Source: Pseudomonadota bacterium (GTDB lineage: Bacteria; Pseudomonadota; Gammaproteobacteria; Burkholderiales; Burkholderiaceae_C). From it: a stretch of 64,000 bases of DNA. Where the stretch lies: contig JAZJYR010000024.1 of assembly GCA_040390295.1 (NCBI GenBank), positions 14,195 through 78,194 of the forward strand. Reading direction: 5' to 3'. How positions within the stretch are numbered: position 1 is the stretch's first letter; every line of letters begins with the position of its first letter. The notes under the pieces are model-generated. The model was not told the DNA's origin and searched no databases. It worked only from the letters and a program-made list of their open reading frames with translations. Of the stretch, positions 1 to 64,000 are shown in pieces. Made by a program: the position numbers and the translations under genes.

Positions 1-424
1 GGTGCCATGCGACGGAATTCAAAATTCAGCTGTGCCAGTGCATTGCTGGTGGCACCATCGGGCGACGCGATGCACAGAAGAAATACACGCTGCCAGCCAA
101 CCTGATCCAGAGGTGGCCGGCGCAGTTCGAGCGCGGCGAGCTCAGCGGCCAGGAGGCCAAGCCGAAGCGTCTGTCGTTGCTGGGTACGAAGCCAAGATCG
201 CTGCTGAACACCAGGCCCGGAAAAACACTCGGCTGGAGGACAGCAGCCGAAGCCTTGAAGGAATATCCAGAATCCAGTCAACAAGCGAGTGTTGCAACGA
301 CCGGTTGAATCGCCCGGCACGCGAGCGACACATTCCGGCGAGCACTGCGGGAGTCAGACCTTCGCGGATCAATGAGCTCGCCGGGAATCCCGACCACAAC
401 GCTCAGGAGGCGGCTTGGTCCTGA
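1..424 (+). pseudogene. IS3-family transposase OrfA remnant (runs off the 5' edge, frameshifted)
   Basis: Two frames together read HATEFKIQLCQCIAGGTIGRRDAQKKYTLPANLIQRWPAQFERGELSGQE then AEASVVAGYEAKIAA. This matches the HTH/leucine-zipper part of IS3-family OrfA proteins. The frame switches near nt ~150 and no intact ORF remains. Confidence 0.5.
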
Positions 425-654
425 TGAGAACCCATGGTTCAGTCCCGGTTTGACGACGCGGCCCGCGCTGGATCAGTTTTCGACGGAATTCAGCAAACGA
501 CGCAGGAAAAAAAAATACGTCGATAGGCGCTTGTTTACGGAGTAATTGGCGAAGAGGGTGTCAACCATCTCAATGCTGGAGGCTCTGAGGCGCCGCTTGA
601 GAAACGGCAACCGAACGATACCCAGAACAATGAGGTGAGACCAAAATGACAAAA

Positions 655-682
655 GGGTTAGCGTGTACTTACACGCTAACCC
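655..682 (-). terminator. rho-independent terminator just downstream (minus strand) of the displaced tRNA-Arg 3' end
   Basis: Hairpin GGGTTAGCGTGT/ACACGCTAACCC. On the minus strand it is followed by TTTTGTCATTTT. Confidence 0.6.
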
Positions 683-692
683 TCGTCATTAC

Positions 693-739
693 TGGTGCGG
701 CTGGCAGGAATTGAACCCACGACCCCTTGGTTCGTAGCC
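693..739 (-). repeat. 47-bp direct repeat identical to the 3' end of tRNA-Arg(ACG); distal att site of the island
   Basis: TGGTGCGGCTGGCAGGAATTGAACCCACGACCCCTTGGTTCGTAGCC is identical to nt 51786-51832. Confidence 0.9.
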
Positions 740-969
740 TGCCCAGAGAAAGTAAATGTTAATTAAATCAATAGCTTACGGACGCCCACACTTCCGCAGA
801 TTGATGAACGATGTTTAGAGGTGCCCAAGAGACTCACGCAAAAGTCACGCAACTATTTAGACATAGACGCGACCCAAAACGCATGGAAACACGTGATTAT
901 TTTTTATTGCGGAATTCATTGTTCGTAATGAGAAGGTCGGGTGAAGGCATGGCTGAATCGCACCGTATT

Positions 970-2401
970 TGAACTGCCCCCCCAGAAGTTGGACGGTTAC
1001 GATCCCGGCGATCATGCGGAGCTTACCAGCCGGTATTCCACCGGGCTGAGACCTCTCAATCCGAGCTTGATACGCTCGTTGTTGTAGTAGTCAATGTAAT
1101 CGTTCACGCCCGCTTCCAGTGCCTCAATGCCTTCGATCGTTGCAAGATAGAAGTACTCGGCTTTTAAGGTGCCGAAGAAGCTCTCGATCACGGCATTGTC
1201 AAGGCAATTGCCCTTGCGGCTCATGCTTTGTGTGACGCCGCAACGCGCAAGCATCGTCCGATAAGGTTGCATCTTATAGTGCCAGCCCTGATCCGAATGT
1301 ACGGTCAGTTCGCCGGTATGCCCGGCCCGTGAAAGCGCCGCGCCATGTGTGCCAGAGACCAAGTCGAACACGGGACGCCTGGCCATGCGGTGCGCAATGA
1401 TCTCGCCGTTATAGAGGTCCATACAAGCCGACAGATAGAGCTTGTGCCCGTTCACGTTGAACTCTGTGAATCTGTACCCCACTTCTGGTTGGGAGCACTC
1501 GCCAGGAAGTTGCGCTGCAGGACATTGGGAACGTGAGCATCGCTCACGCCTGGAACTCCCCGCGAGCGCTTTTTTGCCCTGATCAACGCGCGCAATCCCA
1601 TCTTTTGCATCAGGCGCTGCACGCACTTGAGGTTGACGGGTTCTGCCATCGACCTGTCAGCGTTGCCGTGATCCGTCTGTAGCCGTAACGGCCCTTGTGC
1701 TTGTCATAGACGGCACGGATTCTGCCTTGCATGTCGCTCTGCTGTTCGGCGCGCATGTTCGGCTGGCACTGATAGTAGTATGTGCTACGGGCAAGGCCTG
1801 CTACCTCCAACAGGTCTGCCAGCTTATGGTGTTGCCTCAACCCGGCAATCAGACGCGCTTTGTCGGCGCAGCTGATCTCTTCGCCCGGATCAAGGCTTGC
1901 AGTTTTTTTAGGTACGCTACCTCCGCGCGCAGTCGCTTGTTCTCTTCAAGCAAGGCGTGCGCCGAATCGGCGGTGGCCGTATCTGACAACGCTGGGGAGC
2001 ATCGTTCTGACTTCATAGTGGGATGGCCCTGTTTCTTGCTTCCAAGCGCCGGCAGGCCGCCTTCTTGAAGATTGCGTCGCCAGACCACCGCCTGGTTGGG
2101 ATTTCGGATGTCATACACCGCCGCAACCTGGCGGCTCGAAAGCTGATCGCGGTCCTGGTGGGACAGCACCTGCAGCTTGAACTGCTCACTGTACGCGCTG
2201 CGCTTGGGGCGCAACCCGTCTAGGCCGTGCAGGCGGTAATGACTCACCCGATCTTCTCTTCGGGCACTGACCACTGCCGCGCCAGCAGCTTCGCTCCGCC
2301 TTCCCCTGTCATAAAGCTCTTGACGACTTTGAACTTGAACTCAGTTTTGTACTTTTCCATGAAACCCTTTGACGTTTGTCCAACTTCTGGGGGTCAGTTC
2401 A
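970..2401 (-). mobile_element. IS3-family insertion sequence with imperfect terminal inverted repeats and a 3-bp target duplication
   Basis: IRs are TGAACTGCCCCCCCAGAAGTTGGAC (970-994) and GTCCAACTTCTGGGGGTCAGTTCA (2378-2401). ATT flanks both ends. An A7 slippery site sits at 1903-1909 (minus strand) between orfA and orfB. Confidence 0.85.
1012..2360 (-). pseudogene. IS3-family transposase orfAB, disrupted by extra frameshifts
   Basis: orfA starts MEKYKTEFKFKVVKSFMTGEGGAKLLARQWSVPEEKIG, hits a stop, then continues in another frame as VSHYRLHGLDGL. orfB (DDE/rve core, HSDQGWHY...SRKGNCLDNAVIESFF) is split over three ORFs (1610-1840, 1452-1649, 1012-1626). Confidence 0.8.
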
Positions 2402-2557
2402 ATTTTGAGGACGCTCGCTGGGTTAAGTCAGACCAATGTGGCGGCCTGACTGGCTAATTGCTGATAGTAATTTTCTTCAGCTTCGGCAGGGGGGGGGATT
2501 CCGCAAGAGGCATTCACACATTCAAATTGCCAGCTGGGGCCGCGGTGAAGGCCTGTC

Positions 2558-2899
2558 GTGCATACGGACGATTGCGCCGTGGACAAACGCCTCCAGCACC
2601 GGGACAGCGAATGTTTTATTGCCGTCGACTGGTCGGACGAGCCGGTCCGGACGTTCGAGACCGCCCTTGTCGTGACCGTCTCCGATGGCAAGGGCGTTCT
2701 AGCCAAAGTGGCAGCCGCGCTGGCGCTGGCCGAGGCCGACATCACGCATGTGAACATGGGCCAGGAGCGAGCACAGGAAGCCACGGAGCTACTCTTCGGT
2801 ATCGCCGTTCGCGACTGTGTTCACTTGGCGTCGGTCCCGCATGCGATCAAGCGCACGCCATCGGTCATTCGTGTCCAGCGGGCCAGGCCGGCGCCCTGA
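2558..2899 (+). pseudogene. RelA/SpoT-family C-terminal (ACT domain) remnant, 5' truncated
   Basis: VHTDDC...FIAVDWSDEPVRTFETALVVTVSDGKGVLAKVAAALALAEADITHVNM resembles the extreme C-terminus of (p)ppGpp synthetase/hydrolases. No synthetase or hydrolase domain lies upstream. The upstream frame contains a stop and then non-coding DNA up to the IS3. Confidence 0.55.
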
Positions 2900-2917
2900 A
2901 CTACCGGGGGCTGGACA

Positions 2918-3474
2918 TTAAGGCGCTGAAAACGCGGGGTAGTCCACACTGAGAATGTGGAGCTCATGGACGCCATTGGGGGTCACCGGGCTAACGTCAT
3001 CACGAAGGTCTTGGGAAGCGTTCGGGCCACCGGTGACACCCAGTTGATCTCACCCTTGAGGGTGTCTGCCTCATCGATGGCAAGAATTGTCACCGTGCGT
3101 TCAAGGTCCGCATCATCGACATAGCTAACGGTCGCGCCAAAAAATACCTGTTGGCTGCCATGGAGCAGCGATGGATCGGCAATTTCGGAAATCTCGAGCC
3201 GTTGGGTCGAAAAGCGGATTCGCCTGTCAATCTCGCGCAAGCGCTTTTTTCCGTAGATGTGGTCACCATTTTCGGACCACTCACCATTGCTCGCCGCCCA
3301 ATGCCCCACGTCCACGATTTTGGGACGCTCCTCGTCGATCAGTTGCAACAGTTCAAAGCGCAGGCTCGCGTCGCGCTTCGGGGTAATGTAATTCTTGCCG
3401 CCCGGAGGAAGGGGCGGCAGGCCCGGCGCGTCGTCGTCTTCTGCGTCGGATTCTTTGGTGGAGGCCTTGCTAAT
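2918..3474 (-). pseudogene. greB: GreB-like transcript cleavage factor, start codon changed and 3' frameshift
   Basis: KNYITP...ERPKIV...WAASNGEWSENGDHIYGKKRLREIDRRIRF matches GreA/GreB. The expected N-terminus (M)SKASTKESD begins with ATT. The C-terminus ARTLPKT only continues as RDDVSPVTPNGVHELHILSVDY after a frame change near nt ~3010. Confidence 0.6.
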
Positions 3475-3541
3475 GGCGACTGAGACAATAGCATCATGGG
3501 GCGTGCTCACAGGCACACTACCGTGGCTTGGAAAGAAAAAA

Positions 3542-3563
3542 GCCCGCAACCAACGTTGCGGGC
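3542..3563 (-). terminator. rho-independent terminator following the relic tRNA-Arg fragment
   Basis: 9-bp stem GCCCGCAAC/GTTGCGGGC with a 4-nt loop. A T6 run follows on the minus strand, and a T-run also follows on the plus strand. Confidence 0.6.
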
Positions 3564-3575
3564 CTTTCCATTTTT

Positions 3576-3602
3576 TGGTGCGGCTGGCAGAAATTGAACC
3601 CA
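3576..3602 (-). repeat. degenerate third copy of the tRNA-Arg 3' end (27 bp, 1 mismatch)
   Basis: TGGTGCGGCTGGCAGAAATTGAACCCA compared with TGGTGCGGCTGGCAGGAATTGAACCCA of the tRNA. Confidence 0.7.
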
Positions 3603-3739
3603 GCTGGCGCGGGGCGCAGCATTTGGCGATAGTATCCAAGGCTCTGGGACATGATGGCGACCAGACAGGGCGTGCTTATTACACCTACATGCGTATCGGC
3701 TAGCGCTGCAACGTTGGGCGGTGGGAATCGCGACAATGC

Positions 3740-4078
3740 TCACTTAGTCGGGGCATTGGCAAGGATGGCACGAAGTTCGGTCTCGACGCGTTCAAGATGG
3801 CGTAGGAGTAAAGACAGCGGCAGAGGCGTGCCAGCCGCGTGCCCCAACTCGGCGGAGTTAATGTTCTCGCCGATCTTGTAGGCCGCCACTGCATAACAGG
3901 ATCCTTTCATCTTGTGTAGCAGATCAAGCTGGAGGCCCACGTCTTGTACGCTGACCGCAGCGGCTAAATCCGAGCGCCACTGGGGCAATTGCCGAAGGAA
4001 TACGCCCGCCGTGAGGCTTAGCCACCTCAGGTCGCCGGTCAATCGCCCGAACTCTAACAAGTCGATTTCAGAACTCAT
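3740..4078 (-). CDS. Hpt (histidine phosphotransfer) domain protein
   Basis: LLHKMKGSCYAVAA matches the HxxKGS Hpt phospho-histidine motif. Small all-helical 112-aa protein. Confidence 0.7.
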   Translation of the reverse strand: MSSEIDLLEFGRLTGDLRWLSLTAGVFLRQLPQWRSDLAAAVSVQDVGLQLDLLHKMKGSCYAVAAYKIGENINSAELGHAAGTPLPLSLLLRHLERVETELRAILANAPTK

Positions 4079-4119
4079 GGTCGGCTATAAGCAGACAGCC
4101 AAAAAGTCGTCACCAATGC

Positions 4120-4767
4120 TTAGTCCCTGGGCGTGGGGGAGTCACGCAGAGTGTCGGCAAAAAACATCTGCACATGGGCATCAACAAAGCCCCTGAGACG
4201 CTGTAACTCAAGAGGTTTGCGTAGAAACAGTACGTTAGGCACAAGTCCGCCACGCTTTTCGATCTCCAAGTCATTCATGCCAGAGATAACTACAAGAGCG
4301 ATGGAGTGGTACTCCGGACGCGCATTAACCAGCTGTAGCAGCCTGAAGCCGTCGAACGGCTTCATGTTCAAGTCCGTGATCATTATTCGGGGGCGGTTGC
4401 GCTCGAGCATCAAGACGGCATCCAGACCATCCGTAGCCTGCAGGACTGTAACCAGAGGAAAGCACTCGGCAAACATGCTTGAGATAAGCGCAAACGTTGT
4501 CGCATCGTCCTCCACCACCAGAACTGTCAGCGCATCCGTCTTGTCAGCTACCCGGCTTCCTGGCGCGGGCAGGGACATCAAGCCAAGAAGAGCTTTTGGC
4601 CCAGTCTTCTGATTCACAGCATCGACAGCTTCACGCGCCAAACGGCGATGGCCGCCAGCTGTCTTGACTGCCGGTATCTTTCCAGAATCCACGAGTTTCT
4701 GCACCGAAGTCTTGGACAGCCCAAGGATTTCCGCAGCCTCCCCTATCCCCAAAAACTGTTTATCCAA
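4120..4767 (-). CDS. response regulator with N-terminal excisionase/MerR-type HTH and C-terminal receiver domain
   Basis: IGEAAEILGLSKTSVQKLVDSGKIPAVKTAGGHRR is an HTH. It is followed by VLVVEDD...ITDLNMKPFDG...LRKP, which are receiver motifs. Confidence 0.75.
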   Translation of the reverse strand: MDKQFLGIGEAAEILGLSKTSVQKLVDSGKIPAVKTAGGHRRLAREAVDAVNQKTGPKALLGLMSLPAPGSRVADKTDALTVLVVEDDATTFALISSMFAECFPLVTVLQATDGLDAVLMLERNRPRIMITDLNMKPFDGFRLLQLVNARPEYHSIALVVISGMNDLEIEKRGGLVPNVLFLRKPLELQRLRGFVDAHVQMFFADTLRDSPTPRD

Positions 4768-4946
4768 AGTTGACTCTCTTCAATTAATTCGACAAATCGA
4801 GATTTGTAACGGCTATGCAAGTGAGTGGGCGCTGCAACAAACCCTCAAACGAGACTTCAAAAACGCAAAAAAAACACTAAAAGTCAAAATAAACGTTCGC
4901 AAAATGTGCGTATTCCCCATTTAGGCACAACCGAATTTAGAATTCA

Positions 4947-6623
4947 ATGGATATCACGAATTTTTTACAATCAATGTTTGATTTTTTCCGAAAAGCCGCT
5001 ACCCCGAGCAAAGAGCCCTCCCCTGCGCCGGACATGGGGGCCAACGAGTTGGCGAGCCTGGCGCTGGACGCTCTTCCCTACCTCACGCTGGTGACGAACT
5101 CAGCGGGAATGATAGTTTATGCGAGCAAACCAGCCACCAGGCTGCTGGGATGGCACCCTGATGAATTGCTGCGAGTTCCTGTTACACAGTTTTTGTCCCC
5201 GCTCGACGAACCAAAACTAAGACCCTTTTTATCGGCGGTACACGCCGGGGCTGCGCGGCCCACTCCCATCCATGAAGTGGAAGTTCACATTTTGAACAGG
5301 GATAAGCGGGTCAACAAGGCAATGATGTCTGCCGCGCAATTCAACTTCCAGGGTCAGCTATACACATCCATCGCACTGCGCTTTGCACCATCCGAGCAAC
5401 GGGAACTGCGGCTCGCAAGGGAGCAGGCCATCTTGTTCAAGCAGGCAAATGACAGCAAGAGCCGCTTCGTGGCCAACTTGAGTCACGAAATCAGAACCCC
5501 GCTGAACAGCGTGCTGGGCATGATTGACCTGCTCGCCTCGACAACTGTAGATTCTCAGCAGCGCACCTACCTGCACAGCCTGAGAAAGAGCGCACGCGAC
5601 TTGCGCGTATTGGTTGATGATGTTCTGGATTTCTCCAAAATTGAAGCAGGGCTGTTGGTTGTCCAGGAAATTCCTTTCGACTTGGCCGAAACCCTCAAAG
5701 TCGTTGTGCAGAGCTTCAAGCCTTTGGCTGACAAACAGGGCGTTGATCTGAAGCTTGAGATGGCCCTTGACCAGCGGGCGTATTTGGGCGACCGACATCG
5801 CCTGGCCCAGGTACTCAACAATCTTTTAAGTAACGCGCTTAAGTTCACTTCACAGGGAAGCGTGGAAGTGACGGCGTATTCACGGATGTTGATGGGCACA
5901 AACGACCGTTGCCGTATAACGGTTTCAGTTACAGATACTGGAATCGGAATTTCGGCAGAACAGCAAGAAGGGGTTTTTAAGCTCTTTCATCAGGCCAGCC
6001 CCTCAATCTCAAGTAGTCACGGAGGTTCCGGTCTGGGCCTTTTCATATGCCGGGAACTGGTTGAGCTCATGGGCGGGAAAATATCATTGCGCAGCCAGCC
6101 GGGCGCAGGTTCCACGTTTGAGTTCTGGCTCGATCTGGAACCGATCCATACCCAGGTGAAGTCAGCGGATACGGCACCACCCGCCCAACTTGAACCTCTG
6201 GTGGGAGCGTGCATTTTGATTGTCGAGGATGACCCGACCAACCAGGCGCTGCTGGCAGCCTGGCTGCAGCAGGCAGGGGCGCTGACAACCTTGTGCAACA
6301 ACGGCCAGGAAGCACTCGAAAAGCTGACCGGGGGCGTTTATTACGATGCCGTGCTCATGGATGTTTCCATGCCCGTCATGGATGGGCTGACAGCAACGCG
6401 GCGCATTCGCCAGCCTAACCCGCAAGACTCGTCCGAGCGACAGCGCTACATGAAAACAGTTGCAATTATTGGGATCAGTGGCCATGCATTCACGGAAGAC
6501 CGCGTCCGGTGCCTCGAAGCCGGCATGACCGATGTCCTGATCAAGCCTCTGTCACGCGTGATGGCCATGCAAACGCTGGCTGCAGCGCTTGAAAACAGCT
6601 ACGCAAATAAAGATCTGACTTAA
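4947..6623 (+). CDS. hybrid sensor histidine kinase (PAS - HisKA - HATPase - receiver)
   Basis: H-box SHEIRTPLNSVLG, G-boxes DTGIGI and GGSGLGLFICRELVELMGG, and a C-terminal receiver ILIVEDD...LMDVSMPVMDG...IKPL. Confidence 0.9.
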   Translation: MDITNFLQSMFDFFRKAATPSKEPSPAPDMGANELASLALDALPYLTLVTNSAGMIVYASKPATRLLGWHPDELLRVPVTQFLSPLDEPKLRPFLSAVHAGAARPTPIHEVEVHILNRDKRVNKAMMSAAQFNFQGQLYTSIALRFAPSEQRELRLAREQAILFKQANDSKSRFVANLSHEIRTPLNSVLGMIDLLASTTVDSQQRTYLHSLRKSARDLRVLVDDVLDFSKIEAGLLVVQEIPFDLAETLKVVVQSFKPLADKQGVDLKLEMALDQRAYLGDRHRLAQVLNNLLSNALKFTSQGSVEVTAYSRMLMGTNDRCRITVSVTDTGIGISAEQQEGVFKLFHQASPSISSSHGGSGLGLFICRELVELMGGKISLRSQPGAGSTFEFWLDLEPIHTQVKSADTAPPAQLEPLVGACILIVEDDPTNQALLAAWLQQAGALTTLCNNGQEALEKLTGGVYYDAVLMDVSMPVMDGLTATRRIRQPNPQDSSERQRYMKTVAIIGISGHAFTEDRVRCLEAGMTDVLIKPLSRVMAMQTLAAALENSYANKDLT

Positions 6624-6646
6624 CTCAAAAAATACCTTGGTCACCC

Positions 6647-8440
6647 ATGCTTTTATTGTTTGACTTATATCTACGCCTGACTAAACAGCTAAACCCAGTG
6701 CATTTTCGATCTTTACTTATTGATGGACTCAGGCGTTCTCGCTCAATGTTCTGGCGTGTGGTTAATCAATTGGGTGTTGCTCGCCTGACGTGGTTTGCTT
6801 ACGGCCTGAGCATCCTTGCGTTGGTAAGCCTGGCCCTGATTGCGAGGACAACTGACCTGAACGGGGAGCTTTCTTCGATAGATGAAACTCTCAGCGCGAA
6901 TGCACAGGGTTATGCGAAATATGTTGCCCTGAACATTTCGATCACTGACCAGGAGCTCGTATCCTATCGAGCCAAGCATCTATCAGGTCGTACCTTACCC
7001 AGTGCATCAGAACTCAAAGAAGAATTGCCTGTCCTTGAAGACCTCCTGCTCCAACTGGCTATTGCCGATGCAAATGGTCAGATCATCTACAGTTCGCTGG
7101 GCGCTTCCAGCACGTCAGTCAGCATTGCTGACCGCGCTCACTTCCTGGCTGCTAAAAACAACCCAAAGGATGAACTCTTTATCAGTGAGCCTGTGATCGG
7201 TCGGTTGTCGCGGAAACCTTCTTTGCAACTGACCCGTCCTGTATTCTCGCCAGCAGGTGTTTTCAGTGGCGTGATCGTGGCCAGCATAGACCCTGAACAA
7301 TTCAAAAAATACTTTACAGATCTGAAAGTGTTGAATCATGATGGTGCGATAACGATCTTTGGTCTTGACGGCCTGGTTCGCTTTCGGCTGAACCGTAGGG
7401 GTTTCAGTGCTGGGCAAAATTTGCTTGGATCACCTCAATGGCAAAAACTTAGCACCCTTGATTCCGGTCTTTTCACTCAAAATTCCCTTGTTGACGGGGT
7501 GGCGCGGCGCGTGGCGTTTCAAAAACTTGAGGGATATCCCCTGGTGATCGCTGTAGGTGTCGGGCTGGACGAAAGCTTGCGTGGCTTTCATGCTCGTTGG
7601 GAGCTGTTCGGCCTTACCGCGATTTTGATGATGCTGGTGCTGACTCTTATAGCCAAAATTACAATCCGTTTGGCAAAGGGTGAGCGGCGCTCCATCGACC
7701 GTTTAGTGCAGAACCGCGAGCGCGTACAGCAGAAAAACCTGTCAAAGTCAAGGTTTCTTGCATCGGTATCTCATGAATTGAGAACGCCGTTGAACTCGAT
7801 TCTTGGTTTTTCTGAGCTCATACGCGATACGGACACCGGCCATCAGACCAGCCACTTCGCGGACTTGATTCACAAGAGCGGTACCCGATTACATGCGCTG
7901 ATCAACACCATCCTTGATCTCAGCAAAATTGAATCAGGCCAGATGGTGTTGACGTCCGAATACTTCGACCTCCCCCAGCTGCTTGATACGCTGGTACAAA
8001 TTAACAAGGTAGGCGCCGACGAGAAAAAAATTGAACTGTCGCTTTCTGTCGTAGGGGTTACGCAGAGCGTTGTTCAGGCTGATCGCTCCAAGCTGGTGCT
8101 GGTTATCAACAATGTGCTTCACAACGCCATCAAGTTCACCTCGACAGGTGCCATTTTTGTTGTGTTGAAACCGCAGGGCGATAAGGGGCTGCTGATTTCG
8201 GTGGTTGACAGTGGCATCGGCATTCCCCACGATCTGTTAAGCAAGGTATTCGATCGCTTCAACCAAGCTGACGAGTTCATGGTCCAATTTGAAGGCAGGG
8301 GCCCCGGCTTGGGGCTGGCGCTCTGCAGGGAGTTGATGGACCTCATGCAAGGCAAAATTACGCTGTCGTCCGAGGTAGGTCAAGGCACGACGGTCGATAT
8401 TTTCGTCCCTTATTTCATCGAGGAAAGAAAAACAACGTGA
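6647..8440 (+). CDS. sensor histidine kinase with periplasmic Cache-like domain
   Basis: Two TM segments flank a ~270-aa sensor region (IADANGQIIYSS...SIADRAHF...ISEPVIGRLSRKPSLQLTRPV). H-box SHELRTPLNSILG and G2 box GPGLGLALCRELMDLMQG are present. The start may lie downstream at MFWRV. Confidence 0.85.
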   Translation: MLLLFDLYLRLTKQLNPVHFRSLLIDGLRRSRSMFWRVVNQLGVARLTWFAYGLSILALVSLALIARTTDLNGELSSIDETLSANAQGYAKYVALNISITDQELVSYRAKHLSGRTLPSASELKEELPVLEDLLLQLAIADANGQIIYSSLGASSTSVSIADRAHFLAAKNNPKDELFISEPVIGRLSRKPSLQLTRPVFSPAGVFSGVIVASIDPEQFKKYFTDLKVLNHDGAITIFGLDGLVRFRLNRRGFSAGQNLLGSPQWQKLSTLDSGLFTQNSLVDGVARRVAFQKLEGYPLVIAVGVGLDESLRGFHARWELFGLTAILMMLVLTLIAKITIRLAKGERRSIDRLVQNRERVQQKNLSKSRFLASVSHELRTPLNSILGFSELIRDTDTGHQTSHFADLIHKSGTRLHALINTILDLSKIESGQMVLTSEYFDLPQLLDTLVQINKVGADEKKIELSLSVVGVTQSVVQADRSKLVLVINNVLHNAIKFTSTGAIFVVLKPQGDKGLLISVVDSGIGIPHDLLSKVFDRFNQADEFMVQFEGRGPGLGLALCRELMDLMQGKITLSSEVGQGTTVDIFVPYFIEERKTT

Positions 8441-8826
8441 TGCAGCATGTCCCTGTGGTCTGGGTTGTCGACGATGAGGAAGTGAACCGCCTTCTGGCCC
8501 GCGCTTATCTTGAACGGCTGGGCTGGAAAGTCGAGGAATTTCAAAGCGGTTTCGACGTGATGCGAAGCCTCAAGGAAGGAAGTCCGCAAGCATTTCTGCT
8601 CGACGTGCGTATGCCCGGCATGACGGGTGATGAACTGGTACGCAATATCCGGATGCAGTACCCCGGTCAACCTATCCGCATCGTGGGCTACACAGCTCAC
8701 TGTATGGAGGACACGCTTGAACACATCGTGGAAGCGGGGTTCGACCAGGTACTGATCAAACCGGTTTCTTTCCAGCAAATGGCTGCCGCCCTTCCCCTGA
8801 CATTGAGTAAGTGTTCTTTTAATTGA
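8437..8826 (+). CDS. single-domain response regulator (receiver only)
   Basis: VWVVDDEE...LLDVRMPGMTG...IKPV. The start overlaps the stop of the upstream kinase. Confidence 0.85.
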   Translation: MMQHVPVVWVVDDEEVNRLLARAYLERLGWKVEEFQSGFDVMRSLKEGSPQAFLLDVRMPGMTGDELVRNIRMQYPGQPIRIVGYTAHCMEDTLEHIVEAGFDQVLIKPVSFQQMAAALPLTLSKCSFN

Positions 8827-8952
8827 CCAACGCCGGAATCTCACACCTGCGTTGCTTTCTCCCACCGGCGTAACCGGTATACAAAAGCTGAAAGCTCAGC
8901 CAAGCTTGCTGGGTGCCACTATTAATCATTTTTTAGAGTTTTAATAAATTAA

Positions 8953-9396
8953 ATGAAAAAACTTCTGATTGTTGATGATGACATCGCTACGCGACGGCTC
9001 CTTCACGCGTACTTCAAATACGAATATGTGATCATGGAGGCCAGTGACGGCCTGAGTGCCCTGGAGATAGTGCAGAAGGAAAAACCAGACGTTGTGATTC
9101 TTGATGGAATATTGCCAAAGCTCGATGGACTGGCGGTACTTGCCATCATCAAGTCTGACCCGGCACTTGCCCACATTCTCGTGGTGATGATGACAGGGAG
9201 GGGACAGTTATCCGACCTCGAGAAAGGCGTGTTCATGGGTTCTGACGCTTACTTCATAAAACCCGTCAGTCCGGTAACCTTGAAGACCTGGATATCAAAC
9301 AACCTTAAAGCCGACAAAGAGCCGGTCTCTCATACCGCAAGCAGCGCGATCACATTTGTGGAGCAACCTGCGCTGTCACCTGGGCCGATAGACTGA
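8953..9396 (+). CDS. single-domain response regulator (CheY-like)
   Basis: KKLLIVDDD...ILDGILPKLDG...FIKPV. Confidence 0.85.
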   Translation: MKKLLIVDDDIATRRLLHAYFKYEYVIMEASDGLSALEIVQKEKPDVVILDGILPKLDGLAVLAIIKSDPALAHILVVMMTGRGQLSDLEKGVFMGSDAYFIKPVSPVTLKTWISNNLKADKEPVSHTASSAITFVEQPALSPGPID

Positions 9397-9515
9397 CGGG
9401 ATGGCCGCTGGGGACTGTACCCGCGCATGCCATGACAAGTTAACGGAGAAGTGCCCCCCCACTCGAACCGGGTTGGCAGGTGCGAGATTCTCTCGTAGCC
9501 GTTCAGGAGACGGCA

Positions 9516-10622
9516 GTCTCAAATCTGAAGTGCAACACCTGAAGGCAAAGCCAGTAAGGTCAGCACATGAAGCCAGAGCCAAAGTACCAGCAACTTGGGA
9601 TTGAAGATCGCAGAAGCATCGCCATAGGATGCGAGCAAGGATTAAGTATTCGAGCCATTGCCCGAATACTTAATCGGTCTGCATCCACCATTAGTCGCGA
9701 GATTGCACGCAACGCGCCCTCGGGCTCATACAGTTGCACCTTTGCCCAGCAACGCTTTGTGCGCAGGCGCCGCTTTGCCAGACCCGCGCCAAAGCTGCAG
9801 GCGGGCAACGAGCTGTTTGAGCAGGTCCGCCAGATGTTGCAACTGCACTGAGCAAGTCGCCCATCATCTGGCCTTGCACAACCCGCCTCAGGCACACTGC
9901 CGTGTGTCCCACGAAACCATCTACAACGTCATTTATGCCCAGCCTCGAGGCGAGCTCAAACGCGAACTTGTGGCCTGTCTGCGCATGGCTCGCTCCAAGC
10001 GCTGGCCCCGCTCACGCGGGGTGGACAGGCGCGGCGAGATCGCCGGCCTGTTGAGCATTCACGTACGTCCGCCCGAGGTTCAGGACAGGCAGTTTCCCGG
10101 CCACTGGGAAGGTGACCTGATCAAGGGTCTGGGTAACGCCAGCGCAGTAGGCACGCTGGTCGAGCGCACCACGCGCTTGCTGATGTTGGTCAAGTTGCCC
10201 CATCCGCACCCGGCGACCGCCGCACATGTGTTGCAAGCCTTCACAGACAAACTCAATGGCATCGCCCAACCCATGCGCCAAACCTTGACCTACGACCGGG
10301 GCAAGGAGATGGCATATCACCGACAACTGACGGCCAACACGGGGGTCGCGGTGTACTTCTGTGATCCCCACAGCCCCTGGCAGCGGGGCACCAATGAAAA
10401 CACCAACGGTCTGGTACGCCAGTACTTGCCCAAGGGCACGGACCTGTCGGGCTACCCCCAGGAGCAGCTCGATGCCATTGCCGATCAGATGAATGGCAGG
10501 CCTCGAAAGACGCGGGGCTGGGCTTGGCCCCTTCAGGCATACGGCCAGTGGCTCGCCCGCCTGCAGCTCACTCCAGATACCATCCAATAAACTCAACCTC
10601 GTGTTGCACTTGGACTTGAAAC
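9516..10622 (+). mobile_element. IS30-family insertion sequence
   Basis: Terminal IRs GTCTCAAATCTGAAGTGCAACAC (left) and GTGTTGCACTTGGACTTGAAAC (right) enclose an IS30-type transposase. Confidence 0.75.
9567..10590 (+). pseudogene. IS30-family transposase, frameshifted
   Basis: The N-terminal HTH part (9567-9851, ...LSIRAIARILNRSASTISREIARN...) ends at a stop after QMLQLH. The DDE part continues in another frame (EQVAHHL...HWEGDLI...TYDRGKEM...PWQRGTNENTNG). Confidence 0.8.
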
Positions 10623-10687
10623 CGCCCTTTTCGCTATAGTTTTTGTAGCTGCTCACGTACGTATTTATTGGCCTGCAGGCCTTTTTG

Positions 10688-10720
10688 ACGCCTGAAAAGC
10701 GTCGTTTTCAGGCGTTTTTT
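10688..10720 (+). terminator. rho-independent terminator, probably the original terminator of the phosphorelay operon
   Basis: 11-bp stem ACGCCTGAAAA/TTTTCAGGCGT with a 6-nt loop, followed by TTTTT. Confidence 0.6.
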
Positions 10721-11039
10721 GCCGTTCTGGAACCGTCATTACCTCAAGATCCATGCGAATGTAAAGTCGCCTTTACATTTTGGCGGTGGAGCCGTCAGCC
10801 GGAAAAAGGGGTCTGCGCCAGCAGCGCATGCCAGGCGTCGTCGGGCTTCAGCGTGTGGCTTCGTCTCCGTCGGTGCCCGATGCTTCCTTCATCCAGGTCG
10901 TGGGCGACGTTGCGGGCCGCCACTCGCAACTTGTCACCACGCTTTTCAAAGCCGCCGATCAAAAAGTCTCGCGCAGTTTGCCAGGGCGCGCGGCGCTTTC
11001 CGCAGGATCTTCAGGGCCCGGGAAACATTCCTCTCACGC

Positions 11040-11236
11040 ACCAGGCAATTCAGGTAATTCAGGCAGCCCAGGACGCTGAGGCAATTCGGGCAGCTCGGCC
11101 AATTCAGGCAGTTGAGGTAGCTCAAGCCGGGAGAATTCAAGCCCAGCCAAATCAAGCCCAGCTAAATCATCAAGCTCAGGCAACTCAAGCACCTGATGCA
11201 ACTGATGCTCAAGCAATTCAAGCTCAAGCAACTTAG
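11040..11236. repeat. degenerate short-period repeat tract (variants of AATTCAGGC / AACTCAAGC)
   Basis: About 20 imperfect head-to-tail copies of a 6-12-nt unit are visible. Both strands give low-complexity translations (AIQAQA... and ELPELPEL...). Confidence 0.5.
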
Positions 11237-11240
11237 TCAA

Positions 11241-11590
11241 TTACAGTCGGTATGACAGATTCAGCCAGACCTTTGGCTTGGGGTCATTGACGTCGGCTTG
11301 GGGCACGCCGCCCATGTTGCTGCGCCAGGCCATGACCACATCGGCGCTCCAGGCATTCCTCTGATATCGCAATCCCAGGCCAGCACCACTCAGGCTGCGC
11401 TTGTTATTGGTCGCACCAGCAGCCGGGTTGACATTGGTCTTGATCCTGCCAACATCCCAGAACACAAAGGGCGCAAAAGCTCCTGCGCTGTAGCGAAGTT
11501 CCAGCTGGGCCAGACTGCCTTCATCGCCGCCGCCCTCGCCCGTGTCCAGCGTGACCTGGCTGCCCGCACCGAGCAACACGTCCAGACTCC
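11241..11590 (-). pseudogene. C-terminal fragment of a ShlB/FhaC/HecB-type (TpsB) outer-membrane transporter
   Basis: GDEGSLAQLELRY...FWDVGRI...LSGAGLGLRYQ...VWLNLSYRL matches the last beta-strands of Omp85/TpsB barrels. The N-terminal ~400 aa are missing, and the fragment abuts an IS fragment. Confidence 0.6.
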
Positions 11591-11593
11591 GAC

Positions 11594-11959
11594 TTGGTAA
11601 ACACGATGTTGGATGCTGCCATTGAGACGGTAGCCACCGGTGCAATCAGGCCTGTCATTCACTCTGATCGTGGGGCCCACTATCGCTGGCCAGGCTGGCT
11701 CTCACGGGTGCGCAACGCAAAGCTGATTCGTTCGATGTCGCGCAAAGGGTGTTCACCGGATAACGCAGCTTGTGAGGGCTTCTTCGGGCGATTGAAAACA
11801 GAGCTGTTCTATCCTCGGAACTGGCAGGACATTACGATTGACCAATTCATACAGGCCGTGGACTCTTATATCCGCTGGTATAACGAAAAACGCATCAAGC
11901 TCTCTCTGGGCTCACTCAGTCCCCTGGAATACCGGGCGAGCCTTGGAATCTCGACATAA
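11594..11959 (+). pseudogene. IS3-family transposase OrfB C-terminal fragment
   Basis: HSDRGAHYRW...SRKGCSPDNAACEGFFGRLKTELFY...YNEKRIKLSLGSLSPLEYR is the end of an rve integrase core. No N-terminal part is present. Confidence 0.75.
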
Positions 11960-12247
11960 CCAGCCCAAGTTTTACGCCGCACCCCCCGATTTTAACTTTA
12001 ATATAGTTTTCAACGTTTTTTTAATGCATTTGAAGAGAGTGTTGTATTCATGCCAAAAATAAGGCAGCCCCAGCATTGCTGACCTGCTCAAGAGCCGACT
12101 TGCGTTTGTTTTCGAATTCAGGCCGGGTTGTAAGAACAGTGGCGTCACGCCAGAAACAAGCTGGTTTTTTTTGGGCCGCATGGGCCAATCGATTCACGAC
12201 TGCTGCATCCTGAGGTTGAACACAAACCAGGCAAGGCCGGATACGTT

Positions 12248-14065
12248 TCATCGCACGGGGGCCTTGTCGCGCATTTCGTAAGCGTTTAATGCGGCCCGGG
12301 CATCGGGCCACTGGGAGGTGCGCGTGGAGGCCCGCCTCACCACCTTTTCCCAGCCGTCACTGAAGGTAACGCCGCCGAGGTACGCGTTCGCGAACTGATC
12401 TGCGGGCAGGCCACTGCGCTCGACTTGCGCCGCCCCGCACACCAATAACGCCCGCTCCAGACTTCGATGGGCCAACAAGGTGCCAACACCAGCCCAGGGA
12501 TGCACCGCGTCAACTTGCAGCGCAACGCCCGCCAGCATCGCTCGCTCGCTTGAGGCCCAGCCCTGTGTGGGCAGCCAGGCCAACCCGGCCATGACGTCCG
12601 CCACGACACGCAACTCATCATCGGGTACCCGCATCAGGTCCAGCGCAATCCGCCCTACCTTCGGTCCCAGTACAAGCCGGCCGACATCCTCCACAGACCA
12701 GCCAGCGACCATCAGGGCAGACAAACCCAGGGTTGTGTTGAATCCAACGAATGCGCCGCCTACCTCACGCGGGGCACGACTCAGGTCGGCGCAGAGATAG
12801 TCGGCCTCCAGCACAGGAAGGTTCAGCGTGCGAGCCAGGCTCTCGGCCATGGTACGCACATGCGGGTGTACCGACGGGGTCACATCAGCGCTTTGGCCAC
12901 CCGTAGAAAAATTTGCGTTGTTTCTGAGTCTCACCTCAAGGCCTGCCGAGACTACAGAGTCCAGTACCAGGCCCTGGGTGACGAGACATTGCCGCGCCTC
13001 GTCATCCAGAGGAATTCGCCGCAAATGGCCCCCACCAAAAAAACGCTGGGTTTCCCGCATGGAATTCTCGATTTCCACCAACTGGCGCACAGTACTGAAC
13101 CCATCGCCCACGACACACGCGACATCGCGCCGTATCGCCGCACGCAACACGCCATCCATGACCATCAGACGGTAATCATTGCCAGGCACAAAAGCTTCCA
13201 CCATCACTGCGTTTCGGCCCTCAGCACGCGCTTCGAGAAAACCAAGCCTGAGCTCCTCAAGCGTCTGGTGCCCAGCGCGAACACCTTTGGCACCACCCTG
13301 TTGAAGCGGCTTGGTTGCACAAGGAAACCCTACCTGCGCTACCGCCGCCGCAAGCTCAGATTCATCGAGAACCAGCGCATGGGCGGGGCTAGGCAGGCCC
13401 AGGGCTGCGAGAGCAGCTTTGCTGACCTCTCTCGACGCATAAATTGGTGCGCCAAACACTTCATTTTCAGCGGAACCTGATAGAAACAGCACCCGGCTGT
13501 TCACACCATGGCCAAAATGCCAGTGGCGGGATTGACCCCAGGCAGGACTATGGGGTACGTGCATGGCGCGCGCCGCTTCGATGAGAATACGTGCAAGAAA
13601 ATCGGGATGAATTTCACGACACGCGCGCCACACTGGCGCCAACTCGGATTCAAATTTTTCAGGCGTTATAGGCCCACGAGACAAGGTTTGCAGCAGACGG
13701 CCGCCAAGCTGCAAGGTCGCCAGACTCAGATCGGGCTCATGAAAACCTAGCCAGAGAGTCTGTCCACCCTGCCCTCCGTCAGTCGCCTGCACCCCTGCGG
13801 TGTGCAAAGAACCACGCATAAAATTCAAGGCTGCCAACGCCCACTGCACCAATGCCCCAGCCAGCTGGTTTGCGCCCAGCAAATCGCTGCCGGTACCGGC
13901 CCACCCGTTAAACCAGGGGGAAGACAACGCTGCAAGATCTGCCACGATACGCGGAGCGTCATCCAACAGCTCCGGGGCCACCGTCATCCCTACAACTATG
14001 ACCGGGTCACGCGAGAACGTGCTGGGCCCGTAGTAGGTGGCCCGGTACTTGAGTTCAATATTCAT
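12248..14065 (-). CDS. cyanophycin-synthetase-like protein: CphA-type N-domain plus ATP-grasp domain plus unknown C-terminal domain, no Mur-ligase module
   Basis: The N-terminus YYGPSTFSRDPVIVVGMTV resembles CphA (RGPNxWS). The ATP-grasp block CATKPLQQGGAKGV...MVEAFVPGNDYRLMVMDG...VVGDGFSTVRQLVEIEN...NNANFSTGGQSADVT...HP aligns with the CphA G-domain. Confidence 0.65.
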   Translation of the reverse strand: MNIELKYRATYYGPSTFSRDPVIVVGMTVAPELLDDAPRIVADLAALSSPWFNGWAGTGSDLLGANQLAGALVQWALAALNFMRGSLHTAGVQATDGGQGGQTLWLGFHEPDLSLATLQLGGRLLQTLSRGPITPEKFESELAPVWRACREIHPDFLARILIEAARAMHVPHSPAWGQSRHWHFGHGVNSRVLFLSGSAENEVFGAPIYASREVSKAALAALGLPSPAHALVLDESELAAAVAQVGFPCATKPLQQGGAKGVRAGHQTLEELRLGFLEARAEGRNAVMVEAFVPGNDYRLMVMDGVLRAAIRRDVACVVGDGFSTVRQLVEIENSMRETQRFFGGGHLRRIPLDDEARQCLVTQGLVLDSVVSAGLEVRLRNNANFSTGGQSADVTPSVHPHVRTMAESLARTLNLPVLEADYLCADLSRAPREVGGAFVGFNTTLGLSALMVAGWSVEDVGRLVLGPKVGRIALDLMRVPDDELRVVADVMAGLAWLPTQGWASSERAMLAGVALQVDAVHPWAGVGTLLAHRSLERALLVCGAAQVERSGLPADQFANAYLGGVTFSDGWEKVVRRASTRTSQWPDARAALNAYEMRDKAPVR

Positions 14066-16058
14066 TGCTTGGCTTGGCCTGGAGTGGTTCAGGAGAATGG
14101 GTAAAACTCTTCATGGCGTGACAGGCTGCGGCCCGGTCCAAACCCTGTGCACCAGCTACCGCCAACGCAATCAGGACATTGGTTTCTTCAAGCCCACGAT
14201 TCGTGGACGACACAGTGGACACCCCCATCAAGGGAGTCAGCACCGAACCCGCCGCATGGATAACACAGGCTCCCGTTGACAGGCGCGCCATAAACAGCGC
14301 TTCTCCGCCCAACTCACGGTGCGTCCGTATCGCCGGGTTCTGATCATCTGACGAGACGAGGATCAGACGGACTCCAGGCGATGCATGGTCTAGCATCTCG
14401 AGGCACCCTGAATCGTCGGCGTTCAGCACAACCACATCCCGCGCGCGCGATAACAACTCCCTCATAAGCGCCGCCCCCTCGCCCGGCACCTGAGTGCCGT
14501 CAATCCCGAGGCCACGCTGGACTCTGGGGATCGCCACCACGTCATATTGGTCACATGGATGGCCAAATTCGAGCGGCCAGTCGCTTGACAGCCCCATGAC
14601 GGCCGCCTCTACCGCCGGGTTTTCAAGCAAAAAGCTGGCGCCCAGAAAGCTGGACGGTTCATTGCCGCCAACAAGTTCTGCACCCACCCAGGTCCCATCG
14701 TCGGTATACAAACCGGCAATCCTCCCGGCCACGCACCAGATGTGATGCAGCATGTACGCAGCCGTCGTATCACCCTGGACACCCGTGATGACTGCATGGG
14801 GAATGCGGGGCGGCTTGTTTTGATACAACCAGTTCACCACTTCACTGCTGATATTGCGCACCGGCGTGGACATCCAGCGTACAGGGGAGCCCGATAGGGC
14901 GGTGATCTCGCAAACGACCCCGCCCACTTCAAGCCAGGGCCGGCTGATGTCAGTGCAGAGAAACTCCACCCCGGCAATACGCAGGCCTGCAGCACGCGCA
15001 GCTGCCTCCGCCAGGGCCCTGTGATCAGGGTGAACGAAAGAAGTCACATCAGCGCCGGTGCTGTCATCGCCCGCCGCCCCACCCACCACGCGCTGCGTGG
15101 CCAGGCGCAACACACCACCCACCACTCGCAACTGGTAGCGCTCGCCAGCAACATACTTCTCCAGAATCACCCGCCCGGGAGTGGACCGGTGGGCGTGGTC
15201 AAAGGCGCTCCGAAGGGCGGTCAGGTCGTAAAGGCCAGGCTCCGAAGCCTGGTCATCGTTACCATGCTTGATGACCACGGGCCAGTTGAGCCGCTGGGCT
15301 GCCTTCTCCGCAGCATCCTGCGTCGCCACAATCCATTGGGAGGGCACGGGAATACCGGCGCGACTCAATACCTGGTTTGTGAGGTGCTTATTTCTGACCA
15401 GTAGCAGTGCCAATCCGCCGGTACTGCCGGTGAAATTGCAGTCAAGATACTCGGCGTATCGCCCCTGACCCAGCTGCAGCATGCCGCGCTGGCAAGTCGT
15501 CGGGATCCCAAGGCGCCGCGCCAATGCAAAAAATCGCAGTGTGGCGGGTGCCCATCCCAACCCCAGGACTGACTTAAGCCACTGGTCCCGGGCTTCACGT
15601 ACCCCTCTCGACTCGACGCCCGGCGCGCCCCCTTGCGACCACAGAATAAGCAGGCGTGCAGCTTGCTCCAGCGCGCCCGGCAACACGTCCTGGCTCGCAT
15701 AAGGAAGGGCAAGCCTGGCAACGTTATCGCCAGACGCGAGCACTGCGCCTTGCCATACCGGCTGGCGCGCCCAGCGCTGCAGGGCAATAGTCAGGGCCAC
15801 CACCCAGAACGGAAACGCATCGAGATTCGCTGAACTGCCTTTCACCACAAAATCTGCCGGAGATCGGGGGGTAGAAAAGCCCCACATGGGGTCGCCAAGT
15901 CGCAACTCGGTCAGGTGCTTGGTGAGGCGCAGGGACCAATCGACGTGGGGTTCCAGCTGTCCGCTCCACTCCATGTCAAGCACTGCAGTTTTTTCATCCA
16001 GCCCTGCGCTGCAGCCGGGTAGAAATTTCAAGCCGGAGAAATCAACAGAGGCAATCAT
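14055..16058 (-). CDS. cyanophycin-synthetase-like protein: N-domain plus shortened ATP-grasp plus Mur-ligase-like middle domain with a degenerate P-loop
   Basis: NKHLTNQVLSRAGIPVP...WPVVIKHGNDD...ILEKYVAGERYQLRVVGG is an ATP-grasp, but the glycine-rich loop and the VGDG...STGG insert are missing. IPHAVITGVQGDTTAAYML sits where Mur ligases and CphA have TGTNGKTT. The gene overlaps the next gene by 11 nt. Confidence 0.6.
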   Translation of the reverse strand: MIASVDFSGLKFLPGCSAGLDEKTAVLDMEWSGQLEPHVDWSLRLTKHLTELRLGDPMWGFSTPRSPADFVVKGSSANLDAFPFWVVALTIALQRWARQPVWQGAVLASGDNVARLALPYASQDVLPGALEQAARLLILWSQGGAPGVESRGVREARDQWLKSVLGLGWAPATLRFFALARRLGIPTTCQRGMLQLGQGRYAEYLDCNFTGSTGGLALLLVRNKHLTNQVLSRAGIPVPSQWIVATQDAAEKAAQRLNWPVVIKHGNDDQASEPGLYDLTALRSAFDHAHRSTPGRVILEKYVAGERYQLRVVGGVLRLATQRVVGGAAGDDSTGADVTSFVHPDHRALAEAAARAAGLRIAGVEFLCTDISRPWLEVGGVVCEITALSGSPVRWMSTPVRNISSEVVNWLYQNKPPRIPHAVITGVQGDTTAAYMLHHIWCVAGRIAGLYTDDGTWVGAELVGGNEPSSFLGASFLLENPAVEAAVMGLSSDWPLEFGHPCDQYDVVAIPRVQRGLGIDGTQVPGEGAALMRELLSRARDVVVLNADDSGCLEMLDHASPGVRLILVSSDDQNPAIRTHRELGGEALFMARLSTGACVIHAAGSVLTPLMGVSTVSSTNRGLEETNVLIALAVAGAQGLDRAAACHAMKSFTHSPEPLQAKPSNEY

Positions 16059-16255
16059 GCCGCAGTGTCTTTGGTCGCAATCGGCGGGATGCCTGGAACC
16101 CTGTGCAGCCGCGACAATCCAGCGGCACTCCGTGCCACGTCAACAGTCCTCGCAGGCCCGCTGCAGCGATGTGGGTCAGGCGCCGGCCGGCGTCGCTGGC
16201 GGCTGCTCGTGTGGCGACGAGAACAACGCAGCCGATTGACCAGTCGGAGGGACAT
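16055..16255 (-). CDS. possible 66-aa Arg-rich ORF exactly filling the gap between the exported protein and the first cphA-like gene
   Basis: Its ATG overlaps the upstream stop (TGATG) and its TGA overlaps the downstream ATG (ATGA). The composition (14 Arg) is also what a spurious ORF in GC-rich DNA would look like. Confidence 0.25.
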   Translation of the reverse strand: MSLRLVNRLRCSRRHTSSRQRRRPAPDPHRCSGPARTVDVARSAAGLSRLHRVPGIPPIATKDTAA

Positions 16256-16863
16256 CAGCGGTTAAGGCGGGCCAGTTCCCGGCGCAAGGCGGCCTCGTCA
16301 TCTCGCAGTCGAAGCAGAGAAGCGCTCTGGGCTGCTCCGCCGCTGCGCTGGGCAGCCTCAAGAGCTGCCTGCGTGCTGGCCAGCTCGGACCGCAGGATGG
16401 TTTGCGCGTCCTGGTCGCGCGCGCTCTGCTCACTCGTCGGTACCCGCATGCCTGTGGCGTCGGGCGAGCGGGCAGGGGCCGCAATAGCCGGGGCAATCCG
16501 GGCTTGGACGACGGGGGCGACTTTTTGGGCGGTGGGCGTTGCAACAGATCCGGCCAGTGGCCGGTCCCCCGCAGCCATGGTCGCAGAAACAGCGGCAGGC
16601 ACGGCAGCCGCTGGCACCGGATCGGCGGACTCCAGCTCCGGCCCACCTGCCGCCTGGGTGATACGCCCGGGCATCGCGCGCGAACACCCTTTAAGAAGTG
16701 CCTGAGCCTTATCCATCTGGTTGGTGAACAAATTGCGGGGGCACTGGTAGAGCTCACCGTCCGGCGCGGCATCAGCCAGCCCTGCAGTCGAGAGCACCCA
16801 GATACACATTGCAAGGCCCACAAACCCACATCGGGCAAATCTTAGGGGTTGTTTTTGCTCCAT
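16255..16863 (-). CDS. exported protein, DUF4124-like N-terminus and Ala/Pro-rich linker with C-terminal coiled coil
   Basis: Signal peptide MEQKQPLRFARCGFVGLAMCIWVLSTAGLADA, then ELYQCPRNLFTN...GC, then a helical ARDQDAQTILRSELASTQAALEAAQ tail. The ORF is open up to 16893, and the MEQKQ start is preferred. Confidence 0.5.
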   Translation of the reverse strand: MEQKQPLRFARCGFVGLAMCIWVLSTAGLADAAPDGELYQCPRNLFTNQMDKAQALLKGCSRAMPGRITQAAGGPELESADPVPAAAVPAAVSATMAAGDRPLAGSVATPTAQKVAPVVQARIAPAIAAPARSPDATGMRVPTSEQSARDQDAQTILRSELASTQAALEAAQRSGGAAQSASLLRLRDDEAALRRELARLNR

Positions 16864-17001
16864 AATGCATTGTATTCTTTTTACCGATTTCAATGTTTTT
16901 GTGGTGTTTGTATCGATTTTTGAACCGAACTCAAGCTTGATCGGGCAGTCCAGTTTGCAGGCTTACCGCCTGAGCCGCCCCCATTTCTCCACGACCACCT
17001 C

Positions 17002-18618
17002 ATGCCCAAAACCAGCCCACTGACTTGGACATGGACGCTGCCGATGATGCTGGTGTTTTGCTGGCCCTGGACGGGCGGCCCCTCCGTGACGGTGGTGCCT
17101 TTCGCTGCGGGTTTGCTGGCGGTGGCCATTGCGGGCATGGCGCTCAAGCCCACCATTCCGCTGCGGTCCCTGGCCTGGCTATTCGCCGTGGTCGGGGCAG
17201 CCTGGCTAAGCGGCATGGGTTACCGCGAGACAGGTGCCGGCCTTGTCGCGACAGCAGTAGCCTGTGGCGTGTTGATGGCGATCGGGCGTATGGCACGAAG
17301 CCAGCGCAGCATTCCGCAGGCCCTGATGGTTGCGCTGGTGCTGGCCATGTTTTGGCACGTGCTGGTTGCCTGGATGCAGTTTTTTCACGTCGAGGGCGCA
17401 TTCCACCCACTCGCCAACCTGAATTTCACGCCGCGCCCTTACGGTAACCTGCGTCAACCCAACCACCTGGCCAGCTTTGCGCTGATCGGCCTGCTGGCGG
17501 TGTGGTGGCGCCACCAGCGCGGGCTTGATGCACGAAGCGTCACGGCCATTCTGGCCGCGCTGGCTTATTCCGGTGTGGCCCTTTCGGGTTCGCGCACAGG
17601 CCTGCTGTCCTCAACGGTCGTGGCGTTGTGTCTTTGGTTTTTGCTGAAGCGTGCGAGCCGTTTTGAACGGTGCGTCTTTCTGGCCGGCCCGCTTTGGGTG
17701 ATATTGATCGCTTTCGCCCTGCCATTCGTCGGCATGACCCCGAACCCGGAAATAACCCGTGACAATGCATCCTGGTCAGTTCGGCTAATTTACTGGCGCG
17801 AGGCTTGGAACCTCGCGTTGAGTCACCCTTTGCTGGGTGTGGGCTGGGGCGAACTGGCCCGCGCACGGTTTGAGCAGTTACCGCTGCAACCCGGGGTGCA
17901 CAACACATTCCATGCCCACAACCTGGTGCTCCACCTGCTCGCCGAAGTGGGTTTTATAGGTGCCACAGCGATCCTGGCGCCTGTGGCCTGGCTGCTCTGG
18001 CGCCAACGCCCCTGGCGTGTGATGCATGCAAGCACATGCGACAATTCTGACCTTGTATGGGCCTGGCTGGTGCTGTCGGTGGTGGGCCTGCACAGCATGG
18101 TCGAATACCCGCTGTGGTACATGCCTTTTCTGATCCCCACCGCGTTCGCCTTCGGGCTGATCATGACGGGCGGGCTTGGCGCATCAGGGCTCCGTCAGTC
18201 GGGACCGGGGTTAGCCGCTGGGGCGGGAGCGTTGCTGCTTTGCACTGTGCTGGCACTGGTGGACTATGCCGGGGTCAGCGCAGCTTATGGCGCAAAAGGG
18301 CGTTCGGTGGCCGCCCTCACCCCTTCACCGCCGACCCAAGCCACCGTGTTGTTTCAGCGCTACGCCGATCGCGACCTGCTGATGCGTACGTCGCTGACAC
18401 CGGAGAACGCGCCACAAGTACTGGCGGCCACCGAGCGCCTTTTGAGTGACGGGCCCAACCCGTTTCTGCTGTCGAGACGGCTGGCGGCCTTGTGTGAGTT
18501 GGTGCGCGAGTCCAAAGCCCGGCGGCTGGCTGCAAGATTCAAAGTGCTGTTTCAGGAGGACTACGCCAGGTTCCTCCTGACCCAAAACCCTGCTGCGCTC
18601 AAGCGCTGTGGCTTGTGA
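17002..18618 (+). CDS. O-antigen ligase / PglL-type O-oligosaccharyltransferase family membrane protein (Wzy_C plus C-terminal polymerase-associated domain)
   Basis: About 10 or more TM segments. SGSRTGLLS and HAHNLVLHLLAEVGFIGA are typical of the Wzy_C/PglL/PilO family. The soluble C-terminal tail resembles that of pilin-glycosylation ligases. Confidence 0.7.
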   Translation: MPKTSPLTWTWTLPMMLVFCWPWTGGPSVTVVPFAAGLLAVAIAGMALKPTIPLRSLAWLFAVVGAAWLSGMGYRETGAGLVATAVACGVLMAIGRMARSQRSIPQALMVALVLAMFWHVLVAWMQFFHVEGAFHPLANLNFTPRPYGNLRQPNHLASFALIGLLAVWWRHQRGLDARSVTAILAALAYSGVALSGSRTGLLSSTVVALCLWFLLKRASRFERCVFLAGPLWVILIAFALPFVGMTPNPEITRDNASWSVRLIYWREAWNLALSHPLLGVGWGELARARFEQLPLQPGVHNTFHAHNLVLHLLAEVGFIGATAILAPVAWLLWRQRPWRVMHASTCDNSDLVWAWLVLSVVGLHSMVEYPLWYMPFLIPTAFAFGLIMTGGLGASGLRQSGPGLAAGAGALLLCTVLALVDYAGVSAAYGAKGRSVAALTPSPPTQATVLFQRYADRDLLMRTSLTPENAPQVLAATERLLSDGPNPFLLSRRLAALCELVRESKARRLAARFKVLFQEDYARFLLTQNPAALKRCGL

Positions 18619-18796
18619 AGCGGGGGTGGCGCCTGCAGCGAGTGGGTACCGTCGCCAGACCCGCGACACCGCAGCCTGCGACGTCTGCCTGCGCCGTCTC
18701 TGGTGATGTTGTGTTGCGCTGTGTCGCGTTTGAAGAGTTTTGCGTTGGGGATTTTTACTCCCTTGAACGGTAACGATTCTGAATAAGGAAAACCAC

Positions 18797-19546
18797 ATGA
18801 TCAACGTTTCGGAAGCCCCGGGCCTGGAAAGTCCGACAAGGGTTCTGCTGGTTGAGGACGACGGGGAAATTCGCCACCTGCTTTGGCGCTATCTTGAGAC
18901 GAATGGCATCAAGATGTCGGTTGCAGCCGATGCCGGGGCGGCCCGCCGTTTGATGACACGCCAGTTCTTCGACCTCGTCATCCTCGACTTGTCACTTCCC
19001 GACGAGGATGGCCTCGGCATTTGCAAGAGCATGCGCGATGCTGGCGATAGCACCCCGCTCGTGATGCTCACAGCGCGCAGCGACCTTGCGGCCCGCGTCA
19101 CAGGCCTGGAAATGGGCGCGGACGATTACGTCACCAAGCCCTTTGAGCCAAGCGAACTCCTGGCGCGCATTCATGCCCAGGTGAGGGGACGACTTTATAA
19201 GAACATGATTCGGGGCGATGCGCATGACCCTCTTACGGTCACGTTCGGTATCTGGAGGCTGAGCCTCGACAGGCCCATGCTTTGCCGCGAAGGCCATCCT
19301 GTCGATATCACGCCAACCGAATACGCCCTGCTCAAAGCACTGGCGACACACTGCAATACACCTCTTGGGCGCGACAAATTGATCAGACTTACGCACAGTT
19401 TTGGGGCCACGCTCAATTGGCGCAGCGTTGACGTTCAGATCATGCGCCTGCGCAGGCTAATTGAAAGCGATCCGGCGTGTCCGCAGCTGATTCAGACGGT
19501 CTGGGGTGTGGGCTATGTCTTTGCGCCTGGGGAGTCCGGTGCCTGA
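18797..19546 (+). CDS. OmpR-family response regulator (receiver plus winged-helix)
   Basis: VLLVEDD...ILDLSLPDEDG...YVTKPF, and the C-terminal LTPTEYALLKAL...IQTVWGVGYVF. Confidence 0.9.
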   Translation: MINVSEAPGLESPTRVLLVEDDGEIRHLLWRYLETNGIKMSVAADAGAARRLMTRQFFDLVILDLSLPDEDGLGICKSMRDAGDSTPLVMLTARSDLAARVTGLEMGADDYVTKPFEPSELLARIHAQVRGRLYKNMIRGDAHDPLTVTFGIWRLSLDRPMLCREGHPVDITPTEYALLKALATHCNTPLGRDKLIRLTHSFGATLNWRSVDVQIMRLRRLIESDPACPQLIQTVWGVGYVFAPGESGA

Positions 19547-20918
19547 ACAAAAAAATTCTTTGGGTTCTTTTCTGACGTTCCAGTCACTGCAGCGTCTGCG
19601 ATCGCTTGCGGTTTTTAACACCATGCTGATCGTGTGTCTGGTGATCTCAATGTCAATGGGCATCGTCCTCACAGGGTTTTACCATTTCGTCCAGAAACCC
19701 CGGACTGAAGTATTGACAGACTTCTTTTCGGTGCAGATCTCTACTATTGAGCTGGCTATCTCCATATTGCCGCCAGCAGAGCGCAGCGGCTACCTGCAGC
19801 GACTTGAGACGCTCAGTGACGGAAAAATCAGGCTGTTTGAGCAGGGACACCAGGAAACGGCATCAACAGAACCGTACCTGGTACAGGAGTTTCTGAAAAA
19901 TTTGCGCCAAAAGTCGCCCCGACAAAAGATTAAGTTTATGACCAATCCCCACCCTCAATTGTGGGTGGAAATCAAGTCCCCAGGAGAAGCGCCCACCGTG
20001 TTAACCATGTTTCTGGCGGACGATCTTCGGGTTCCCGCAGGCCTGATCATCGCCAACGTTCTAGTCGCTCTGGCACTGGCTTTTGCAGGCAGCTTATTAC
20101 TGCTCAGGCACACCCGCAAAGAGTTGGGTCCGCTCGCGAAAGCGATTGACAGCTTTGGCGATGGAGCCCCATTTTCGACAGGCTTGCTCGCGGAAAGTAC
20201 CGGAGCTCACGGCATAAGTGAGGAGTTCCTCACAAAATTCAGCGACATGTCGAAACGCCTGGCGCAGGCAAACGTGGAGCGCCAGTTGCTGCTGGCCCAT
20301 CTGTCGCACGACCTGCGCTCCATACTGACGCGTCTGCGGCTAGCCATGGTGATGCTGGTCAACAATCCGAAGGCCATGCAGAAGCTGACGGCACACATCC
20401 ACGAGATGAATCGGCTCATTGGGCAGATACTGGATTTTGGACAGCCCGAAGAGCCTAAAGACGGGATGGAAATACACCTGAGTGAAGTGGTGAACACAGT
20501 TATCGCTGACTTCGAACTGCAAGGCGCGACGATTCATTACCTGGCGGCCCCAACGCCAGCGAGCGTGCTGCGACCACTGGCGGTGCGCCGGCTGCTAGGC
20601 AACCTTATCGACAACGCCTTGCGGCATGCTGGACCCACAGTGGAGTTACGCACATACTTTACAGACGGGTTCGTTCGCGTGCAGGTTCTGGACCGCGGCC
20701 CCGGGGTGAGGCCAGAAGAGCTGGTTCAGTTGACGCAACCCTACTTTCGCACCCCGGATGCACGGACACGTTGCCGAGGCAGCGGCCTTGGCCTGGCCAT
20801 CGCCGAGCGGATTGCGATCTCCCACGGCGGCTTTTTGCGGGTAGGACTGAGGAAAGGCGGCGGAATGTGCATAGAAGCCGGATTTCCCGCAAACGATGAC
20901 GCAAGCGCGGGCGCCTAG
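19506..20918 (+). CDS. EnvZ-like sensor histidine kinase
   Basis: Two TM segments, H-box LAHLSHDLRSILTRL, N-box LIDNALRHA, and G-boxes DRGPGV and GSGLGLAIAERI. It overlaps the regulator gene. Confidence 0.85.
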   Translation: MWAMSLRLGSPVPEQKNSLGSFLTFQSLQRLRSLAVFNTMLIVCLVISMSMGIVLTGFYHFVQKPRTEVLTDFFSVQISTIELAISILPPAERSGYLQRLETLSDGKIRLFEQGHQETASTEPYLVQEFLKNLRQKSPRQKIKFMTNPHPQLWVEIKSPGEAPTVLTMFLADDLRVPAGLIIANVLVALALAFAGSLLLLRHTRKELGPLAKAIDSFGDGAPFSTGLLAESTGAHGISEEFLTKFSDMSKRLAQANVERQLLLAHLSHDLRSILTRLRLAMVMLVNNPKAMQKLTAHIHEMNRLIGQILDFGQPEEPKDGMEIHLSEVVNTVIADFELQGATIHYLAAPTPASVLRPLAVRRLLGNLIDNALRHAGPTVELRTYFTDGFVRVQVLDRGPGVRPEELVQLTQPYFRTPDARTRCRGSGLGLAIAERIAISHGGFLRVGLRKGGGMCIEAGFPANDDASAGA

Positions 20919-20986
20919 AGACGCGGCCCTTTGCACCCCAGTGTCATTTTTGAAATATCTTTCCATTGCAAAAAAACCACAAAAAT

Positions 20987-21006
20987 TTTGCAAATAATCT
21001 TTGCAA
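20987..21006 (+). promoter_or_regulatory. direct repeat TTTGCAA-N6-TTTGCAA in the AT-rich region upstream of the first pilin gene
   Basis: TTTGCAAATAATCTTTGCAA. Further TTGCAA/TGCAA copies lie at 20966-20971 and ~21043. Confidence 0.35.
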
Positions 21007-21089
21007 TCAATACACTAGAAGCGTATTCAATACTTTACATGAATGCAATGTTTATATCGATTAAACTATTTTACGAACGGAGAAGTTAA

Positions 21090-21920
21090 ATGTTTCAAAG
21101 AATGAAAGCTGGAACCATGGGTCGAGGTAGAAGTCGGCAGGGCGGTTTCACCCTGGTCGAAATGTCCGTAGCGCTGGCGGCGGCAGGCTTGCTGTTCGCG
21201 GCCGTAATGACCGGTCAGGAGCTTATCGACCAGACAAAAGCCACCAAGCTGCTGAACGACGTCAAGTCGGTCGAAATGCAGATCCAGCAGTACGCGCAGC
21301 TCAAGGGTCGCATGCCCGGTGACTGCAACGCCGACGGCATCATTGACTTTGCGGCTGACGCCACCAGTCGTTTGGACACTGACAACACTACTCGTGCGCT
21401 GAAGTACGGATACGCCACCACAGTTCCAACTCCGGCGGGAACTGCGGCTACGGCAGCGACATTCGATGAGGGTTGTGTCCTCCAGGATTCCACTAACAAT
21501 ACCACCTCCACCACGCTCGCGGTGTCCACCACCGAAGCCAATACAGTGATCAATGACCTGAAGTTGGCGGGGGTGATCAGCGACAGCGTGCCCAACCGCA
21601 AGTTTGCCAAGCTGGTTCATGAAGACTTCATGTTTGTCGGCAAAATCACCGACAAGGGTGGTTCGTCAGCGGCAGATGCAAACTACAACGCCATCGTGAT
21701 CCACAACGTCCCGCAGTGGATGGCACGCCGCATGGCCACCGCCATCAATGGGCAGGACGCCGTTGCCAACCGCTCGCGCGTGCGCCTGTTAGAGCGTTCC
21801 GGTAGTGACGGAACCTATAACGGCCTTTGGAATACGACCGCTTCCGGTACCACTGGCAACAGCCGCGATGCCATGGTGACGGTGGTGTATTTCTTTGACC
21901 GCATTCCTGCAACCTCTTAA
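21090..21920 (+). CDS. type IV pilin-like protein (276 aa) with a 19-aa leader
   Basis: The prepilin motif is ...SRQGG/FTLVEMSVALAAAGLLFAA (Gly-1, Phe+1, Glu+5). The centre is Thr/Ser/Ala-rich and there are two Cys. A GGAG RBS lies 8 nt upstream. Confidence 0.8.
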   Translation: MFQRMKAGTMGRGRSRQGGFTLVEMSVALAAAGLLFAAVMTGQELIDQTKATKLLNDVKSVEMQIQQYAQLKGRMPGDCNADGIIDFAADATSRLDTDNTTRALKYGYATTVPTPAGTAATAATFDEGCVLQDSTNNTTSTTLAVSTTEANTVINDLKLAGVISDSVPNRKFAKLVHEDFMFVGKITDKGGSSAADANYNAIVIHNVPQWMARRMATAINGQDAVANRSRVRLLERSGSDGTYNGLWNTTASGTTGNSRDAMVTVVYFFDRIPATS

Positions 21921-21947
21921 CACTTAGCATTTGGCGAAAGCCAAAGT

Positions 21948-22018
21948 GAAGGTGGGCTCAGACCCACCTTCAACAAGTCAGCCCTGGCACACCTGTCACA
22001 GGCAGGGCTGACTTGTTG
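21948..22018 (+). terminator. two consecutive hairpins after the pilin gene
   Basis: GAAGGTGGG/CCCACCTTC (21948-21971), then a 16-bp stem CAACAAGTCAGCCCTG/CAGGGCTGACTTGTTG (21971-22018). Confidence 0.55.
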
Positions 22019-22059
22019 AACGGGACGCAAGCCCCTGAATACCTTGTCAGTCAAGTTTT

Positions 22060-23625
22060 TTGAAAAATCCGCCAATGAAAAAGCTGTTGGTCACCATGTC
22101 TCGCGCCGACACGCTATATGGCACCCACCCGGTGCGCTACGCAGTTGTGCGCGGCCGCGAGGTGTTGCAGATCGGCAGCGGCGCGGCGGACGAACTCGCC
22201 AACAAGGCGGGCGGCTCGATGCGCGTCAGCCTGGACTCACCTGAAAATCTGAGCGAGCGCTTGCGGGTGAGGGCCTTGGGGCGCCGGTTTGTGCCGGTGC
22301 TGGTGCAGCGCCACCTGACAGATAACGGAACCTTCACAGAACGTTTTCGCTCGCGCAGCCGCGTGGCCTGGCTGCGGCAAGGTGAGGCCGAGGTGGATGT
22401 GCATGCCATGCTGGAGGACGATGCCGAACTGGCCCAAAGCCTGATGCCGGGCTCCGCACGGCCGCTGACACATCTGATCACCGCAGACGCAGCGGTGGCC
22501 GACCTGATCCGTGCAGCCAGCACAGAGCCGGTACTGGTGCACTGGTGGCACATGGGCATGTTGCGCACCTTGGGCGTGCGCAATGGCAGCGTGGCCTGGC
22601 AGCGGGTACAACCGCTTGGGGACATGTCAGGGCATGCTGATGCAGACCTGTGGAAGACGCTGCTTGAAAGTGCGGCGGCGAATGCGCCAGCAGAATTCAC
22701 AGGTCCCAATTGCTCCGTTGTTCGCTTGGGTAACGGCCCTTGGGCCGCGTCGGGGGACTGGGCCAACAACGGGTCGCGCGAGCTGGTGCAGCGCATCTGC
22801 GACGTGTTCAAGGCCACAGACCCGACACAGGTGCTGCTGCAGCCAGACCTGTTTGGCTTGGCATTCGCAGACCGTCACCAAAACCTCATTACCAATGGCT
22901 ACCGCCAGCGCGTCGCGGCCTGGTACGCAGCGCCTGTGGCCGCGACCCTCGCCAGTCTTGCCGGCGCGGTGCTGCTAGGTCTGGGTATCTGGTGGCAGGC
23001 CCAGGCTGACCATCGCAGCGCGGCACTCGAGCTCAACCTGCAAACTCTGGCCACGCAAAGCAAGGCACTTGAGAACCAGCGCCCCCCCACAGGCGCGGTG
23101 GCTGCACTGCGCTCGGCAGCATGGCGCGAAACCGCGTTGGGCGCCAACCTTCGGGCGGACCACTTCCTCACCGAGCTGCTGGCCCAGGTGCCGGCAGATG
23201 CGCAAGTCACGCAGATCGCCATCCGCCGGGACGACCTTGGCAATGAGCGCCTGCGCCTGACTGACGGACGGCCCGCTCCCGGCACCCAATCTGCAAACGT
23301 GAAGGCGGCCCGCCAGCCCGTGACCCAGCAGGCGAAAGCCCCTTCCACTGATGGGTTGCGACCGGTGTCGGAGCCCGTGACGTTCAAACCAGGGGTGCCG
23401 GTAAGGCGCATGCCCCAGGCGGGTGAACCCACATTCACCGTGGACCTGAAGATCTATCTGGGAGGGGGTTACGCGGGTGGCAAGCTCAAGGCAGAGAAGA
23501 TGGCTGAGCAATTTTCGACGCTGGGGCGACTCTCGGACACCCGGCTGGTGTTCGAGGACCAGGGGCCGCTGGCTCCGGGCGCACTGATGCAAACGCGGCT
23601 GACCATCGCAGCCGGAGCCTTCTGA
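22060..23625 (+). CDS. bitopic pilus assembly protein, MshI-like (PilM/PilN-fusion-like) by position and topology
   Basis: About 300-aa cytoplasmic part, one TM (AAPVAATLASLAGAVLLGLGIWW), and a ~200-aa periplasmic part with a coiled coil. First gene of the assembly operon. No motif was confirmed by eye. Confidence 0.4.
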   Translation: MKNPPMKKLLVTMSRADTLYGTHPVRYAVVRGREVLQIGSGAADELANKAGGSMRVSLDSPENLSERLRVRALGRRFVPVLVQRHLTDNGTFTERFRSRSRVAWLRQGEAEVDVHAMLEDDAELAQSLMPGSARPLTHLITADAAVADLIRAASTEPVLVHWWHMGMLRTLGVRNGSVAWQRVQPLGDMSGHADADLWKTLLESAAANAPAEFTGPNCSVVRLGNGPWAASGDWANNGSRELVQRICDVFKATDPTQVLLQPDLFGLAFADRHQNLITNGYRQRVAAWYAAPVAATLASLAGAVLLGLGIWWQAQADHRSAALELNLQTLATQSKALENQRPPTGAVAALRSAAWRETALGANLRADHFLTELLAQVPADAQVTQIAIRRDDLGNERLRLTDGRPAPGTQSANVKAARQPVTQQAKAPSTDGLRPVSEPVTFKPGVPVRRMPQAGEPTFTVDLKIYLGGGYAGGKLKAEKMAEQFSTLGRLSDTRLVFEDQGPLAPGALMQTRLTIAAGAF

Positions 23626-23627
23626 TC

Positions 23628-25256
23628 ATGACCCGCGATGCCCAAACGGTGCAAGTTCGTCCGAACGGAAACGCTTTGCTCGCCCAACTGGAAAAAGCGG
23701 GCGTGCTCACGCCGCAACAGGTCAGCTACACGCAGCGAATCACTCGCTCTCTGGGCCAGCAGACGACCCAGATACTGCGACTGCTGCGCATGGTGTCGGA
23801 CACGGACATTGCCAAAGCGCTGGCTGTTGTGAACGGGCTGTCCAGCTGGCGACCCGATGCCACGAAAGTGGACTCGCAGGCGCTGGCACAGTTACCTTTC
23901 AGTTTTGCGCGGCAGCACAATATGCTGCCCGTGTGCAACATAAATGGCGTGCTTTACATCGCCACAGACGAGCCGGGTGACCTTGAGGCTCAACAACGCC
24001 TGCGCCGCCATGTCCCGGGCGAAGTGCGCTGGCTTGTTGCACCTCGCGCCGCACTGGCTTCGACCATAGAGATGGTCTACAGGGCCGCCAGCCACCCAAG
24101 CGCAGACGAACTGGAGCGCGAACTGGAACGGGTGGGCGGCGATCTGGATGGCGGCCGCCTGGTAAGGCTTGCACTTGCCGATGCGGTCGAGCGCGGTGCC
24201 AGCGACGTGCACTTCACGCCTTCAGGCTTCGCGTTGCTGGTTTCATTTCGCATCGACGGCGTGCTGCAGTTGCACCATGTGCTCCCCTCGGACCTGCATA
24301 TGCGCGTGGCGTCTGCCATCAAGGTGGAGGCTGGCATGGACATAGGTGAGTCAAGGCGCCCACAGGACGGGAGCTACACGCTTGCGGTGGCTGGCCAGCC
24401 ATTTGACCTGCGGGTCTCGACGATGCCAACCACCCATGGTGAGAATCTGGTGGTTCGGATTTTATCCATGCGGGGTGATGTGCTGCCGCTGGACCAATGT
24501 GGATTTTGGCCCGAGCAGGTGACGCAGATAGAACAACTGATGCGCGCGCCGGATGGCCTGGTGCTGGTCACCGGCCCCACCGGATGCGGCAAGACCACCA
24601 CCCTTTACGCTGGCCTGCGCATGATCAATGCGTTGGAACGCAACATCATGACGGTGGAAGACCCGGTTGAATACCACGTGCCGCTCGTCCGCCAAGTGCG
24701 CCTGAACGACCGTGCAGGCATGAACTTTTCCACTGCCGTCAAGGGCTTTCTGCGGCAAGACCCTGACGTGATCCTGGTGGGTGAAGTGCGCGACGCGGAA
24801 ACCGCATCGATGGCGATTCGTGCCGCTCAAACCGGCCATCTGGTACCTGCGAGCCTGCATACCAACGACGCTGTGGGCGCCATCAGCAGGCTGCGCGATC
24901 TGGAGGTGCCGGACTACCTGCTGTCGGCCAGTTTACGAGGGGTAGTTGCGCAACGCTTGCTGCGCAAACTGTGCGCGGTATGCCGCCAGCCGACGGAGGG
25001 ATCGCACTTTAAAGCAGTTGGCTGCGGGAGTTGTAACCAAACGGGCTACCGCATGCGACTGGCCGTGGGCGAGGTGTTGCTGATTGACGACGAAGTTCGG
25101 TCCCTGATTGATCAAAAGGCGGGGGAGTCAGCCATCCGGCGCAATGTGGTGGGACGCGGATTCAAGCCCATGCGCGTCTGGGCGCAGCAACTCGTGGACC
25201 TAGGCGTAACCACCAGCGCCGAGCTGGACCGGGTATTTGGCGGGGTTCCGGCATGA
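23628..25256 (+). CDS. GspE/PilB/MshE-family type IV filament assembly ATPase
   Basis: Walker A GPTGCGKTT, Walker B DPDVILVGEVRD, His box GHLVPASLHTND, and a tetracysteine CAVC...CGSC. Confidence 0.9.
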   Translation: MTRDAQTVQVRPNGNALLAQLEKAGVLTPQQVSYTQRITRSLGQQTTQILRLLRMVSDTDIAKALAVVNGLSSWRPDATKVDSQALAQLPFSFARQHNMLPVCNINGVLYIATDEPGDLEAQQRLRRHVPGEVRWLVAPRAALASTIEMVYRAASHPSADELERELERVGGDLDGGRLVRLALADAVERGASDVHFTPSGFALLVSFRIDGVLQLHHVLPSDLHMRVASAIKVEAGMDIGESRRPQDGSYTLAVAGQPFDLRVSTMPTTHGENLVVRILSMRGDVLPLDQCGFWPEQVTQIEQLMRAPDGLVLVTGPTGCGKTTTLYAGLRMINALERNIMTVEDPVEYHVPLVRQVRLNDRAGMNFSTAVKGFLRQDPDVILVGEVRDAETASMAIRAAQTGHLVPASLHTNDAVGAISRLRDLEVPDYLLSASLRGVVAQRLLRKLCAVCRQPTEGSHFKAVGCGSCNQTGYRMRLAVGEVLLIDDEVRSLIDQKAGESAIRRNVVGRGFKPMRVWAQQLVDLGVTTSAELDRVFGGVPA

Positions 25257-26464
25257 AGCTGTTCTGGTACCGGGCCATGACGTCAGAAGGCACTTTGGTG
25301 CGTGGCTCAGGCGAGCACGCCAGCGAGATGGATCTAATAGATTCGCTGGTCGCAGAGGGACTACAGCCGTACAGCGTCTGGTCGCTCCCGAGCTGGCTGA
25401 CGGTGCTGTGGTCGCGCCCCTTGAACATGGGGGCCGTAGCGGAGTTCTGCCAGCTGATCGGCCAGCATGTGCGCGCCGGTGCTGACCTTCGCCTAGCGCT
25501 GACCGAGGCAGTCAAGGGTGCCTCGACCACCCGGCTACGAATGCTCTGCGCGCGCCTGAAACGCTCGCTGGAGCGCGGTGACACGCTGGCTCAAGCCATG
25601 GAGGCGACCCGCGCGTTTCCGATGATGCTGCGCCACCTGTTAACTGTGGGCGAAGAGACAGGTCAACTCGAAAACATCCTGGGGAACGCAGCATCGCAGT
25701 ACGAGCAGGCGAGGGTACTGCGTGCGGCTATTCTTCGCGCAACTATTTACCCGGCCATTGTGCTGGTTGTGCTGCTTCTGAGCTGCGCATTCTGGATGTT
25801 GTTCGTCATTCCAAAAATGACGGCAATGTTCGACTCCTTACGCGTGACGCTGCCCCCGGCCACGCTGAAGGTGATTGCGGCAACCGAATGGCTGAGGGCG
25901 TACGGCGCATGGTTGCCTTTGGTACTGTTACCTCTCGCACTTGCCGTGCCGCTACTATGGCGTCATCCGTTTTTTGCCCCTGCGATCCATGCGGTGGTGT
26001 GGTGGATGCCCGGCGTCAAGGGTCTGGAACGCTCACGGGTTTATTACGCTTTTTTCAGCAATCTGGGAACCATGCAGTCGGCCGGCATGACCCTCACACG
26101 CAGTCTGGCAGTGCTGCTGCAGCAGCCTGTGAACCAGCACTTCGGCAGCCGCCTCACGCGCATGAGTGCCAGTACCCGCCGCGGGCTGGCACTATCCGAC
26201 GGTCTGGCACAAAGTGGGGTATTTGAGAGATTTGCCTTGAGCATGATCCGCCTTGGCGAGACCACGGGCACGCTTGACAAGCAAAGTCTGCTCTTGAGTG
26301 AGCACTATTCAGTGCGCCTCAAACAACAAATCGAAACCGGCTCGCGGCTGTTCGAACCCCTGGTGTTGCTTGTACTGGGTGTCTTCCTGCTGCTCATAGG
26401 CGCGACCATGCTGGGCCCGGTTTACGAACTGGCGTCGCGGGCAGCCACGGGGCTCAAGCCATGA
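25253..26464 (+). CDS. GspF/PilC/MshG-family inner-membrane platform protein
   Basis: Two repeated T2SSF-type halves (LIGQHVRAGADLRLAL... and FFSNLGTMQSAGMTLTRSL...), three TM segments, and an ATGA overlap with the ATPase gene. Confidence 0.85.
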   Translation: MKLFWYRAMTSEGTLVRGSGEHASEMDLIDSLVAEGLQPYSVWSLPSWLTVLWSRPLNMGAVAEFCQLIGQHVRAGADLRLALTEAVKGASTTRLRMLCARLKRSLERGDTLAQAMEATRAFPMMLRHLLTVGEETGQLENILGNAASQYEQARVLRAAILRATIYPAIVLVVLLLSCAFWMLFVIPKMTAMFDSLRVTLPPATLKVIAATEWLRAYGAWLPLVLLPLALAVPLLWRHPFFAPAIHAVVWWMPGVKGLERSRVYYAFFSNLGTMQSAGMTLTRSLAVLLQQPVNQHFGSRLTRMSASTRRGLALSDGLAQSGVFERFALSMIRLGETTGTLDKQSLLLSEHYSVRLKQQIETGSRLFEPLVLLVLGVFLLLIGATMLGPVYELASRAATGLKP

Positions 26465-28014
26465 ACACACAGACGTGCACACGTGAGCGCGGCTTCCTGA
26501 TGATAGAACTGGCGATCGGGCTGGTGTTGGCGGGTGCCCTGGTGGCCTTGTTATTACCGCTGATTACCATGCAGCGTGATCAGGACGCCGACCGCAAGGA
26601 TGCACTGGCGATGCAGCAGGCACGCGAAGCCCTGTTGGGCCAGGCAGTAGCAGGGGGCGGTCTCCCCGCTCCTGTGAAGTTCGCAGAAAGCCTTATTGAT
26701 GGCAGCACTTACGCAAGTAGCCATCTGACGCTGGACAGCCTGCTGACAGCACTGGCACCTGGGTGGGCTGGCGCCCTGCCCGGGCAGGCCTTGGGAGTGC
26801 CTGGCATTTCGTCACTGCAAACGGCTTACTGGTATGACGTACAGCCAGCCTTGCGAGCAGATGCTGCCACAGCGTTTTCACCCAAAGTGCAGCTTGGCGG
26901 CAGCGACTGGGAGTTCTATTCCATCATCGACCAGTTTGATCCAGACGTAAATACCGCGATGTCCACCGGTGGCTACAAAAGCCAGCTGTGCCGCAACCTT
27001 AACTCGTTGCAGGCCATCGAGCAAGCCATCAGGGTAGACAGCGGAACGAATTACCTGCGTGACTACATGCACGTTACCCTGCCTCGCGTATGGGGCGCGG
27101 GGTTCGAAAGTCAGTTCACCTGGAACAGCTCGCTGGGGTATGCAGAAGTCTCTCTCCCTGCAGGCGCTACGTCCTTGACCAACTCGGTCTTTGAGAACTC
27201 CGCCGCTGCTGCTTTCGTGGTGTCCCGGCGTCAGCCGCCCGCACTGCGCCGTCTTGATCGTCAAAACGCGGTGTATATGCAGCAAGGCCTGACCGGCCTG
27301 GATCTGGCCTTGAGCAACAGGGGAACTGATGCCTATCCAGCCACTGCGATGGCGGGAGACCGGGGCTTTCGGGTGTATGAAAACCCGGGCACATCGGCAG
27401 TTGACAACCCCACCGCAGACACTTCCGACTACGCGGGTCTGGTGCAGTCTGTGTCGCTGGGCGAGTTTGCCCAGTCGCTGCGCAAGGCCGGTATATGTAC
27501 GACGGCTGCAGCAGCATGCAAGGCAAACCAGTTGTTCGTTCGGCTGAGTAACAGCGTTCTGTCTGCACCACCTTCCGGTAGCGCCGTGGGCCTGCCAATG
27601 CGTTGGTCACTGGTTGACTCCACGAACGCCGTCTACCAGACCGGGGACGTAGTGGCAGGTGCCTCAACAGACGGCGTTTGCATGGATGCATTCGGCATCG
27701 ACACAGCGAACTCTGCTCCATTGCGCTACTTGAGGCTGGCCTTCATCAGTCCGGCGGGCACGGTCGGGTACCCAAGCGGCACCACGTACTACAGAGGCGG
27801 CCTCCTGGTCAGTCCAAACAGCACCCTCACCACCGCTGATGCAGGCGTCACAGCCTGGCGCCCACTGTCAGCTTTGTCGGCAGCTGACGCCGGCAAGACC
27901 GTGACAGTCTCATGCACTGGCACGCACACGGTTACCGCAGCGCTACCGGCGGGCGAACTCTCTACAGCAGCGGACCGGGTCTTGCCCACCTGCACGGTCA
28001 CCCAACTTCCCTGA
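26461..28014 (+). CDS. large (517 aa) pilin-like protein with prepilin N-terminus, candidate minor pilin or tip adhesin
   Basis: MNTQTCTRERG/FLMIELAIGLVLAGALVALLL (Gly-1, Phe+1, Glu+5). The rest has no motif I recognise. Confidence 0.6.
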   Translation: MNTQTCTRERGFLMIELAIGLVLAGALVALLLPLITMQRDQDADRKDALAMQQAREALLGQAVAGGGLPAPVKFAESLIDGSTYASSHLTLDSLLTALAPGWAGALPGQALGVPGISSLQTAYWYDVQPALRADAATAFSPKVQLGGSDWEFYSIIDQFDPDVNTAMSTGGYKSQLCRNLNSLQAIEQAIRVDSGTNYLRDYMHVTLPRVWGAGFESQFTWNSSLGYAEVSLPAGATSLTNSVFENSAAAAFVVSRRQPPALRRLDRQNAVYMQQGLTGLDLALSNRGTDAYPATAMAGDRGFRVYENPGTSAVDNPTADTSDYAGLVQSVSLGEFAQSLRKAGICTTAAAACKANQLFVRLSNSVLSAPPSGSAVGLPMRWSLVDSTNAVYQTGDVVAGASTDGVCMDAFGIDTANSAPLRYLRLAFISPAGTVGYPSGTTYYRGGLLVSPNSTLTTADAGVTAWRPLSALSAADAGKTVTVSCTGTHTVTAALPAGELSTAADRVLPTCTVTQLP

Positions 28015-28026
28015 GAACCAATTACC

Positions 28027-28461
28027 ATGACACTGTCATTTCACGCCCGATCGATCGCGCTGCTGGGACTCTCCGCAGCGTTGCTGGGAGTTGGTCTGTA
28101 CATGGCAAACACGGCCCGCGAAGCACTGACGCGCATCGATGCCCAGGAAAAAAAGCTAGCATTGGCCAACAAGGAGCTTGGACAAAACCGTGCAAATGCC
28201 GACGCATATAGCTTGCTTATCGAGCGTATCGGCTGGCGCCAGGGACAGGATTTGCGTCATGAGCTGATTAACACGTCGGCCACCATTGCGGACAATGAGA
28301 TCGATCGGCTCAACGAGATTCTCAAAGCGAATCACGTTGGCAAGGGACATTTTTTTCTGCGCAGCTTGAGCATTGAGGCGGTTCGCGCAGGGCCTCAGGG
28401 CAAGCCCGCCGTGAAGGTGGCGATGCAGGGCGACAACATCCTGGTACTGGATCGCCCATGA
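28027..28461 (+). CDS. small bitopic assembly protein, PilO/MshJ-like by position
   Basis: N-terminal TM (IALLGLSAALLGVGLYM), a coiled coil, then a small alpha/beta part. Confidence 0.4.
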   Translation: MTLSFHARSIALLGLSAALLGVGLYMANTAREALTRIDAQEKKLALANKELGQNRANADAYSLLIERIGWRQGQDLRHELINTSATIADNEIDRLNEILKANHVGKGHFFLRSLSIEAVRAGPQGKPAVKVAMQGDNILVLDRP

Positions 28462-28886
28462 AGCACTTTCTGCCCTTCCTTCTGATTCCGTTCCTGGCGG
28501 CAGCTGGCTGGGGACTGGCCTCATATAGTCCGGAGCGTGAAGAAGCGTCCTTTCCACAAATTGCGGAAATTGAAGAACCGCCGTTGCTTGGGCAGCCACC
28601 AGCAAGGCCGCAAACCGATGGACCGGTACGGGTGCGCATGACTGCACTGCTGCCACCAGCCACAGTGGCAGCCAACCCTGAGAATCCCAGCCTGCGCCAG
28701 CCTGAACCCCGCGTATCAGCAATTCTGGTTGACGGCTCGCGCCGGGTTGCCCAAATTGACGGAATTGCGCTCGCTGTTGGCGAAAGTCGAGGTGTTTACA
28801 GGGTCGCCGTCATTGAATCAGAGCGGGTGCTTTTCGTGCAGACCGTACTAGGCACCAAGCGCTGGATTCAAGTGAATCCACAATAA
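28458..28886 (+). CDS. small periplasmic assembly protein, MshK/PilP-like
   Basis: Signal/TM segment, a Pro-rich linker, then ILVDGSRRVAQIDGIALAVGESRGVYRVAVIESERVLF. This pattern is typical of the small secretin-associated proteins. Confidence 0.45.
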   Translation: MKHFLPFLLIPFLAAAGWGLASYSPEREEASFPQIAEIEEPPLLGQPPARPQTDGPVRVRMTALLPPATVAANPENPSLRQPEPRVSAILVDGSRRVAQIDGIALAVGESRGVYRVAVIESERVLFVQTVLGTKRWIQVNPQ

Positions 28887-28888
28887 AA

Positions 28889-30364
28889 ATGGGCTATTGC
28901 GTGAAAAACTCCCGATATATCCCCCAAAAAATTGCATACGTATTCCCGTTGTGGATCGCAACGGTCTTCCTGGGTGCGTGCACACCCCTGGTCAAGACGC
29001 CGCCGGGATCTGAAGCCATTCCACCCACAGCCTACGCCCAGGTCAACCGGAAACTGAAGGAGGCGCAGGCGGCGCTGCCTGCAGCACCAGTCGCATTGCC
29101 GCCCGAGCAACGACTGCCCTCCTTTGACGGTAACGCCGACAAGGGCACGGGCCAGCCTGCGCTTTACTCCTTCAAGGCGCGCGAATTGCCGTTGCGTGAT
29201 GCCTTGGGGCTGCTGGCTCGCGCCCACGGACTGAACATCGTCGCCGACCCCGACATCACCGGCACGGTCACTGTGGACTTTCAGGATGTGCCCTTGTCGA
29301 AGGCTTTCGACATTTTGCTGTCCAGCATGGGTTATTCATGGGATGAGGAACAAGGCATCATTCGCGTCCGCTCGTCTATCACGCGTACTTTCGAAGTCGA
29401 CTACATCCGGGCCGCCCGCTCAACAGGCCCAGCGGGTGCCGCTGGCGCAGCCGGTGGCGGGAGCAGTACGTTCTGGGCCGAATTCGAAGCCGAGGTGCGA
29501 TCATTGCTATCGCCCAAGGGACGCCTGACAGTCAACAGGCTCACTGGAACGGTGATGCTGACCGATCTGCCTTCCAAGGTTGCAGGCGCCGCACGTTACA
29601 TCGAACTGATGCGCGAGGGGATGTACCGCCAGATCGATATTGAAGTGCGTATCGTCGAGGTAACCCTGAGCGACAATTTTGCACTGGGACTGGACTGGAG
29701 CCGGTTCAAAATCAATCCATTGCGCGGTTCCCTCGCGATCAACACAATCATCAACGCACCTCAGGCGACAAGCCGGTTACCCGGCACCCTTGCAGCCAGC
29801 TTTAGTGGCGACCGCTACGGCGCACTGATAGAAGCCATGCGCGAACAGGGCGATGTGAGGGTGGTATCCCAACCACGGATCCGGATCCTGAACAACCAGA
29901 CGGCTTCAGTGAAGGTTGGTACTGACGAAACTTTTTTCAGCCGTTCGACCAACCGCATCATTCAGGGCGGCGGCAACGTGCTGGACACCGTCAACGAACA
30001 GGGACTTAGTGTCAACTTTGGCGTCTCGCTGACAGTGACGCCGCAGATTTCAGCCGACGGCTGGGCCATGATCAACGTCGCCCCGACTGTCACCCGACTG
30101 GCGGGCATCACCACATCACCTTCAGGTCAGAGCAGCGCGCCAATTCTGGACGTCAGCCAGACCAGCACCATGATCCGGGTGCGGACCGGCGAACTGGTGA
30201 TGCTGGGCGGCCTGATTCAGGAGCAGACCAGCGACACGAACCGCCGTGTGCCTGGGCTGGGCGATCTGCCGGTTGTGGGCAACGCCTTCAAGAGTACCTA
30301 CCAGGCGGGCCTGCGCAAGGAACTGGTGATCTTTCTGGTCCCCACAGTTCAGCCAGGCCAGTAA
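28889..30364 (+). CDS. mshL: lipoprotein secretin (MshL/PilQ/GspD family)
   Basis: Lipobox FLGAC. Secretin core VVSQPRIRILNNQTASVKVG...PGLGDLPVVGNAFKS...ELVIFLVPTV. Confidence 0.85.
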   Translation: MGYCVKNSRYIPQKIAYVFPLWIATVFLGACTPLVKTPPGSEAIPPTAYAQVNRKLKEAQAALPAAPVALPPEQRLPSFDGNADKGTGQPALYSFKARELPLRDALGLLARAHGLNIVADPDITGTVTVDFQDVPLSKAFDILLSSMGYSWDEEQGIIRVRSSITRTFEVDYIRAARSTGPAGAAGAAGGGSSTFWAEFEAEVRSLLSPKGRLTVNRLTGTVMLTDLPSKVAGAARYIELMREGMYRQIDIEVRIVEVTLSDNFALGLDWSRFKINPLRGSLAINTIINAPQATSRLPGTLAASFSGDRYGALIEAMREQGDVRVVSQPRIRILNNQTASVKVGTDETFFSRSTNRIIQGGGNVLDTVNEQGLSVNFGVSLTVTPQISADGWAMINVAPTVTRLAGITTSPSGQSSAPILDVSQTSTMIRVRTGELVMLGGLIQEQTSDTNRRVPGLGDLPVVGNAFKSTYQAGLRKELVIFLVPTVQPGQ

Positions 30365-30382
30365 ACCTTAGATTACCCACAC

Positions 30383-31213
30383 ATGCAAACCACAATGGCT
30401 CCGCGCTACCAGGCACTGGGATTTAACAACGTCCCGTTCTCGATCACGCCGGATACCTCTTTGTTTTTCGCGGGGAAACAGCATGTCATTGCATATAACC
30501 GTCTCCACCATGCCTGCATGAATGGCACCATGTCCGTCCTCTCAGGAGAGATCGGCCTTGGCAAGACGCTGATCCTGCGCTGCGTCATGCGCAGCTTGCC
30601 CGCGCATGTGCGGGTTGCCTACCTGATCAACCCTCTGATGGGGCTAGCCGACATGCTGCGGGAGATCTACTCGGAATTCGGCGGCCCGCCTGCCGAAAAG
30701 GAAAATCTGGTCACGCTGAACAGAGCACTGATCAAGCTGATTTTGGAGGGTGCCGCTCGCGGCGAACGCTTCGTCGTCATTGTCGACGAAGCCCAACGCC
30801 TTACAAGCGAGGCGCTGGAGTCGTTGCGTATGCTGTCCAATCTCGAAACCGAACGGGTCAAACTCATAAGCCTGGTGCTAGTCGGTCAGACTGAGCTCGA
30901 GACAACGCTCAAGCTGCGCGCCATGCGCCCGCTGCGAGAACGCATTGGCGTATGGCTGGTGCTGGCGCCCCTGAGCAGGGACGAATGCGCCGCTTACGTG
31001 CGACACCGCTTGGCCTGTACACACAGCAGCGGGGACTTCAGCTTCAGTCCGGCAGCGCTGTGGTGGCTGCAATACAAAACCCGCGGGGTCCCACGGCGTA
31101 TTAACCTGGCATGCGAACGGGCTGTGTTGTTAGCACACACACACCGCACGCGCCGTGTGAGCCTGGACCTCATCAGGCAGGCCTGCAATGAATTTTCAAA
31201 GTTCTGGCAATGA
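30383..31213 (+). CDS. ExeA/MshM-like AAA ATPase
   Basis: Walker A GEIGLGKTL, Walker B VVIVDEAQ, and SLRMLSNLE...LVGQTEL as in ExeA/MshM. Confidence 0.8.
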   Translation: MQTTMAPRYQALGFNNVPFSITPDTSLFFAGKQHVIAYNRLHHACMNGTMSVLSGEIGLGKTLILRCVMRSLPAHVRVAYLINPLMGLADMLREIYSEFGGPPAEKENLVTLNRALIKLILEGAARGERFVVIVDEAQRLTSEALESLRMLSNLETERVKLISLVLVGQTELETTLKLRAMRPLRERIGVWLVLAPLSRDECAAYVRHRLACTHSSGDFSFSPAALWWLQYKTRGVPRRINLACERAVLLAHTHRTRRVSLDLIRQACNEFSKFWQ

Positions 31214-32649
31214 GCGCAATCGAACAAGCGCTGCGTCAGATTGATCTGCAACGCGAGAGCAAGCCCGCTGCGGCCGGGATTCATCCACGCCAGGGAAATC
31301 ACATGCTCATTGACTCTCCGGGCGTGGCGGCAGCCCCACCGGGCAAGCGATGGGGAATCTGGCTTCTATTGCTGGCGATATTGGGCGCGTTGCTGGCTTT
31401 CGGTCTACGGCTGGATCTTATTCAAATCGTGATGAAGCCTGCTGCGAGACCCGCCGCTACCACAGGCAAGCTGATCACGCCAACAGCGACAGTTTTCCCA
31501 CCCTTTCAGCCCGACACCTCGAACACGGCGCAGGCCCAAGCCAGCGCTGTACTACCAAAGGCGGACTGGATGGCTCAGGCGTCTCGCGCTTGGGACGGCG
31601 GGGCATGGGACTATGCGGCGCGTCTCTGGTTAGAGGGCCTGCGCCGCACAGCGCCGTCAACACTGGCGTTGCAGCTTGCCGACCTTCAGACTCTTGAGCA
31701 GACGCAGCGGATGTACCAGACATGGTCACGTGACTGGCCGTTGGTGATCCTGGCACAAAATTCTCCGGCAGGACCGCGCTGGATGGTGCTGGTGCTGCCG
31801 GAAGCGGCCGATGTAGGTGCGGTGCAGCAGCGCCTCGCCCGGGTGCTTGGCCAGCCGGTGGCGTGGGCCAGCGTGATGCAGTGGGTGGCGACGGCCGAAC
31901 TGGGGCCCTCGATGACGGTAACGCCACCAGCTACGGCACTCATTACACAGCCCTCACCCACAGCGCCCACGACACAACCAACGGCCGCCGCCCCCGACGT
32001 TCCTGCGCAGAAAGATGCCAAACCAGATAGGACTCGGCAGGCGTCGAGCCCATCGCCTCTACCAGCAGCGTCCAAGATCAGCGCCACAGTGCCGCGAGGA
32101 GAATCGGTCGAGCCTCCGCAGGTGAACAGGTCCAATGGCGCAGCCGTGACTGACCAGGCACGCGCGGCTGTGGCGTCCAAAGCCATTGATGTGAATTTCT
32201 CTGCTGCAGAGCTACTACTGGCAAGGGGAGAGTTCGATAAGGCGTTCACCGCTGTCGAGCAGTTAGAGGGCTACATGGGCTCGAACTGGCGTACGCGCTA
32301 CCTTGCAGGCGTTGCTCTGTCAGGCCTGGGACGCTGGAAAGAAGCAGTGCCAGCATTGACCAGCGCAAGTCAGAAGAACCCCGATCACGCAAGAGCGTCG
32401 CTGTACCTTGCGGTGGCGTTGCAGGAGTCGGGCGACCATACGGGCGCCATCGACACCCTTGTCAAAGCGACAGCAAGCCACCCCGAAATGCCGGAACTCT
32501 GGCTTAACCAGGGCCATTCACTACAGGCACTTGGCCGGACCGAAGAGGCCACCCAGGCCTACAGGCGCTTCCTCAATCTCAGCGCCAATCGCGGCGATCT
32601 GAACCAGCAGCGCAGTTGGGTCGAAAAGCGCCTGCAGAAGGCAGACTGA
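31210..32649 (+). CDS. MshN-like bitopic protein with C-terminal TPR repeats
   Basis: One TM (WGIWLLLLAILGALLAFGL), a Pro/Thr/Ala-rich linker, and TPR-like helices at the C-terminus. It follows the ExeA-like ATPase, as in msh loci. Confidence 0.6.
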   Translation: MSAIEQALRQIDLQRESKPAAAGIHPRQGNHMLIDSPGVAAAPPGKRWGIWLLLLAILGALLAFGLRLDLIQIVMKPAARPAATTGKLITPTATVFPPFQPDTSNTAQAQASAVLPKADWMAQASRAWDGGAWDYAARLWLEGLRRTAPSTLALQLADLQTLEQTQRMYQTWSRDWPLVILAQNSPAGPRWMVLVLPEAADVGAVQQRLARVLGQPVAWASVMQWVATAELGPSMTVTPPATALITQPSPTAPTTQPTAAAPDVPAQKDAKPDRTRQASSPSPLPAASKISATVPRGESVEPPQVNRSNGAAVTDQARAAVASKAIDVNFSAAELLLARGEFDKAFTAVEQLEGYMGSNWRTRYLAGVALSGLGRWKEAVPALTSASQKNPDHARASLYLAVALQESGDHTGAIDTLVKATASHPEMPELWLNQGHSLQALGRTEEATQAYRRFLNLSANRGDLNQQRSWVEKRLQKAD

Positions 32650-33437
32650 TGTCAGCGCCCACCCGTTCCAGATCAAAAGGTCCTGGATACGCACAGCAGC
32701 GTTGCAGCCAAAACGGCTTCTCGTTGATCGAGATTGCCATGGCGCTTGCATTGATGGGCGTATTGGTCAGCATGACCCTGAAATCCCAGGAGTTGCTGGA
32801 ACAATACCGCGAAAATCAGTTTGTGGCTCAGGTGCAGACGCTGATAGCCAACGTCCGCGCCCACCGCAGTTCACTCGGCCGATGGCCGGGCGACTGCAAC
32901 CGGGACGGCTTGGTGGACAACACTTTCACGACTTTGACTACTGAACCCGGCATGGATCTGGAATATGTCGTGCCGCAATCGTTCACCGCAGCAGCCGGTT
33001 CAGCCGCGACCTATGCCGTGGGGAACGTATGCCCGCTGAGCACGTTACTGCCTTTTGAGAACGTCAACGTTCCGTTCAACGAACTCAAGCTCGCGGGCCT
33101 AGCCCCACTTGGCGAACCTAACCGCAAATCGGCCAACCACGGCTTGACCGGATTTGCCTACGTGGGCACATTTGAGACGACCGCTTCCTCCGCCACGATT
33201 GAGCAGAGGTTCAATGCAGTATTGCTCACTGACGTCCCCAAACAGGCGGCAAGACGGCTGGCCAACGCCATCGACGGGCACGACGGCACCGCCGCCAACA
33301 TGGGCAGGGTGCGCCGCGTCAACAGCGACCTGCATACCTTCGCAAAGCTATGGACCCCTGTCGACGAAAGCCAGACGGGTCGCATCAATGTGGTCGTTTT
33401 TTTTGACCGCATTCCTACGAGCATGGTTCTCCTGTAA
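32649..33437 (+). CDS. second type IV pilin-like protein, paralog of 21090-21920, with a 23-aa leader
   Basis: ...CSQNG/FSLIEIAMALALMGVLV. It shares GDCNxDG, NELKLAG, ARRxAxAIxGxD and the VVxFFDRIP end with the first pilin. The ATG overlaps the mshN-like stop (TGATG), and the ORF is open from 32616. Confidence 0.8.
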   Translation: MSAPTRSRSKGPGYAQQRCSQNGFSLIEIAMALALMGVLVSMTLKSQELLEQYRENQFVAQVQTLIANVRAHRSSLGRWPGDCNRDGLVDNTFTTLTTEPGMDLEYVVPQSFTAAAGSAATYAVGNVCPLSTLLPFENVNVPFNELKLAGLAPLGEPNRKSANHGLTGFAYVGTFETTASSATIEQRFNAVLLTDVPKQAARRLANAIDGHDGTAANMGRVRRVNSDLHTFAKLWTPVDESQTGRINVVVFFDRIPTSMVLL

Positions 33438-33996
33438 TCCAAACAGAAGCTTTCCAGGGATGTTGAGCTTCGAAGCAGCGGCATAGCTGACTGGGCTGCT
33501 GCCGGTTCCGTGGACACCGACCTAAACTTTTTGAGCTTTCTCAAACTCTATAGGACTGACTGTTGATTTCCATCCAATCTTGACCCCGGTAAGATGGATC
33601 TAAAAATCGGTATCCCGGTATGCATACTAGGTAAAGCTACCGACATTTACCCTGATTGCAGAGCATGAACTAAGGACCCAAGGATCCGGCAGCTTGCGTT
33701 GACTGCTACAACGAAGGAGTCAGACGCAATAGAGATGTCCTCACTGACTTACTCGATGAGCTATTGGCCTTGGCTGGCCGCCTGGGAAAAGCCAAAGATG
33801 TGAAGCGGTATCACTCGCTATTGCTGCTCACGGGTGTTACTGTGTGGGATGACAAAGAAGGGTCGATGGACGCTCACTTTGAACAGAAATTCCCAGCAGC
33901 ACTGCGCTACCCAACCAATGACTATCTCAAGCATGCGTCAAAAAATGCGGATGTGCGAATCGCTCCAAAACCCTAAGCTGCTCGGTGAGCACCGGG

Positions 33997-34971
33997 TCAC
34001 CCTAGGCGCCATGCCCCTTGCGATCGCGGCCTGACGCTGGACACCAGGCGCCCCTCGCAGAGCAACTGTTCGACGGCATCGGCCTGGCGCTGATCGCGAC
34101 GGCGCTTGATCTGTTCGCGTGTATCCAGCTGGGCTAGCCACCGTTTAAAGTCCACGAAGATGCCGGGGTCCACCGTGCGCATCCGCGCCATGGAGCCATC
34201 GCCGCCGATGACCACCTGCTCGTAAGCCTTTGAGTTCAGGAATTCCTGGGCGTTTTCTGCTGGCACCGGTAGTACATCTCCTTCCTTGCCCGATATGGAG
34301 TCTGCCACCTTGTCGTCTGGCCCCCTTCGTCTCAGGAAGTCGACGGCGAAGCCTTCGGCATTCACAGCCGATTCCTTCTGATCCTCCATGCGTTCGAACG
34401 AAGTGTCAACGAGCTGCAGCAGCTGAAGCATGGTAAGCCCGGCGGCGTCTAGATTGGCAACTAGCCTGATGCGCTGTTGCACATCCCAGAGCAGATCCAC
34501 ATCACGAGTCGTCGTGCTCTCCGCATCGAATGCAACGCCTGCTGCGACCTCGTAGGCATAGAGCGCGTGCGTGCCGATCACGCGGTAGTAGCCGCCCAGA
34601 CCTTTGTTGTCGAGTTCGTTAAGGATCTGGATGACGATGGTAGGAACACGGGCGGTCCCCATCGACACGTTGCGGCCTCGCGCGACTTGCAAGTCTTTGG
34701 TCGATAGCTCGAGCATCTGATTGGCTGCGAGCTGCTCCGCCACATATTTGTTGTACAGGGCGACCCGCTCGTCGGTTTGGTCGCCGAGCGAGTGTTCTCG
34801 GCCGTCGCTTTGCGTTTTGATCAGCTGCAGGACGCCTCCGCGTTCCTGCCAGTTCATCTTCGCAGGGTAGCGGCTTTGCAGCGTCTGAGCCGCAGAGGCG
34901 TGCCGGTCGAAAGCGACCGCCGACTCGGCGAGCTGCTTGATTACCTCATCTTCGAGAAGGGCATACGTCAA
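33997..34971 (-). CDS. nucleotidyltransferase-fold protein (resembles what I recall as the GSU2403 family), catalytic dyad present
   Basis: VIGTHALYAYEVAAGVAFDAESTTTRDVDLLWD is a G[ST]...DxD minimal NTase motif. It has a ~130-aa helical N-terminal extension and a conserved C-terminal block YEQVVIGGDGSMARMRTVDP. Confidence 0.6.
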   Translation of the reverse strand: MTYALLEDEVIKQLAESAVAFDRHASAAQTLQSRYPAKMNWQERGGVLQLIKTQSDGREHSLGDQTDERVALYNKYVAEQLAANQMLELSTKDLQVARGRNVSMGTARVPTIVIQILNELDNKGLGGYYRVIGTHALYAYEVAAGVAFDAESTTTRDVDLLWDVQQRIRLVANLDAAGLTMLQLLQLVDTSFERMEDQKESAVNAEGFAVDFLRRRGPDDKVADSISGKEGDVLPVPAENAQEFLNSKAYEQVVIGGDGSMARMRTVDPGIFVDFKRWLAQLDTREQIKRRRDQRQADAVEQLLCEGRLVSSVRPRSQGAWRLG

Positions 34972-35039
34972 AGCAGAGTCTCCATTGAGTTTTCGAATAG
35001 CCGGCGACGGAGTGTTCCTGCTCGCGGGTCGGCAGGGCT

Positions 35040-36125
35040 TCAGACGCGATCGAGGGCAACCTCGCCAGCCGCGGCGAGGGCAAGGACTTCGTTGTTCAGG
35101 GCTTCGCTGGCGGCAGCGTCAAGCTTGGAGGTCACCATCGAGGATTCAAGCAATCCCTCAACAAGCCGGATTTTCTGCTCTGTCTGCTCGCTGTCCGCAC
35201 ACTTGCCCCTGCGCAGTTGAAGCGCGTGCTCCCAACTCACAAAGACTTGCGGATCGAGGGTACGCATCACGGCCATTTTCCCTGTCTTGCCCACGACCAC
35301 CTGCTCATAGGTGGGAGCCCGCACGAGCAGCTTGACCCAAGCGTCAGTATGCGCCGCATGCTGCGACGCGGCTGCGTTGACCCGCAAGGTCATCACCTTC
35401 CGCGCCTTCGCTGCGGCCAGGCCTTTCTCAGGAAACTTCCTAGTCTTGGCGCTTGCCTTAGTCTTGGCTGCAACCCTAGGCATTGCAGTTGCGAAGCGGA
35501 CGTTCAAATCCCACCACGGGGAATGAGGTGCCGCGCTTGCCTCGACCTCTGCGACTGCCCTCAGGGAATGCTTCAGCTGCCGCAGCAGATCTGTCGGCCC
35601 GTTCCTCGGGGATTGGACGAGAACGCGCAGCGCGTCGGGATGGCGCTCCAGCAGCGCACCCTTTTGGCCCTCCAACTTCACGCTGTCCAGCTTGACCCCG
35701 GACGATTGACTGTAGGCGTAGAGCGCCGGCCAGCCCAAGATGACGCTCTTGTCGGCGAGCCCGTGCTGCTCAAGTTGCGTTAGGACCTCGATGACCTCCG
35801 TGGGTACAGCGCCGGCCTGGACAGCCTTGTTCATGCGCTGGTTGATCTCGACGTTTGTCTTCAGGATCTCGAGACGAGCCTTCAGGCGGTGTTTCGTCGC
35901 CTGAAATTCGGCGCGCTCCGCCTCGGTTGCGGGCGACCTCTTGCCCTTGCGATGGATGACACCGCGCACTTTGTGTAGCAGGTACTCGTAGGTACCCACC
36001 TTCTTGAAAAACAGGCTTCCATCTAAGGCGTCTAGTTCGCGCCGCACGCGCACGTATTCCCGAAACAACCGTGTCGAGTCGATAGCTTGTCGGGCGGCAA
36101 GGTCTGTGATTCTTGGGAGCTCCAC
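35040..36125 (-). CDS. diverged paralog of the nucleotidyltransferase-fold protein lacking the acidic dyad
   Basis: It aligns with the downstream gene (VPTEVIEVLTQLEQHGL...ILGWPALYAY...YEQVVVGKTGKMAVMRTLDP), but TRDVDLL is replaced by GQKGALLERH. Confidence 0.55.
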   Translation of the reverse strand: MELPRITDLAARQAIDSTRLFREYVRVRRELDALDGSLFFKKVGTYEYLLHKVRGVIHRKGKRSPATEAERAEFQATKHRLKARLEILKTNVEINQRMNKAVQAGAVPTEVIEVLTQLEQHGLADKSVILGWPALYAYSQSSGVKLDSVKLEGQKGALLERHPDALRVLVQSPRNGPTDLLRQLKHSLRAVAEVEASAAPHSPWWDLNVRFATAMPRVAAKTKASAKTRKFPEKGLAAAKARKVMTLRVNAAASQHAAHTDAWVKLLVRAPTYEQVVVGKTGKMAVMRTLDPQVFVSWEHALQLRRGKCADSEQTEQKIRLVEGLLESSMVTSKLDAAASEALNNEVLALAAAGEVALDRV

Positions 36126-36169
36126 TTGCTCCTACTCCTAAAACTTCTAAAAAATAGGGGTAAATTACA

Positions 36170-36197
36170 TTAAATCAATGACTTAAGATTGATTTAA
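36170..36197. promoter_or_regulatory. perfect 10-bp inverted repeat upstream of the nucleotidyltransferase pair
   Basis: TTAAATCAAT-gacttaag-ATTGATTTAA lies 45-72 nt upstream of the start at 36125, in an AT-rich stretch. Confidence 0.4.
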
Positions 36198-36412
36198 GAG
36201 ATATTCTAGGGCTGCACGAGGCTTAGGAATACTCAGATTTACTCCAATTTTACAGATTTTCCTAGATTAGGTGCAACCAGGGTCTAGTAACGCCAGCAAG
36301 AGCGGCGATACGGGGCAACGATGCGGATACGAGCCACGGCGGCGGCAGGGGAGCAATTCGAACATTGGCTGAGCCTGCAATGGGCCAGAATCAGAAATAA
36401 GATGCGATCTAG

Positions 36413-37437
36413 ATGTAGTTTCCCAAGAGGTTGTTCACCCGAGGTGAAGGAAGATGGAGGTTCTGACATCCCAACTTCTTCAGGACTCCTCGGATGAACA
36501 TCCACAAGAATGCCTCAATGACGCCCAAAGGTCGAGCCCATTTGGTCAAAGAAATAGCGCGGATTGGTCTGAAGCCAGCGGCGGCAGCCGCTGGCTTGAG
36601 TCCTCGCACGGCCCGCAAGTGGCAGCAGCGCTATTCCCAGGAAGGCTGCGTCGGACTGTTTGACCGCAGTTACCGGCCTCTGGTCTGCCCCCAGCGCAGC
36701 TGCGCCAGCAAAATAGAGCGGGCCGTGCGCTTACGCAGGACTCAGCGCCTGACCTATGAACGCATTGCAGAGCGGGTGGGGCTGTCGCGCAGCGCTGTGG
36801 CACGGGCCTGTAAGGCCGCCGGCGCAGCCAGTCTGCCCACCTTGCAGGATGCACCGCCCGTGGTGCGCTATGAGCGCGCCAGCCCCGGTGAGTTGCTGCA
36901 CCTGGACACCAAGAAGCTGCACCGCTTTGATCGGCCTGGCCACCGGGTGACGGGTGACCGCACCCAGAACACGCCCCGGGCGGGCTCACAAGCGCTGCAT
37001 GTGGCCATCGACGATCACTCAAGGGTGGGATTTAGCCTGCTGCTGCCAGATGAGACAGCGCGCTGTGCCTGCACTCACCTGCTGGCGGCGCTGCGGTTCT
37101 ACAAGGCCTTGGGCGTCAAAGTGACCAGCGTGATGACTGATAACGGCTTGGCTTACAAATCACGGCGCTTTGCCAAGCTACTGCGCCGCCTGAAGATCAG
37201 GCACATCCGCACCAGGCCCTACACACCACGCACCAATGGCAAGGCCGAGCGATTCATCCAAACTTTACTGCGGGAGTGGGCCTATGCCTTCGTCTATCCC
37301 AACTCAGACGCCCGCGCCGGCGAGCTGGCGCCCTGGATGCATCACTACAACTTCACCAGACCTCACTCAGCCGTCTCCCACCGCCCTCCAGCTTCTCGTC
37401 TCGGATTTGATGGGAACAACGTCGTGAGAAACTACAT
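36413..37437 (+). mobile_element. IS481-family insertion sequence flanked by duplicated CTAG
   Basis: IRs ATGTAGTTTCCCAAGAGGTTGTTC and GAACAACGTCGTGAGAAACTACAT. CTAG lies at 36409-36412 and at 37438-37441. Confidence 0.8.
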
Positions 37438-37441
37438 CTAG
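36494..37441 (+). CDS. IS481-family transposase
   Basis: N-terminal HTH (MTPKGRAHLVKE...), then DTKKL...HVAIDDHSR...MTDNGLAYKS...RPYTPRTNGKAERF (DDE/rve). Intact 315-aa ORF. Confidence 0.9.
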   Translation: MNIHKNASMTPKGRAHLVKEIARIGLKPAAAAAGLSPRTARKWQQRYSQEGCVGLFDRSYRPLVCPQRSCASKIERAVRLRRTQRLTYERIAERVGLSRSAVARACKAAGAASLPTLQDAPPVVRYERASPGELLHLDTKKLHRFDRPGHRVTGDRTQNTPRAGSQALHVAIDDHSRVGFSLLLPDETARCACTHLLAALRFYKALGVKVTSVMTDNGLAYKSRRFAKLLRRLKIRHIRTRPYTPRTNGKAERFIQTLLREWAYAFVYPNSDARAGELAPWMHHYNFTRPHSAVSHRPPASRLGFDGNNVVRNYI

Positions 37442-37489
37442 GCGCATCACGACAGGCATGAACGTGCTTTACCCATCGTGGTCCATTGC

Positions 37490-37768
37490 TCAAAAAACTT
37501 TGAAAGGCTCAACGATGTCCTCAAATGTCTGCAGTTTGTGCGACTTGATCTCCAGATACAAGGGGTCTTGTTTGCCTTGATCGAAGCGCTGCGGATAGAC
37601 CAATAGATCACCAACGCACTGAAACTGCTTCAGCCAAGTGTCTGAATGCTTCACTTTTGCCATGGCTTTCGCAGGCAAATTGCTCGCCAGCGCCGGCTCT
37701 TGAACCGCTTGCTGCACGTATTGGCGAGCCACATCTATAGGCTTCATGCAACGTCTTCCTTCCGTCAT
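37490..37768 (-). CDS. hypothetical small protein
   Basis: 92-aa ORF in an AT-richer block with plausible composition. No recognisable motif. The start may be MKPID. Confidence 0.35.
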   Translation of the reverse strand: MTEGRRCMKPIDVARQYVQQAVQEPALASNLPAKAMAKVKHSDTWLKQFQCVGDLLVYPQRFDQGKQDPLYLEIKSHKLQTFEDIVEPFKVF

Positions 37769-37859
37769 TATTTTTTACTCCTGCGGTCGGACAATCCGCG
37801 TTGGCCAGCCGTTCACCTGCATCAAGGAGCCCTCCAAGCCATAAATTCGGTCCTTTCGT

Positions 37860-38078
37860 CTATGGTATTTCACATTGTTCTTTAACGAGATCCAAATACC
37901 GAACGTATCCGCCAGTTACTTCTCTCCGCCCTTCAATCATTTTTTCAACAGCTTCGGCGTAGGGCGTACCTTGGAGTCTCTTGTTCCATTCGTTGAGCTT
38001 TTTTTCGTGCTCAACTATCCAAATGTCAAAAAATGCAGCCAAGGTGCTCGCGTTCCCGCGTGTCACCAGATACATCAA
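37860..38078 (-). CDS. hypothetical small protein
   Basis: 72-aa ORF on the same strand as 37490-37768. No recognisable motif. Confidence 0.3.
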   Translation of the reverse strand: MMYLVTRGNASTLAAFFDIWIVEHEKKLNEWNKRLQGTPYAEAVEKMIEGRREVTGGYVRYLDLVKEQCEIP

Positions 38079-38263
38079 GTTGATTGAACCTTCTAAAGCA
38101 ATACGTCCCAGCGCCTAGCAACTCGCAGGCGAGCCAGTGGCAATCGCGGGATGATCCAGTTGATTCGCTTTCAGGTGGACCAATGACGGGCAAACTCGTA
38201 CTTAAAAGCACAGGGCGAGATAACAGAATAACAACAAACCTCGGTGCACCCGGAACATAAGAG

Positions 38264-38533
38264 GTGCTACTTCGTCCGATACGGACTGCGCGATTGGTAG
38301 CGATGAATAGCGAGAGCAGGGTCATTGAAGGCACTCGTACCGTTTCAGAATGGGCCATTTCAAAGTCAAAAGCGTACAGCTATCAGGTGCAGTGGATCAT
38401 CAGGCACGTAGGGGCACCTGCTTTAGTGGACGCGAAGCAACTTCGGAAGAGAAGTGCCGCCACCCTGAATAAGGCGTTGGCCAGTAGCTTTGATTCCGCC
38501 GATGATGCCCGAATTGACGAAGGGGCAATTTAG
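38264..38533 (+). CDS. hypothetical small protein
   Basis: 89-aa ORF with a probable start at MNSESR. No recognisable motif. Confidence 0.25.
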   Translation: MLLRPIRTARLVAMNSESRVIEGTRTVSEWAISKSKAYSYQVQWIIRHVGAPALVDAKQLRKRSAATLNKALASSFDSADDARIDEGAI

Positions 38534-38890
38534 TCCCAGTGTGACGGTCTTAGCCGGGGGCTTCTTAGACCCGGGTTTATAAGCAGCATTTTTCCTGCCG
38601 TGTGGTTCCAAAACTGAAGTTCGATCCAAGCCCTATCGGGCTAATCGTCAAGGCGTAGTGCCGTAGTGCCCAAAAAAGCACCAGCGAGCCGGATGGAGCA
38701 ACTCAAAGAAGACACGCCACGCCAGCTAATTTGAATCGTTGGCGATCGGCTGGTATTACTAATTATTTTTTTAACTTCACTGAGATTCTCCACTCAACAT
38801 TTGCGCTTGAATTTTTGAGGTCTTCTGGCAATCTTTCATTCCCAGTCAAGTTCTTCGAATTATCAAAATTGCAACCTCTACGAATTCAGA

Positions 38891-39363
38891 TGGAAAACTT
38901 AACCAACTCTTCACACAAAACCTACTCACTGAACCCATCACCTCCCCAAGGTGGTAACAACGAAGTCGGGGGCGTAATTAGGCTCCTACAGCACCTGTTC
39001 ATTCTGGTTTCGGCTGGCACTCTATTCTCCTTCGTGTTCTGGTTACTCCACAGCCGACAGTCTCAAGTAGTTTCCAGTCAACCCATTGGCCGTTTTGTAA
39101 GCATGAGCGGGCCCGGAGGGTTTCGAGGTAGTGTGGTGATCGAGACCGATTTGGGCTCCTATCCGATGAACAGTGGCGCAGTGATTAGCAAAGGCACTCC
39201 CCTAGTCCTGGAAAAACGCGCCTCCGGTGACGGATTCATCTGCGACGCCAACCACAACCTCTGCATCAAGACTTCCGGTCAGGAATTCAAGCAATCAGCA
39301 GACATTCCGATAGCCCCGAAACCGCTCGACCCCACCTTACCCTTACCAGGTGGCACACCATAA
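38891..39363 (+). CDS. hypothetical single-pass membrane protein
   Basis: MENLTNSS..., then a TM (LLQHLFILVSAGTLFSFVFWLL), then a ~100-aa probably beta-rich domain. The ORF is open from 38731. Confidence 0.4.
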
Positions 39364-39615
39364 TTTCTGCCGACATCGAACCTTTAACTCTCTCGGTTGT
39401 TTGGAACCAACGGGAATGAGCAAACTCGACCGCCAAACAACAAGTAAGCCATGTGATGAGCAGACCTAGTGGCGCAAGGTAAGCAGGCTCCGAGAAGCAT
39501 TGGATTAGTCGCTTGAATTTAATGCGGCATGTGCCATGCTTTGACGGCGTGATGATAAATCCGGCAAGAAATTTCAACATGCAGGGTTTAAAAAAATAAT
39601 CAATGGAGTTTCACA

Positions 39616-40035
39616 ATGCAACTATTTTCTTGGTCAGATTCCGAATCGCTTCAAAGTACAGCTGGAAATCACCCCCGAGTCGAAAAGCGCTATAGCTTGG
39701 ACAACGAGAATTTTGACTTCCACTCTCCCCTCGAAATCTTGTGCGCAATGGACGAGTACCTGCAGCTGGTGCCAGGCGCTAAATACTATTCCGCAGACTT
39801 TGCGCTTATCGAGCCTGAATGCTTTGACCAGGTCGATGAATTTCTCAATGGGCTTGAAATGAGGTTCTTCGAAAAGTTCGAGCATGCGAAGAACGTTTAC
39901 TTTAAGGATGCAGACACCACTGCAAAAACGGCACTAAAAATAGCCGTAGAAGCTTGGATCGCCGAATATATCTATGTAGAACCGCAATGGTGCATGGTGG
40001 ATCAGTCGGATTGCGTGACCATTGTGAACATCTAG
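39616..40035 (+). CDS. hypothetical acidic cytoplasmic protein (139 aa)
   Basis: Clean ORF, rich in D/E/F/Y. No recognisable motif. Confidence 0.45.
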   Translation: MQLFSWSDSESLQSTAGNHPRVEKRYSLDNENFDFHSPLEILCAMDEYLQLVPGAKYYSADFALIEPECFDQVDEFLNGLEMRFFEKFEHAKNVYFKDADTTAKTALKIAVEAWIAEYIYVEPQWCMVDQSDCVTIVNI

Positions 40036-40244
40036 CTTAGTGCTGAAGATTTTCAGTAGTCAAGATCTACTTCTACGAACAAAAAGCTTGTAAAGGTGCA
40101 ACGCTTTACAGGCTTATGCCAAAAATCGGCGGTCGATTCAAACTGCTGAAACAGAACGCAGAAAGAGCTGCTCAGGAAATTCGCCGAGAAATCGTTTTTT
40201 AAAAATCTTAAAGACAAGTCACTCAAATATCAGAAAGGCAATAA

Positions 40245-40445
40245 ATGCGTCTCTTAATTTCTTTATTTCTACCCTGGCTCACCTTCTTCACCATCGGGCG
40301 ACCATTTTCAGGATTGTTCTGCCTAGCGTTACAGCTCACACTCATCGGCTGGATTCCCGCGACTATCTGGGCTGTGTATGCATTGAGCCAGTACAAGACT
40401 GACAAAAAAATCGAGAAAGCTTTGGGGCAAAGGTCATCATCTTGA
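40245..40445 (+). CDS. YqaE/Pmp3-like small membrane protein
   Basis: LFLPWLTFFTIGRPFSGLFCLALQLTLIGWIPATIWAVYAL follows the LPPL...G...LTLLGxIPGxIxAxY pattern of two-TM Pmp3/YqaE proteins. Confidence 0.55.
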   Translation: MRLLISLFLPWLTFFTIGRPFSGLFCLALQLTLIGWIPATIWAVYALSQYKTDKKIEKALGQRSSS

Positions 40446-40502
40446 GCGACGCTTTCTGCGAATCCGATAGCGCATTCCCGTCAGCTGAACTGAAAGAACG
40501 CC

Positions 40503-40823
40503 ATGAACGAAGTCTATAGAAAGACAAAACGTGACGACAGAGAACAATGTATGAGATGTTGCAAAACCATGGTGCCACGCCTGCGCTTTTATCTTGGCGC
40601 GCCCTATGAGTCGTTTTGCCCATTCTGCGGTGGTCTCCATAAAGCGTTCACCGCGGAGTTGCCCAATACGCCCGGCATTTTCGAAGTTCTTGCTGCTTAC
40701 CTCTGTGGAGGCCTGGCGTTGGCGGTTGTGATTTGGGTACTTTTCATATCATTTCAACCGTTCTTTAAGCCTGTACAGCCAGATAATTCAGCCGCAAAAG
40801 CAGTTTTAAAGATCAAGAAATAG
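40503..40823 (+). CDS. hypothetical zinc-ribbon plus TM protein
   Basis: CMRCC...CPFCGG is a four-Cys ribbon, followed by the TM VLAAYLCGGLALAVVIWVLFISF. The hairpin AATGGCC/GGCCATT lies just downstream (~40843-40861). Confidence 0.45.
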   Translation: MNEVYRKTKRDDREQCMRCCKTMVPRLRFYLGAPYESFCPFCGGLHKAFTAELPNTPGIFEVLAAYLCGGLALAVVIWVLFISFQPFFKPVQPDNSAAKAVLKIKK

Positions 40824-41088
40824 AGCGCCGTTCGTGTTCCGAGAGAATGGCCTCGTCGGCCATTTAATGGGTTATCGGCCCGGTTTTTCGATGTCGCGTG
40901 AGATATTGCGTGCGACAACATGTGGGTCGACTACTGCTGCTTGGTCGTTAAATCCATACGCAGCCACATCGCAGCGCGCTTGACGCTACAGGTTTTTTTC
41001 TGGTAAGGAGCTTGTTCCGGGGCACTAGAGCCGGATAGGTTCCGATGAACCTGATCCGGCCATAGCCCCTCGCTTCGATTGTGGTCTT

Positions 41089-41355
41089 CTAGGCAATGCG
41101 TTGTGTGAATCGAGAAGGGATAAAGGTTTCAAAGTCACCCTGGTTCGCGTCCTCTCCTCGATAACTGAACACTAACGCGTCACCAGCCTCGCCCGCCCTC
41201 CCATTCAAAAAGCTCTTTAAGACCTTGAGTCTTGAACTCGGCGTTGTACCTTTCAAAAAACCCTTTGAAGTTTTCCAACCTCTGGGAAGCTGTTCGAACA
41301 CGAGCCGATTCACCGGCAATACCCCGTCAACATCTCCTGCAATCAGCTCAGTCAT
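41089..41355 (-). CDS. hypothetical protein downstream of the recombinase
   Basis: 88-aa ORF overlapping the recombinase stop by 8 nt. No motif. Confidence 0.35.
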   Translation of the reverse strand: MTELIAGDVDGVLPVNRLVFEQLPRGWKTSKGFLKGTTPSSRLKVLKSFLNGRAGEAGDALVFSYRGEDANQGDFETFIPSRFTQRIA

Positions 41356-42634
41356 GATTGCTCTTCGCTGGAGAGGTAGGCGTCATCGCCTCGTTCTGAG
41401 GGACAGTGAAAGGTTCGGAATCCTTTTGAGTGACAAGCCCAACCATTTTTTCTGGGGCGCTCGGTCCTTGAGCGCGACCAGCTAACAGAGCCTGGCGCTC
41501 CCGGGCCTTTTTCTGACGCGCGGCAGCTTGCGGCGTGGTGGAGCCGGCGTAGGCGCCAATAACGGATATGCGGCCATGACCCATGGCTTCGGTCGTTGCC
41601 TTGTAGGCCTGACGCTGTTTTACAGGGTCTGCGTGTTGGCCGTCACCGCCCCTGACCGTGGGCGTGATGTCATAGCCTTCCAGCATGGTGATGGCGAACC
41701 CGGCGCGCAGGCCGTGGCCGGTGATACCGAGGTCTTTTTGCGTGATACCGCAATGTTGCAAGACGCGGTCATACCTACTTGCGTTCTGCTTGAGAGTGAA
41801 ATGTGGTGGGCCGAAGCTATCCCGGTCACCGTAATTTCGCATCTCTTGGAGAATCGTGTACGCGGCCTGTTTGGCTACGTCATTGTCAGCAGCAATATTC
41901 ACCACACGCGGACGCTTGCCCTTTGTGCCGCGGATGATGGCGATGTCGACCCCGGCAACCCACTCGCTCCAATGCAATTTGGTCATGTCACGTTTGATCA
42001 GCCGGCCCTTTTTGTCGTATTGAGCTGGGTCTGCAGGAACGTGTACAGGCCTGATGTCGTCGAGCGGCTGGAACATCAGCGCCTCGTTCTTGCGATGCCC
42101 GAAGTTGTGTTGGCACCATAAGGCAAGTCCAACCCAGCGTTCCACTTTCATGACTTCGATGATCTTTTTGTCGATGTCGACCTTTGCGGCCTCCCACGAC
42201 TTGTCCCGCTCAGTAATGAGCGTACGCTTGCAGACGTCCTTGCCTAGGGCCTCATTGAAAACAAACACCAGATGCGCCTTCCCAATCCATCGCGCCAGAT
42301 GGCGGGTGTAGGTAGCGTAACCAGCTGCCATTGCCGGGCCAATCTCCCCGGCCTTGCTTTTGGCGCGAATGTGCCCTGCGATCGCTACAAAGTGACGTTC
42401 ATCCAGCGCATGAGGGTTGGACAGACCGCTGAAACCCAGTTTTTGACGGAGCCAGCCGAAAATCCGCTGCACGTTCTGGTTGGCTTCAACCTGGGTACGG
42501 TTGGACGTTTGCCGGGAAGGATCCCGCGCCTTGCTGACGCTTTTCTCGGCAACCAGTCTGGCCACCCGTGCACGCCAATTACCGGTCTGGTCACCCGTGA
42601 AGCTGCTGCGCCCGTTGAAGTTGAGTTTCTTCAT
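41348..42634 (-). CDS. tyrosine recombinase of the plasmid/phage Integrase_1 type
   Basis: ERDKSW...NFGHRKNEAL (Arg), RGTKGKRPRVVNI, HGLRAGFA (HxxR), and MGHGRISVIGAYAG (His...Tyr). Confidence 0.7.
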   Translation of the reverse strand: MKKLNFNGRSSFTGDQTGNWRARVARLVAEKSVSKARDPSRQTSNRTQVEANQNVQRIFGWLRQKLGFSGLSNPHALDERHFVAIAGHIRAKSKAGEIGPAMAAGYATYTRHLARWIGKAHLVFVFNEALGKDVCKRTLITERDKSWEAAKVDIDKKIIEVMKVERWVGLALWCQHNFGHRKNEALMFQPLDDIRPVHVPADPAQYDKKGRLIKRDMTKLHWSEWVAGVDIAIIRGTKGKRPRVVNIAADNDVAKQAAYTILQEMRNYGDRDSFGPPHFTLKQNASRYDRVLQHCGITQKDLGITGHGLRAGFAITMLEGYDITPTVRGGDGQHADPVKQRQAYKATTEAMGHGRISVIGAYAGSTTPQAAARQKKARERQALLAGRAQGPSAPEKMVGLVTQKDSEPFTVPQNEAMTPTSPAKSNHD

Positions 42635-43698
42635 GCGTCACCGCCTTCTTTTTGGTGCGGCGAAGCTACGGTTGCTTTGGGGAAGATCGTACGGTTGACG
42701 TACGCCATGCGCAGGGCGTACTTCTGGATGGCGGCGTCCAAATCAAGCCCGGTCCAGGCGAGGGTCTTGCGGTTGCGCGCCTGCATGAAGTCACGCACCT
42801 CGAGCATCAACTCGCTGTGATCTTGGATGTGCGGGATGTTTTTCTGCTGGTTACCCAAACCGACGCGGAGGTAGAGGTTTCCACCTTCGACTACGCCCCG
42901 CACGGCATCGAACTGAAACTGAAAAGCTATTTCTCGCGTGACCTTGATCTCGCGGGTGATTCGGTCCACCAGATAGTGAGTCAGGTCCGGCTTTGCACGG
43001 AGAAAGTTGCTTCGAGTGGCCACTTCATCACCACTGAGGACACGGTACCCTTGCAGTGTTTCGGCCTTCCTCTCAAAACCGGGCTCGTAATCTGTCAGCG
43101 GTCCGATCATCCCGTGCTTGCTCAATACCCGGGACCAGCCTCGCAGAACCGACCAGCGCACGTAGAGCGTGTTGGCTGCACAACCTTTTGTATTCCAGAT
43201 TTCCAGCAGCGCCTTGGCGTGGCGCAAACTAAATTTGGTGACGTCTTGAATGTCAAACCCACCGGCCTGCAGTTCCTTGTAAAAGGACGTAAGCAACACG
43301 ACGCGATTTTTGACGCTGGCGCGCGATGGCGTGCTGCCAATGAAGCGGTGATGGTTGGTCAAGGCTGTGCGAATCTGCTCGTCGTATGGGACAGACGCCG
43401 CAAAAGAAGGTTTCTCTGGCTCTTTTGTGTTGCGTGGGAAAGCATCGCTTCTCGTGCGAGACGGATGAGGGCGTGTACCTGCCTTATCGGGCGATTGAAC
43501 GGTGTAGGCAATGCCGCGTGGGTTCGATCCCCGCGACAAATCAAGAAAATTGGTTACTTCGGACATAGCTGCTCCTGCCAAAATCAGAGGGAACGCCCCC
43601 TTGTCGGCCATCGCAGCTATCTCTTTCGCACTTGTTGAGGTGTGTGCACCACCTGGCCGGAGCTCATGCATCAGGGAGGCCACCCTGATACCTGCCAA
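42631..43698 (-). CDS. paralogous Integrase_1-like protein lacking the catalytic C-terminal half
   Basis: It has the same N-terminal SAM-like module (FYKELQAGGFDIQDVTKFSLRHAKALLEIW...TLYVRWSVLRGW) and the first part of the catalytic domain. It ends before any HxxR...H...Y, and overlaps the next gene by 4 nt. Confidence 0.5.
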   Translation of the reverse strand: MAGIRVASLMHELRPGGAHTSTSAKEIAAMADKGAFPLILAGAAMSEVTNFLDLSRGSNPRGIAYTVQSPDKAGTRPHPSRTRSDAFPRNTKEPEKPSFAASVPYDEQIRTALTNHHRFIGSTPSRASVKNRVVLLTSFYKELQAGGFDIQDVTKFSLRHAKALLEIWNTKGCAANTLYVRWSVLRGWSRVLSKHGMIGPLTDYEPGFERKAETLQGYRVLSGDEVATRSNFLRAKPDLTHYLVDRITREIKVTREIAFQFQFDAVRGVVEGGNLYLRVGLGNQQKNIPHIQDHSELMLEVRDFMQARNRKTLAWTGLDLDAAIQKYALRMAYVNRTIFPKATVASPHQKEGGDA

Positions 43699-43899
43699 GT
43701 TGAACGGACCTGGGCCGTGGACGGTAACTTTGCTTCGAGGATTCTTGCGCCAGCGTCCTCACGCTCCACTCACGTGGCCATCTATCCGGGTGTGTCACTC
43801 CGAATAGACGTGGACCGTATCGCCGGTTAACGCGTTCCCTTACCACTTAGCTCCCAACCTCTGTTTAGATTCAACAAAGGCGCACGTACGCGTGAAGCT

Positions 43900-43967
43900 G
43901 CAGGTGGCGGCTTCGTGAGCAGGTGGCTCAACGTAGGTGTATGGATGCATCACTGAGCAGGTGGCTC
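43900..43967 (+). repeat. iteron-like direct repeats (GCAGGTGGC three times, twice as the 14-mer TGAGCAGGTGGCTC)
   Basis: Copies start at 43900, 43919 and 43957. The 14-mers are at 43916-43929 and 43954-43967. Confidence 0.45.
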
Positions 43968-44478
43968 GGCGATGTAAGTGGTATCGGGAATCCTCCTGTG
44001 TGGAGGTAGCTTGACTTGTCGTTCTCGCTTTGTCCAAGCAAGAGCCCTTTATCCCCCGTCACAGCGCGGCGGCGGAGGGGTCGCAGTTCAATTCAGAGAC
44101 CTTCGTAGGCGACCATTTGGGGCGCTTGGAGGGGGTTCTAAACCGCTGCAACAGGCTCGACTTTTACACAGTGATATTCGCGTTATCGGAATTTATTGTT
44201 TCAATATGACCGGGAACGCACTTCTACACTGTGTTTTACAACACTCTCCATTTTGAAAAGTATTAAAAATCAGAATTTTCTAAAGAATCACAGGGAGTGA
44301 TTCTTTAGGTGAAGGACAAAGGTCCTTCGGTTGACCGTGGAGTGAACCACCAGGCGCCACTTGAACGTGAGCACAGACGTTTGCTGCGATAGCGAATTTA
44401 GTCTAGCACAGCATTTGTGGATGTTGCAAGACCAGACGAGGCTAGTTGCATAAACGTAAATCTGCTTATCGCGTCTTG

Positions 44479-44603
44479 GTGTGGCAGAACTGTGGCAAAA
44501 GTGTGGCGGGTCCGAACACGCGCATCTGAAAAACGCAGTCCTTTTTTTGAAATAAGGATTTGATGCGACAGAGTTGCCACAGTTCTGCCACACTTTTGCC
44601 ACA
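44479..44603. promoter_or_regulatory. parC-like centromere/operator: two inverted arms, each with three TGTGGC repeats
   Basis: GTGTGGCAGAACTGTGGCAAAAGTGTGGCG (44479-44508) and GCCACAGTTCTGCCACACTTTTGCCACA (44576-44603) are inverted copies about 67 bp apart, 70 nt upstream of the parM-like start. Confidence 0.6.
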
Positions 44604-44671
44604 GTTGATACTTTGTTTATCTTAAAAGTCATTGGAAGATCAGCCCATCAATTTTTTGAAAGGGCTTCCAA

Positions 44672-45740
44672 ATGAGCAATGTCTTGGCGATCGATGTGGG
44701 CTACGGCCACGTCAAATGGGTATCCATCAACAGCAATGGAGAAACGAAAAAGGGTATGTTCCCGTCTGTTGCCGCGATCACAACACGGGATAGGTCCGGC
44801 GAAAGCAACGGGATGACCGGGCTCCGGACCGTGACGGTGAATGTAGGTGACCATAACTAGGTTGTTGGCCGAGACGCCTATCTCGAGACCGACGCTCACT
44901 TTTCCAGAACCAGGTTGAGTGACTATTTCCAGAGCGATGGCTACAGGGCCCTCATGCTCGGTGCGATGGTCATATCCGGGATGCGAGAAATCGACCAACT
45001 TGTCATTGGCCTGCCCCTTTCAACAATGGCGAGCTACCACGAAGTGCTAAAGGAGCAATACAAGGGCGAACATCTGGTCGGGGCGGCAAATACGAAACGA
45101 AAAAAATGCCATCACGGTTGAAAACGTGATCGTGACTTCGCAGCCCGCCGGCGCGATCCTGCACGCAGCATCAGTTGACGACACATTGAGAAAGAAAACC
45201 AGCCTCGTAATCGATGTGGGCTATTTCACCGTGGACTACCTGATGTGCCAAGGCCTTCGTCCGTACTACTCCAGGTCAGGATCAGTAGAAGGCGGCATGA
45301 GCAGCTACTACGACCGTCTCGGAGTAGCAGTTGTCGAGCATATGGCCATGGAAGGCTTGGGCAAGAAGTCTGGTGTCGACCATTTTCTGTTGGAAAAGGC
45401 TTTGACTGAAGGGGTTCGACTAGACGACGGGAGCATGAAATACACCTTGTTGTTAGGCAACGCGGCACTGGATATCAGCAGTTGCGTCGTGAAGTCCAAG
45501 ATCAAACTAACTGGCTACCTTGACCGGATCATGACTGGCCTCGGAAGCAATTCGTTAGACATGATCACCAGCATCATTCTTGCCGGCGGTGGCGGCGCCT
45601 TCCTGAAACAAGAGCTCAAAGAGAAGCTTGTCACAAGCCATGAGCTTATTGAGCTTAGCCAAGGCCAGTTCGCAATTGCTCAAGGATATGCCGCGCTTGG
45701 GGTGGTGTCAGCCAACAAACGCTTGGGCGTGGTGGCCTGA
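44672..45740 (+). pseudogene. parM: ParM/StbA-family actin-like segregation ATPase, disrupted
   Basis: MSNVLAIDVGYGHVKW... (phosphate-1 motif) and ...VIDVGYFTVDY...ILAGGGGAF. An in-frame TAG lies at 44858-44860, and the frame changes at the A7 run 45100-45106. Confidence 0.7.
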
Positions 45741-45755
45741 ACGAGGCACTGAACT

Positions 45756-46217
45756 GTGAAACAAGCAACATCAAGCGATGAGTTGATTGAAATTCGAGGC
45801 AGGATCTATGCAAGGCACCCGAGTTATGACCGGTGCCGATCAGCTAAGGAAGGGACAGCCTTCAAAACCCTATTGGATCTAGCAGATCAAGCAGTCATTG
45901 CGAGCAACCGATTGGCACAAATGGTAGAGGCCGGCCATCCCCTCCACCCTACCCTGTCGGGCATGAAGAGTGCTGAAGCGATCACCTATCTTCTCGGTGT
46001 CACCCAGAAATACATGCAGCAGGCTTTCCTCTTTCCAGGTGACAAGAATGCAGTCGCGTCGAGTGACCAACTGGCTCAGCAACTGGTTACGCCAAACACT
46101 GGCGTTCACAAGACTGACCCTCCGGGAGCACGCGTCGAGATTTCGTCAGGAAAAACCCTGGATCTTGACGACGAAACCTTCGACGCATTTTCCAGTTTCA
46201 CAGCAGCGCAGAACTGA
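45756..46217 (+). CDS. hypothetical protein in the ParR (adaptor) position
   Basis: 153-aa ORF (GTG start) 15 nt after the parM-like gene. The assignment rests on gene order only. Confidence 0.3.
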   Translation: MKQATSSDELIEIRGRIYARHPSYDRCRSAKEGTAFKTLLDLADQAVIASNRLAQMVEAGHPLHPTLSGMKSAEAITYLLGVTQKYMQQAFLFPGDKNAVASSDQLAQQLVTPNTGVHKTDPPGARVEISSGKTLDLDDETFDAFSSFTAAQN

Positions 46218-46607
46218 TCTTGTTATAAAAACGGTTTGCGTTGTCACTCCAACACTAATTCATACCTCTAGAATTTTTCGATACTTTGGAACCAGCTTAT
46301 TTCTGGTCTCAGCGAGCCTTTTTAATGCGGGTGCGCGTACCGTACAAAGTACTGGGAGTTGCGTCACTCCAATTCGACTACCGATGGAAAGCTGGCTAAA
46401 TCCGTTAGCAACAACTGAAACGCCCGCCATGAAATTAGTCTTCATCAAAGAAGCATATATTTCAGCGTCCAAAATTAAAGCTATCGGAAATCTCCGCTGC
46501 TATTGATAACCTTTTTTATCAACATTTGAAAATTTGATGGTCAGCAATCGACGACAAAGCGGAATTTTCAAGATTCGGATTTATCGCCCGATGCCGGTCA
46601 TTTCGGG

Positions 46608-47395
46608 GTGGCCGCTAGGCTGTACGGTAAACAGCCTTTAAATCCAGGGAGTATCAGCTTGGCAAAGCCAGATCATGTCTTCATATCCTACGCGACGGAG
46701 GATGAGGCGTATGCCACCGAGTTAGCCCGGTCGCTGCAGTGGCTAGGATTGTCGGTTTGGTTTGCGCCTATTGCGTTGGAGATTGGTGGCAAGCTGCTGG
46801 ATTCAATCAACGCAGGTCTTATAGCCTCGCAGTACGGTCTGTTGCTCCTCTCCCCGATTTACGTCTCAAAGAAGTGGACGACCTACGAGCTTGATGTGCT
46901 GCACCGCCAGCACATCGAGGAGAAAAAAAAGCTGCTGCCTATCTGGCATGGCATAAGGCACAGTTGGACAAATGGAATCCTGGTCTGTCAGGGATTGTTG
47001 CGTTGCGGAGCACGGATGAGCCGAGCGCCATCGCCAAGAAGATTGCCAACGTGGTCTACCAAGGGTGCCCGGTGGTGGGTGTCGGTCCGTCTTACGAAAA
47101 CCCTCAATGGCGATTTCTTCAGGGACGTGGTGAGCTCTATGCGAACAGTCGCAACGGTAGCGCGTTTAACCTCTTTGAGGGAGCCCGGTTTCCTGATGAT
47201 GCCTACCCGATTTACATCCACGAACGTCCGCATACCCGCAGAGACATTGTTATAGCGGTGGCCAAGGCCTTGTATTACCGCAGTTACGACGAGCTGAGTC
47301 TTTCGGATGACAACCGCAAGCAGATGAAGGCTATCTGCAAGCATCACGGCTTTGATCTCGACTCACCGGACTTTGACCCTGCGGTCTACAACTAA
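46608..47395 (+). pseudogene. TIR-domain protein with unknown C-terminal domain, frameshifted
   Basis: HVFISYATEDEAYATELARSLQWLGLSVWFAP...LLLLSPIYVSKKWTTYELD...LLPIWHG is a TIR fold. The protein continues as KAQLDKWNPGLSGIVALRS... only in another frame, from ~46950. Confidence 0.65.
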
Positions 47396-47443
47396 CTTCT
47401 GAAATGAAAGCAGCTGCCGCAAAGTTGTTTCGCTTAAATGTAT

Positions 47444-48190
47444 GGGGCTTAGGAAGCAAAGTTCACAATCAAGTGAGCTAAGTTCCTATGGTGATTCAGA
47501 AAAACCGGTATTTCAGGCGTTCCAAACTCAGTGAAGCGAAATTGCGTCAGATCCTGCGTTACTTTGCGATGGATTTGACCGCTACAGACTGCGCGGAGTT
47601 AAGCGCTGTCTCGGTGCGCTCCATCAACACGATCTACCTTCGCCTGAGAAGGCGCCTGGCCGAGCAGTGCGAGAAGGTCTCACCCCTGGGCGGGGAACTG
47701 GAAGCCGATGAGTCCTACTTTGGTCCTCGCCGCGTGCGTGGACTGCGTGGCCGGGGCGCTGGTCGAAAGACGGTTGTGTTTGGGCTACTCAAGCGAGGTG
47801 ACAGTGTCTACACCGAGATCGTGCCTGACGCCACCAAACGTACGCTGCAGGCCATCATTCGAGGCAAGGCTGACATTGCCAGCATCATCCACACGGATCG
47901 CTGGCGTGGCTACGATGGCCTGGTGGATGTGGGCTTTGACAAGCACTTGCGGGTTAATCATGGAAACAATGAATTTGCCCGTGGCTCCGTTCACGTCAAC
48001 GGCATTGAGAGTTTCTGGAGCTATGCCAAGCGCAGGCTGGTGCAGTTCAATGGCGTGCCCAGGCACACCTTCTACCTGCACCTGAAAGAAACCGAGTTCA
48101 GGTTCAACCACCGTCACTCCATCCTCTACAAAGCACTGCTATCCTTACTTCGAAACAATCCCCTTTAACGGACTTTGCTTCCTAAGCCCC
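47444..48190 (+). mobile_element. IS1595-family insertion sequence with a 7-bp target duplication
   Basis: IRs GGGGCTTAGGAAGCAAAGT and ACTTTGCTTCCTAAGCCCC. AATGTAT lies at 47437-47443 and at 48191-48197. Confidence 0.8.
47488..48168 (+). CDS. IS1595-family (ISXO2-like) transposase
   Basis: ELEADESYFG...VVFGLLKRGDSVYTEIVPD...IHTDRWRGYDGL...VNHGNNEFARG...NGIESFWSYAKRRL. Confidence 0.85.
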   Translation: MVIQKNRYFRRSKLSEAKLRQILRYFAMDLTATDCAELSAVSVRSINTIYLRLRRRLAEQCEKVSPLGGELEADESYFGPRRVRGLRGRGAGRKTVVFGLLKRGDSVYTEIVPDATKRTLQAIIRGKADIASIIHTDRWRGYDGLVDVGFDKHLRVNHGNNEFARGSVHVNGIESFWSYAKRRLVQFNGVPRHTFYLHLKETEFRFNHRHSILYKALLSLLRNNPL

Positions 48191-48233
48191 AATGTATATA
48201 TTGGTGCATCACATCAAAATATGAAGTCATCAA

Positions 48234-48380
48234 ATGAGAGTTGCCGCACTGAGTGTTGAGAACTTTCGCGGCATAAGCACTGGCTTTGTACGATTCGGAA
48301 AGCATCCAGTTCTTGTGGGACACAACAACGCCGGCAAGACGACGCTGATTGAAGCACTTGCCCTTATTCTAGGCGAGTAA
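48234..48380 (+). pseudogene. 48-codon N-terminal stub of an OLD/AAA_15-type ATPase
   Basis: MRVAALSVENFRGISTGFVRFGKHPVLVGHNNAGKTTLIEALALILGE then a stop. The Walker A is present, and the rest of the ATPase is absent in all frames. Confidence 0.6.
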
Positions 48381-48426
48381 GTTCAGTTCGGAAGACCGAG
48401 TTTGGGACCGCGACTAAACTGGGAAG

Positions 48427-49036
48427 ATGGCCACCGCTCTCGTCCTCGCCAAGACCTTCAAGTCCTTTGCGGATTTGGCGGGGGCTTACACGGAAGGCGT
48501 TGACTACTGCATCAAGAGGCATGCCGGCCTCCACCCGAGCATCGCAGTGGTAGCGCCGCACGGCGGTACCATCGAACCGCCGACTTCGCAGATTGCTTCG
48601 GACATCGCCGGTCAGGAATTTTCCTGCTACCTGTTCGAGGGTATTCGGAAGTCTAATAACTACAAGACACTTCATCTCACCAGCGAGTACTTTGACGAGC
48701 GAAAGTGCCTTGAGCTGATAGCTGATAGCTGATTGCGACCAAGTCGTCACTGTTCATGGCTGCACGGAGGGCGAGGTGGAAGTTCTGCTCGGTGGCCGCG
48801 ATACAGCACTTGCGGTGCTTATTGCTGAAGCCTTCGAATCGGAGGGCGTCCGGGCCAGGCTGGAGGGGCACGACTTCACCGGCACCGCCTCCACCAACAT
48901 CTGCAACCAGGGCAAGAGCAAGGCCGGTGTGCAGCTGGAACTGACGAAGGCATTGCGCGCATCGCCAGATGCCGTGGCCGGCGTCGTGCGAGCGGTTCGT
49001 AGGGTTCTCATGCAGGCAGCCGGCATCACAGCATGA
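48427..49036 (+). pseudogene. poly-gamma-glutamate hydrolase / DUF867 (YjqB-like) family gene, frameshifted by a 7-bp repeat expansion
   Basis: SIAVVAPHGGTIEPPTSQIA...LHLTSEYFDE, then a stop, then VVTVHGCTEGEVEVLLGGRD...GTASTNICNQGKSKAGVQLEL in another frame. GCTGATA GCTGATA GCTGATT lies at 48714-48734. Confidence 0.65.
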
Positions 49037-49041
49037 TGCGC

Positions 49042-49443
49042 TCAATGCCCAATCAAACGGCTGACAGCTTTCGACATAGCGCTCAGGAAGGTCACGTCGT
49101 CGCCATCCAGGTCAGCCTCAACAAAGTGCTTCCAGATGGCAATGGCCGAGCAGACCAGTAGGATGGCGACACCGGCCCACTGACAGGGCGAGATGAAGCG
49201 GTGCCACATGACCTGGTCCAGCAAGTTTGCAAAGACCGCCGCGGCTGGGCCCTTCAGGGCGGCCTTACGGTCCGCGATCCAGGCTAGCATGCAAGCCGGC
49301 AAGGCGGCGTAGAAAACGGTGAACCCAATCACGCCGGTCCAGAGGGCACCGACGGGGCCGAAACTCGCGGCGATGTGTGCGGTGTCGTCCACCGCTGAGG
49401 AAAGGCTGTCGCGCCGGCCTCGGCGGTAGTTGTGCCTGCTCAA
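49042..49443 (-). CDS. small membrane protein (two or three TM)
   Basis: Basic N-terminus, then GALWTGVIGFTVFYAALPACMLAWI and WAGVAILLVCSAIAIW. It has a TTG start in a TTGA overlap with the upstream gene. It may be only the membrane anchor of a longer protein. Confidence 0.45.
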   Translation of the reverse strand: MSRHNYRRGRRDSLSSAVDDTAHIAASFGPVGALWTGVIGFTVFYAALPACMLAWIADRKAALKGPAAAVFANLLDQVMWHRFISPCQWAGVAILLVCSAIAIWKHFVEADLDGDDVTFLSAMSKAVSRLIGH

Positions 49444-50294
49444 GTGACCTCCCGCGCGGGGTCGACCGACCGCCTCTCGGCTTTAACGAAGGCCGTCTTC
49501 AGACCTTGGTAAGGCGCAGGTGCTGCGCCAGTGCGATGGCGCAAGCTCTTCAGCTGCACGTCCAGGGCGGCAAAGACCAGGCCGCCGTGGAGCGGACGCA
49601 TCACCTCGGCCAAGGCAAGCACCGCTGCCAGCGCGCCAACGAACGGAGTGGCAACGGCGCGCGATGCCAGCAGTGTCATCCCGCAGGTGTCGTTGCGCTC
49701 GTCAGCCAGCTTCCTGTAAGTGTCATTTAGCTCGGTGGCTGCCTGGGCGGTAGATTCGGCCGTCCAGATTTGGGACGGCTTGCGCGGGCCCGGGAACGTG
49801 TGCATGCGGATGTTTCGGAAGTCGCGATACCCGCTGCCCAACCCTGCCTCGACGACCAGCGAGAACCCGGCCGTATCGAGGTCGCGGCGCGCGGCAACGT
49901 TGTCGACGCCGAAGATCGCAGTAATCGGCTCGTCGGCCATGACTCGGTGTTTAGGGCCGAATCTGCGCTCGACCAGCGCGGTAGTGAAGCCAGCGGCCTC
50001 GAGGCGGCTCGCCACCGCCCTGACCTTCGGCTTGAGCAGGTCGGCCGACCATAGCAGCAAGCAGGTGCTGAGATTGGACTTGGCCACCTTGTCGAAGTCC
50101 TGGAGCACCAGGTGCGGGCGATTGTGGGTTGGGTAGGGCAGCATGCCCAGCGTCCACGCATATGCTTGGCCGAGATGGCCCAGGCCGACCAGCCACAGAG
50201 ACTTCGGCAAGTAAGCGAGCTCGGGGCCCGTATGCGCGTCGTCGCGCCAGTCGGCGACGGCTCGATTTCCGAATAATTGGCGAATTTGAGGCAA
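49440..50294 (-). CDS. ThiF/E1-like adenylyltransferase-fold protein, possibly 5' truncated
   Basis: LWLVGLGHLGQAYAWTL (GxGxxG), LQDFDKVAKSNLSTC (DxD...SNL) and GVDNVAARR match the ThiF/MoeB/E1 Rossmann pattern. The ORF starts with TTG immediately after an in-frame TAA. Confidence 0.55.
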   Translation of the reverse strand: MPQIRQLFGNRAVADWRDDAHTGPELAYLPKSLWLVGLGHLGQAYAWTLGMLPYPTHNRPHLVLQDFDKVAKSNLSTCLLLWSADLLKPKVRAVASRLEAAGFTTALVERRFGPKHRVMADEPITAIFGVDNVAARRDLDTAGFSLVVEAGLGSGYRDFRNIRMHTFPGPRKPSQIWTAESTAQAATELNDTYRKLADERNDTCGMTLLASRAVATPFVGALAAVLALAEVMRPLHGGLVFAALDVQLKSLRHRTGAAPAPYQGLKTAFVKAERRSVDPAREVT

Positions 50295-50352
50295 TTAACC
50301 AGAAAGAAAACCCCTGCTTTTTCCCTACATTGGTTCTGTGTACGGAGAAGTC

Positions 50353-50580
50353 ATGACGTTACTAATCTTGCCTCGAATAATTCGCCATCGCGATGCGCCT
50401 ACCTATCTAGGTATGGACCGCAACCGGTTTGATGATGAAGTTCGCCCTTTTCTCACCGAAATACCCGTGGGCGATCGAGGTGTTGGGTTTGACCGACTTG
50501 AACTGGATGCCTGGGTTGAGGGGTATATTGCTGAGCGTGGGCTTCCGGGGCGTAACCATAAAGGAGTGAATGAATGCAAA
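50353..50580 (+). CDS. AlpA/Xis-like HTH protein (C-terminus uncertain)
   Basis: ILPRIIRHRDAPTYLGMDRNRFDDEVRPFLTEIPVGDRGVGFDRLELDAWVEGY follows the AlpA/excisionase pattern. The frame stays open to 50793, overlapping the integrase gene. Confidence 0.5.
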
Positions 50581-51698
50581 CCCGGACAAAAGGCATCCGC
50601 ATCGTTGGGAACGACCGGATTATCGACAAGCAGCACAAGGGAGAGCGAATCTTCCAGCGGCTTAAAAATGTTAGCCAAGACGAAGCCGAGACGTGGCTTC
50701 GAGACCGGCAGGCAAAAATCGATGCCGAGCAGCAGCGCCAACTTCGAAGAGGCTCTGAGCGTCTGTTCGCAGATGGCGCTAAAAAGTACCTGATCGAGTG
50801 CCAGGCCAAGGGCGTCCGCAGCCTTGACCTGATTGCTTACCACGTCAAGATCGTGCTGCCCTACATCGGCAGCATGGCCATGACCGATGTCTGCAATGAC
50901 TCGCTGGAGACCTTTGTCGCTTGTCGTATTGAGGAAGATGGCGTCAAGAACGCAACGGTAAATCGCAGCCTTGAAGTGGTGCGCACAGTGATGAACCGGG
51001 CAGCCAGGGTCTGGCGTGACAGCGGCAAGCCGTGGCTACCCAGCTCACCATTGATCGAAATGCTCGACGAGACGCAGCAAAAGCGCCAGCCCTACCCCAT
51101 CACCTGGGCGCAGCAGGCCGTGTTGATGCCAGCGCTACCGGAGCACCTGCAAAAGCCGGTGTTGTTTGCACTGAACACCGGTGCCAGGGATGACAACATC
51201 TGTGGGCTGCGGTGGGAATGGGAAGTGAAGGTGCCAGAGCTGGGCCGGAGCGTCTTCGTGGTGCCGGCTGCAGAGTTCAAGGGAAAGCGCGTCCACGTGC
51301 TTATCCTGAACGACGTGGCTTGGGATATCGTGGAGGCTTGTCGCGGGCGGCATAAAAAGTACGTGTTTGTCTATCGACGCGAGCGGGAGAAGAACTTTGA
51401 CCGAGAACCGGCCATGGCCTTTCACCGTATCGGGACGATGAACAACACGGGTTACCAGGCCGCTCGGGCGTCGGTGGGGTTGCAAAAGGTCCGGATCCAC
51501 GACCTGCGCCACACCTTCGCCCAACGGCTACGGGATGCCGGCGTGAGTGATGAAGACCGGGCGCTGCTCTTGGGGCACGCCATTGAGGGAATGCCGCAAC
51601 ACTATGCCTCGGCGACGGTCGCCAGGCTCGTGGAAACGGCCAACAAGGCGCAATTTACGGTGGACCGGACCACCTTGCTCCGTGTTGTGAACGGCTAG
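50574..51698 (+). CDS. int: tyrosine-type site-specific integrase
   Basis: LNTGARDDNICGLRW (Arg), HDLRHTFAQRLR (HxxR), LLGHA...MPQHY (His...Tyr). An AAGGAG RBS is present. The gene lies next to the tRNA target. Confidence 0.9.
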   Translation: MQTRTKGIRIVGNDRIIDKQHKGERIFQRLKNVSQDEAETWLRDRQAKIDAEQQRQLRRGSERLFADGAKKYLIECQAKGVRSLDLIAYHVKIVLPYIGSMAMTDVCNDSLETFVACRIEEDGVKNATVNRSLEVVRTVMNRAARVWRDSGKPWLPSSPLIEMLDETQQKRQPYPITWAQQAVLMPALPEHLQKPVLFALNTGARDDNICGLRWEWEVKVPELGRSVFVVPAAEFKGKRVHVLILNDVAWDIVEACRGRHKKYVFVYRREREKNFDREPAMAFHRIGTMNNTGYQAARASVGLQKVRIHDLRHTFAQRLRDAGVSDEDRALLLGHAIEGMPQHYASATVARLVETANKAQFTVDRTTLLRVVNG

Positions 51699-51728
51699 AA
51701 GGGGTGAAAGTTACGCACAGAGTCACGC

Positions 51729-51768
51729 AAAAAACAATGCCCTAGGTAGTTGAGATACCTAAGGCATT
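51729..51768 (-). terminator. rho-independent terminator for the reconstituted tRNA-Arg, supplied by the island end
   Basis: 13-bp stem AATGCCCTAGGTA/TACCTAAGGCATT (one mismatch). A T6 run follows on the minus strand. Confidence 0.55.
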
Positions 51769-51785
51769 GATCTGTAAGCAGATTT

Positions 51786-51862
51786 TGGTGCGGCTGGCAG
51801 GAATTGAACCCACGACCCCTTGGTTCGTAGCCAAGTACTCTATCCAACTGAGCTACAGCCGC
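51786..51862 (-). tRNA. tRNA-Arg (anticodon ACG), 77 nt with encoded CCA
   Basis: The reverse complement reads GCGGCTGTAGCTCAGTTGGATAGAGTACTTGGCTACGAACCAAGGGGTCGTGGGTTCAATTCCTGCCAGCCGCACCA. It folds as a cloverleaf with anticodon loop CT-ACG-AA. Confidence 0.9.
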
Positions 51863-51992
51863 CAAGCCTCAGATTATAGCCTACACAAACCCCATTCCGG
51901 CTTTAGCTGCCTTAAAAACCAAAAAGTACGTAGCGGGCAGCCGATCTGGAGCAGGGTGAAACTTTTTCCATTTGGTATTGTGAGATATAGTA

Positions 51993-53171
51993 GTGTTCAA
52001 TACTAATTCAGCCAAAACAGGAACTTTCCCAATGCCCGGTCCGCTTCAAGGCGTCAAGGTCATAGAGATGGCGGGCGTCGGGCCCGGGCCTTTCTGCGCC
52101 ATGATGCTGGCCGATGCTGGTGCGGATGTCATCACCATCGGGCGGCCCCATGCCAAAACGCTGGGCAACAAGCGCGATCCGGCAACCGATGCACTGGCGC
52201 GCGGCAGACGCCACCTGACCCTGGACCTCAAAAATCCTGATGCGATCACAACGCTGTTGCGAATTCTCGAAGGTGCACACGTCCTGATCGAAGGCTATCG
52301 TCCGGGCGTCATGGAGCGTCTGGGGCTGGGACCGGACGTTTGCCTTGAACGCAATCCCCGGCTGGTTTACGGCCGCATGACGGGCTGGGGACAGACGGGT
52401 CCGCTCGCGCAAGCAGCAGGCCATGACATCAACTACATCTCATTGGCTGGTGCACTTCATGCCATCGGCGATACCGATCAACCGCAGCCGCCCCTCAATC
52501 TGGTCGGCGATTTTGGCGGCGGTGCCATGATGCTGGCCTTCGGCATTTCAAGTGCACTCTATGAAAGCCAGCGCTCTGGCAAGGGGCAGGTCATTGATGC
52601 CGCCATGAGCGATGGCGCTGCCATGCTGATGGCGCCCTTTTTCGCCATGCATGCAAGCGGCTCCTGGAAGGATGAACGCCAGTCCAATACGCTGGATGGC
52701 GCAGCGCCACACTACGGAAGTTACCGCTGCAGCGATGGAAAATTCATTTCAATTGCCCCCCTTGAGCCGCAGTTCTACGAACTTTTCCTCAAGCTCATGG
52801 ACCTCGACACCGGTCTGTTCAGGCAGCGTGATGATCGCCAGGCGTGGCCGCTGATGAAGAAGCAACTGGCCGAGCGCTTTGCAAGCCGCAGCCGGGATGA
52901 ATGGTGCGCCTTGCTTGAAGGCACCGATGTCTGCTTCGCACCCGTCCTCGGTCTGGCAGAAGCACCCCTGCACCCGCACAACCAGGCACGCGGAACATTC
53001 GCAGAGGTGGCCGGCAGCTGGCAGCCAGCGCCGGTGCCGCGTTTCAGCCGTACCACCAGTGAATTGCCGGCTGCACCACGTACTGACACTGCGGCAGAAG
53101 TACTCACCGAAGCAGGCCTGGCCCCACAGGACATTCAGGCCTTGCGTGACAGCGGCGCTGTACATTTTTAA
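51993..53171 (+). CDS. family III CoA-transferase (CaiB/BaiF), alpha-methylacyl-CoA racemase-like
   Basis: GPLQGVKVIEMAGVGPGPFCAMMLADAGADVITIGRP...GYRPGVMERLGLGP. The likely start is MPGPL at 52032. Confidence 0.8.
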   Translation: MFNTNSAKTGTFPMPGPLQGVKVIEMAGVGPGPFCAMMLADAGADVITIGRPHAKTLGNKRDPATDALARGRRHLTLDLKNPDAITTLLRILEGAHVLIEGYRPGVMERLGLGPDVCLERNPRLVYGRMTGWGQTGPLAQAAGHDINYISLAGALHAIGDTDQPQPPLNLVGDFGGGAMMLAFGISSALYESQRSGKGQVIDAAMSDGAAMLMAPFFAMHASGSWKDERQSNTLDGAAPHYGSYRCSDGKFISIAPLEPQFYELFLKLMDLDTGLFRQRDDRQAWPLMKKQLAERFASRSRDEWCALLEGTDVCFAPVLGLAEAPLHPHNQARGTFAEVAGSWQPAPVPRFSRTTSELPAAPRTDTAAEVLTEAGLAPQDIQALRDSGAVHF

Positions 53172-53192
53172 TACCGGATAAAGAAACAAAAC

Positions 53193-54350
53193 ATGCTCAA
53201 ACGTGAACTGTTCAATGAGGACCACGACGCCTTCCGCAGCATGGTCAGGCGTTTCATCGAAAAAGAGATTGCTCCCCACCACGCCAGCTGGGAAGAGGCT
53301 GGTATCGTCCCGCGTGATCTGTGGCTTAAAGCTGGTGCGGCTGGCATGCTCTGCTGCACCGTGCCCGAGCAATATGGCGGCGCAGGTGCCGATTACCTGT
53401 TCGACGTGGTGGTGTTCGAAGAGATGGCGCGCTCCGGTTTCAGTGGCCCCGGCTTCATGATCCACTGCGACCTGGTGGCCACCTATATTTCTGCGTTCGG
53501 CACCGACGCGCAAAAGCAGCAGTGGCTGCCCAAAATGGTGATGGGCGAAGCGATTGGCTCCCTGGGCATGACAGAGCCCCATGCCGGCTCCGACCTCAAG
53601 GCCATCCGCACCAAAGCTGTCCGCGACGGTGACGATTTTGTAATCTCGGGCCAGAAGGTTTTCATATCCAACGGCCAGCTGTGTGATGTCATCGTGCTGG
53701 CGACCAAGACCGATATTGCCGGCGGTGCCAAGGGCGTGACACTTTTTCTGGTGGACACCAGCCTGCCCGGCTTTCGCCGCGGCAAGAACCTCAGCAAGCT
53801 GGGCATGAAAGCACAAGACACGTCAGAGCTGTTTTTTGACGAGGTGCGCGTGCCGGCTTCAGCCATGCTGGGCGAAGAGGGAAAAGGCTTCGAGCTGATG
53901 ATGACCAAACTCGCCCAGGAGCGGCTCGCGCAAGCCATACGCTCGGCGACAGTGGCAGAGACCGCCATCGAATGGACGGTGGATTACACATCGCAGCGCA
54001 AGGCATTCGGCAAGACGATTGCCGACTTCCAGAACACCCAGTTCAAGCTGGCCGAGCTCAAGACGGAAGCCGTCGTGGGGCGGCAATTTGTGGACCGCTG
54101 CATTGCTGCATTCATCAAAGGCGAACTCGACCCGATAGACGCAGCCATGGCGAAGATGTGGGTCACCAACATGCACTGCAAGGTGGTTGACGAGTGCCTG
54201 CAACTCTTCGGCGGCTGGGGCTATATGTGGGAATACCCGATTGCACGCGCCTATGCAGATGCGCGCATCGTCAAGATTGCCGGGGGCTCCATAGAGGTGA
54301 TGAAACACATCATTGGCCGCCAGATGTTTGCACATTTAAAACAAGCCTGA
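53193..54350 (+). CDS. acyl-CoA dehydrogenase
   Basis: GMTEPHAGSDL...KVFISNG...QLFGGWGYMWEYPIARAYADARIVKIAGGSIEVMK. Confidence 0.9.
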   Translation: MLKRELFNEDHDAFRSMVRRFIEKEIAPHHASWEEAGIVPRDLWLKAGAAGMLCCTVPEQYGGAGADYLFDVVVFEEMARSGFSGPGFMIHCDLVATYISAFGTDAQKQQWLPKMVMGEAIGSLGMTEPHAGSDLKAIRTKAVRDGDDFVISGQKVFISNGQLCDVIVLATKTDIAGGAKGVTLFLVDTSLPGFRRGKNLSKLGMKAQDTSELFFDEVRVPASAMLGEEGKGFELMMTKLAQERLAQAIRSATVAETAIEWTVDYTSQRKAFGKTIADFQNTQFKLAELKTEAVVGRQFVDRCIAAFIKGELDPIDAAMAKMWVTNMHCKVVDECLQLFGGWGYMWEYPIARAYADARIVKIAGGSIEVMKHIIGRQMFAHLKQA

Positions 54351-54373
54351 GCATCCTGAATCGTCCATAAAAA

Positions 54374-54391
54374 AGGCCCCGTTGAGGGCCT
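54374..54391. terminator. bidirectional hairpin between convergent genes
   Basis: AGGCCC-cgttga-GGGCCT, flanked by an A-run and a T-rich stretch. Confidence 0.45.
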
Positions 54392-54416
54392 CTTTCATGA
54401 CTCGACAGCTTTAGCC

Positions 54417-55400
54417 TCAATCAACAATGGCATTCGATGCCTTGACCAGCGGCGCCCATTTCTGGATCTCGGAGTTGATGAAGGCTGCATAGGCCTGCGG
54501 GCCGAGCGGTGCAGGGTCGGCGCCGATAGCGCGGATTTTTGCGATCACATCGGGGTCAGCCAGCCCACTCACGATTTCCTGGCCCATACGGTCAACGATG
54601 ACCTGCGGCGTACCTGTCGCCGCAGAGATGCCATACCAGCTGGAGATATCGAAATCGCGGATGCCCGACTCCTGCATGGTCGGCACATCGGGGTTGCTCG
54701 GAGATCGCACATTGCGCGTCACCGCCAGCAGCTTGAGCGTGCCCGCCTTGACATGCTGGGTGTAGAGCGGGAGGTTGTCAATGGAGAACAGCACCTCGCC
54801 AGCCAGCAAGGCATTCAGGTTGGCGGCGGTGCCCTTGTATGGCACATGCGTCAACTCGACACCAATGCGCTGGCCAAACAGCAGCGACGACAGATGAGAG
54901 CTGGTACCAGAACCCGCCGAGCCAAAGAAACCGGTCTTGGGGTTGGCACGCAGGTATGCAACCAGATCTGCCACCGAGTTGATGCCCTTGTCGGCACGTA
55001 TGGCCAGCGCGTTGGAGAAGGTCGCAATCCGCCCTACCGGCGGCAGGTCCTTCTTCGGGTCAAAGGTCGGCTTGCGGTACAGACTGACACCGATGCCGTT
55101 GGTCGCCACGTTGCTGATGAAGAAGGTGTAGCCGTCGGGTTTCGCACTATTGGCAACAGCTGCGGCGGTCATGCCGCCAGCCCCAGGATGATTTTCGATG
55201 AACAGGCTTTGTCCCAGCTTGTCCTTGAGCCGGCTTTCAAGGACACGCACAAAGATATCGCTGCCGCCACCAGGCGCACCTGCCGAAATAAAGCGTATGG
55301 GCTTGCTCGGCCAGACGTCCTGCGCAAAGGATGGTCGTGTCACGGCGCTTGCGCCCAGGGCGAGCGAGCCAAGAAGGACACTGCGTCGGGATGTGGTCAT
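54417..55400 (-). CDS. Bug-family (TctC-like) tripartite tricarboxylate transporter substrate-binding protein
   Basis: Tat-like signal MTTSRRSVLLGSLALGASA, then WPSKPIRFISAGAPGGGSDIF...NHPGAGG. Confidence 0.85.
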   Translation of the reverse strand: MTTSRRSVLLGSLALGASAVTRPSFAQDVWPSKPIRFISAGAPGGGSDIFVRVLESRLKDKLGQSLFIENHPGAGGMTAAAVANSAKPDGYTFFISNVATNGIGVSLYRKPTFDPKKDLPPVGRIATFSNALAIRADKGINSVADLVAYLRANPKTGFFGSAGSGTSSHLSSLLFGQRIGVELTHVPYKGTAANLNALLAGEVLFSIDNLPLYTQHVKAGTLKLLAVTRNVRSPSNPDVPTMQESGIRDFDISSWYGISAATGTPQVIVDRMGQEIVSGLADPDVIAKIRAIGADPAPLGPQAYAAFINSEIQKWAPLVKASNAIVD

Positions 55401-55516
55401 TTTGTCTCCAGCAGGGCTTTGCCCTATATGGTTGGTTGAATTACCCCTGTAGTATGCTCCCAGTTAATATGCAACCAGACTAATATCTGGTTTGAATTTA
55501 TCAGGAGAAACCCGAC

Positions 55517-57079
55517 ATGACCCGTTTGCACGACTGGGCAGAAACCCAGCCTGACAAGATTGCCGTGCGCATGCATGAAACCGGCAGGTCCCTGACCTAC
55601 AGGGAGCTGGACCAGAGAGCCAACCGCGTCGCGGACTGGCTGCTGTCGCTGGGGCTGGCCGAAGGTTCGGTCATCGCCCTGCTGCTTGAAAACAACCTGG
55701 GTACTTTCGAACTCTGGTGGGGCGCGCGTCGTGCCGGTCTGTATTACGTTCCCATCAGCGTCTTGCTCACCGGGCGCGAGGCAGCCTACATCGTGCGCGA
55801 CTGCGGTGCATCCGTGCTTGTCACCAGCGCAGCGATGGCAGACCTGGCGAATGAAACCCTGAAGGAACTCGGTGACGATGTCCCGGCACACCGCGTGATG
55901 CTCGACGGTGTAGCCGCAAACTTCGGGAACTACGACGACATCATGTCCGCCTTCCCGGGCACCACATCTTTGCCGGAACGTCCTGTAGGCCGCGAATTCA
56001 TGTACTCCTCAGGCACCACAGGTTTTCCCAAGGGCATACGCCGACCCCTGCTGCCCTTTGCCAGGCGCTATGACCTGCCTGAGCTGGAACAGAAACTCAG
56101 GTCCATGTTCCAGCTTGATGAGCACTCCGTTTTTCTGTCGGTATCACCGCTCTACCATGCGACCGGGCGTTTCAACATCCGCGTGATCGAATGTGGCGGA
56201 AGCTGCGTCATCCTGCGCAAATTTGATGCAGAAATCGCGCTTGAAGCCATCGCCCGGCACCATATCACGCATGGCCACTGGGTACCCACCATGTTCAGCC
56301 GCATGCTCGCCCTTCCCCCTGAAGTCCGCGGGCGTCATGACCTCTCCAGCCAGCGCGTGGCCCTGCATGCAACTGCGCCCTGCCCGCGCCACGTCAAGGA
56401 GGCGATGATCAACTGGTGGGGGCCCATCATCAACGAGTACTACGGGGGCTCTGAAAACGTAGGCGTGACTTACATCGATGCAGTCGACTGGCTCGCCCAC
56501 AAGGGTTCTGTCGGCAAACCCATCTGCGGCGAAGTGCATATCATGGCCGATGACGGCAGCGACACCGAACTTGCATCGGGAGAGATTGGCCTGATTTATT
56601 TCAACGGCGGCGTCGAGTTCCAGTATCACAACGATTCGCAGAAAACAAAATCCGTTTTCAACAAGCTGGGCTGGGGAACCTATGGCGACATGGGCTCGGT
56701 GGACGGCGACGGCTTTTTGTTCATGAGCGACAGACGCACCGACCTCATCATCTCGGGCGGTGTCAATATCTATCCGCAGGAAGCGGAGAACGTATTGCTG
56801 ACGCACCCGGCAGTAGCGGACGCTGCCGTCATCGGCATCGCGCACGAGGACTTTGGGCAGGAAGTCAAAGCTGTGGTGCAACTCAAGCCGGGACACCGGG
56901 GATCAGAAAGCCTGGCGAATGAGCTGATGGAATTTTGCCGCAGCCAGCTGTCACGCATCAAGTGCCCGCGCAGCGTTGATTTTGTAGATGAGTTGCCGCG
57001 CAGCGAAAACGGGAAATTATTGAAACGTGTGCTTCGCGACCAGTACGCTGCAGCCCCGGTAAAGGCAGCTGCAAGCTGA
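55517..57079 (+). CDS. AMP-dependent acyl-CoA synthetase/ligase
   Basis: YSSGTTGFPKG (AMP-binding motif), GWGTYGDMG, and ENGKLLKR at the C-terminus. Confidence 0.9.
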   Translation: MTRLHDWAETQPDKIAVRMHETGRSLTYRELDQRANRVADWLLSLGLAEGSVIALLLENNLGTFELWWGARRAGLYYVPISVLLTGREAAYIVRDCGASVLVTSAAMADLANETLKELGDDVPAHRVMLDGVAANFGNYDDIMSAFPGTTSLPERPVGREFMYSSGTTGFPKGIRRPLLPFARRYDLPELEQKLRSMFQLDEHSVFLSVSPLYHATGRFNIRVIECGGSCVILRKFDAEIALEAIARHHITHGHWVPTMFSRMLALPPEVRGRHDLSSQRVALHATAPCPRHVKEAMINWWGPIINEYYGGSENVGVTYIDAVDWLAHKGSVGKPICGEVHIMADDGSDTELASGEIGLIYFNGGVEFQYHNDSQKTKSVFNKLGWGTYGDMGSVDGDGFLFMSDRRTDLIISGGVNIYPQEAENVLLTHPAVADAAVIGIAHEDFGQEVKAVVQLKPGHRGSESLANELMEFCRSQLSRIKCPRSVDFVDELPRSENGKLLKRVLRDQYAAAPVKAAAS

Positions 57080-57086
57080 GAGCGCC

Positions 57087-58286
57087 TCAAGCCGGTGCTT
57101 GCACAACCGCCTTTTGCGCAATCAACGCGTCAATCCCGGCCTGATCAAAACCGAAGCGTGCAAGCACCTCGACGCTATGCTCACCGAGGCATGGCACCCT
57201 GTCACCCTGATCGCCGGCAGCACAGCCGGGTTGGCGTGCGCGCGGCAGGGACGGCAGGCCAGCCATGTCCATGCTGCTGAAGATGCCGGCATGCATGACC
57301 TGCGGATGCGACAGCAGGCTTTCATAGGTATGGACCTGCGAATGCAGGACATCTGCCACCCGCAACCTTGCAAGCCAGAATGAAAGCGCTTCGCCCTTCA
57401 GTGTGTTCGCCACCTCTGCATTGATGGCTTGCGCATTTGCCAGGCGCAGCTTGTTGGAGGAAAACCGTTCATCTGCAGCCAGATGCGCCTGACCCAGCGC
57501 ATCACACAGTCTTGAGAACATGGCGTTGTCAAGCGTGCTCAGCGTCACAGACCCATCCTTGCAGGCAAACACGCCGCTTGGAGCCGTCGCCGCCGTCGCA
57601 GGCAGACCTGAAGAAAAAACTGCATCCACGATATTGCTGGCCTGCAATGCCGCGCAGGCCTCCAGCAGGCTGAGTTGAAGATGACGGCCCTTGCCCGTGA
57701 TGGAGCGTCGATACAACGCAGCGCTGACCAGCTGTGCGGCATACATCGCCGCTCCAATATCCGCAAGATAAAGGCCTACCTTCTGCGGCTGCCCCGAGGC
57801 AGAACGGTTGGCATGCATCATGCCGCTCATGGCCTGCATCACGCTGTCTGTCGCAGGCGAGTCCACCAGCGGCCCATCGACGCCAAAACCCGAAATCGAC
57901 ATGTACACCAGGCGCTCGTTGTGTGGCACCAGCGTCTCATAGTCGAGCCCGAGACGCCTGACAACACCCGGCCTGAAGTTCTGGATCACAACATCCACCT
58001 GCCGCGCCAGCTTTTGCAACACGCTGCGTCCCGCCTCCATGCCGGCATCTACGCAAAGACCGTACTTTCCGGCGTTATAAGCCAGTACCACGGCAGAGAA
58101 ACCATCACGCGTGGTGCCCATGTTTCTTGCCCAGTCGCCTGCCGGCGGCTCGACCTTGATGACTTCGGCGCCCTGTCGCTGCAGGATGTCGGCGCAATAG
58201 GGGCCGGCTATGCCCTGGCTCAGGTCAAGAACCCGCAAGCCCTGGAACAATGGCTCATCGGCAATGGCAGACATGAGGCGTGACAC
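57087..58286 (-). CDS. family III CoA-transferase (CaiB/BaiF)
   Basis: LFQGLRVLDLSQGIAGPYCADILQRQGAEVIKVEPP...NFRPGVVRRLGLDYE. Confidence 0.85.
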   Translation of the reverse strand: MSRLMSAIADEPLFQGLRVLDLSQGIAGPYCADILQRQGAEVIKVEPPAGDWARNMGTTRDGFSAVVLAYNAGKYGLCVDAGMEAGRSVLQKLARQVDVVIQNFRPGVVRRLGLDYETLVPHNERLVYMSISGFGVDGPLVDSPATDSVMQAMSGMMHANRSASGQPQKVGLYLADIGAAMYAAQLVSAALYRRSITGKGRHLQLSLLEACAALQASNIVDAVFSSGLPATAATAPSGVFACKDGSVTLSTLDNAMFSRLCDALGQAHLAADERFSSNKLRLANAQAINAEVANTLKGEALSFWLARLRVADVLHSQVHTYESLLSHPQVMHAGIFSSMDMAGLPSLPRARQPGCAAGDQGDRVPCLGEHSVEVLARFGFDQAGIDALIAQKAVVQAPA

Positions 58287-58289
58287 CGG

Positions 58290-59306
58290 CTACCCGGCTT
58301 CGGGCACAACTTCAATCAGCGCACGACCCACCACGCGTCGCGCGACGACTGCATCAAAAGCGTCAGCCAGCCTGTCCAGCGGATATGCCCTTGAAGATTC
58401 AGGCTTCAGTTCGCCTGCAGCCACATGCGCAAACAGGGTGTCCATCATGTCCTTCAGGCGTTGCCTGTAGAACTCACGTTCGTCCGTCAGCCCCCACCCG
58501 ATGTACAGGCCAAAGTTGAAGCCGATGATTTCGGCGTTTTTGACCAGCAGGATATTCGCCGGGATTTTGGGTATCTCGCCGCTTGCAAAACCCACGACCA
58601 GGATGCGGCCTTCCGGCTTGAGGCAGCGCAGGGCTTCATCAAACAGGCTGCCCCCGACCGGGTCGAACACCACATCGACGTTTTTACCGCCATTGAGGTC
58701 GCGCACCTGCTGGCTGAGCTGCCCGCCGCCGTGAACAATGCCTGCATGTGCACCACGGTCCATCGCAATCTTCACGCGCGCATCACTGCCAGCGACGGCG
58801 ATCACGCGCGCACCCGCGAGACGACCCAGCTCGACAGCGGGTAGCCCAACACCACCCGCTGCGCCGTACACCAGCAAGCTGTCCCCGGCCTGAAGCCGGC
58901 CACGCCAGTGCAGCGCGGCATACGAGGTACCGTAGGTCAGCGGAACGCTCGCGGCTGTGGCAAGACTGACCGCATCTGGCACATGCCAGGTGGTGGATGC
59001 CATTGCAACAGCCTGCTCCGCGTAGCCACCCCAATCCAGCGCTGCAGCCACACGGTCACCCGGGGAAAACGCCGTCACATCGGGTGCCACCTCCAGCACC
59101 ACACCCGAGACTTCGGTCCCGGGGACAAAAGGCAGGGGCGGTTTGCGCTGATATTTGCCCGCAATCACAAGCGTTTGCCCGAAACCTGCAGTGACGTAGT
59201 GGACTGCAATACGAACCTGCCCCGCAGACAGGACTGGAGGCGCTACATCGTCGCGAAGCTCCAGCTCGCTGTAATGCATCCATTTTTCACAAAGGTAGGC
59301 CTTCAA
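58290..59306 (-). CDS. NADPH:quinone oxidoreductase / zinc-type alcohol dehydrogenase family (MDR)
   Basis: VPGTEVSGVV...LLVYGAAGGVGLPAVELG...ILVVGFASG. Confidence 0.85.
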   Translation of the reverse strand: MKAYLCEKWMHYSELELRDDVAPPVLSAGQVRIAVHYVTAGFGQTLVIAGKYQRKPPLPFVPGTEVSGVVLEVAPDVTAFSPGDRVAAALDWGGYAEQAVAMASTTWHVPDAVSLATAASVPLTYGTSYAALHWRGRLQAGDSLLVYGAAGGVGLPAVELGRLAGARVIAVAGSDARVKIAMDRGAHAGIVHGGGQLSQQVRDLNGGKNVDVVFDPVGGSLFDEALRCLKPEGRILVVGFASGEIPKIPANILLVKNAEIIGFNFGLYIGWGLTDEREFYRQRLKDMMDTLFAHVAAGELKPESSRAYPLDRLADAFDAVVARRVVGRALIEVVPEAG

Positions 59307-59330
59307 AAAAAACTCCAGTCGATGCTTGGT

Positions 59331-60323
59331 TTATTCAAAACTGATATGCGACATGTCTTTGGTGATCTGCTGCCATTTGACGGTCTCCGTGCGCGCCAGG
59401 TCATTGGCCTGTGCAGATGTGGTGCCCGTCGTGTCAATGCCAAAGCTCACCAGCCGGGCATTGAAGTCCGGTGTATTCACAATTTTTGCAATCTCTGCTG
59501 ACAGCTGGTCCACGATCGCTTTGGGCGTCTGGCGCGGCGCAAACATGCCCCACCATGGCGAAAATGGTTCCATTCCCGATATGCCTTGCTCCGCAAATGT
59601 AGCGACATCTGGCAGCACAGCTGAACGTTTGGAGCCCGTGACTGCAATCGGCCGGATCTTGCCGGACTTGATCAGCGGCGAGGCGCTGCCGATGTCGGCC
59701 ACGGCGGTCAGCAACTGCCCACCCATGAGGTCCTGCAATTCAGGCGCCACGCCCTTGTAGGGCACATGCACCATCTTGACATTCGCCTGGCGAATCATGA
59801 ACTCGCCCAAAACGTGAGCACTCGAACCATTGCCATAAGAGCCGTAGTTGGCAGACTCGGGTTTGGCCTTCACTGCATCAAACAGCTGGCGCAGGTTGGT
59901 GATGGACGTCGCGCCGTTGACATAGAGCACCAGCGGCGTGGAGCCGAGGTGCGAAATGGCCGTCAGGTCTTTCTGCACGTCGTAGGGAACCTTCTTGAGG
60001 GTCGCAGGTGTCATCACAATCGGCGTGCTGGTCGTGAACAGCAGGGTGTAGCCGTCCGGGTCAGCCTTGGCGACTGCCGCCGTACCCAGCATCTGGGAGG
60101 CTCCCGGCCGGTTGTCGACAAGCACCGTCTGGCCCAGGGCCTGACCGAGTCTTTCAGCGACAAGGCGGGCAATCACATCGCTGGGGCCACCCGCGCTGGC
60201 GGGCACGATGAACCGTATGGGTTTGGATGGATAACGTGCAGCGTCCTGTGCATGCGCACCGGACGCCGCGAACAATACGGCAAGGGCGCCAGCTTTGAGG
60301 CAGGTCTTGAGTTGAGCGAGCAT
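59331..60323 (-). CDS. Bug-family (TctC-like) substrate-binding protein
   Basis: Signal MLAQLKTCLKAGALAVLFAASGAHA, then YPSKPIRFIVPASAGGPSDVI...NRPGAS. The ORF is open to 60380. Confidence 0.85.
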   Translation of the reverse strand: MLAQLKTCLKAGALAVLFAASGAHAQDAARYPSKPIRFIVPASAGGPSDVIARLVAERLGQALGQTVLVDNRPGASQMLGTAAVAKADPDGYTLLFTTSTPIVMTPATLKKVPYDVQKDLTAISHLGSTPLVLYVNGATSITNLRQLFDAVKAKPESANYGSYGNGSSAHVLGEFMIRQANVKMVHVPYKGVAPELQDLMGGQLLTAVADIGSASPLIKSGKIRPIAVTGSKRSAVLPDVATFAEQGISGMEPFSPWWGMFAPRQTPKAIVDQLSAEIAKIVNTPDFNARLVSFGIDTTGTTSAQANDLARTETVKWQQITKDMSHISFE

Positions 60324-60466
60324 GGTTTGTCTCCTGTGAATTCTTGTTGCGCTGCGCAGCGAACTGGCAGTCCGCCACATTAACTACGCTTGCATATGAT
60401 ATTTCACAATACCTATTCGGGCAATTGCGGGCAAACCAGTACTCCGCAATCAGCCACGGCCAGCTG

Positions 60467-62056
60467 TCAGGCAGGCGTTTTTTCGCGCAGCATGTCCCGC
60501 AGTTCCCGGCGGATGAGTTTGCCCGTCGGTGAGCGAGGCATCTGGTCCAGCACCACATAACGCGACGGTGACTTGATACGACCCAGCTGTTTGTCGCAGT
60601 GTGCACTGAGGCGCAGCGCCAGCTCGTTTGCAGGGAGCTTTCCGTCGCCCACCACAAAGGCCACCGGGCGCTCACCAAACTCATCATCGGGTGCACCCAC
60701 CACACCCACATCCACAATACAGCCAAGTTCCATGATGGCTGACTCGATCTCCTGCGGATAAACATTGACCCCACCCGAAATAATCATGTCGTCCATGCGG
60801 TCGGTGAGAAACATATAACCCTCACTGTCAACATAACCAATGTCGCCAAGCGTCTGGAAGCCCTGCGGACTGGTGCGGCTGGCTGTCTTTCCAGGCTCAC
60901 CGAAGTACTGGAAGGGGCTGATGCCGGAGAAAAAAATGCGCCCTACCTTGCCCGCAGGCAATTCCGACCAGTCTTCATCCAGCACATGCGGCACGCCCTT
61001 GCGTGTTCTTCCCACAGAGCCGGGGCGCCTGAGCCATTCATGTGAATCCAGCATGGTGAGGCCAACGCCCTCGGTGCCGGAGTAATACTCCATCAGGACG
61101 GGTCCCCACCAGTCGATGATGGCGTGTTTGACGGGCACGGGGCACGGCGCTGCGGAATGAAGCGCCATGACATGATCAGGTGCCCGGAAATTGCGGCGCA
61201 CCTCTTCAGGCAGACGCAACAGGCGCTGCAGCATGGTCGGTACCCACTGCGAATGGGTGATGCGGTGTTCTGCCAGCATTCTCAAGGCATCTTCAGCCTC
61301 AAATTTTTGCATCCCGAAAACACTGCCCCCGGTTGCCGTCACGGTGAGCGCGAAACGAAGCGGTGCGGCATGATAAAGCGGCGCGGTAGACAGGTAACGC
61401 ACACCTTCATCGATGGAGAAAAGCGCCATCAGATCGGCTGCAAAGGTTGGCGCTCCACGATAGTCAGCGGCTGGCAATGGCCGCCATACCCCTTTGGGCG
61501 CTCCCGTGGTGCCCGAGGTATACAGCATGAGCGAGCCGGGCATTTCTTCATCCCGCGGCTGTGTGCCCATACCCGCCATCAGGGCCTCAACCGGCGTGTA
61601 GCCGGGCATATCCTCTCCATGCGAGATCCAGCGAATCGGCTGCCGGCACTGGGCCGGCAGTTCGGACACAGGGGTTTTCACGGCCGCATCGGCCAGCACC
61701 AGCTTCGCCTGGCTGTTGTCAACAATGTAAGCCGCATCTTTCAGGGACAGCGAATTCGATGCCGGCGTGAAGTACAAACCGCTGCGATATGCCGCCCAGG
61801 CCAGCACAAACATGAAAGAAACATTCGGCAAAAAGGCAACGACATGGTCGCCACGCTGAAGACCTTCAGCTTCGAACACACGCGCCAGCTGGTTGGCATG
61901 AGCCTCAAGATCACCGTATCTCAGCGATTCGTTTCCGATACTGATGGCCACCCTGTCCGGGAAATGTGTCGCCCAGTGTCTGAGGTCATGTGTCATGGTC
62001 TTGATTTGAAAGGATGTCTCGTGAAGGCCGGCAAGGGTTTGCCCGATAGCGTCCAA
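60467..62056 (-). CDS. AMP-dependent acyl-CoA synthetase/ligase
   Basis: YTSGTTGAPKG, GFQTLGDIGY, PTGKLIRR. The start may be MTHDL at 61996. Confidence 0.9.
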   Translation of the reverse strand: MDAIGQTLAGLHETSFQIKTMTHDLRHWATHFPDRVAISIGNESLRYGDLEAHANQLARVFEAEGLQRGDHVVAFLPNVSFMFVLAWAAYRSGLYFTPASNSLSLKDAAYIVDNSQAKLVLADAAVKTPVSELPAQCRQPIRWISHGEDMPGYTPVEALMAGMGTQPRDEEMPGSLMLYTSGTTGAPKGVWRPLPAADYRGAPTFAADLMALFSIDEGVRYLSTAPLYHAAPLRFALTVTATGGSVFGMQKFEAEDALRMLAEHRITHSQWVPTMLQRLLRLPEEVRRNFRAPDHVMALHSAAPCPVPVKHAIIDWWGPVLMEYYSGTEGVGLTMLDSHEWLRRPGSVGRTRKGVPHVLDEDWSELPAGKVGRIFFSGISPFQYFGEPGKTASRTSPQGFQTLGDIGYVDSEGYMFLTDRMDDMIISGGVNVYPQEIESAIMELGCIVDVGVVGAPDDEFGERPVAFVVGDGKLPANELALRLSAHCDKQLGRIKSPSRYVVLDQMPRSPTGKLIRRELRDMLREKTPA

Positions 62057-62180
62057 TTGATTAAGAACAGTATCGTATGGCTACATACTATAATCCACGA
62101 TGTGACCGCAAACAATAGAAGTATTTCGATGTCATCAGCCCGTTCAGCATGTCCACAGTCAGCCGCGCGAGGACTTCAGC

Positions 62181-63506
62181 ATGAAGGTGCTTGAGCACCA
62201 TGCAGGCCTGGCGGCAGGGCGGGTGGCACGCGCGGCCCCGGCTTCGGTCTCATCACCCCAACAGGTCAGCGTTCAGGCCCTGTCCAGACTGGTACGGCCT
62301 GGCGAGCTGGTCTATGTACCGGGCGCAAGCGGTGCACCTCTTGACTTTGTCTCCAGCCTGCTGGTGCGCGGCGAGCACCAGAAAGACCTCCGGCTGCTGA
62401 CAAGTTATGTACCCGGCATCAACACCCTGGAACTGCGGTCCATGGACGCAAGCGCCGTGGTCACAGGCCTGTTCATGCACGCGGGACTGCAGGCCGCACA
62501 TCGCTCCGGCCAGTACCGCTGCCTGCCCCTGAGCTACGCAGGTTTTGTGCGCCATGTCATCGACAAGGTTGAAACCGACCTGGCTGTCGTGCAACTGTCA
62601 CCGCCTGATGCGGACGGCAACTGCTCCCTCGGCCCCGCAGTCGAGTTCATGCCATCCATACTGAGAAAGACACGGCGCGTGCTCGGCCTCATCAACCATC
62701 AGACGCCCTGCATACCGGGTGCTGTCACCATTCCCTATGCGAGCCTGAACTACGTGTGCGAGGTTGACACTCCCTTGCCGACCTACAACACCGACAGCAA
62801 CGCCGTGACCGAAGCAATAGCACGGCACATCGCCCCGCTGGTGCCGGACGGGAGCGCCCTGCAGATCGGCCTGGGCAAGGTGCCCATGGCACTGTCCCGC
62901 CTGCTTTGCGACCGCCGCATGCTGCGCCTGCATTCCGGCATGCTGTCAGATGGCCTGCTTGATCTTGCCCGGGCTGGCGCGCTGGACCCCGACTTTGCCC
63001 ACACTACCTGCGCGCTGGTGGGCTCCGCTGATCTTTACCGGGACATCGCGGGGTTCGATCAGCTTCGCGTACTCGGCTGCGAGATCACACACAACCCGCG
63101 TGTCCTGATTGAGCTTGATAACTTTGTGTCGGTCAACTCCGGGCTTGAAGTCGATCTGTTTGGCCAGTGCAACCTCGAGCATGCGAACGGCCAGGCCATC
63201 AGCGGTGCCGGCGGCGCGCCTGATTTCGCCCGTGCAGCACGGCTTTCGGCTGGTGGCCGGAGCATCGTCGCACTGAATGCCACACATCATGCCGGCAAGG
63301 GCTCACGCATCGTCCCCTGCCTCGATTCAAACGCCGTCACCACCATTTCCAGAATCGACGTCGACCACGTTGTCACCGAGTACGGCGTGGCGAACCTGGC
63401 TGGCGCCAGCGTGCACGAGCGTGCGCAGGCCATCATCAGCGTCGCGGCACCAGACTTTCGCGAAGAGCTTTCCAGGAGCTGGGCCGCCATCGCGGCTCGC
63501 CTCTAG
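62181..63506 (+). CDS. acetyl-CoA hydrolase/transferase family protein (4-hydroxybutyrate CoA-transferase-like)
   Basis: LQIGLGKVP...VNSGLEVDLFGQCN...SGAGGAPDF is typical of this family. Confidence 0.75.
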   Translation: MKVLEHHAGLAAGRVARAAPASVSSPQQVSVQALSRLVRPGELVYVPGASGAPLDFVSSLLVRGEHQKDLRLLTSYVPGINTLELRSMDASAVVTGLFMHAGLQAAHRSGQYRCLPLSYAGFVRHVIDKVETDLAVVQLSPPDADGNCSLGPAVEFMPSILRKTRRVLGLINHQTPCIPGAVTIPYASLNYVCEVDTPLPTYNTDSNAVTEAIARHIAPLVPDGSALQIGLGKVPMALSRLLCDRRMLRLHSGMLSDGLLDLARAGALDPDFAHTTCALVGSADLYRDIAGFDQLRVLGCEITHNPRVLIELDNFVSVNSGLEVDLFGQCNLEHANGQAISGAGGAPDFARAARLSAGGRSIVALNATHHAGKGSRIVPCLDSNAVTTISRIDVDHVVTEYGVANLAGASVHERAQAIISVAAPDFREELSRSWAAIAARL

Positions 63507-63605
63507 AAGTCCTGACGGTGTCTTTCATGAGCCCGGCTCTTTATTCTTCCCACGCCCAACGGCATTCGCCCGGGTTTTATCCCATTTCATTTCATGGAGC
63601 CAGTT

Positions 63606-64000
63606 ATGCAAGCCTTGCTTGAAGGAAAAGTCATTGTTGTCACGGGCGCAGGCGCAGGCGTCGGCAAGGGTATCGCGATGGAAGCAGCCCGCCAGGGCGC
63701 CAAAGTCATCGTCAATGATCTGGGCGTCGCCATTGACGGCAGCGGCGCCAGCAGTGGACCGGCGCAACAAACCGTTGACGAGATCCGTGCCTTCGGCGGT
63801 ACCGCTGCAGCCAATACCGAAAGTGTCGCCGAATGGAAATCCGCCCAGTCCATCATCGCGCAGGCACTTGACCTCTACGGCCGTATCGACGGCGTTGTCA
63901 ACAACGCAGGCAACCTGCGTGATGTCATCTTCCACAAGATGCCGGAAGACGACTTTGATGCGGTCATCCAGGTCCACCTCAAGGGCAGCTTCAACATGTC
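63606..64000 (+). CDS. short-chain dehydrogenase/reductase (SDR), 3' end beyond the window
   Basis: MQALLEGKVIVVTGAGAGVGKGIA...NNAGNLRD (TGxxxGxG and NNAG motifs). There is no stop before the window end, so it is absent from the ORF track. Confidence 0.8.
   Translation, partial: MQALLEGKVIVVTGAGAGVGKGIAMEAARQGAKVIVNDLGVAIDGSGASSGPAQQTVDEIRAFGGTAAANTESVAEWKSAQSIIAQALDLYGRIDGVVNNAGNLRDVIFHKMPEDDFDAVIQVHLKGSFNM

Follow-up and report, generated by a model that had tools for sequence, protein, structure and literature searches.

A probably degenerate, lineage-specific copy of a multi-paralogue cyanophycin-synthetase-like system

Introduction

The closest described systems are the cyanophycin synthetases, which build cyanophycin, a nitrogen-storage polymer. 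CphA1 (TIGR02068 / PRK14016; structures 7LG5, 7LGM, 7LGN and 7WAC) carries N, ATP-grasp (G) and Mur-ligase-like (M) domains. Residues and modules of demonstrated importance include R309, whose replacement in R309A abolishes activity, K220, which in TeCphA1 contacts the ATP β-phosphate, R458, and Gω, the substrate-recognition module (PMC9427784). H267A is likewise among the changes that show the importance of a residue, and the M domain is inactive in SuCphA1 D585A/H586A (PMC9262961). CphA2 (7TA5, 8FXH) combines an N domain and an active G domain with an M domain that is truncated and inactive; it polymerises β-Asp-Arg (PMC10273328).

Adjacent cphA copies in non-cyanobacterial genomes have been described before (Füser and Steinbüchel 2007, as cited in PMC10687191); the cases include Accumulibacter, a ‘longer and shorter copy’ in Tetrasphaera, and a ‘Group 1’ cluster in which a pair of cphA genes occurs with an ABC transporter and IS elements.

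Here we describe two overlapping CphA-like genes, A' and B, in a 64-kb stretch of DNA (the window). The reading that we favour, with somewhat more confidence than doubt, is that the two genes form a copy, catalytically degenerate and specific to this lineage, of an uncharacterised cyanophycin-synthetase-like system with several paralogues.

Results

Two overlapping genes related to CphA

Both genes lie on the reverse strand, A' at 14055..16058 (667 aa) and B at 12248..14065 (605 aa), and their coordinates bear out the 11-nt overlap between the A' stop and the B start (14055..14065) that the first-pass annotation had reported. The two frames run uninterrupted through 667 and 605 codons, and no clear Shine-Dalgarno sequence was seen by eye around the junction. 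We found no CphA-like ORF within the 64-kb window beyond A' and B; the paralogue C of related operons (see below) is absent alongside them within the same 64 kb.

Downstream of the pair there are two degraded IS copies, namely an IS30-type transposase split by a frameshift into separate HTH and rve ORFs (9567..10590, forward strand) and the C-terminal fragment of an IS3-type OrfB (11594..11959, forward strand); we give both as context only. The ‘mobile island’ proposed earlier amounts to these two degraded copies, in a region whose base composition is not distinct.

NCBIfam profile searches relate both proteins to CphA beyond chance, with PRK14016 E values of 6e-74 for A' and 3e-57 for B, at scores below the TIGR02068 / PRK14016 cutoffs of 850 / 877 bits (223.6 / 249.6 bits for A' and 174.7 / 194.6 bits for B). 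A' matches CphA1 of the PDB at E = 7e-58, and the predicted models (pLDDT 86.7 for A', 87.5 for B) align with CphA1 in Foldseek at TM-scores of 0.70-0.78 (TMq for A'). Together with the residue states given below, this homology supports the earlier description of the two genes as diverged relatives of cyanophycin synthetase that are in part pseudo-enzymes.

Adjacent, overlapping genes on the same strand could also be a single canonical cphA that a frameshift or faulty assembly had broken in two. This is hardly conceivable here: A' and B each contain an N and a G domain that match the same CphA1 residues, they come from different families whose full-length orthologues are each encoded separately elsewhere, and the same sequence is present in three assemblies. 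This explanation is thereby ruled out, and the genes are separate, as first described.

The upstream protein A'

A' scores 735 bits against a profile of what we call family A and 201 bits against the CphA1 profile. In the tree it forms a long branch within the full-length A proteins, beside P0005 and P0002-P0004, and it is 48% identical, with gaps, to the full-length 891-aa P0002. Proteins of family A are CphA1-like (~890 aa, N-G-M), and full-length relatives keep all G and M motifs. Judged by its residues, A' is an all-dead member of this family, consisting of the N domain, a G core that lacks Gω, and a partial M core.

The N domain (aa 1-190; 15489..16058, reverse strand, as are all features of the pair) is the best-conserved part of A'. 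Its identity to P0002 is 60.5%, compared with 53-62% for catalytically intact sisters, whereas the G domain reaches 55.7% (sisters 74-76%) and the M domain 50.6% (sisters 60-82%). Similarly, A' keeps 11/11 of the family-invariant columns in the N domain, 45/92 in the G domain and 50/82 in the M domain.

In the G domain, alignments to P0002 and P0004 reveal an in-frame loss of ~70 aa between GDG and STGG that removes Gω; the junction (VVGGAAGDD/STGADVT, aa 324-339) lies at 15042..15089, and the pLDDT of the model falls below 50 around it, at aa 327-333. The sequence VVIKHGNDDQASEPG stands at the position of the Gly-rich loop. Motif comparison further shows that the catalytic Arg (TeCphA1 R309) is Gln in GERYQLRVVGG (15114..15146), that the Mg-ligand D position is E, and that ExN has become ExT in CEITALSG (14889..14912), with P at the lost R458 equivalent.

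The M core has fared no better in the motif table against relatives. Its P-loop reads TGVQGDTT (14763..14786), with Asp for the Lys of the relatives' TGTNGK[TS]T, the Glu of ExxRGG is G, the DH motif is lost in PRVQRGLG (14505..14528), and the C-terminal Mur domain is missing. The last ~10 codons (PLQAKPSNEY) align with nothing in family A, and this tail marks the point where the C-terminal ~230 aa went missing. A Mur ligase fold is still recognisable from MurE matches (Foldseek, NCBIfam); the GKT P-loop and C-terminal domain that define a Mur ligase are lacking. The shortened ATP-grasp, CEIT, TGVQGDTT and absent C-terminal Mur domain first noted for this protein are thus all found.

The downstream protein B

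Proteins of family B measure ~600 aa (about 570-640) and combine N and G domains with a truncated M core devoid of a P-loop, an architecture like that of CphA2. The family comprises at least 150 representative clusters (50% identity) with full-length matches, from Burkholderiales and other non-cyanobacterial MAGs. The window's B matches the family profile over its full length (839 bits, positions 1-599). The motifs TKP, GGAKGV, DYRLMV, NFSTGG and GFN are present in it as first quoted. An ATP-grasp fold is recognisable in the pair from weak Pfam ATP-grasp matches and, by Foldseek, from similarity to Ddl, RimK, LysX and GshF.

The earlier view of B as a protein without an M domain and with an unrelated C-terminal domain of ~180 aa has to be abandoned. 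The B model aligns over its full length with CphA2 7ta5 (628 Foldseek columns, TMq 0.66, TMt 0.68) and also with CphA1, and the tail is a truncated, P-loop-less M core of ~150 aa. An hhalign match and the full-length Foldseek alignment locate its relics, VGRIALDLMRVP and TLLAHRSLERALLVCG..SGLPADQ, at 12395..12658. The former occupies the place of CphA1 RIPxxAxTGTNGKTT, and GRI... with TLLAHRSLERALLVCG..ERSGLPADQ matches CphA1 RxVLxHPxVEAAVLETARGGiLReGLxFDR. Two relic residues, R472 and G552, do not vary across 36 CphA-type sequences, and I473 hardly does.

Three substitutions set the G domain of the window's B apart. Gly441 (codon GGA, 12743..12745) stands where ExN has its Mg-binding Glu, a residue that 156/156 other members of the family keep; the same base is found in an independent assembly (L084). 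The Glu of ExN is a Mg ligand in ATP-grasp enzymes. At the TeCphA1 K220 position stands Arg212 (13430..13432), where 158/158 other members have Lys, and Glu420 (12806..12808) replaces a Gly that is invariant in 156/156, two residues ahead of the conserved Asp422, which we take to be the ATP-grasp Mg-ligand position. The combination E441G, K212R and G420E is unique to the window's B among ~156-158 family members.

Over ~55 surveyed loci, with copies cut by contig ends set aside, the only B copies that miss a scored G-site residue are the window's B (E to G) and that of L123 (ExN Asn to Asp). The equivalents of H267 and R458 are also missing from B. Its G domain lies ~7.5 percentage points farther from outgroups than that of the sister cluster; the N domain does not. 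As an observation that speaks against decay, G420E and E441G fall together by the Mg site, where a relocation of the carboxylate is possible.

Related loci

The nearest relatives of both A' and B have all motifs intact, so the degeneracy is specific to the window's lineage and is not a design of the family. Family B usually adjoins one or two more CphA paralogues, often including C, a second CphA2-like protein of ~630 aa; A, B and C occur in varying combinations among the operons of relatives, for example in the order C-A-B in L003. Some of these loci adjoin PAPS/sulfotransferase or ABC-exporter genes. No cyanophycinase gene was found among the annotated neighbours in loci with Pfam listings, and the Arg holding the α-carboxylate of the substrate Asp is missing from both B and C.

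Another clade has independently evolved all-dead A'-like forms, and purifying selection acts on them there (dN/dS ~0.26 across 219 codons). Forms of the A' type repeatedly adjoin another CphA-like gene, with overlaps of 4 and 14 nt. Each of the two remaining A' loci has a partner that keeps one fully scored site, namely the G site of a 717-aa protein in L085 and the M site of an 800-aa protein in L088. Taken at the level of residues, these patterns indicate that individual catalytic domains have been lost repeatedly and independently across CphA paralogues, including in fully dead copies that are under purifying selection.

The first-pass annotation described the degenerate sites of A' and B as ‘complementary’, a description that fails in this genome because all three catalytic sites are damaged. 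At first glance the domain content does look complementary, and a split enzyme can be imagined in which B carries out the G (backbone) reaction and A' the M (side-chain) reaction. A truly complementary arrangement seems, from the residues present, to exist in L006 and L110, where a B with all scored G residues stands beside an A-like copy whose G site is damaged and whose P-loop is intact. For the window's pair we consider a split enzyme very unlikely, as the residue states already contradict it: the ExN Glu is missing in B, and in the M domain of A' the P-loop Lys, the ExxRGG Glu, DH and the whole C-terminal domain are gone, when D585A/H586A by itself kills the CphA1 M domain (PMC9262961).

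A sibling strain

The sibling strain L084 is 99.87% identical to the window over 5.2 kb. Within the pair, two non-synonymous SNPs, no synonymous SNP and a 4-bp insertion at an AGCG repeat (12547..12555), which frameshifts B (P0026, 519 aa), separate the two strains. These 3 differences are the whole of the comparison, and the assembly that shows the frameshift was made from a single run.

The sibling bears on two readings in which the pair is maintained. Possible, though improbable, is a working heteromer in which B is an active ligase or polymerase with Glu420 in place of Glu441, and A' is a selected non-catalytic subunit that would supply its N domain for polymer tethering or oligomer assembly. 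The apparent constraint on this N domain, the recurrence of A' types beside a CphA-like gene with purifying selection in the other clade, the uninterrupted, overlapping ORFs and the position of the unique G420E and E441G beside the Mg site are all consistent with it. It has to contend, however, with the replacement of a Mg-ligand Glu that is otherwise invariant in family B, with K212R, which strikes the β-phosphate Lys too, with the faster evolution of the B G domain and the frameshifted B of the sibling, and with the partners in L085 and L088, which keep a fully scored site as neither protein does here.

Quite unlikely, in our judgement, is that both proteins are kept for a purely non-catalytic job, such as the binding or regulation of a polymer whose synthetic enzymes lie elsewhere in the genome. 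In favour of this, neither N domain has diverged beyond those of relatives while the catalytic domains are relaxed, and both frames are intact; the sibling's frameshift and the lack of a partner enzyme within the 64-kb window argue against it, and no CphA paralogue is known to have such a function.

Discussion

The favoured reading, a degenerate copy, takes as its reference the intact system of relatives, which combines A and B and often C. In the window's lineage A would have turned into the pseudoenzyme A', with its N domain and overall fold kept. Since these are preserved while the catalytic sites are gone, A' may have been under long selection for a non-catalytic role, for instance polymer binding or oligomerisation. 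B would have kept its fold, with the Mg-binding Glu of ExN uniquely lost and two more invariant sites changed; its inactivation probably came later than that of A', and the locus is probably now eroding, in view of the degraded IS copies beside it and the frameshifted B of the sibling. Any neutral phase would have been short, because both frames are open and the predicted folds are confident, and a dead A' alone is no sign of decay, given that dead A' forms elsewhere are under purifying selection. With no intact site in A' or B, the pair most likely cannot polymerise amino acids.

We regard as unlikely a further reading, in which A/B/C would form a heteromeric CphA-derived synthetase for a polymer other than cyanophycin, with A'-B as a minimal working version in which the carboxylate has moved from 441 to 420 and dead A' subunits serve as selected structural or tethering parts. 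It is suggested by the Arg missing from B and C, the absence of a cyanophycinase among the neighbours seen, and the sulfotransferase or exporter genes at related loci.

While the pair in the window appears to be a degenerate copy and an unlikely polymer maker, the comparison brings out a sizeable, unnamed CphA2-like family B outside cyanobacteria, and operons such as L003 offer cyanophycin enzymologists concrete expression targets. It raises the questions of what the A/B/C systems produce and whether CphA-type heteromers with pseudoenzyme subunits exist.

Among known systems, CphA1 gives the best sequence and fold matches of both A' and B, and family A shares its N-G-M order and fold. However, even the intact family-A protein P0002 reaches only 617 / 627 bits, with its first ~90 residues unaligned, and PF18921 is unrecorded for A or B members and has no match in the window proteins. 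Neither A' nor B matches the full CphA1 layout of N-G-M with a C-terminal Mur-ligase domain. The CphA1 G site was scored at K220, K261, P-loopG, R309, N394/S396 of the Gω large loop, the Mg ligands D and ExN, and R458, and the M site at GK[TS] of the P-loop, the ExxRGG Glu and DH. Set against the CphA1 G site, A' differs by R309Q, the Gω deletion, D to E at the Mg ligand, ExT and R458 to P, and B by Arg at the K220 position and Gly at the ExN Glu; at the M site, A' has TGVQGDTT, G for the ExxRGG Glu and no DH, and B is without any P-loop. The next-best G-domain homologue is the ATP-grasp module of GshF/GshAB (3LN6, 3LN7), which lacks a CphA N or M domain and makes a tripeptide, not a polymer.

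The published neighbouring cphA copies resemble our loci as tandem CphA paralogues that are sometimes accompanied by an ABC transporter (compare L091) and flanking IS elements. The published accounts give neither catalytic-site states nor A/B/C families. CphA2 (N 1-158, G 159-486, M 487-636) agrees with B, and with C, in architecture and size, and the M domain of B is likewise truncated to ~150 aa and inactive. The window's B lacks, through E441G, the competent G domain that is the sole active site of CphA2. B also sits outside cyanobacteria and by phmmer is nearer to CphA1 7lgn (E = 3e-40) than to CphA2 8fxh (2e-29) or 7ta5 (7e-28), and it is probably a truncation that arose independently of CphA2.

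A pair of overlapping genes related to cyanophycin synthetase

The called ORFs of A' (667 aa, 14055-16058, minus strand) and B (605 aa, 12248-14065, minus strand) overlap by 11 nt, as the first-pass annotation had described, and every motif that it quoted is present at its place in both ORFs. The DNA of the pair is also found in the NCBI MAG GCA_040384345.1 and in two independent single-run assemblies. The suggested relationship to cyanophycin synthetase (CphA) was examined by profile search and lies far beyond chance, with NCBIfam PRK14016 matching A' at E = 6e-74 and B at E = 3e-57. Similarly, PDB CphA1 chains match A' at E = 7e-58 and B at 3e-40, and the AlphaFold models (pLDDT 86.7 and 87.5, respectively) align to CphA1 structures with a TMq of 0.70-0.78. 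The PRK14016 scores, about 250 bits for A' and 195 bits for B, are nevertheless far under the curated cutoff of 877. A single cphA split by a frameshift was rejected, because A' and B both align to the same CphA1 residues of the N and G (ATP-grasp) domains. A promoter scan of the locus returned no promoter-like sites, and terminator-like sites were at chance level.

Three families of CphA-like paralogues

Searches of public proteins place the two window proteins in distinct families, A and B. Family A (about 870-906 aa) has the CphA1 domain order N-G-M, M being the Mur-ligase-like domain, and its full-length members retain all catalytic motifs (VVKPSNQDQGLGV, DDHRLLV, RRTANISTGG, GxDFL, CEVNAQPGFR, TGTNGK[TS]T, ExPRKGL, DDHIG, NADD, PGRYN and HNPDG). 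These full-length members are also under the CphA1 cutoff, the intact protein P0002 scoring 627 bits. For family B (about 570-640 aa), an exhaustive profile search gives full-length matches in no fewer than 150 representative clusters (50% identity). Family C (about 620-650 aa), composed of N-G and a degenerate tail, joins A and B in many loci. The gene order is C-A-(131-aa ORF)-B at locus L003, where the 131-aa gene has no Pfam or NCBIfam match, and A-B-C at L005; at L004, B is divergent from C and A. Many metagenome contigs carry B with a C-like paralogue, and at three loci (L008, L009 and L011) B is alone within ±10 kb. Every clear relative is from a MAG or a metagenome, with Comamonadaceae and Burkholderiales prominent among them. 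The window genes share 55-60% amino-acid identity with their nearest relatives, a distance at which saturation of synonymous sites would be expected. Neither family C nor the 131-aa gene is present in the window, and no further CphA-like ORF was found within its 64 kb.

Several of these loci have features of their own. In L003 (ENA ZHAN22-5 scaffold_67, 1-6766), the intact C-A-131aa-B set is immediately preceded by sulfotransferase, CysD and CysN/C genes (PAPS synthesis), which hints at a possible sulfated product or may be coincidence. In L091 (1-12313), two ABC exporter genes adjoin three CphA-like ones. One of the three is B-like (927 aa as called, 1113 aa as a stop-to-stop ORF), one is an A whose M domain is dead and one is C-like; no scored G-site residue is missing from any of them, and no M site is active. 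The family-B gene of a Sulfuritalea MAG (L022, 1902-3736) lies in at least four reading-frame pieces and is a clear pseudogene in another betaproteobacterium. Finally, three much longer proteins (P0116, P0175 and P0187; 1472-1965 aa) contain a fused family-B module.

CphA1 uses its G domain to extend the peptide backbone, via an acyl-phosphate, and its M domain to attach the side-chain residue. By analogy with CphA1, and solely by it, we infer that an intact A/B/C system would work in this way. In TeCphA1, Arg458 holds the Asp α-carboxylate; B and C lack its equivalent, B also lacks an equivalent of His267 (or Gln), and none of the loci with Pfam listings has a cyanophycinase among its annotated genes. 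Hence the product may be something other than cyanophycin, which we regard as a lead and not a finding.

A' has lost catalytic residues in both domains

In BLAST alignments with 11% gaps, the nearest relatives of A' are P0002 (48% identity) and P0004 (46%). Compared with its nearest relatives A' lacks the Gly-rich loop, and about 70 aa have been deleted in frame, starting right behind GDG and reaching STGG. The lost segment is Gω, the module through which CphA1 recognises its substrate aspartate (PMC9427784). Elsewhere in the G domain, Gln occupies the essential Arg309 position, the Mg-ligand Asp is replaced by Glu and ExN reads ExT. In the M domain, the P-loop reads TGVQGDTT, a Glu is replaced by Gly and the DH motif is missing (the SuCphA1 M domain is inactivated by D585A/H586A; PMC9262961); the C-terminal Mur domain is missing as well.

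These losses are unevenly distributed. A' keeps 11/11 of the family-invariant columns in N, 45/92 in G and 50/82 in M. Its N domain is 60.5% identical to that of P0002, within the 53-62% of intact sisters, whereas its G domain reaches 56% against 74-76% for the sisters and its M domain 51% against 60-82%. A neighbour-joining tree nests A' within the full-length proteobacterial members of family A, and its branch is roughly double theirs in length. This domain-specific conservation of sequence argues that A' has for long, and for much of its history, been a selected non-catalytic protein and not a uniformly drifting pseudogene.

Dead paralogues recur elsewhere

Among the other members of family A, every combination of domain loss occurs. 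G is intact, with M dead and the C-terminus truncated, in P0005, P0020 and a 717-aa protein of L085; G is dead and M intact in P0022 and P0023, the latter being the 800-aa protein of L088. Both domains are dead in P0024 (581 aa) and a 599-aa protein of L088, whose Gω deletions have nearly the same boundaries as that of A'. The genes of these all-dead forms lie directly 3' of another CphA-like gene, with overlaps of 4 and 14 nt, in loci with actinobacteria-type neighbour genes. They belong to a separate clade, so the window A' arose independently of them. Between two members of that clade, dN/dS is 0.26 over 219 codons of the all-dead gene, 0.22 for its M-intact partner and 0.20 over the dead G remnant of this partner, indicating that selection can maintain non-catalytic CphA paralogues.

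The Mg site of B is altered

For B, we compared its site residues with 160 other family-B sequences, counting invariance where a residue is present. Position 441 (12743-12745), the Mg-ligand Glu of ExN, is Glu in 156/156 others and Gly in the window, and an independent assembly has the same Gly codon. Position 420 (12806-12808), two residues before the conserved Asp422, is Gly in 156/156 others and Glu here. G420E and E441G are on adjacent strands at the Mg site, and neither change is shared by any other of the roughly 156 family members; the carboxylate could be either lost or relocated. Relocation corresponds to the main rival to an inactive locus, a working heteromer in which B would be active with Glu420 serving for the lost Glu441 and A' would be a tethering or assembly subunit; we consider this unlikely. 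Position 212 (TeCphA1 K220, at the ATP β-phosphate) is also changed, from Lys in 158/158 others to Arg, and G259A and P446L are further changes. Across about 55 loci, with copies cut by contig ends set aside, B lacks a scored G-site residue only in the window (Glu to Gly) and at L123 (ExN Asn to Asp). Furthermore, a per-domain relative-rate comparison puts the divergence of B's G domain from outgroups about 7.5 percentage points above that of the sister cluster, with no such excess in the N domain. The census and this comparison replace a leave-one-out count of invariant columns (16 substitutions), which was dropped because it is confounded by phylogeny; TeCphA1 E215 was also dropped, its mapping onto A/B/C being ambiguous.

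Complementary active sites had been proposed for the pair, a model that the residue states of A' and B contradict. Such an arrangement seems to exist at L006 and L110, where a B with all scored G residues accompanies an A-like protein with a degenerate G site (ExN reads SxD), an intact P-loop and altered DH and HNP; it is not present in the window. These two loci, with L099, L107 and L124, carry a distinct A-like subfamily of 900-970 aa adjoining B, in which M reads DNH for GDH and the C-terminal domain lacks HNP.

An inactive remnant is the most probable reading

We favour, with moderate confidence, the reading that the locus is a remnant, without catalytic activity, of an A/B(/C) system. On this reading A' would have been a pseudoenzyme for a long time, the inactivation of B would be more recent and decay would be starting. 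Several observations look like erosion, among them the lack of family C and of the 131-aa gene. A sibling strain is 99.87% identical over 5.2 kb and differs within the pair by two non-synonymous and no synonymous SNPs, too few for a statistical test: His to Arg in A', and Leu or Arg in B, the window allele being derived. In this strain a 4-bp AGCG insertion frameshifts B, giving P0026 (519 aa).

The region 3' of the pair is a patch of gene remnants. Directly downstream of the pair are an IS30-type transposase frameshifted into HTH and rve ORFs (9567-10590, plus) and the C-terminal 121 aa of an IS3-type OrfB (11594-11959, plus); a 134-aa ORF (11241-11645, minus) has no Pfam match and, judged by eye, is similar to the C-terminus of an outer-membrane beta-barrel protein. 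The locus had been described as part of a mobile island, of which base composition gives no mark. Directly upstream of A', a secreted-looking 212-aa ORF (16255-16893, minus) begins like a signal peptide and is rich in Ala and Pro in its middle part; it matches nothing in Pfam or NCBIfam and is conserved in the sibling contigs. The window also encodes a PglL/Wzy_C-type protein O-glycosylation ligase (17002-18618, plus), which adjoins genes of an OmpR-type two-component pair and of a type IV pilus/MSHA-like cluster (prepilin N_methyl, T2SSE, T2SSF; about 18797-28014).

Comparison with known systems

Literature searches on the A/B/C system, 'CphA3' and CphA-like pseudoenzymes returned nothing specific, only general notes on neighbouring cphA copies, and we found no description of the A/B/C families, the size of family B or recurrent selected all-dead paralogues. 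The pair in the window is a degenerate case, and the wider lead lies at the level of the families. Tandem cphA copies are known in non-cyanobacteria (Füser and Steinbüchel 2007, as cited in PMC10687191), and CphA2 is a precedent for a truncated, dead M domain (PMC10273328).

The C-terminal part of B had been taken for an unrelated domain, a view that does not survive structural alignment and the M-core relics in the tail. Foldseek matches the B model over its full extent with CphA1 and CphA2 structures, with 628 columns, TMq 0.66 and TMt 0.68 against CphA2 (PDB 7ta5). In a 36-sequence alignment, the tail shares with CphA1 the invariant R472 and G552 and the nearly invariant I473; its GRI (R472, I473) is at the site of the CphA1 RIP before the P-loop, and G552 is in GLP. 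With hhalign, the tail by itself places TLLAHRSLERALLVCG..ERSGLPADQ on the CphA1 M-core RxVLxHPxVEAAVLETARGGiLReGLxFDR, a weak match (E = 0.29, 30 columns) in the correct place. Together, the structural alignment and the relics indicate that B consists of N, G and an inactive M cut down to about 150 aa, which is the architecture of CphA2 (PMC10273328). B is thus like CphA2 in domain layout, whereas its sequence is no nearer to CphA2 than to CphA1.

Follow-up and report, generated by a model that had tools for sequence, protein, structure and literature searches.

A rare MSH-like type IV pilus locus on a genomic island of a groundwater betaproteobacterium

The 11-gene locus at 21090-33437 of the analysed stretch of 64,000 nucleotides (the window) represents a rare and so far undescribed variant within the type IV pilus family. 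The host is a groundwater betaproteobacterium, which carries the locus on a mobile genomic island of ~51 kb. By gene content, the MSH pilus appears to be the closest type. The locus probably encodes a self-contained machine for building a type IV filament on the cell surface, most likely an adhesive pilus whose subtype is unclassified but resembles MSH. A glycosylated adhesive pilus is the most likely function.

The locus consists of 11 intact ORFs, all tightly packed on the + strand, so the eleven co-directional, mostly overlapping genes described in the sequence-only reading are all present. Their order, with the two noncoding segments around the first gene, is as follows:

20920..21089, +, AT-rich pil1 promoter region, with TTGCAA motifs at 20966, 20988 and 21001
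21090..21920, +, pil1, prepilin of 276 aa (N_methyl 25.4 bits; G|FTLVE cleavage motif)
21921..22059, +, structured spacer 3' of pil1 with three stem-loops (folding)
22075..23625, +, PilM-PilN fusion (MshI/GspL-type) in the inner membrane, 521-aa ORF (AF2 pLDDT 75 and Foldseek)
23628..25256, +, assembly ATPase of the GspE/PilB/MshE family (T2SSE 383 bits, MshEN 53 bits)
25253..26464, +, inner-membrane platform of the GspF/PilC/MshG family (T2SSF in two stretches, 137 bits)
26461..28014, +, 517-aa prepilin-type protein (G|FLMIE class III signal, large head)
28027..28461, +, 144-aa bitopic protein (TM segment at the N-terminus; conserved in every relative)
28458..28886, +, 142-aa bitopic protein (N-terminal hydrophobic segment, Pro-rich linker, short C-terminal beta domain)
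28889..30364, +, lipoprotein secretin (Secretin 126.6 bits, STN 34 bits)
30383..31213, +, ExeA/MshM-like AAA ATPase (AAA_22 81.6 bits)
31210..32649, +, bitopic MshN-like TPR protein of 479 aa (TPR_16, TPR_19 and TPR_2 above cutoff)
32649..33437, +, pil2, second prepilin of 262 aa (N_methyl 24.3 bits)

Stop and start codons overlap or lie 2 nt apart at the fusion/ATPase, ATPase/platform (25253-25256), platform/517-aa prepilin (26461-26464), 144-aa/142-aa (28458-28461), 142-aa/secretin, MshM-like/TPR (31210-31213) and TPR/pil2 (ATG 32649) junctions. On an identical metagenome contig, the gene calls use slightly shorter starts for the fusion (22075), the MshM-like ATPase (30395) and pil2 (32649). 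Compared with orthologs from at least 13 loci, all 11 ORFs are full length.

The secretin, the ExeA-like AAA ATPase (MshM) and the TPR protein (MshN) follow one another as in MSH loci (V. cholerae mshHIJKLMNEGFBACDOPQ; TXSScan/TFF-SF 'MSH' model), and the MSH-like content proposed earlier is upheld by the Pfam domains Secretin, AAA_22 and TPR. Other shared traits are the PilM-PilN type fusion (MshI), a short lipoprotein secretin with MshL as its best model, and a single locus without peptidase or retraction ATPase. No second T2SSE-family ATPase was found in the window by tblastn, and no A24 prepilin peptidase among the window ORFs scanned, in line with the earlier claim that the window holds neither a peptidase nor PilT. 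Absence of a retraction ATPase is normal for MSH loci, as in V. cholerae MSHA. MSH loci are, as a rule, single loci that lack a prepilin peptidase (Denise et al. 2019, PMC6668835), so this absence is not the oddity it had been taken for. Unlike the MSH order I-J-K-L-M-N-E-G-F-B-A-C-D, however, the order here is pilin-I-E-G-big pilin-J-K-L-M-N-pilin. There are only three prepilin-type proteins, with pilins of ~260 aa, and no counterparts of MshF, O, P or Q were recognised. The non-classical order was thus described correctly, but it does not reflect a local rearrangement, since it is fixed in every relative found, including Hydrogenophaga, Limnohabitans, Quisquiliibacterium and Halorhodospira.

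None of the curated equivalog models for GspE/F/D/G, PilB/Q and MshL reaches its cutoff. The assembly ATPase, which contains a CxxC...CxxC motif, scores 433 bits with GspE and 427 bits with PilB, both below cutoff. Against PDB sequences, it scores 312 bits with EpsE, 299 with PilB and 117 with PilT. Its N-domain scores highest with V. cholerae MshE, but does not conserve the residues of the MshE c-di-GMP motif. The platform reaches 189 bits with the curated GspF model (cutoff 424). Among NCBIfam models, the secretin fits MshL best (203 bits, cutoff 250), ahead of PilQ (167) and GspD (150); its lipobox is LGAC, with the Cys conserved in orthologs. The ExeA/MshM-like ATPase has no peptidoglycan-binding domain and scores 182 bits with TIGR03015, below cutoff. 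With no curated equivalog model passed, even the type assignment is tentative. No curated model or published paper found assigns the locus to a known subtype, in line with the sequence-only reading, which could not place it; the same gene order does occur in relatives.

The 521-aa fusion has no Pfam match. Foldseek searches with its AF2 model retrieved PilM (5eou, E 3.6e-9) and the GspL cytoplasmic domain (4pht_X, 1yf5), with target-normalised TM-scores of 0.59-0.66. After the PilM-like part come a TM/coiled-coil helix (274-370) and, at the C-terminus, a beta-alpha-beta-beta domain. Neither the 144-aa nor the 142-aa protein matches Pfam or PDB sequences, and both are conserved in relatives. 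The former gives a weak profile match (probability 56%) to the TM/coiled-coil part of the fusion and, from topology and position, may be PilO/GspM/MshJ-like; on the same grounds, the latter may be PilP/GspC/MshK-like. The TPR protein has C-terminal repeats and a TM segment at about residues 48-70 of the translation.

Several of these components would also suit a T2SS-like secretion machine, in which a short periplasmic prepilin pseudopilus drives a dedicated substrate through the secretin. This substrate may, in relatives, be connected with the adjacent giant adhesin system. We regard such a machine as unlikely. The machine shares with Gsp/Eps/Pul systems a GspE-type ATPase with zinc-type CxxC pairs, marginally closer to GspE than to PilB, as well as a GspF platform, a GspL-like I protein, an N0/STN domain in the secretin and an accessory ATPase resembling ExeA of Aeromonas. 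Furthermore, prepilin N-termini remotely match GspG/GspH models, homologs are named 'type II secretion system protein' in source annotations, and the retraction ATPase is absent. However, the GspE, GspF, GspD and GspG models all fall far below their cutoffs, the GspH-I-J-K set and a PDZ-bearing GspC are missing, and the secretin is short, lacks the long N1-N3 region and has MshL as its top model. The pilins are also variable and double the size of GspG; their genes are duplicated in relatives and lie next to that of a glycosylation ligase. The giant adhesin found in relatives comes with a TpsB exporter of its own.

Each of the three prepilins has a class III signal in which Glu+5 is invariant. 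Pil1 and Pil2 are paralogs (31% identity, E 2e-37). Both are large, at ~260 aa in mature form, and their Thr/Ser/Ala-rich central part is variable. Two strains that are otherwise nearly identical differ by 50 SNPs clustered in 32322-33458, a stretch that covers pil2. These large variable pilins, the adjacent PglL-type ligase and the pil2 SNP hot spot favour an exposed fibre over a periplasmic pseudopilus. Pil1 is the probable major subunit. Its gene resembles a major pilin gene in having its own AT-rich upstream region, a very stable 3' structure, 1-3 tandem copies in relatives and a metatranscriptome piece. Similar TTGCAAG direct repeats, ~11 nt apart, lie 5' of the first pilin gene in two relatives (L013 and L016). 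The 3' spacer folds at -62.7 kcal/mol (z -5.46), and none of 200 shuffled sequences was equally stable. The only locus-specific metatranscriptome piece is a single 260-nt contig, 100% identical to 21234-21493 within pil1, which could be DNA carry-over.

The class III signal of the 517-aa protein and its AF2 model (pTM 0.77), with a 54-residue pilin alpha1 helix (residues 12-65), bear out the earlier description of a single large pilin-like protein. It has six conserved Cys, no match in a Pfam search and no PDB fold match at E<0.01, CofB/TcpB included. Only 16 clusters were found at E<1e-30 among 1.84 billion representatives. CofB and TcpB are single large minor pilins of type IVb pili. Like them and the modular pilins PilB/PilC of S. 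sanguinis, this is one prepilin of ~500 aa, with extra beta-rich domains next to a pilin module, and a single protein would replace a set of small minor pilins. Unlike them, it shows no sequence or fold match, and the machine has neither a Bfp/Tcp-type lipoprotein secretin set nor a PilN-type secretin. Since the head matches no solved structure, its probable role as tip or initiator subunit is assigned by analogy.

Four genes precede the pil1 promoter:

16255..16893, -, small secreted protein of 212 aa (tblastn homolog of x286 from relative L003)
17002..18618, +, PglL/TfpO-type O-oligosaccharyltransferase (PglL_A 44.6, Wzy_C 78.7, Wzy_C_2 90.3 bits, above cutoff)
18797..19546, +, OmpR/PhoB-family response regulator (Response_reg and Trans_reg_C)
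19506..20918, +, sensor histidine kinase (HisKA and HATPase_c; the gene call on an identical contig starts at 19515)

The 212-aa protein has no Pfam match and is homologous to the product of x286, which opens the divergent x286-SapC-adhesin operon in relatives. The PglL-type enzyme, which the earlier reading did not mention, is the probable pilin glycosylation ligase. Its orthologs lie 5' of pilin genes in two relatives (L009 and L011), and a PglL_A and Wzy_C ligase gene by pilin genes is also seen with the PglL/PilO(TfpO)/TfpM ligases of Neisseria, Pseudomonas and Acinetobacter. Unlike in those loci, a two-component pair lies between ligase and pil1, and the TfpM equivalog scores 29 bits against a cutoff of 600. 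This OmpR/EnvZ-type pair was found upstream (18797-20918) as reported, but the regulator is not conserved by the pilus locus in relatives. The pair is lineage-specific and not a conserved part of the pilus system.

The island has well-defined borders, which confirms and sharpens the proposed island location:

693..739, unstranded, attL, the left island end (tRNA-Arg 3' half repeated perfectly over 47 nt)
50574..51698, +, the island's tyrosine integrase, adjoining the tRNA (Phage_integrase 48.8 bits)
51786..51862, -, tRNA-Arg (ACG), the sole tRNA found by ARAGORN; its 3' 47 nt (51786-51832) are attR

The repeats at 693-739 and 51786-51832 are 100% identical over 47 nt. Core metabolic genes lie to the right, from 51993 on. 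GC content is mosaic along the island, which carries IS elements and defence-like genes and has transposases on both sides of the pilus region (9658-10590 and 36494-37441). As in other tRNA-integrated islands, a tRNA-Arg marks one end, an exact repeat the other, and a tyrosine integrase adjoins the tRNA. Unlike in those islands, no transfer genes were seen, and a third, partial att copy at 3576-3622 (26 of its first 27 nt match) suggests two elements in tandem. The position of the pilus locus on an island with an integrase and att repeats would suit a pilus for mating or DNA uptake that helps the island itself to spread, comparable to the type IVb pili of R64 or of PAPI-1-type ICEs. This role is highly improbable: no relaxase, coupling-protein or T4SS family matched among the island ORFs scanned, no ComEA/ComEC-type gene lies nearby, and the locus of relatives adjoins adhesin genes, with no integrase in the flanks examined.

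For the adhesive pilus, we infer the following course. The three prepilins would be cleaved at G|F..xE by a prepilin peptidase whose gene lies outside the window, then polymerised by the GspF-type platform and the hexameric ATPase. This ATPase would dock on the PilM-PilN fusion at the fusion's cytoplasmic actin-like domain. The two small proteins, of 144 and 142 aa, may complete the inner-membrane/periplasmic alignment complex and connect it to the secretin. ExeA/ExeB and MshM/MshN are thought to aid secretin assembly or peptidoglycan crossing; the MshM-like ATPase and the TPR protein may do the same. With Pil1 as major subunit, the 517-aa prepilin would replace the usual minor pilin set, prime assembly and sit at the tip, as CofB/TcpB do. 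The PglL-type ligase would O-glycosylate the pilins, and the OmpR-type pair may control the pil1 promoter.

This type of locus is rare, with 13 loci among 185,579 species genomes. Relatives in the Comamonadaceae carry TpsB as the last gene of the operon, which faces a second operon for SapC and a giant LktA-family adhesin; these three partner genes occur in nearly all of them. None of the three genes is in the window, and the island copy is probably a stripped version of this chromosomal locus with its giant two-partner-secretion adhesin. Together with the flanking transposases, their loss could point to a non-functional passenger, a decaying fragment captured from an ancestral pilus-plus-adhesin locus. 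This is improbable given the intact, full-length ORFs, a locus 100% conserved across metagenomes from several independent studies, and the pil1 transcript fragment with the caveat given above. If the pilus needs TpsB and the adhesin, the island copy may be crippled. However, the more distant Quisquiliibacterium and Halorhodospira versions likewise have no adhesin module in the flanks available, which indicates that the pilus core can stand alone.

The sequence-only reading placed eleven co-directional genes of a type IV filament at 21090-33437, and translation of the open reading frames reproduces them exactly. The finding is real and its interpretation was largely right. The genes are as follows.

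21090-21920 (+), pil1, a prepilin of 276 aa
22075-23625 (+), I-like protein of 521 aa
23628-25256 (+), ATPase (E) of 542 aa
25253-26464 (+), platform protein (F/G) of 403 aa
26461-28014 (+), prepilin of 517 aa
28027-28461 (+), s144, a small protein of 144 aa
28458-28886 (+), s142, a small protein of 142 aa
28889-30364 (+), lipoprotein secretin of 491 aa
30383-32649 (+), two genes, M (MshM/ExeA-like AAA ATPase, 276 aa) and N (MshN-like TPR protein, 479 aa)
32649-33437 (+), pil2, a prepilin of 262 aa

All machine parts are held in one locus with a total span of 12.3 kb. The pairs I/E, E/F, F/517-aa prepilin, s144/s142, s142/secretin, M/N, and N/pil2 overlap by 4 nt or 1 nt or are separated by 2-nt gaps, and the sole real spacer is the 139 nt after pil1. 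In an identical metagenome contig, the gene calls start slightly downstream for three genes (22075, 30395, and 32649).

The gene content claimed for the locus is borne out by family matches and modelled folds. Pfam/NCBIfam searches found N_methyl on both flanking proteins of about 270 aa, and Pfam recognized T2SSE (383 bits) and MshEN in the ATPase and two T2SSF domains in the platform. The secretin carries Secretin and STN domains and a lipobox (LGAC) that is kept in orthologs. The M protein matches AAA_22 (81.6 bits), and the C-terminal part of the N protein matches TPR families above cutoff. The M and N genes adjoin and overlap directly after the secretin, as MshM and MshN, and the proposed secretin-ExeA-TPR block is therefore present in adjacent genes. 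The 521-, 517-, 144-, and 142-aa products have no family match in Pfam/NCBIfam. With class III signal prepilins, a T2SSE ATPase, a T2SSF platform, and a secretin, the locus has the generic components of the type IV filament superfamily. A tblastn search with the ATPase across the 64-kb window detected no second T2SSE-family gene, PilT-like genes included, and no A24 prepilin peptidase occurs among the ORFs scanned in the window. The reported lack of peptidase and PilT is thus borne out by these searches, yet it is not unusual: a single locus without a prepilin peptidase is the rule for MSH loci (Denise et al. 2019, PMC6668835).

Structure prediction was applied to two of the products that the family databases do not recognize. 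The I-like protein, modelled from 22 homologs (pLDDT 75), begins with an actin-like domain for which Foldseek finds matches in PilM (5eou, E 3.6e-9) and in GspL, here to its cytoplasmic domain (4pht_X, 1yf5; target-normalised TM-score 0.59-0.66). After this domain come a long transmembrane/coiled-coil helix and, at the C-terminus, a beta-alpha-beta-beta domain. The predicted layout is the PilM-PilN fusion known from MshI and GspL, an assignment taken from the AlphaFold2 model only; no PDB sequence was matched by family profiles of the I-like, 144-aa, or 142-aa protein. The 144-aa protein has an N-terminal TM helix and a coiled coil, and its alignment with the TM/coiled-coil region of the I-like protein is weak (prob 56%). 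PilO aligns with PilN in a comparable manner. In the 142-aa protein, a proline-rich linker joins the hydrophobic N-terminus to a short beta domain. From topology and position, the 144-aa protein may be PilO/GspM-like and the 142-aa protein PilP/GspC-like.

The 517-aa protein has a class III signal (RG|FLMIE) and, among 18 homologs, an invariant Glu+5 and six conserved cysteines. Its AlphaFold2 model (pLDDT 72, pTM 0.77) shows a 54-residue pilin alpha1 helix followed by beta-rich domains. No PDB structure matched the model in Foldseek at E<0.01, and no hit resembled CofB, TcpB, GspK, or PilY1. Homology of the head to known large pilins was withdrawn for this reason, and analogy alone is retained. 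A profile of the protein searched against 1.84 billion representative proteins gave E<1e-30 for no more than 16 clusters; about 275 further matches cover just the first ~130 positions and lie in ordinary prepilins of 200-290 aa. Because it combines the signal and the alpha1 helix with few full-length matches and a head without a solved fold, the protein counts as a genuine prepilin whose head is rare. As the sequence-only reading noted, it stands in place of a minor pilin set: the locus has three prepilin-type genes and room for no others. The two remaining ones, pil1 and pil2, are paralogs (31% identity, E 2e-37) that share the motif GR.PGDC.DG and, at the C-terminus, V.FFDRIP.

None of the curated equivalog cutoffs of NCBIfam is reached by the locus proteins. 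The ATPase scores 433 bits with the GspE model (cutoff 630) and 427 with PilB (cutoff 676), and the platform scores 189 with GspF (cutoff 424). The best model for the secretin is MshL (TIGR02519, 203 bits, E 3.6e-60, cutoff 250), followed by PilQ (167, cutoff 284) and GspD (150, cutoff 351). GspG gives 18 bits (cutoff 89). Among solved structures, EpsE (312 bits) and PilB (299) lie equally close to the ATPase and PilT (117) lies far off; for the secretin, the nearest is PilQ. The best PDB match of the ATPase N-domain is V. cholerae MshE (5HTL), although it is weak (24 bits, against 18 for PilB). Control of the ATPase by c-di-GMP was considered from this alignment and not adopted, since RLG and Q, contact residues of motif II, are replaced.

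The locus shares with MSH the secretin-MshM-MshN block, a fused MshI-type protein, a single locus, and the lack of a peptidase. It differs in gene order (pilin-I-E-G-517aa-J-K-L-M-N-pilin) and in having just three prepilin-type genes, and the minor pilin set MshB/C/D/O with MshP/Q is not found in it. The classical MSH gene order is that of V. cholerae. By content, the nearest type therefore appears to be MSH; by order and pilin complement, the locus departs from classical MSH. Unlike the type IVa pilus, it misses the PilB and PilQ cutoffs, has PilM and PilN fused rather than separate, and has no PilT-like gene in the window. Unlike the T2SS, it misses all of the GspE, GspF, GspD, and GspG equivalogs, lacks GspH, I, J, and K, and has no GspC with HR and PDZ domains (the 142-aa protein is without PDZ). 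PLSDB contains no close relative of the subtype (ATPase at most 43% identical, secretin at most 26%), the Aeromonas loci examined are T4aP tapBC and pilMNOPQ clusters, and a literature search found no description of this gene cluster. In the reference census, 101 of 309 representative type IV filament systems, about a third, were left as 'generic' (PMC6668835).

Homologs of the 517-aa protein at 47-73% identity occur in Hydrogenophaga, Limnohabitans, and metagenome contigs. A scan of 185,579 species (one genome each) identified 13 loci, which is a lower bound because the scan relies on two conserved peptides. They belong to Hydrogenophaga and Limnohabitans genomes, two Comamonadaceae MAGs, and one MAG labelled Alphaproteobacteria, with loci at 31-34% identity in a Burkholderiales MAG, Quisquiliibacterium transsilvanicum, and the gammaproteobacterium Halorhodospira neutriphila. 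The closest relatives are Hydrogenophaga MAGs (ATPase 84-85%, large pilin 69-72% identical), so the DNA probably comes from a groundwater bacterium of the Comamonadaceae that resembles Hydrogenophaga. The locus is present in groundwater and watershed metagenomes from at least five studies. The same order, pilin(s)-I-E-F-large pilin-s144-s142-secretin-M-N-pilin, is seen in every locus; the first pilin gene has one to three copies, and all pilin copies are downstream in Quisquiliibacterium. The order had been described as rearranged. It does differ from classical MSH, but it is constant in every relative found, which marks it as a fixed trait of an old, rare type rather than a local rearrangement. 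The locus is a rare, conserved, MSH-like type IV filament, represented here by a stripped copy on a tRNA-Arg island.

What has been stripped can be seen from the flanks. In Comamonadaceae relatives, a ShlB/POTRA_2 (TpsB) gene follows pil2 wherever the contig covers that flank. The gap is only 4-12 nt in the three loci with gene calls, and TpsB thus belongs to the pilus operon. Upstream, a divergent operon encodes a small secreted protein, a SapC-family protein, and a giant protein of 6,373-7,483 aa. This SapC/adhesin operon faces the pilus operon in the relatives' loci L003 (at 1-4474), L004, L006, L011, and L013-L017. The first 872 residues of the giant protein contain the NF012204 'leukotoxin LktA family filamentous adhesin' domain (113 bits, cutoff 60). 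The fragment found next to the relatives' loci is this N-terminal 872-aa part, in a position that fits the LktA-family secretion domain; its reading as a C-terminal piece was rejected. SapC also stands beside giant adhesin-like proteins in Chlorobium chlorochromatii (preprint 10.64898/2026.03.19.712371). The flanks of the window hold the following.

12248-16058 (-), two large neighbouring proteins of 605 and 667 aa that match ATP-grasp weakly, at the place of SapC and adhesin in relatives
16255-16893 (-), small secreted protein, the only member of the divergent operon kept
17002-18618, PglL-type O-oligosaccharyltransferase (PglL_A 44.6 bits, cutoff 25; Wzy_C 78.7; Wzy_C_2 90.3)
33997-36125 (-), two adjacent NTP_transf_8 (PF12281) nucleotidyltransferase-family genes, at the place of TpsB in relatives
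36494-37441, IS481 transposase, after the NTP_transf_8 pair

An ORF at 16176-16838 (-) was discarded as a wrong-frame artefact of the small secreted protein gene, and the NTP_transf_8 genes gave no defence-model match. Operon-level coupling to TpsB and a giant LktA-family adhesin is a feature of the relatives and not of the window.

The upstream ligase has the PglL_A motif and the Wzy_C domain of the PglL/TfpO-type family, both above cutoff, and its orthologs are found upstream of the pilins in two Hydrogenophaga loci. The OmpR/kinase pair that had been pointed out does stand upstream, between the ligase and pil1, but it is missing from that place in relatives. The 170-nt AT-rich region upstream of pil1 contains three TTGCAA motifs, and two relatives have similar TTGCAAG direct repeats about 11 nt apart before the first pilin gene; as a motif, the repeats may fit response-regulator binding. 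The 139-nt spacer after pil1 is predicted to form three stem-loops (-62.7 kcal/mol, z -5.46, 0/200 shuffles as stable). A stable structure between genes is typical where a major pilin gene is followed by machinery genes expressed at a lower level. In a freshwater metatranscriptome, the one locus-specific sequence is a 260-nt contig, which is identical to pil1; the evidence is weak because such contigs may come from DNA. The locus differs from the copy in a second strain by ~0.1% over 13 kb, save for 50 SNPs clustered at 32322-33458, where they cover pil2 and the TPR gene's 3' end. This cluster suggests recombination or diversifying selection on pil2.

We consider it reasonably likely that the locus builds a surface pilus, and the window locus is probably a glycosylated adhesion pilus. 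A peptidase encoded elsewhere would process the three prepilins, and the platform and ATPase, docked on the PilM-like domain, would polymerise them. The lipoprotein secretin would guide the filament out, with the MshM/MshN-like pair aiding secretin assembly. Pil1 may be the major subunit, the 517-aa prepilin may prime and cap the fibre, and the PglL-type ligase may glycosylate the pilins as putative substrates. A dedicated T2SS-like exporter, in which the pilins would form a pseudopilus, is unlikely: the pilins are large, variable, duplicated, and next to a glycosylation ligase, which favours an exposed fibre.

The location on a tRNA island was also verified. The only tRNA in the window is tRNA-Arg(ACG) at 51786-51862 (-), and its 3' 47 nt (51786-51832) are repeated 47/47 at 693-739. 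A tyrosine integrase (50574-51698) lies beside it, and core genes to its right encode CoA-transferases, acyl-CoA dehydrogenase, TctC receptors, and acyl-CoA synthetases. The repeat, the integrase, and the core genes beyond the tRNA place the filament locus within an integrative island of ~51 kb. A partial third att copy inside it (3576-3622, with 26 of its first 27 nt matching) suggests that the island is probably two elements in tandem, or else an older decayed one. GC is mosaic (0.49 to 0.64), and the cargo includes three rve-family transposases, an IS1595 transposase, a TIR protein, a BilD-like E1, and two-component genes. A composite transposon was rejected, as the two rve transposases flanking the locus region have no long DNA repeat in common. 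The island location shows that the pilus core is able to move by itself. That the filament serves island transfer or DNA uptake is highly improbable, and that the locus is a decaying passenger is improbable; the surface pilus remains the preferred reading.

Other island genes were observed in passing. An ORF at 49440-50294 (-), next to the integrase, gave a PADLOC match (E 1.6e-109) to BilD, the E1-like enzyme in Bil, a ubiquitin-like anti-phage system. Only profile positions 193-452 (of 453) are covered, which means that either the start is mis-called or the N-terminus is lacking; the two small neighbours of the ORF lie at 49042-49443 (-) and 48364-48750 (-). The TIR-domain protein at 46608-47255 (+) matches the PADLOC candidate system PDC-S66 (E 2.3e-31) and ThsB-like models (E 3.3e-17), with an MreB-like_C protein just upstream (45126-45740). 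In the left part of the island, 4120-9396 forms a dense signalling cluster of an HTH_17/MerR-type receiver protein, a PAS hybrid kinase, a dCache kinase, and a stand-alone receiver.

No surface machines of prokaryotes are more versatile than type IV filaments. The locus defines one unclassified type with a fixed architecture, in which one 517-aa prepilin replaces four or five minor pilins. Tentatively, the system may be a distinct unnamed family of filament machines of the fixed order pilin-MshI-E-G-giant pilin-J-K-L-M-N-pilin. In Comamonadaceae, the pilus would then be half of a composite apparatus, assembled or displayed with a TPS adhesin of 6,400-7,500 aa, perhaps via the head that the 517-aa tip pilin carries, and the window copy would be a stripped mobile module. 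TpsB in the pilus operon and a giant adhesin facing it, in abundant freshwater Comamonadaceae, point to a putative cooperation between type IV filaments and type Vb secretion. The cultured carriers, Limnohabitans, Quisquiliibacterium, and Halorhodospira, make this filament type open to study.

Follow-up and report, generated by a model that had tools for sequence, protein, structure and literature searches.

The 64,000-nucleotide stretch of DNA that was analysed (the window) carries two adjacent minus-strand genes, gene A and, downstream of it, gene B, and both open reading frames (ORFs) were recovered as the sequence-only reading had drawn them (Table 1). An IS481-family transposase gene (36494–37441) lies on one side of the pair and a pilus locus on the other, again as described, and the peptides quoted to illustrate the likeness of the two products (AVPTEVIEVLTQLEQHGL and RVPTIVIQILNELDNKGL, ALYAY in both, YEQVVVGKTGKMAVMRTLDP and YEQVVIGGDGSMARMRTVDP) were all found. 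No terminator-like site was detected on the coding strand of the A–B spacer in a terminator scan, and at other loci (L012, L063/L073 and L075) A and B overlap by 1–4 nt. A search of public runs for evidence of expression found the sequence in DNA metagenomes only.

Table 1. Positions of the A–B gene pair and associated features in the window
Feature	Coordinates	Strand	Basis
Mobile cassette (promoter/operator region, gene A, gene B)	34000..36386	-	blastn block common to L015 and L016
Gene A, catalytically dead GSU2403-family paralog, 361 aa, GTG start	35040..36125	-	ORF and PF12281 match
A residues 1–105, basic family-specific N-terminal domain (helix, three strands, long helix)	35811..36125	-	conservation, charge
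A residues 106–213, degenerate NTase core	35487..35810	-	alignments A1 and A3
A residues 214–253, variable Lys/Ala-rich basic insertion, predicted disordered	35367..35486	-	pLDDT <50
A–B intergenic spacer, 68 bp	34972..35039	-	GGAG 8 nt 5' of the TTG start of B
Gene B, predicted GSU2403-family nucleotidyltransferase, 324 aa, motifs intact	33997..34971	-	ORF and PF12281 match
B motifs I and II: G133-T134 at strand-helix turn, D157-V-D159 on next strand	34495..34575	-	alignment, predicted secondary structure
B D211, presumed third catalytic carboxylate (VDFLRR strand)	34339..34341	-	alignment A2
B K276–A297, basic C-terminal block (K276, R285, K289, R292-D293-x-x-Q296)	34081..34146	-	conservation
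B nine-codon C-terminal extension	33997..34026	-	ancestral stop TGA changed to CGA
Promoter/operator region, moves with the cassette	36126..36386	-	inside block common to L015 and L016
TATTTT, -10-like hexamer, 16 nt 3' of TTGATT	36151..36156	-	read from sequence
Operator-like core TTTACCCC, direct copy at -39 between the -35 and -10 boxes	36157..36164	-	motif
Palindrome TTAAATCAAT-N8-ATTGATTTAA, perfect 10-bp arms	36170..36197	-	sequence
TAAGTCATTGATT, exact match to the IHF consensus (YAANNNNTTGATW)	36173..36185	-	consensus comparison
Operator-like core, inverted (GGAGTAAA), at -120	36238..36245	-	motif
Weaker direct core copy TTGCACC at about -150	36270..36276	-	motif

A and B share 25% identity over ~228 residues (BLASTP, E=3e-16), and on this sequence comparison they are paralogs, with homology far above chance. 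Both scored above the gathering score (26.3 bits) of PF12281 (NTP_transf_8, GSU2403 family), B with 147.1 bits (E=9.8e-43) and A with 40.5 bits (E=3.8e-10), so that the nucleotidyltransferase (NTase) fold and the family proposed earlier hold for both proteins. Homologs, of which the search with B returned 605 and the A family comprised 33 clusters, carry the NCBI name 'GSU2403 family nucleotidyltransferase fold protein'. B is 37–57% identical to PF12281 family members and has all of the invariant family residues. PF12281 was the sole Pfam match at E-values up to 1, with none to PF08843, and neither protein had a match in PHROGs or NCBIfam, or to a solved structure in PDB when searched as a single sequence or as a profile. 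No established housekeeping role is known for the family, and no description of it or of the tandem pair was found in the searchable literature, where GSU2403, PF12281 and NTP_transf_8 occur in one paper only, as a row of an RNA-seq table.

The AF2 model of B (pLDDT 91.8, pTM 0.88) gave weak Foldseek matches to NTase-fold proteins, TglT/MenT3 among them. In multiple alignments, B and every member of the family encoded by a solitary gene retain G133-T134, D157, D159 and D211; motifs I and II are invariant or nearly so in 107 family members, and D211 is nearly invariant in alignment A2 and missing from the A family. B is under purifying selection (dN/dS 0.11–0.15 over the whole gene), which is strongest in the core (0.04–0.11). 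The net charge of the C-terminal segment, which includes the K276–A297 block, is +4.3 in solitary members, +2.8 in B and -0.2 in A.

Gene A had been read as a copy without the acidic dyad, and the missing catalytic residues were not regained when A was properly aligned with its relatives. At the position of the DVD of B it reads QKGALLERH (alignment A1), the C-terminal K/R/RD block is absent, and in the 31 aligned members of the A family there is no conserved acidic residue anywhere from position 144 to 270. In the core of A the glycine of motif I and the ALYAY helix persist, and DxD and the third Asp have been lost; since the glycine is the only one of the family-invariant catalytic residues that remains, A represents a divergent inactive subfamily. 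The fold order is nevertheless kept in its AF2 model (pLDDT 76.6), where the strand/helix order of the core is the same as in B; a structure search with this model gave no fold matches. Gene A is under purifying selection as a whole (dN/dS 0.23–0.25), with values of 0.22–0.29 in the core and 0.4–0.7 in the predicted disordered insertion, the length of which varies across A orthologs. In the window protein this middle segment has a net charge of +11.

The strongest constraint within A falls on its N-terminal domain (dN/dS 0.10–0.20 in the pairs compared), which is also its most conserved part, with 61% identity within the A clade and 36% to solitary members. The corresponding figures for B are 37% and 22%. 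The net charge of this domain is +10 in the window protein and on average +9.7 in the A family, +6.0 in solitary members and -0.3 in B, although the order of helix, three strands and helix is identical in the A and B models. The domain occurs solely at the N-terminus of PF12281-family proteins, and profile searches found no match in Pfam or PDB and no detectable relative among DNA-binding folds. A YbaB/EbfC-like fold was considered, as the order of secondary structure is the same and weak Foldseek matches to 1pug and 1ybx were obtained, but failed on an hhalign probability of 0.08% and empty Pfam/PDB profile searches, and is at most a tentative lead.

In the cores the relationship is reversed, with A sharing 24% and B 50% identity with solitary members, and the HMM scores are concordant. 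The two proteins have thus diverged reciprocally, A having kept the basic N-terminal domain and B the catalytic apparatus. B and a solitary member are not equivalent, as B has lost the basic N-terminal domain that all solitary members have. A neighbourhood survey showed that the pair is conserved, as a B gene was found directly after A at all 12 independent A loci, with spacing from a 68-bp gap to a 4-nt overlap, and A is intact at all 12, which span 35–88% identity. Together with the alignments, this bears out the earlier suggestion of an active-looking enzyme and a catalytically dead paralog in one operon. The phylogeny resolves A, B and the solitary members as three monophyletic groups, the A subtree being mirrored by that of B. 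It is therefore very probable that A and B are old duplicates between which the ancestral jobs were divided by duplication and subfunctionalisation.

A 2.39 kb block, comprising the promoter region and genes A and B, was found by blastn to share 88% nucleotide identity with sequences in Polaromonas sp. AET17H-212 (L015) and an Albidiferax metagenome-assembled genome (L016), and none of the three genomes has flanks related to those of another. The cassette is therefore a discrete, horizontally mobile unit. A weak 9–10 nt resemblance between its two ends was not taken as evidence of terminal repeats. No third gene is conserved with the pair, as the flanks differ at every pair locus. Contexts include an integrase/relaxase with a Dcm-Z1-DUF4420 cluster, Dcm with AIPR, a Cap4-type nuclease with PIN-TPR-GreABC, and DUF1173 with an integrase; in the window there are IS481 and weak recombinase matches. 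The idea that the pair is enriched in defence islands stands for the approximately half of contexts that are of mobile-element or defence type but not for the remainder, which consist of ordinary metabolic or housekeeping genes. Neither A nor B matched PADLOC-DB 2.0 (including CBASS CD-NTases) at E-values up to 1, and no phage-encoded relative of either was detected by sequence or fold.

The AT-rich upstream region and the palindrome that had been reported are both present, the GC content being 33% in the last 150 nt compared with ~60% in the genes. However, the palindrome is not the conserved regulatory feature. Its right arm is the conserved TTGATT box, but its left arm is not conserved in L015, L016 or any other cassette, thus the palindrome is probably local and was rejected as the operator. 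A different set of motifs is conserved over the 12 pair loci in their unrelated contexts. TTGATT (36173–36178) lies inside the exact match to the IHF consensus and doubles as a -35-like box, and 28 of 54 family loci have such a match at about -60. In the RNA-seq table, two Geobacter ihf mutants show 2.8- and 3.3-fold higher expression of GSU2403 itself. The TATTTT -10-like hexamer was not called in a generic promoter scan but is conserved in L015, L016 and L017, with a similar sequence in L077.

An operator-like 8-mer, TT[TG][AG]C[ACT]CC, is present at about -39 in 9/12 pair loci and in inverted orientation at about -120 in 8/12, and a full copy is found at about -150 in L016, L072 and L077. 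The core 8-mer is ~18-fold enriched upstream, at the fixed positions -39, -120 and -152, and in L017 and L077 the -120 and -150 copies form an inverted repeat of 13–15 bp. As far as sequence can indicate, the promoter thus has the positionally fixed, conserved motifs and inverted repeats that bear on autoregulation. In cassettes of the window type the putative operator is degenerate, because the Shine-Dalgarno sequence largely replaces the proximal right-arm motif.

Solitary genes have similar promoter logic, with an IHF-consensus site and inverted-repeat motifs. In these, ATT[CG][AG]CCGT-N24-ACGG[YR][SG]AAT extends from -40 to +2 and overlaps the start codon, with a perfect (9/9) repeat in 24 of 42 loci and arms that covary. 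Solitary members were found on 52 plasmids and also in many Burkholderiales chromosomes. They have no conserved neighbour, as none of the 198 Pfam families represented among 145 neighbours recurs more than three times, and hence there is no candidate for a separately encoded regulator of these genes. Defence genes were not enriched around 44 solitary relatives.

The solitary PF12281 proteins have the same arrangement of N-terminal domain, core and C-terminal hairpin as A and B, but ordinary members of the family are single genes without a conserved partner, whereas here the gene is duplicated and the domain functions are divided. A more distant likeness is to the DUF1814 proteins, namely AbiEii of Streptococcus agalactiae and MenT1-4/TglT of Mycobacterium tuberculosis (PMC3985639, PMC7450476, PMC11375011). 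B resembles these in its predicted Pol-beta-type core, in G[GS/T] followed by DxD at longer-than-usual spacing, and in a C-terminal Lys/Arg motif followed at similar spacing by an R/K-D motif. DUF1814 motifs I–IV are hG[GS], DhD at x=15 with Arg, KLxAaxxR and +DxxD (PMC3985639), and by these definitions the K276–A297 block of B resembles motifs III and IV. B has, in a similar order, hGT, DVD at x=22 (not 15), K276-R-W-L-A...R285 and R292-D293-x-x-Q296 (RDxxQ, not +DxxD). The K-to-D spacing is also similar, with 17 residues (K276..R285..R292-D293) compared with 19 in DUF1814 (K173..R180..D192), but the motifs differ in wording. The structural similarity of B to TglT/MenT3 (6j7n, 6j7s) is weak (Foldseek E=0.08, probability 0.75–0.89, TM 0.32–0.36). 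Both DUF1814 systems and the A–B pair are bicistronic, have the non-toxic partner (here, putatively, the dead paralog) upstream and are associated with mobile elements, and the abiE promoter, like that of the pair, has two inverted-repeat sites. In contrast, DUF1814 proteins have no counterpart of the basic N-terminal domain of the PF12281 family, and the partner upstream of B is a PF12281 paralog and not an AbiEi (COG5340) or MenA antitoxin. In architecture only, the pair has the generic layout of a toxin-antitoxin locus, being bicistronic with A upstream and no terminator, in mobile DNA.

MntA-HepT (MNT-HEPN, type VII toxin-antitoxin) is likewise a mobile module of two genes, one of them for a minimal nucleotidyltransferase. 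However, there the NTase is the antitoxin and its partner a HEPN RNase, whereas here the partner is an NTase-fold paralog, and no HEPN domain was found in A, B or the adjacent genes. A dead copy retained under selection beside an active one, in a binding or regulatory role, also occurs in OAS2/OAS3, which have both inactive and active domains, and in HipS/HipT of HipBST, though OAS has its domains fused in one chain and HipS/HipT is a split protein and not a duplication. No bacterial example is known to us in which a toxin-like enzyme of the NTase fold has a dead paralog of itself as its partner.

The sequence-only reading had offered a heteromeric enzyme, a regulator/effector pair or a toxin-antidote-like module, and the evidence narrows these options without deciding between them. 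The reading that we favour, tentatively and as a whole with a little less than an even chance, is that a mobile cassette of single origin encodes an A:B heteromer under autoregulation, with A as an antitoxin-like regulatory subunit and B as a nucleotidyltransferase. A solitary GSU2403-family gene would have been duplicated in tandem once, after which the two copies would have lost functions reciprocally. The ancestral product would have had a basic N-terminal domain, a Pol-beta-type core and, at the C-terminus, a basic block resembling motifs III and IV of AbiEii/MenT, from which A would have lost every catalytic motif while keeping the basic domain, and B would have kept the catalytic apparatus while its N-terminal domain lost both charge and sequence constraint. 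The A:B heteromer may then replace an ancestral homo-oligomer, and contact between the two is predicted from their co-inheritance and from the invariant ALYAY helix and G-x-M-A-x-M-R-T-x-D-P hairpin that they share. A would be a non-catalytic regulatory subunit that binds nucleic acid and whose gene has the upstream position of an antitoxin gene, and it probably acts through the repeated operator motifs to repress the promoter of its own cassette, with DNA bending by IHF. B may modify a nucleic acid of the cell, which would be an RNA 3' end if AbiEii/MenT are a guide, and the module would act as a toxin-antitoxin-like or abortive-infection-like accessory element. However, a solitary ancestral gene is unusual for a toxin, which argues against classical two-component toxin-antitoxin logic. 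A broader proposal, that the GSU2403 family is a class of mobile DNA-binding nucleotidyltransferases, so far unrecognised, that regulate themselves and in which the tandem dead paralog is antitoxin and repressor in place of the oligomer partner, forming a new toxin-antitoxin or abortive-infection type with IHF-assisted operator looping, is doubtful.

Two other explanations accept that A and B work together. The pair could form an obligate heteromeric enzyme that has a benign part in regulation or metabolism, A recognising the substrate and B providing catalysis in one composite active site per heterodimer, with no toxicity or conflict function. The same partition of identity, charge and dN/dS is compatible with such an enzyme, as are the solitary ancestral gene, widespread among ordinary genes of Burkholderiales chromosomes, the metabolic neighbourhoods of half of the pair loci and the failure to match the defence database. 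The patchy distribution, transfer as a discrete unit and repeated association with integrases, IS elements, plasmids and restriction/Abi-type genes do not favour it, and the apparently tight promoter architecture over the start codon fits a product whose level has to stay low, so we regard it as rather unlikely. A phage-defence pair of the abortive-infection type, in which A senses a phage cue (nucleic acid via the basic domains, or proteolysis of A itself) and releases or activates B to shut down translation, would account for the contexts that adjoin AIPR, Dcm-Z1-DUF4420, Cap4-type nuclease and HerA-like genes and for the distant likeness of B to AbiEii, and the insertion in A, which is basic, disordered and rapidly evolving, belongs to a type of region shaped by conflict. 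However, it is harder to reconcile with the PADLOC result, with the lack of defence-gene enrichment around the 44 solitary relatives and with the searches for phage-encoded relatives or counter-partners, which found none, and it is considered unlikely.

The remaining alternatives concern single components. That A is a decaying duplicate without a function of its own, with B working alone like the solitary members, might be suspected from the loss of all catalytic motifs and from the variable central region with its disordered insertion. It is close to refuted by the intact, monophyletic A genes at all 12 loci, co-diversified with B, by the low dN/dS and the better conservation of the N-terminal domain in A than in B, and by the absence from B of the basic domain kept by every solitary member; on dN/dS and phylogeny a decaying pseudogene was rejected. 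The upstream inverted repeats could alternatively be RNA hairpins, either a leader structure or the RNA substrate of the enzyme itself, and not DNA operators, as the arms covary between subfamilies and the right arm is next to the start codon or overlaps it, in a position where an RNA structure could gate translation. However, there is overlap between the left arm and the -10-like box, and this arm would be 5' of the likely transcription start, the sense-strand arm mismatches (six A.C against three G.U) show no wobble bias and no Rfam family was matched, making this quite improbable.

PF12281 is a sizeable, annotated and wholly uncharacterised family, for which the tandem pair provides a natural separation-of-function experiment. 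As the basic N-terminal domain and the catalytic core are on separate proteins, each function can be tested alone more easily than in a solitary protein, and the promoter, with its IHF site and inverted repeats, is a ready test system for autoregulation. Should A neutralise or direct B, a pseudo-enzyme antidote mechanism would be added to the field of nucleotidyltransferase toxins (AbiEii, MenT), and a benign heteromeric enzyme would still be a clean bacterial case of subfunctionalisation into an enzyme/pseudo-enzyme pair.

In L015, an isolate genome, gene B is frameshifted and gene A intact, which fits B as the dispensable or harmful partner, though the frameshift falls within a run of G residues and may reflect an error in sequencing. 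The B orthologs of L015 and L016 end in ...VRP-TGA (315 aa), whereas in the window CGA replaces the stop codon and the protein continues to RSQGAWRLG.

The A/B gene pair is a genuine two-gene module, conserved and uncharacterised, whose evolutionary history is clear, and it belongs with nucleotidyltransferase-fold accessory modules. The two minus-strand open reading frames proposed in an earlier sequence-only reading were recovered at the same positions, and the peptide strings quoted there were found. BLASTP comparison of A with B gave 25% identity over ~228 residues (E=3e-16), and both products scored above the Pfam gathering threshold for PF12281 (NTP_transf_8), B at 147.1 bits and A at 40.5 bits in a match split into two stretches. 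Searches of NCBIfam, PADLOC and PHROGs with A and B gave no match, and no solved structure related to either by sequence was found. B had 605 homologs, many labelled 'GSU2403 family nucleotidyltransferase fold protein', an annotation also named in that reading, and A had only 33, which make up a separate subfamily. On profile and alignment evidence, both proteins are members of PF12281, A representing a predicted inactive subfamily. The B product is 324 aa in length compared with 315 aa in its closest orthologs, as the ancestral TGA stop reads CGA in the window, adding nine codons.

Positions of features in the window and in related loci (L015, Polaromonas sp. AET17H-212; L016, Albidiferax MAG; L072, a further pair locus)
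Feature	Position	Strand	Details
Gene A	35040-36125	minus	361 aa, GTG start
Gene B	33997-34971	minus	324 aa, TTG start
Extra codons of B	33997-34026		RSQGAWRLG
Cassette	34000-36386		2.39 kb
Exact IHF-consensus match YAANNNNTTGATW	36173-36185	minus	fixed distance upstream of family genes
Palindrome	36170-36197
Operator-like core ATTTACCCTGATT	33645-33657	plus	~340 bp past B stop
70-aa ORF	33764-33976	plus
MSHA-type pilus locus	26461-33437		secretin, AAA_22 ATPase, TPR protein, prepilin-like gene, T2SSF, MshE-type ATPase
IS481-family transposase gene	36494-37441	opposite to cassette	LZ_Tnp_IS481, rve
Low-GC region	37500-41300		44-53% GC vs ~60%; small orphan ORFs
Two overlapping genes	41348-42634; 42631-43698	minus	sub-threshold Integrase_1 (E=0.001), Phage_int_SAM_2 (E=5e-4)
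204-aa ORF	45126-45740	plus	actin-like MreB-like_C (PF21522) and ParM, E=8e-11
B ortholog deletion	L015:11700-11760		2 nt in G-run, ~codon 215
Pair context	L072:11804-18539		Dcm-HATPase_c_3-Z1-DUF4420 cluster inside integrase/ParB/relaxase element
Pair context	L016:7881-9494 and 14971-16740		Dcm + AIPR genes beside cassette
Pair context			Cap4-type nuclease + PIN-TPR-GreABC protein
Pair context			DUF1173 + integrase fragment
Pair context			HerA-like ATPase

Across 107 aligned sequences comprising B and its solitary relatives, G133, T134, D157, D159 and D211 were invariant or near-invariant, as were K276, R285, K289, R292, D293 and Q296. In the 31 aligned A-family sequences, no acidic position is conserved from 144 to 270, and the C-terminal K/R/RD block has been lost. 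The claim that A is the dead copy therefore survived proper alignment, which restored none of its catalytic acids, and all motifs are kept in B. A retains the first 105 residues, the motif I glycine, the ALYAY helix and the YEQVV-G-x-x-G-x-M-A-x-M-R-T-x-D-P hairpin. B was modelled confidently by AlphaFold (pLDDT 91.8, pTM 0.88): G133-T134 occupy a strand-helix turn, DVD sits on the following strand and D211 on an adjacent one, an arrangement that in the model is that of a Pol-beta nucleotidyltransferase. In the A model (pLDDT 76.6) the elements follow one another as in B, with an extra basic disordered insertion at residues 214-253. Foldseek found no significant match for A in the PDB and only weak matches for B, the best being three NTase-fold proteins. 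These are 5uvd, a Megavirus poly(A) synthase and TglT/MenT3, a DUF1814 toxin matched at E=0.08 with a probability of up to 0.89 and TM 0.32-0.36.

When one genome per species was scanned and family ORFs were sorted into types by HMMs built from the A and B alignments, 56 related loci were identified, almost all of them in Burkholderiales. Each A-type gene was directly followed by a B-type gene, and the remaining loci were single-gene. After further contigs were added, A was accompanied by B in all 12 independent pair loci, so the pair is conserved; the spacing of the two genes varied between a 68-bp gap and an overlap of 4 nt. A neighbour-joining tree of 71 proteins (12 A, 12 B and 47 solitary) showed A, B and the solitary members each to be monophyletic, and the internal grouping was identical in the A and B subtrees. 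Together, these features of the tree point to a single duplication and subsequent joint descent of A and B. In Polaromonas sp. AET17H-212, the deletion in the B gene shifts the frame past the third catalytic Asp and A is intact; this is either a real inactivation or a homopolymer sequencing error.

Among 1.84 billion representatives, the N-terminal domain was confined to the N-terminus of family proteins, and it matched neither Pfam models nor PDB sequences. Identity, charge and dN/dS, the last computed between close orthologs, were compared between the paralogs by region. As judged from these values, the strongest constraint in each paralog falls on the part released by the other. The same data indicate that A is a maintained gene, and a decaying copy was rejected on dN/dS.

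Regional identity, net charge and dN/dS of A, B and solitary members
Measure	Solitary	A	B
Mean identity to solitary members, N-terminal domain		36%	22%
Mean identity to solitary members, core		24%	50%
Mean identity to solitary members, C-terminal part		32%	48%
Within-clade identity, N-terminal domain		61%	37%
Within-clade identity, core		42%	68%
Net charge, N-terminal domain	+6.0	+9.7	-0.3
Net charge, C-terminal block	+4.3	-0.2	+2.8
dN/dS, overall		0.23-0.25	0.11-0.15
dN/dS, N-domain		0.10-0.20	0.17-0.47
dN/dS, core		0.22-0.29	0.04-0.11
dN/dS, insertion		0.4-0.7	n/a

Sequences upstream of the 12 pairs could be aligned despite their unrelated contexts, and have four features in common. TAAG-N3-TTGATT lies at about -60, where an exact IHF consensus was present in 28 of 54 family loci; its TTGATT could also serve as a -35 box, with a -10-like TATTTT 16 nt downstream. 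An 8-mer core, TT[TG][AG]C[ACT]CC, has fixed positions, direct at -39 and -152 and inverted at -120, and sometimes also occurs inverted at -7; it was matched 26 times in 12 x 403 nt of upstream sequence versus 17 times in ~56 kb of surrounding sequence. In two pair loci, L017 and L077, the distal pair of copies is arranged as a perfect inverted repeat of 13-15 bp. The palindrome described in the sequence-only reading does exist, but conservation at other loci does not extend to its left arm. An extra core copy outside the cassette, identical to the -39 site at 11 of 13 positions, could be due to chance or a leftover of another promoter; the spacer there is 50% GC and also contains the 70-aa ORF, which had no family match.

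Solitary genes (loci L003, L006 and L019-L064, with positions relative to each start codon) have a related but distinct element, ATT[CG][AG]CCGT-N24-ACGG[YR][SG]AAT, at -40 to +2, exemplified by ATTGGCCGTAT-N20-ATACGGCCAAT. Its left arm lies over a TATAAAAT box and its right arm over the ATG. The two arms match at 9 of 9 positions in 24 of 42 loci and covary between subfamilies (CACC/GGTG versus GGCC/GGCC). Sense-strand mismatches between the arms were A.C six times and G.U three times; as these types are found and the left arm covers a -10-like box, a DNA operator is favoured over a sense RNA hairpin. No upstream repeat matched Rfam. The element looks like the self-operator of a gene with no conserved neighbour. 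Given also that its half-site varies from one protein subfamily to another, it would most simply be bound by the family's own product, the basic N-terminal domain being the candidate. Independent support for IHF involvement in the family comes from Geobacter sulfurreducens, in which the family's namesake gene, GSU2403, is among 19 genes up in both ihfA-1 and ihfB-2 mutants (2.76- and 3.30-fold; PMC7962754).

Nucleotide identity of 88% between the window and both Polaromonas sp. AET17H-212 and an Albidiferax MAG is limited to the cassette, and the flanks are unrelated among all three genomes. The mobile unit is thus the cassette, including ~260 bp of upstream sequence. The Dcm-linked clusters near two other pairs (L016 and L072) are of the cytosine-methylase-linked restriction/Abi type. 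Placement in defence islands, raised in the sequence-only reading, holds for part of the set: some pair loci are mobile or defence-like, but the rest lie among ordinary metabolic or housekeeping genes. Among 145 neighbours of solitary members none was recurrent: of the 198 Pfam families represented, each occurred at most three times. Defence matches around solitary members were few. A total of 52 plasmids carry solitary members, with examples next to ParB amid small unknown genes and others flanked by two IS3 copies. No phage relatives of the family were found by sequence or fold.

B is not a member of DUF1814/AbiEii/MenT at the sequence level, and the partner gene of those systems differs from A. 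However, as motif order is similar to the DUF1814 definitions (PMC3985639), the K-to-D spacing is 17 residues in B versus 19, and there are fold matches, a distant relationship with similar chemistry is suggested. A and B are not an MNT-HEPN pair, B is not a CBASS cyclase, and no PADLOC system corresponds to the pair. Literature matches to GSU2403, PF12281 or NTP_transf_8 were limited to a Geobacter RNA-seq table, and the family is not known to have a housekeeping role.

The ancestral protein may have been a self-regulated, probably oligomeric enzyme combining a nucleic-acid-binding N-terminal domain with a DUF1814-like catalytic domain. Duplication would then have produced a heteromer in which A performs binding and regulation, as an antidote or repressor, and B performs catalysis, acting on an RNA 3' end. 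Given the gene order, mobility, apparently tight promoter and distant AbiEii/MenT likeness, a toxin-antitoxin-like or abortive-infection-like role is the most likely biological setting. The frameshifted B beside an intact A in Polaromonas sp. AET17H-212 fits a toxin-like B, with a sequencing error possible. The leading alternative, a benign heteromeric enzyme, is favoured by the solitary ancestry of the family and the many ordinary genomic contexts. The A/B module yields testable predictions.

Both neighbours named in the sequence-only reading were found in the window, the MSHA-type pilus locus on one side and the IS481-family transposase gene on the other, ~110 bp past the upstream edge of the cassette. 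The orphan ORFs of the low-GC region matched nothing in Pfam or PADLOC, and the region probably belongs to an integrated foreign element adjoining the cassette. Beyond it, the two overlapping genes with weak tyrosine-recombinase matches and the ParM-like ORF suggest a mobile element.
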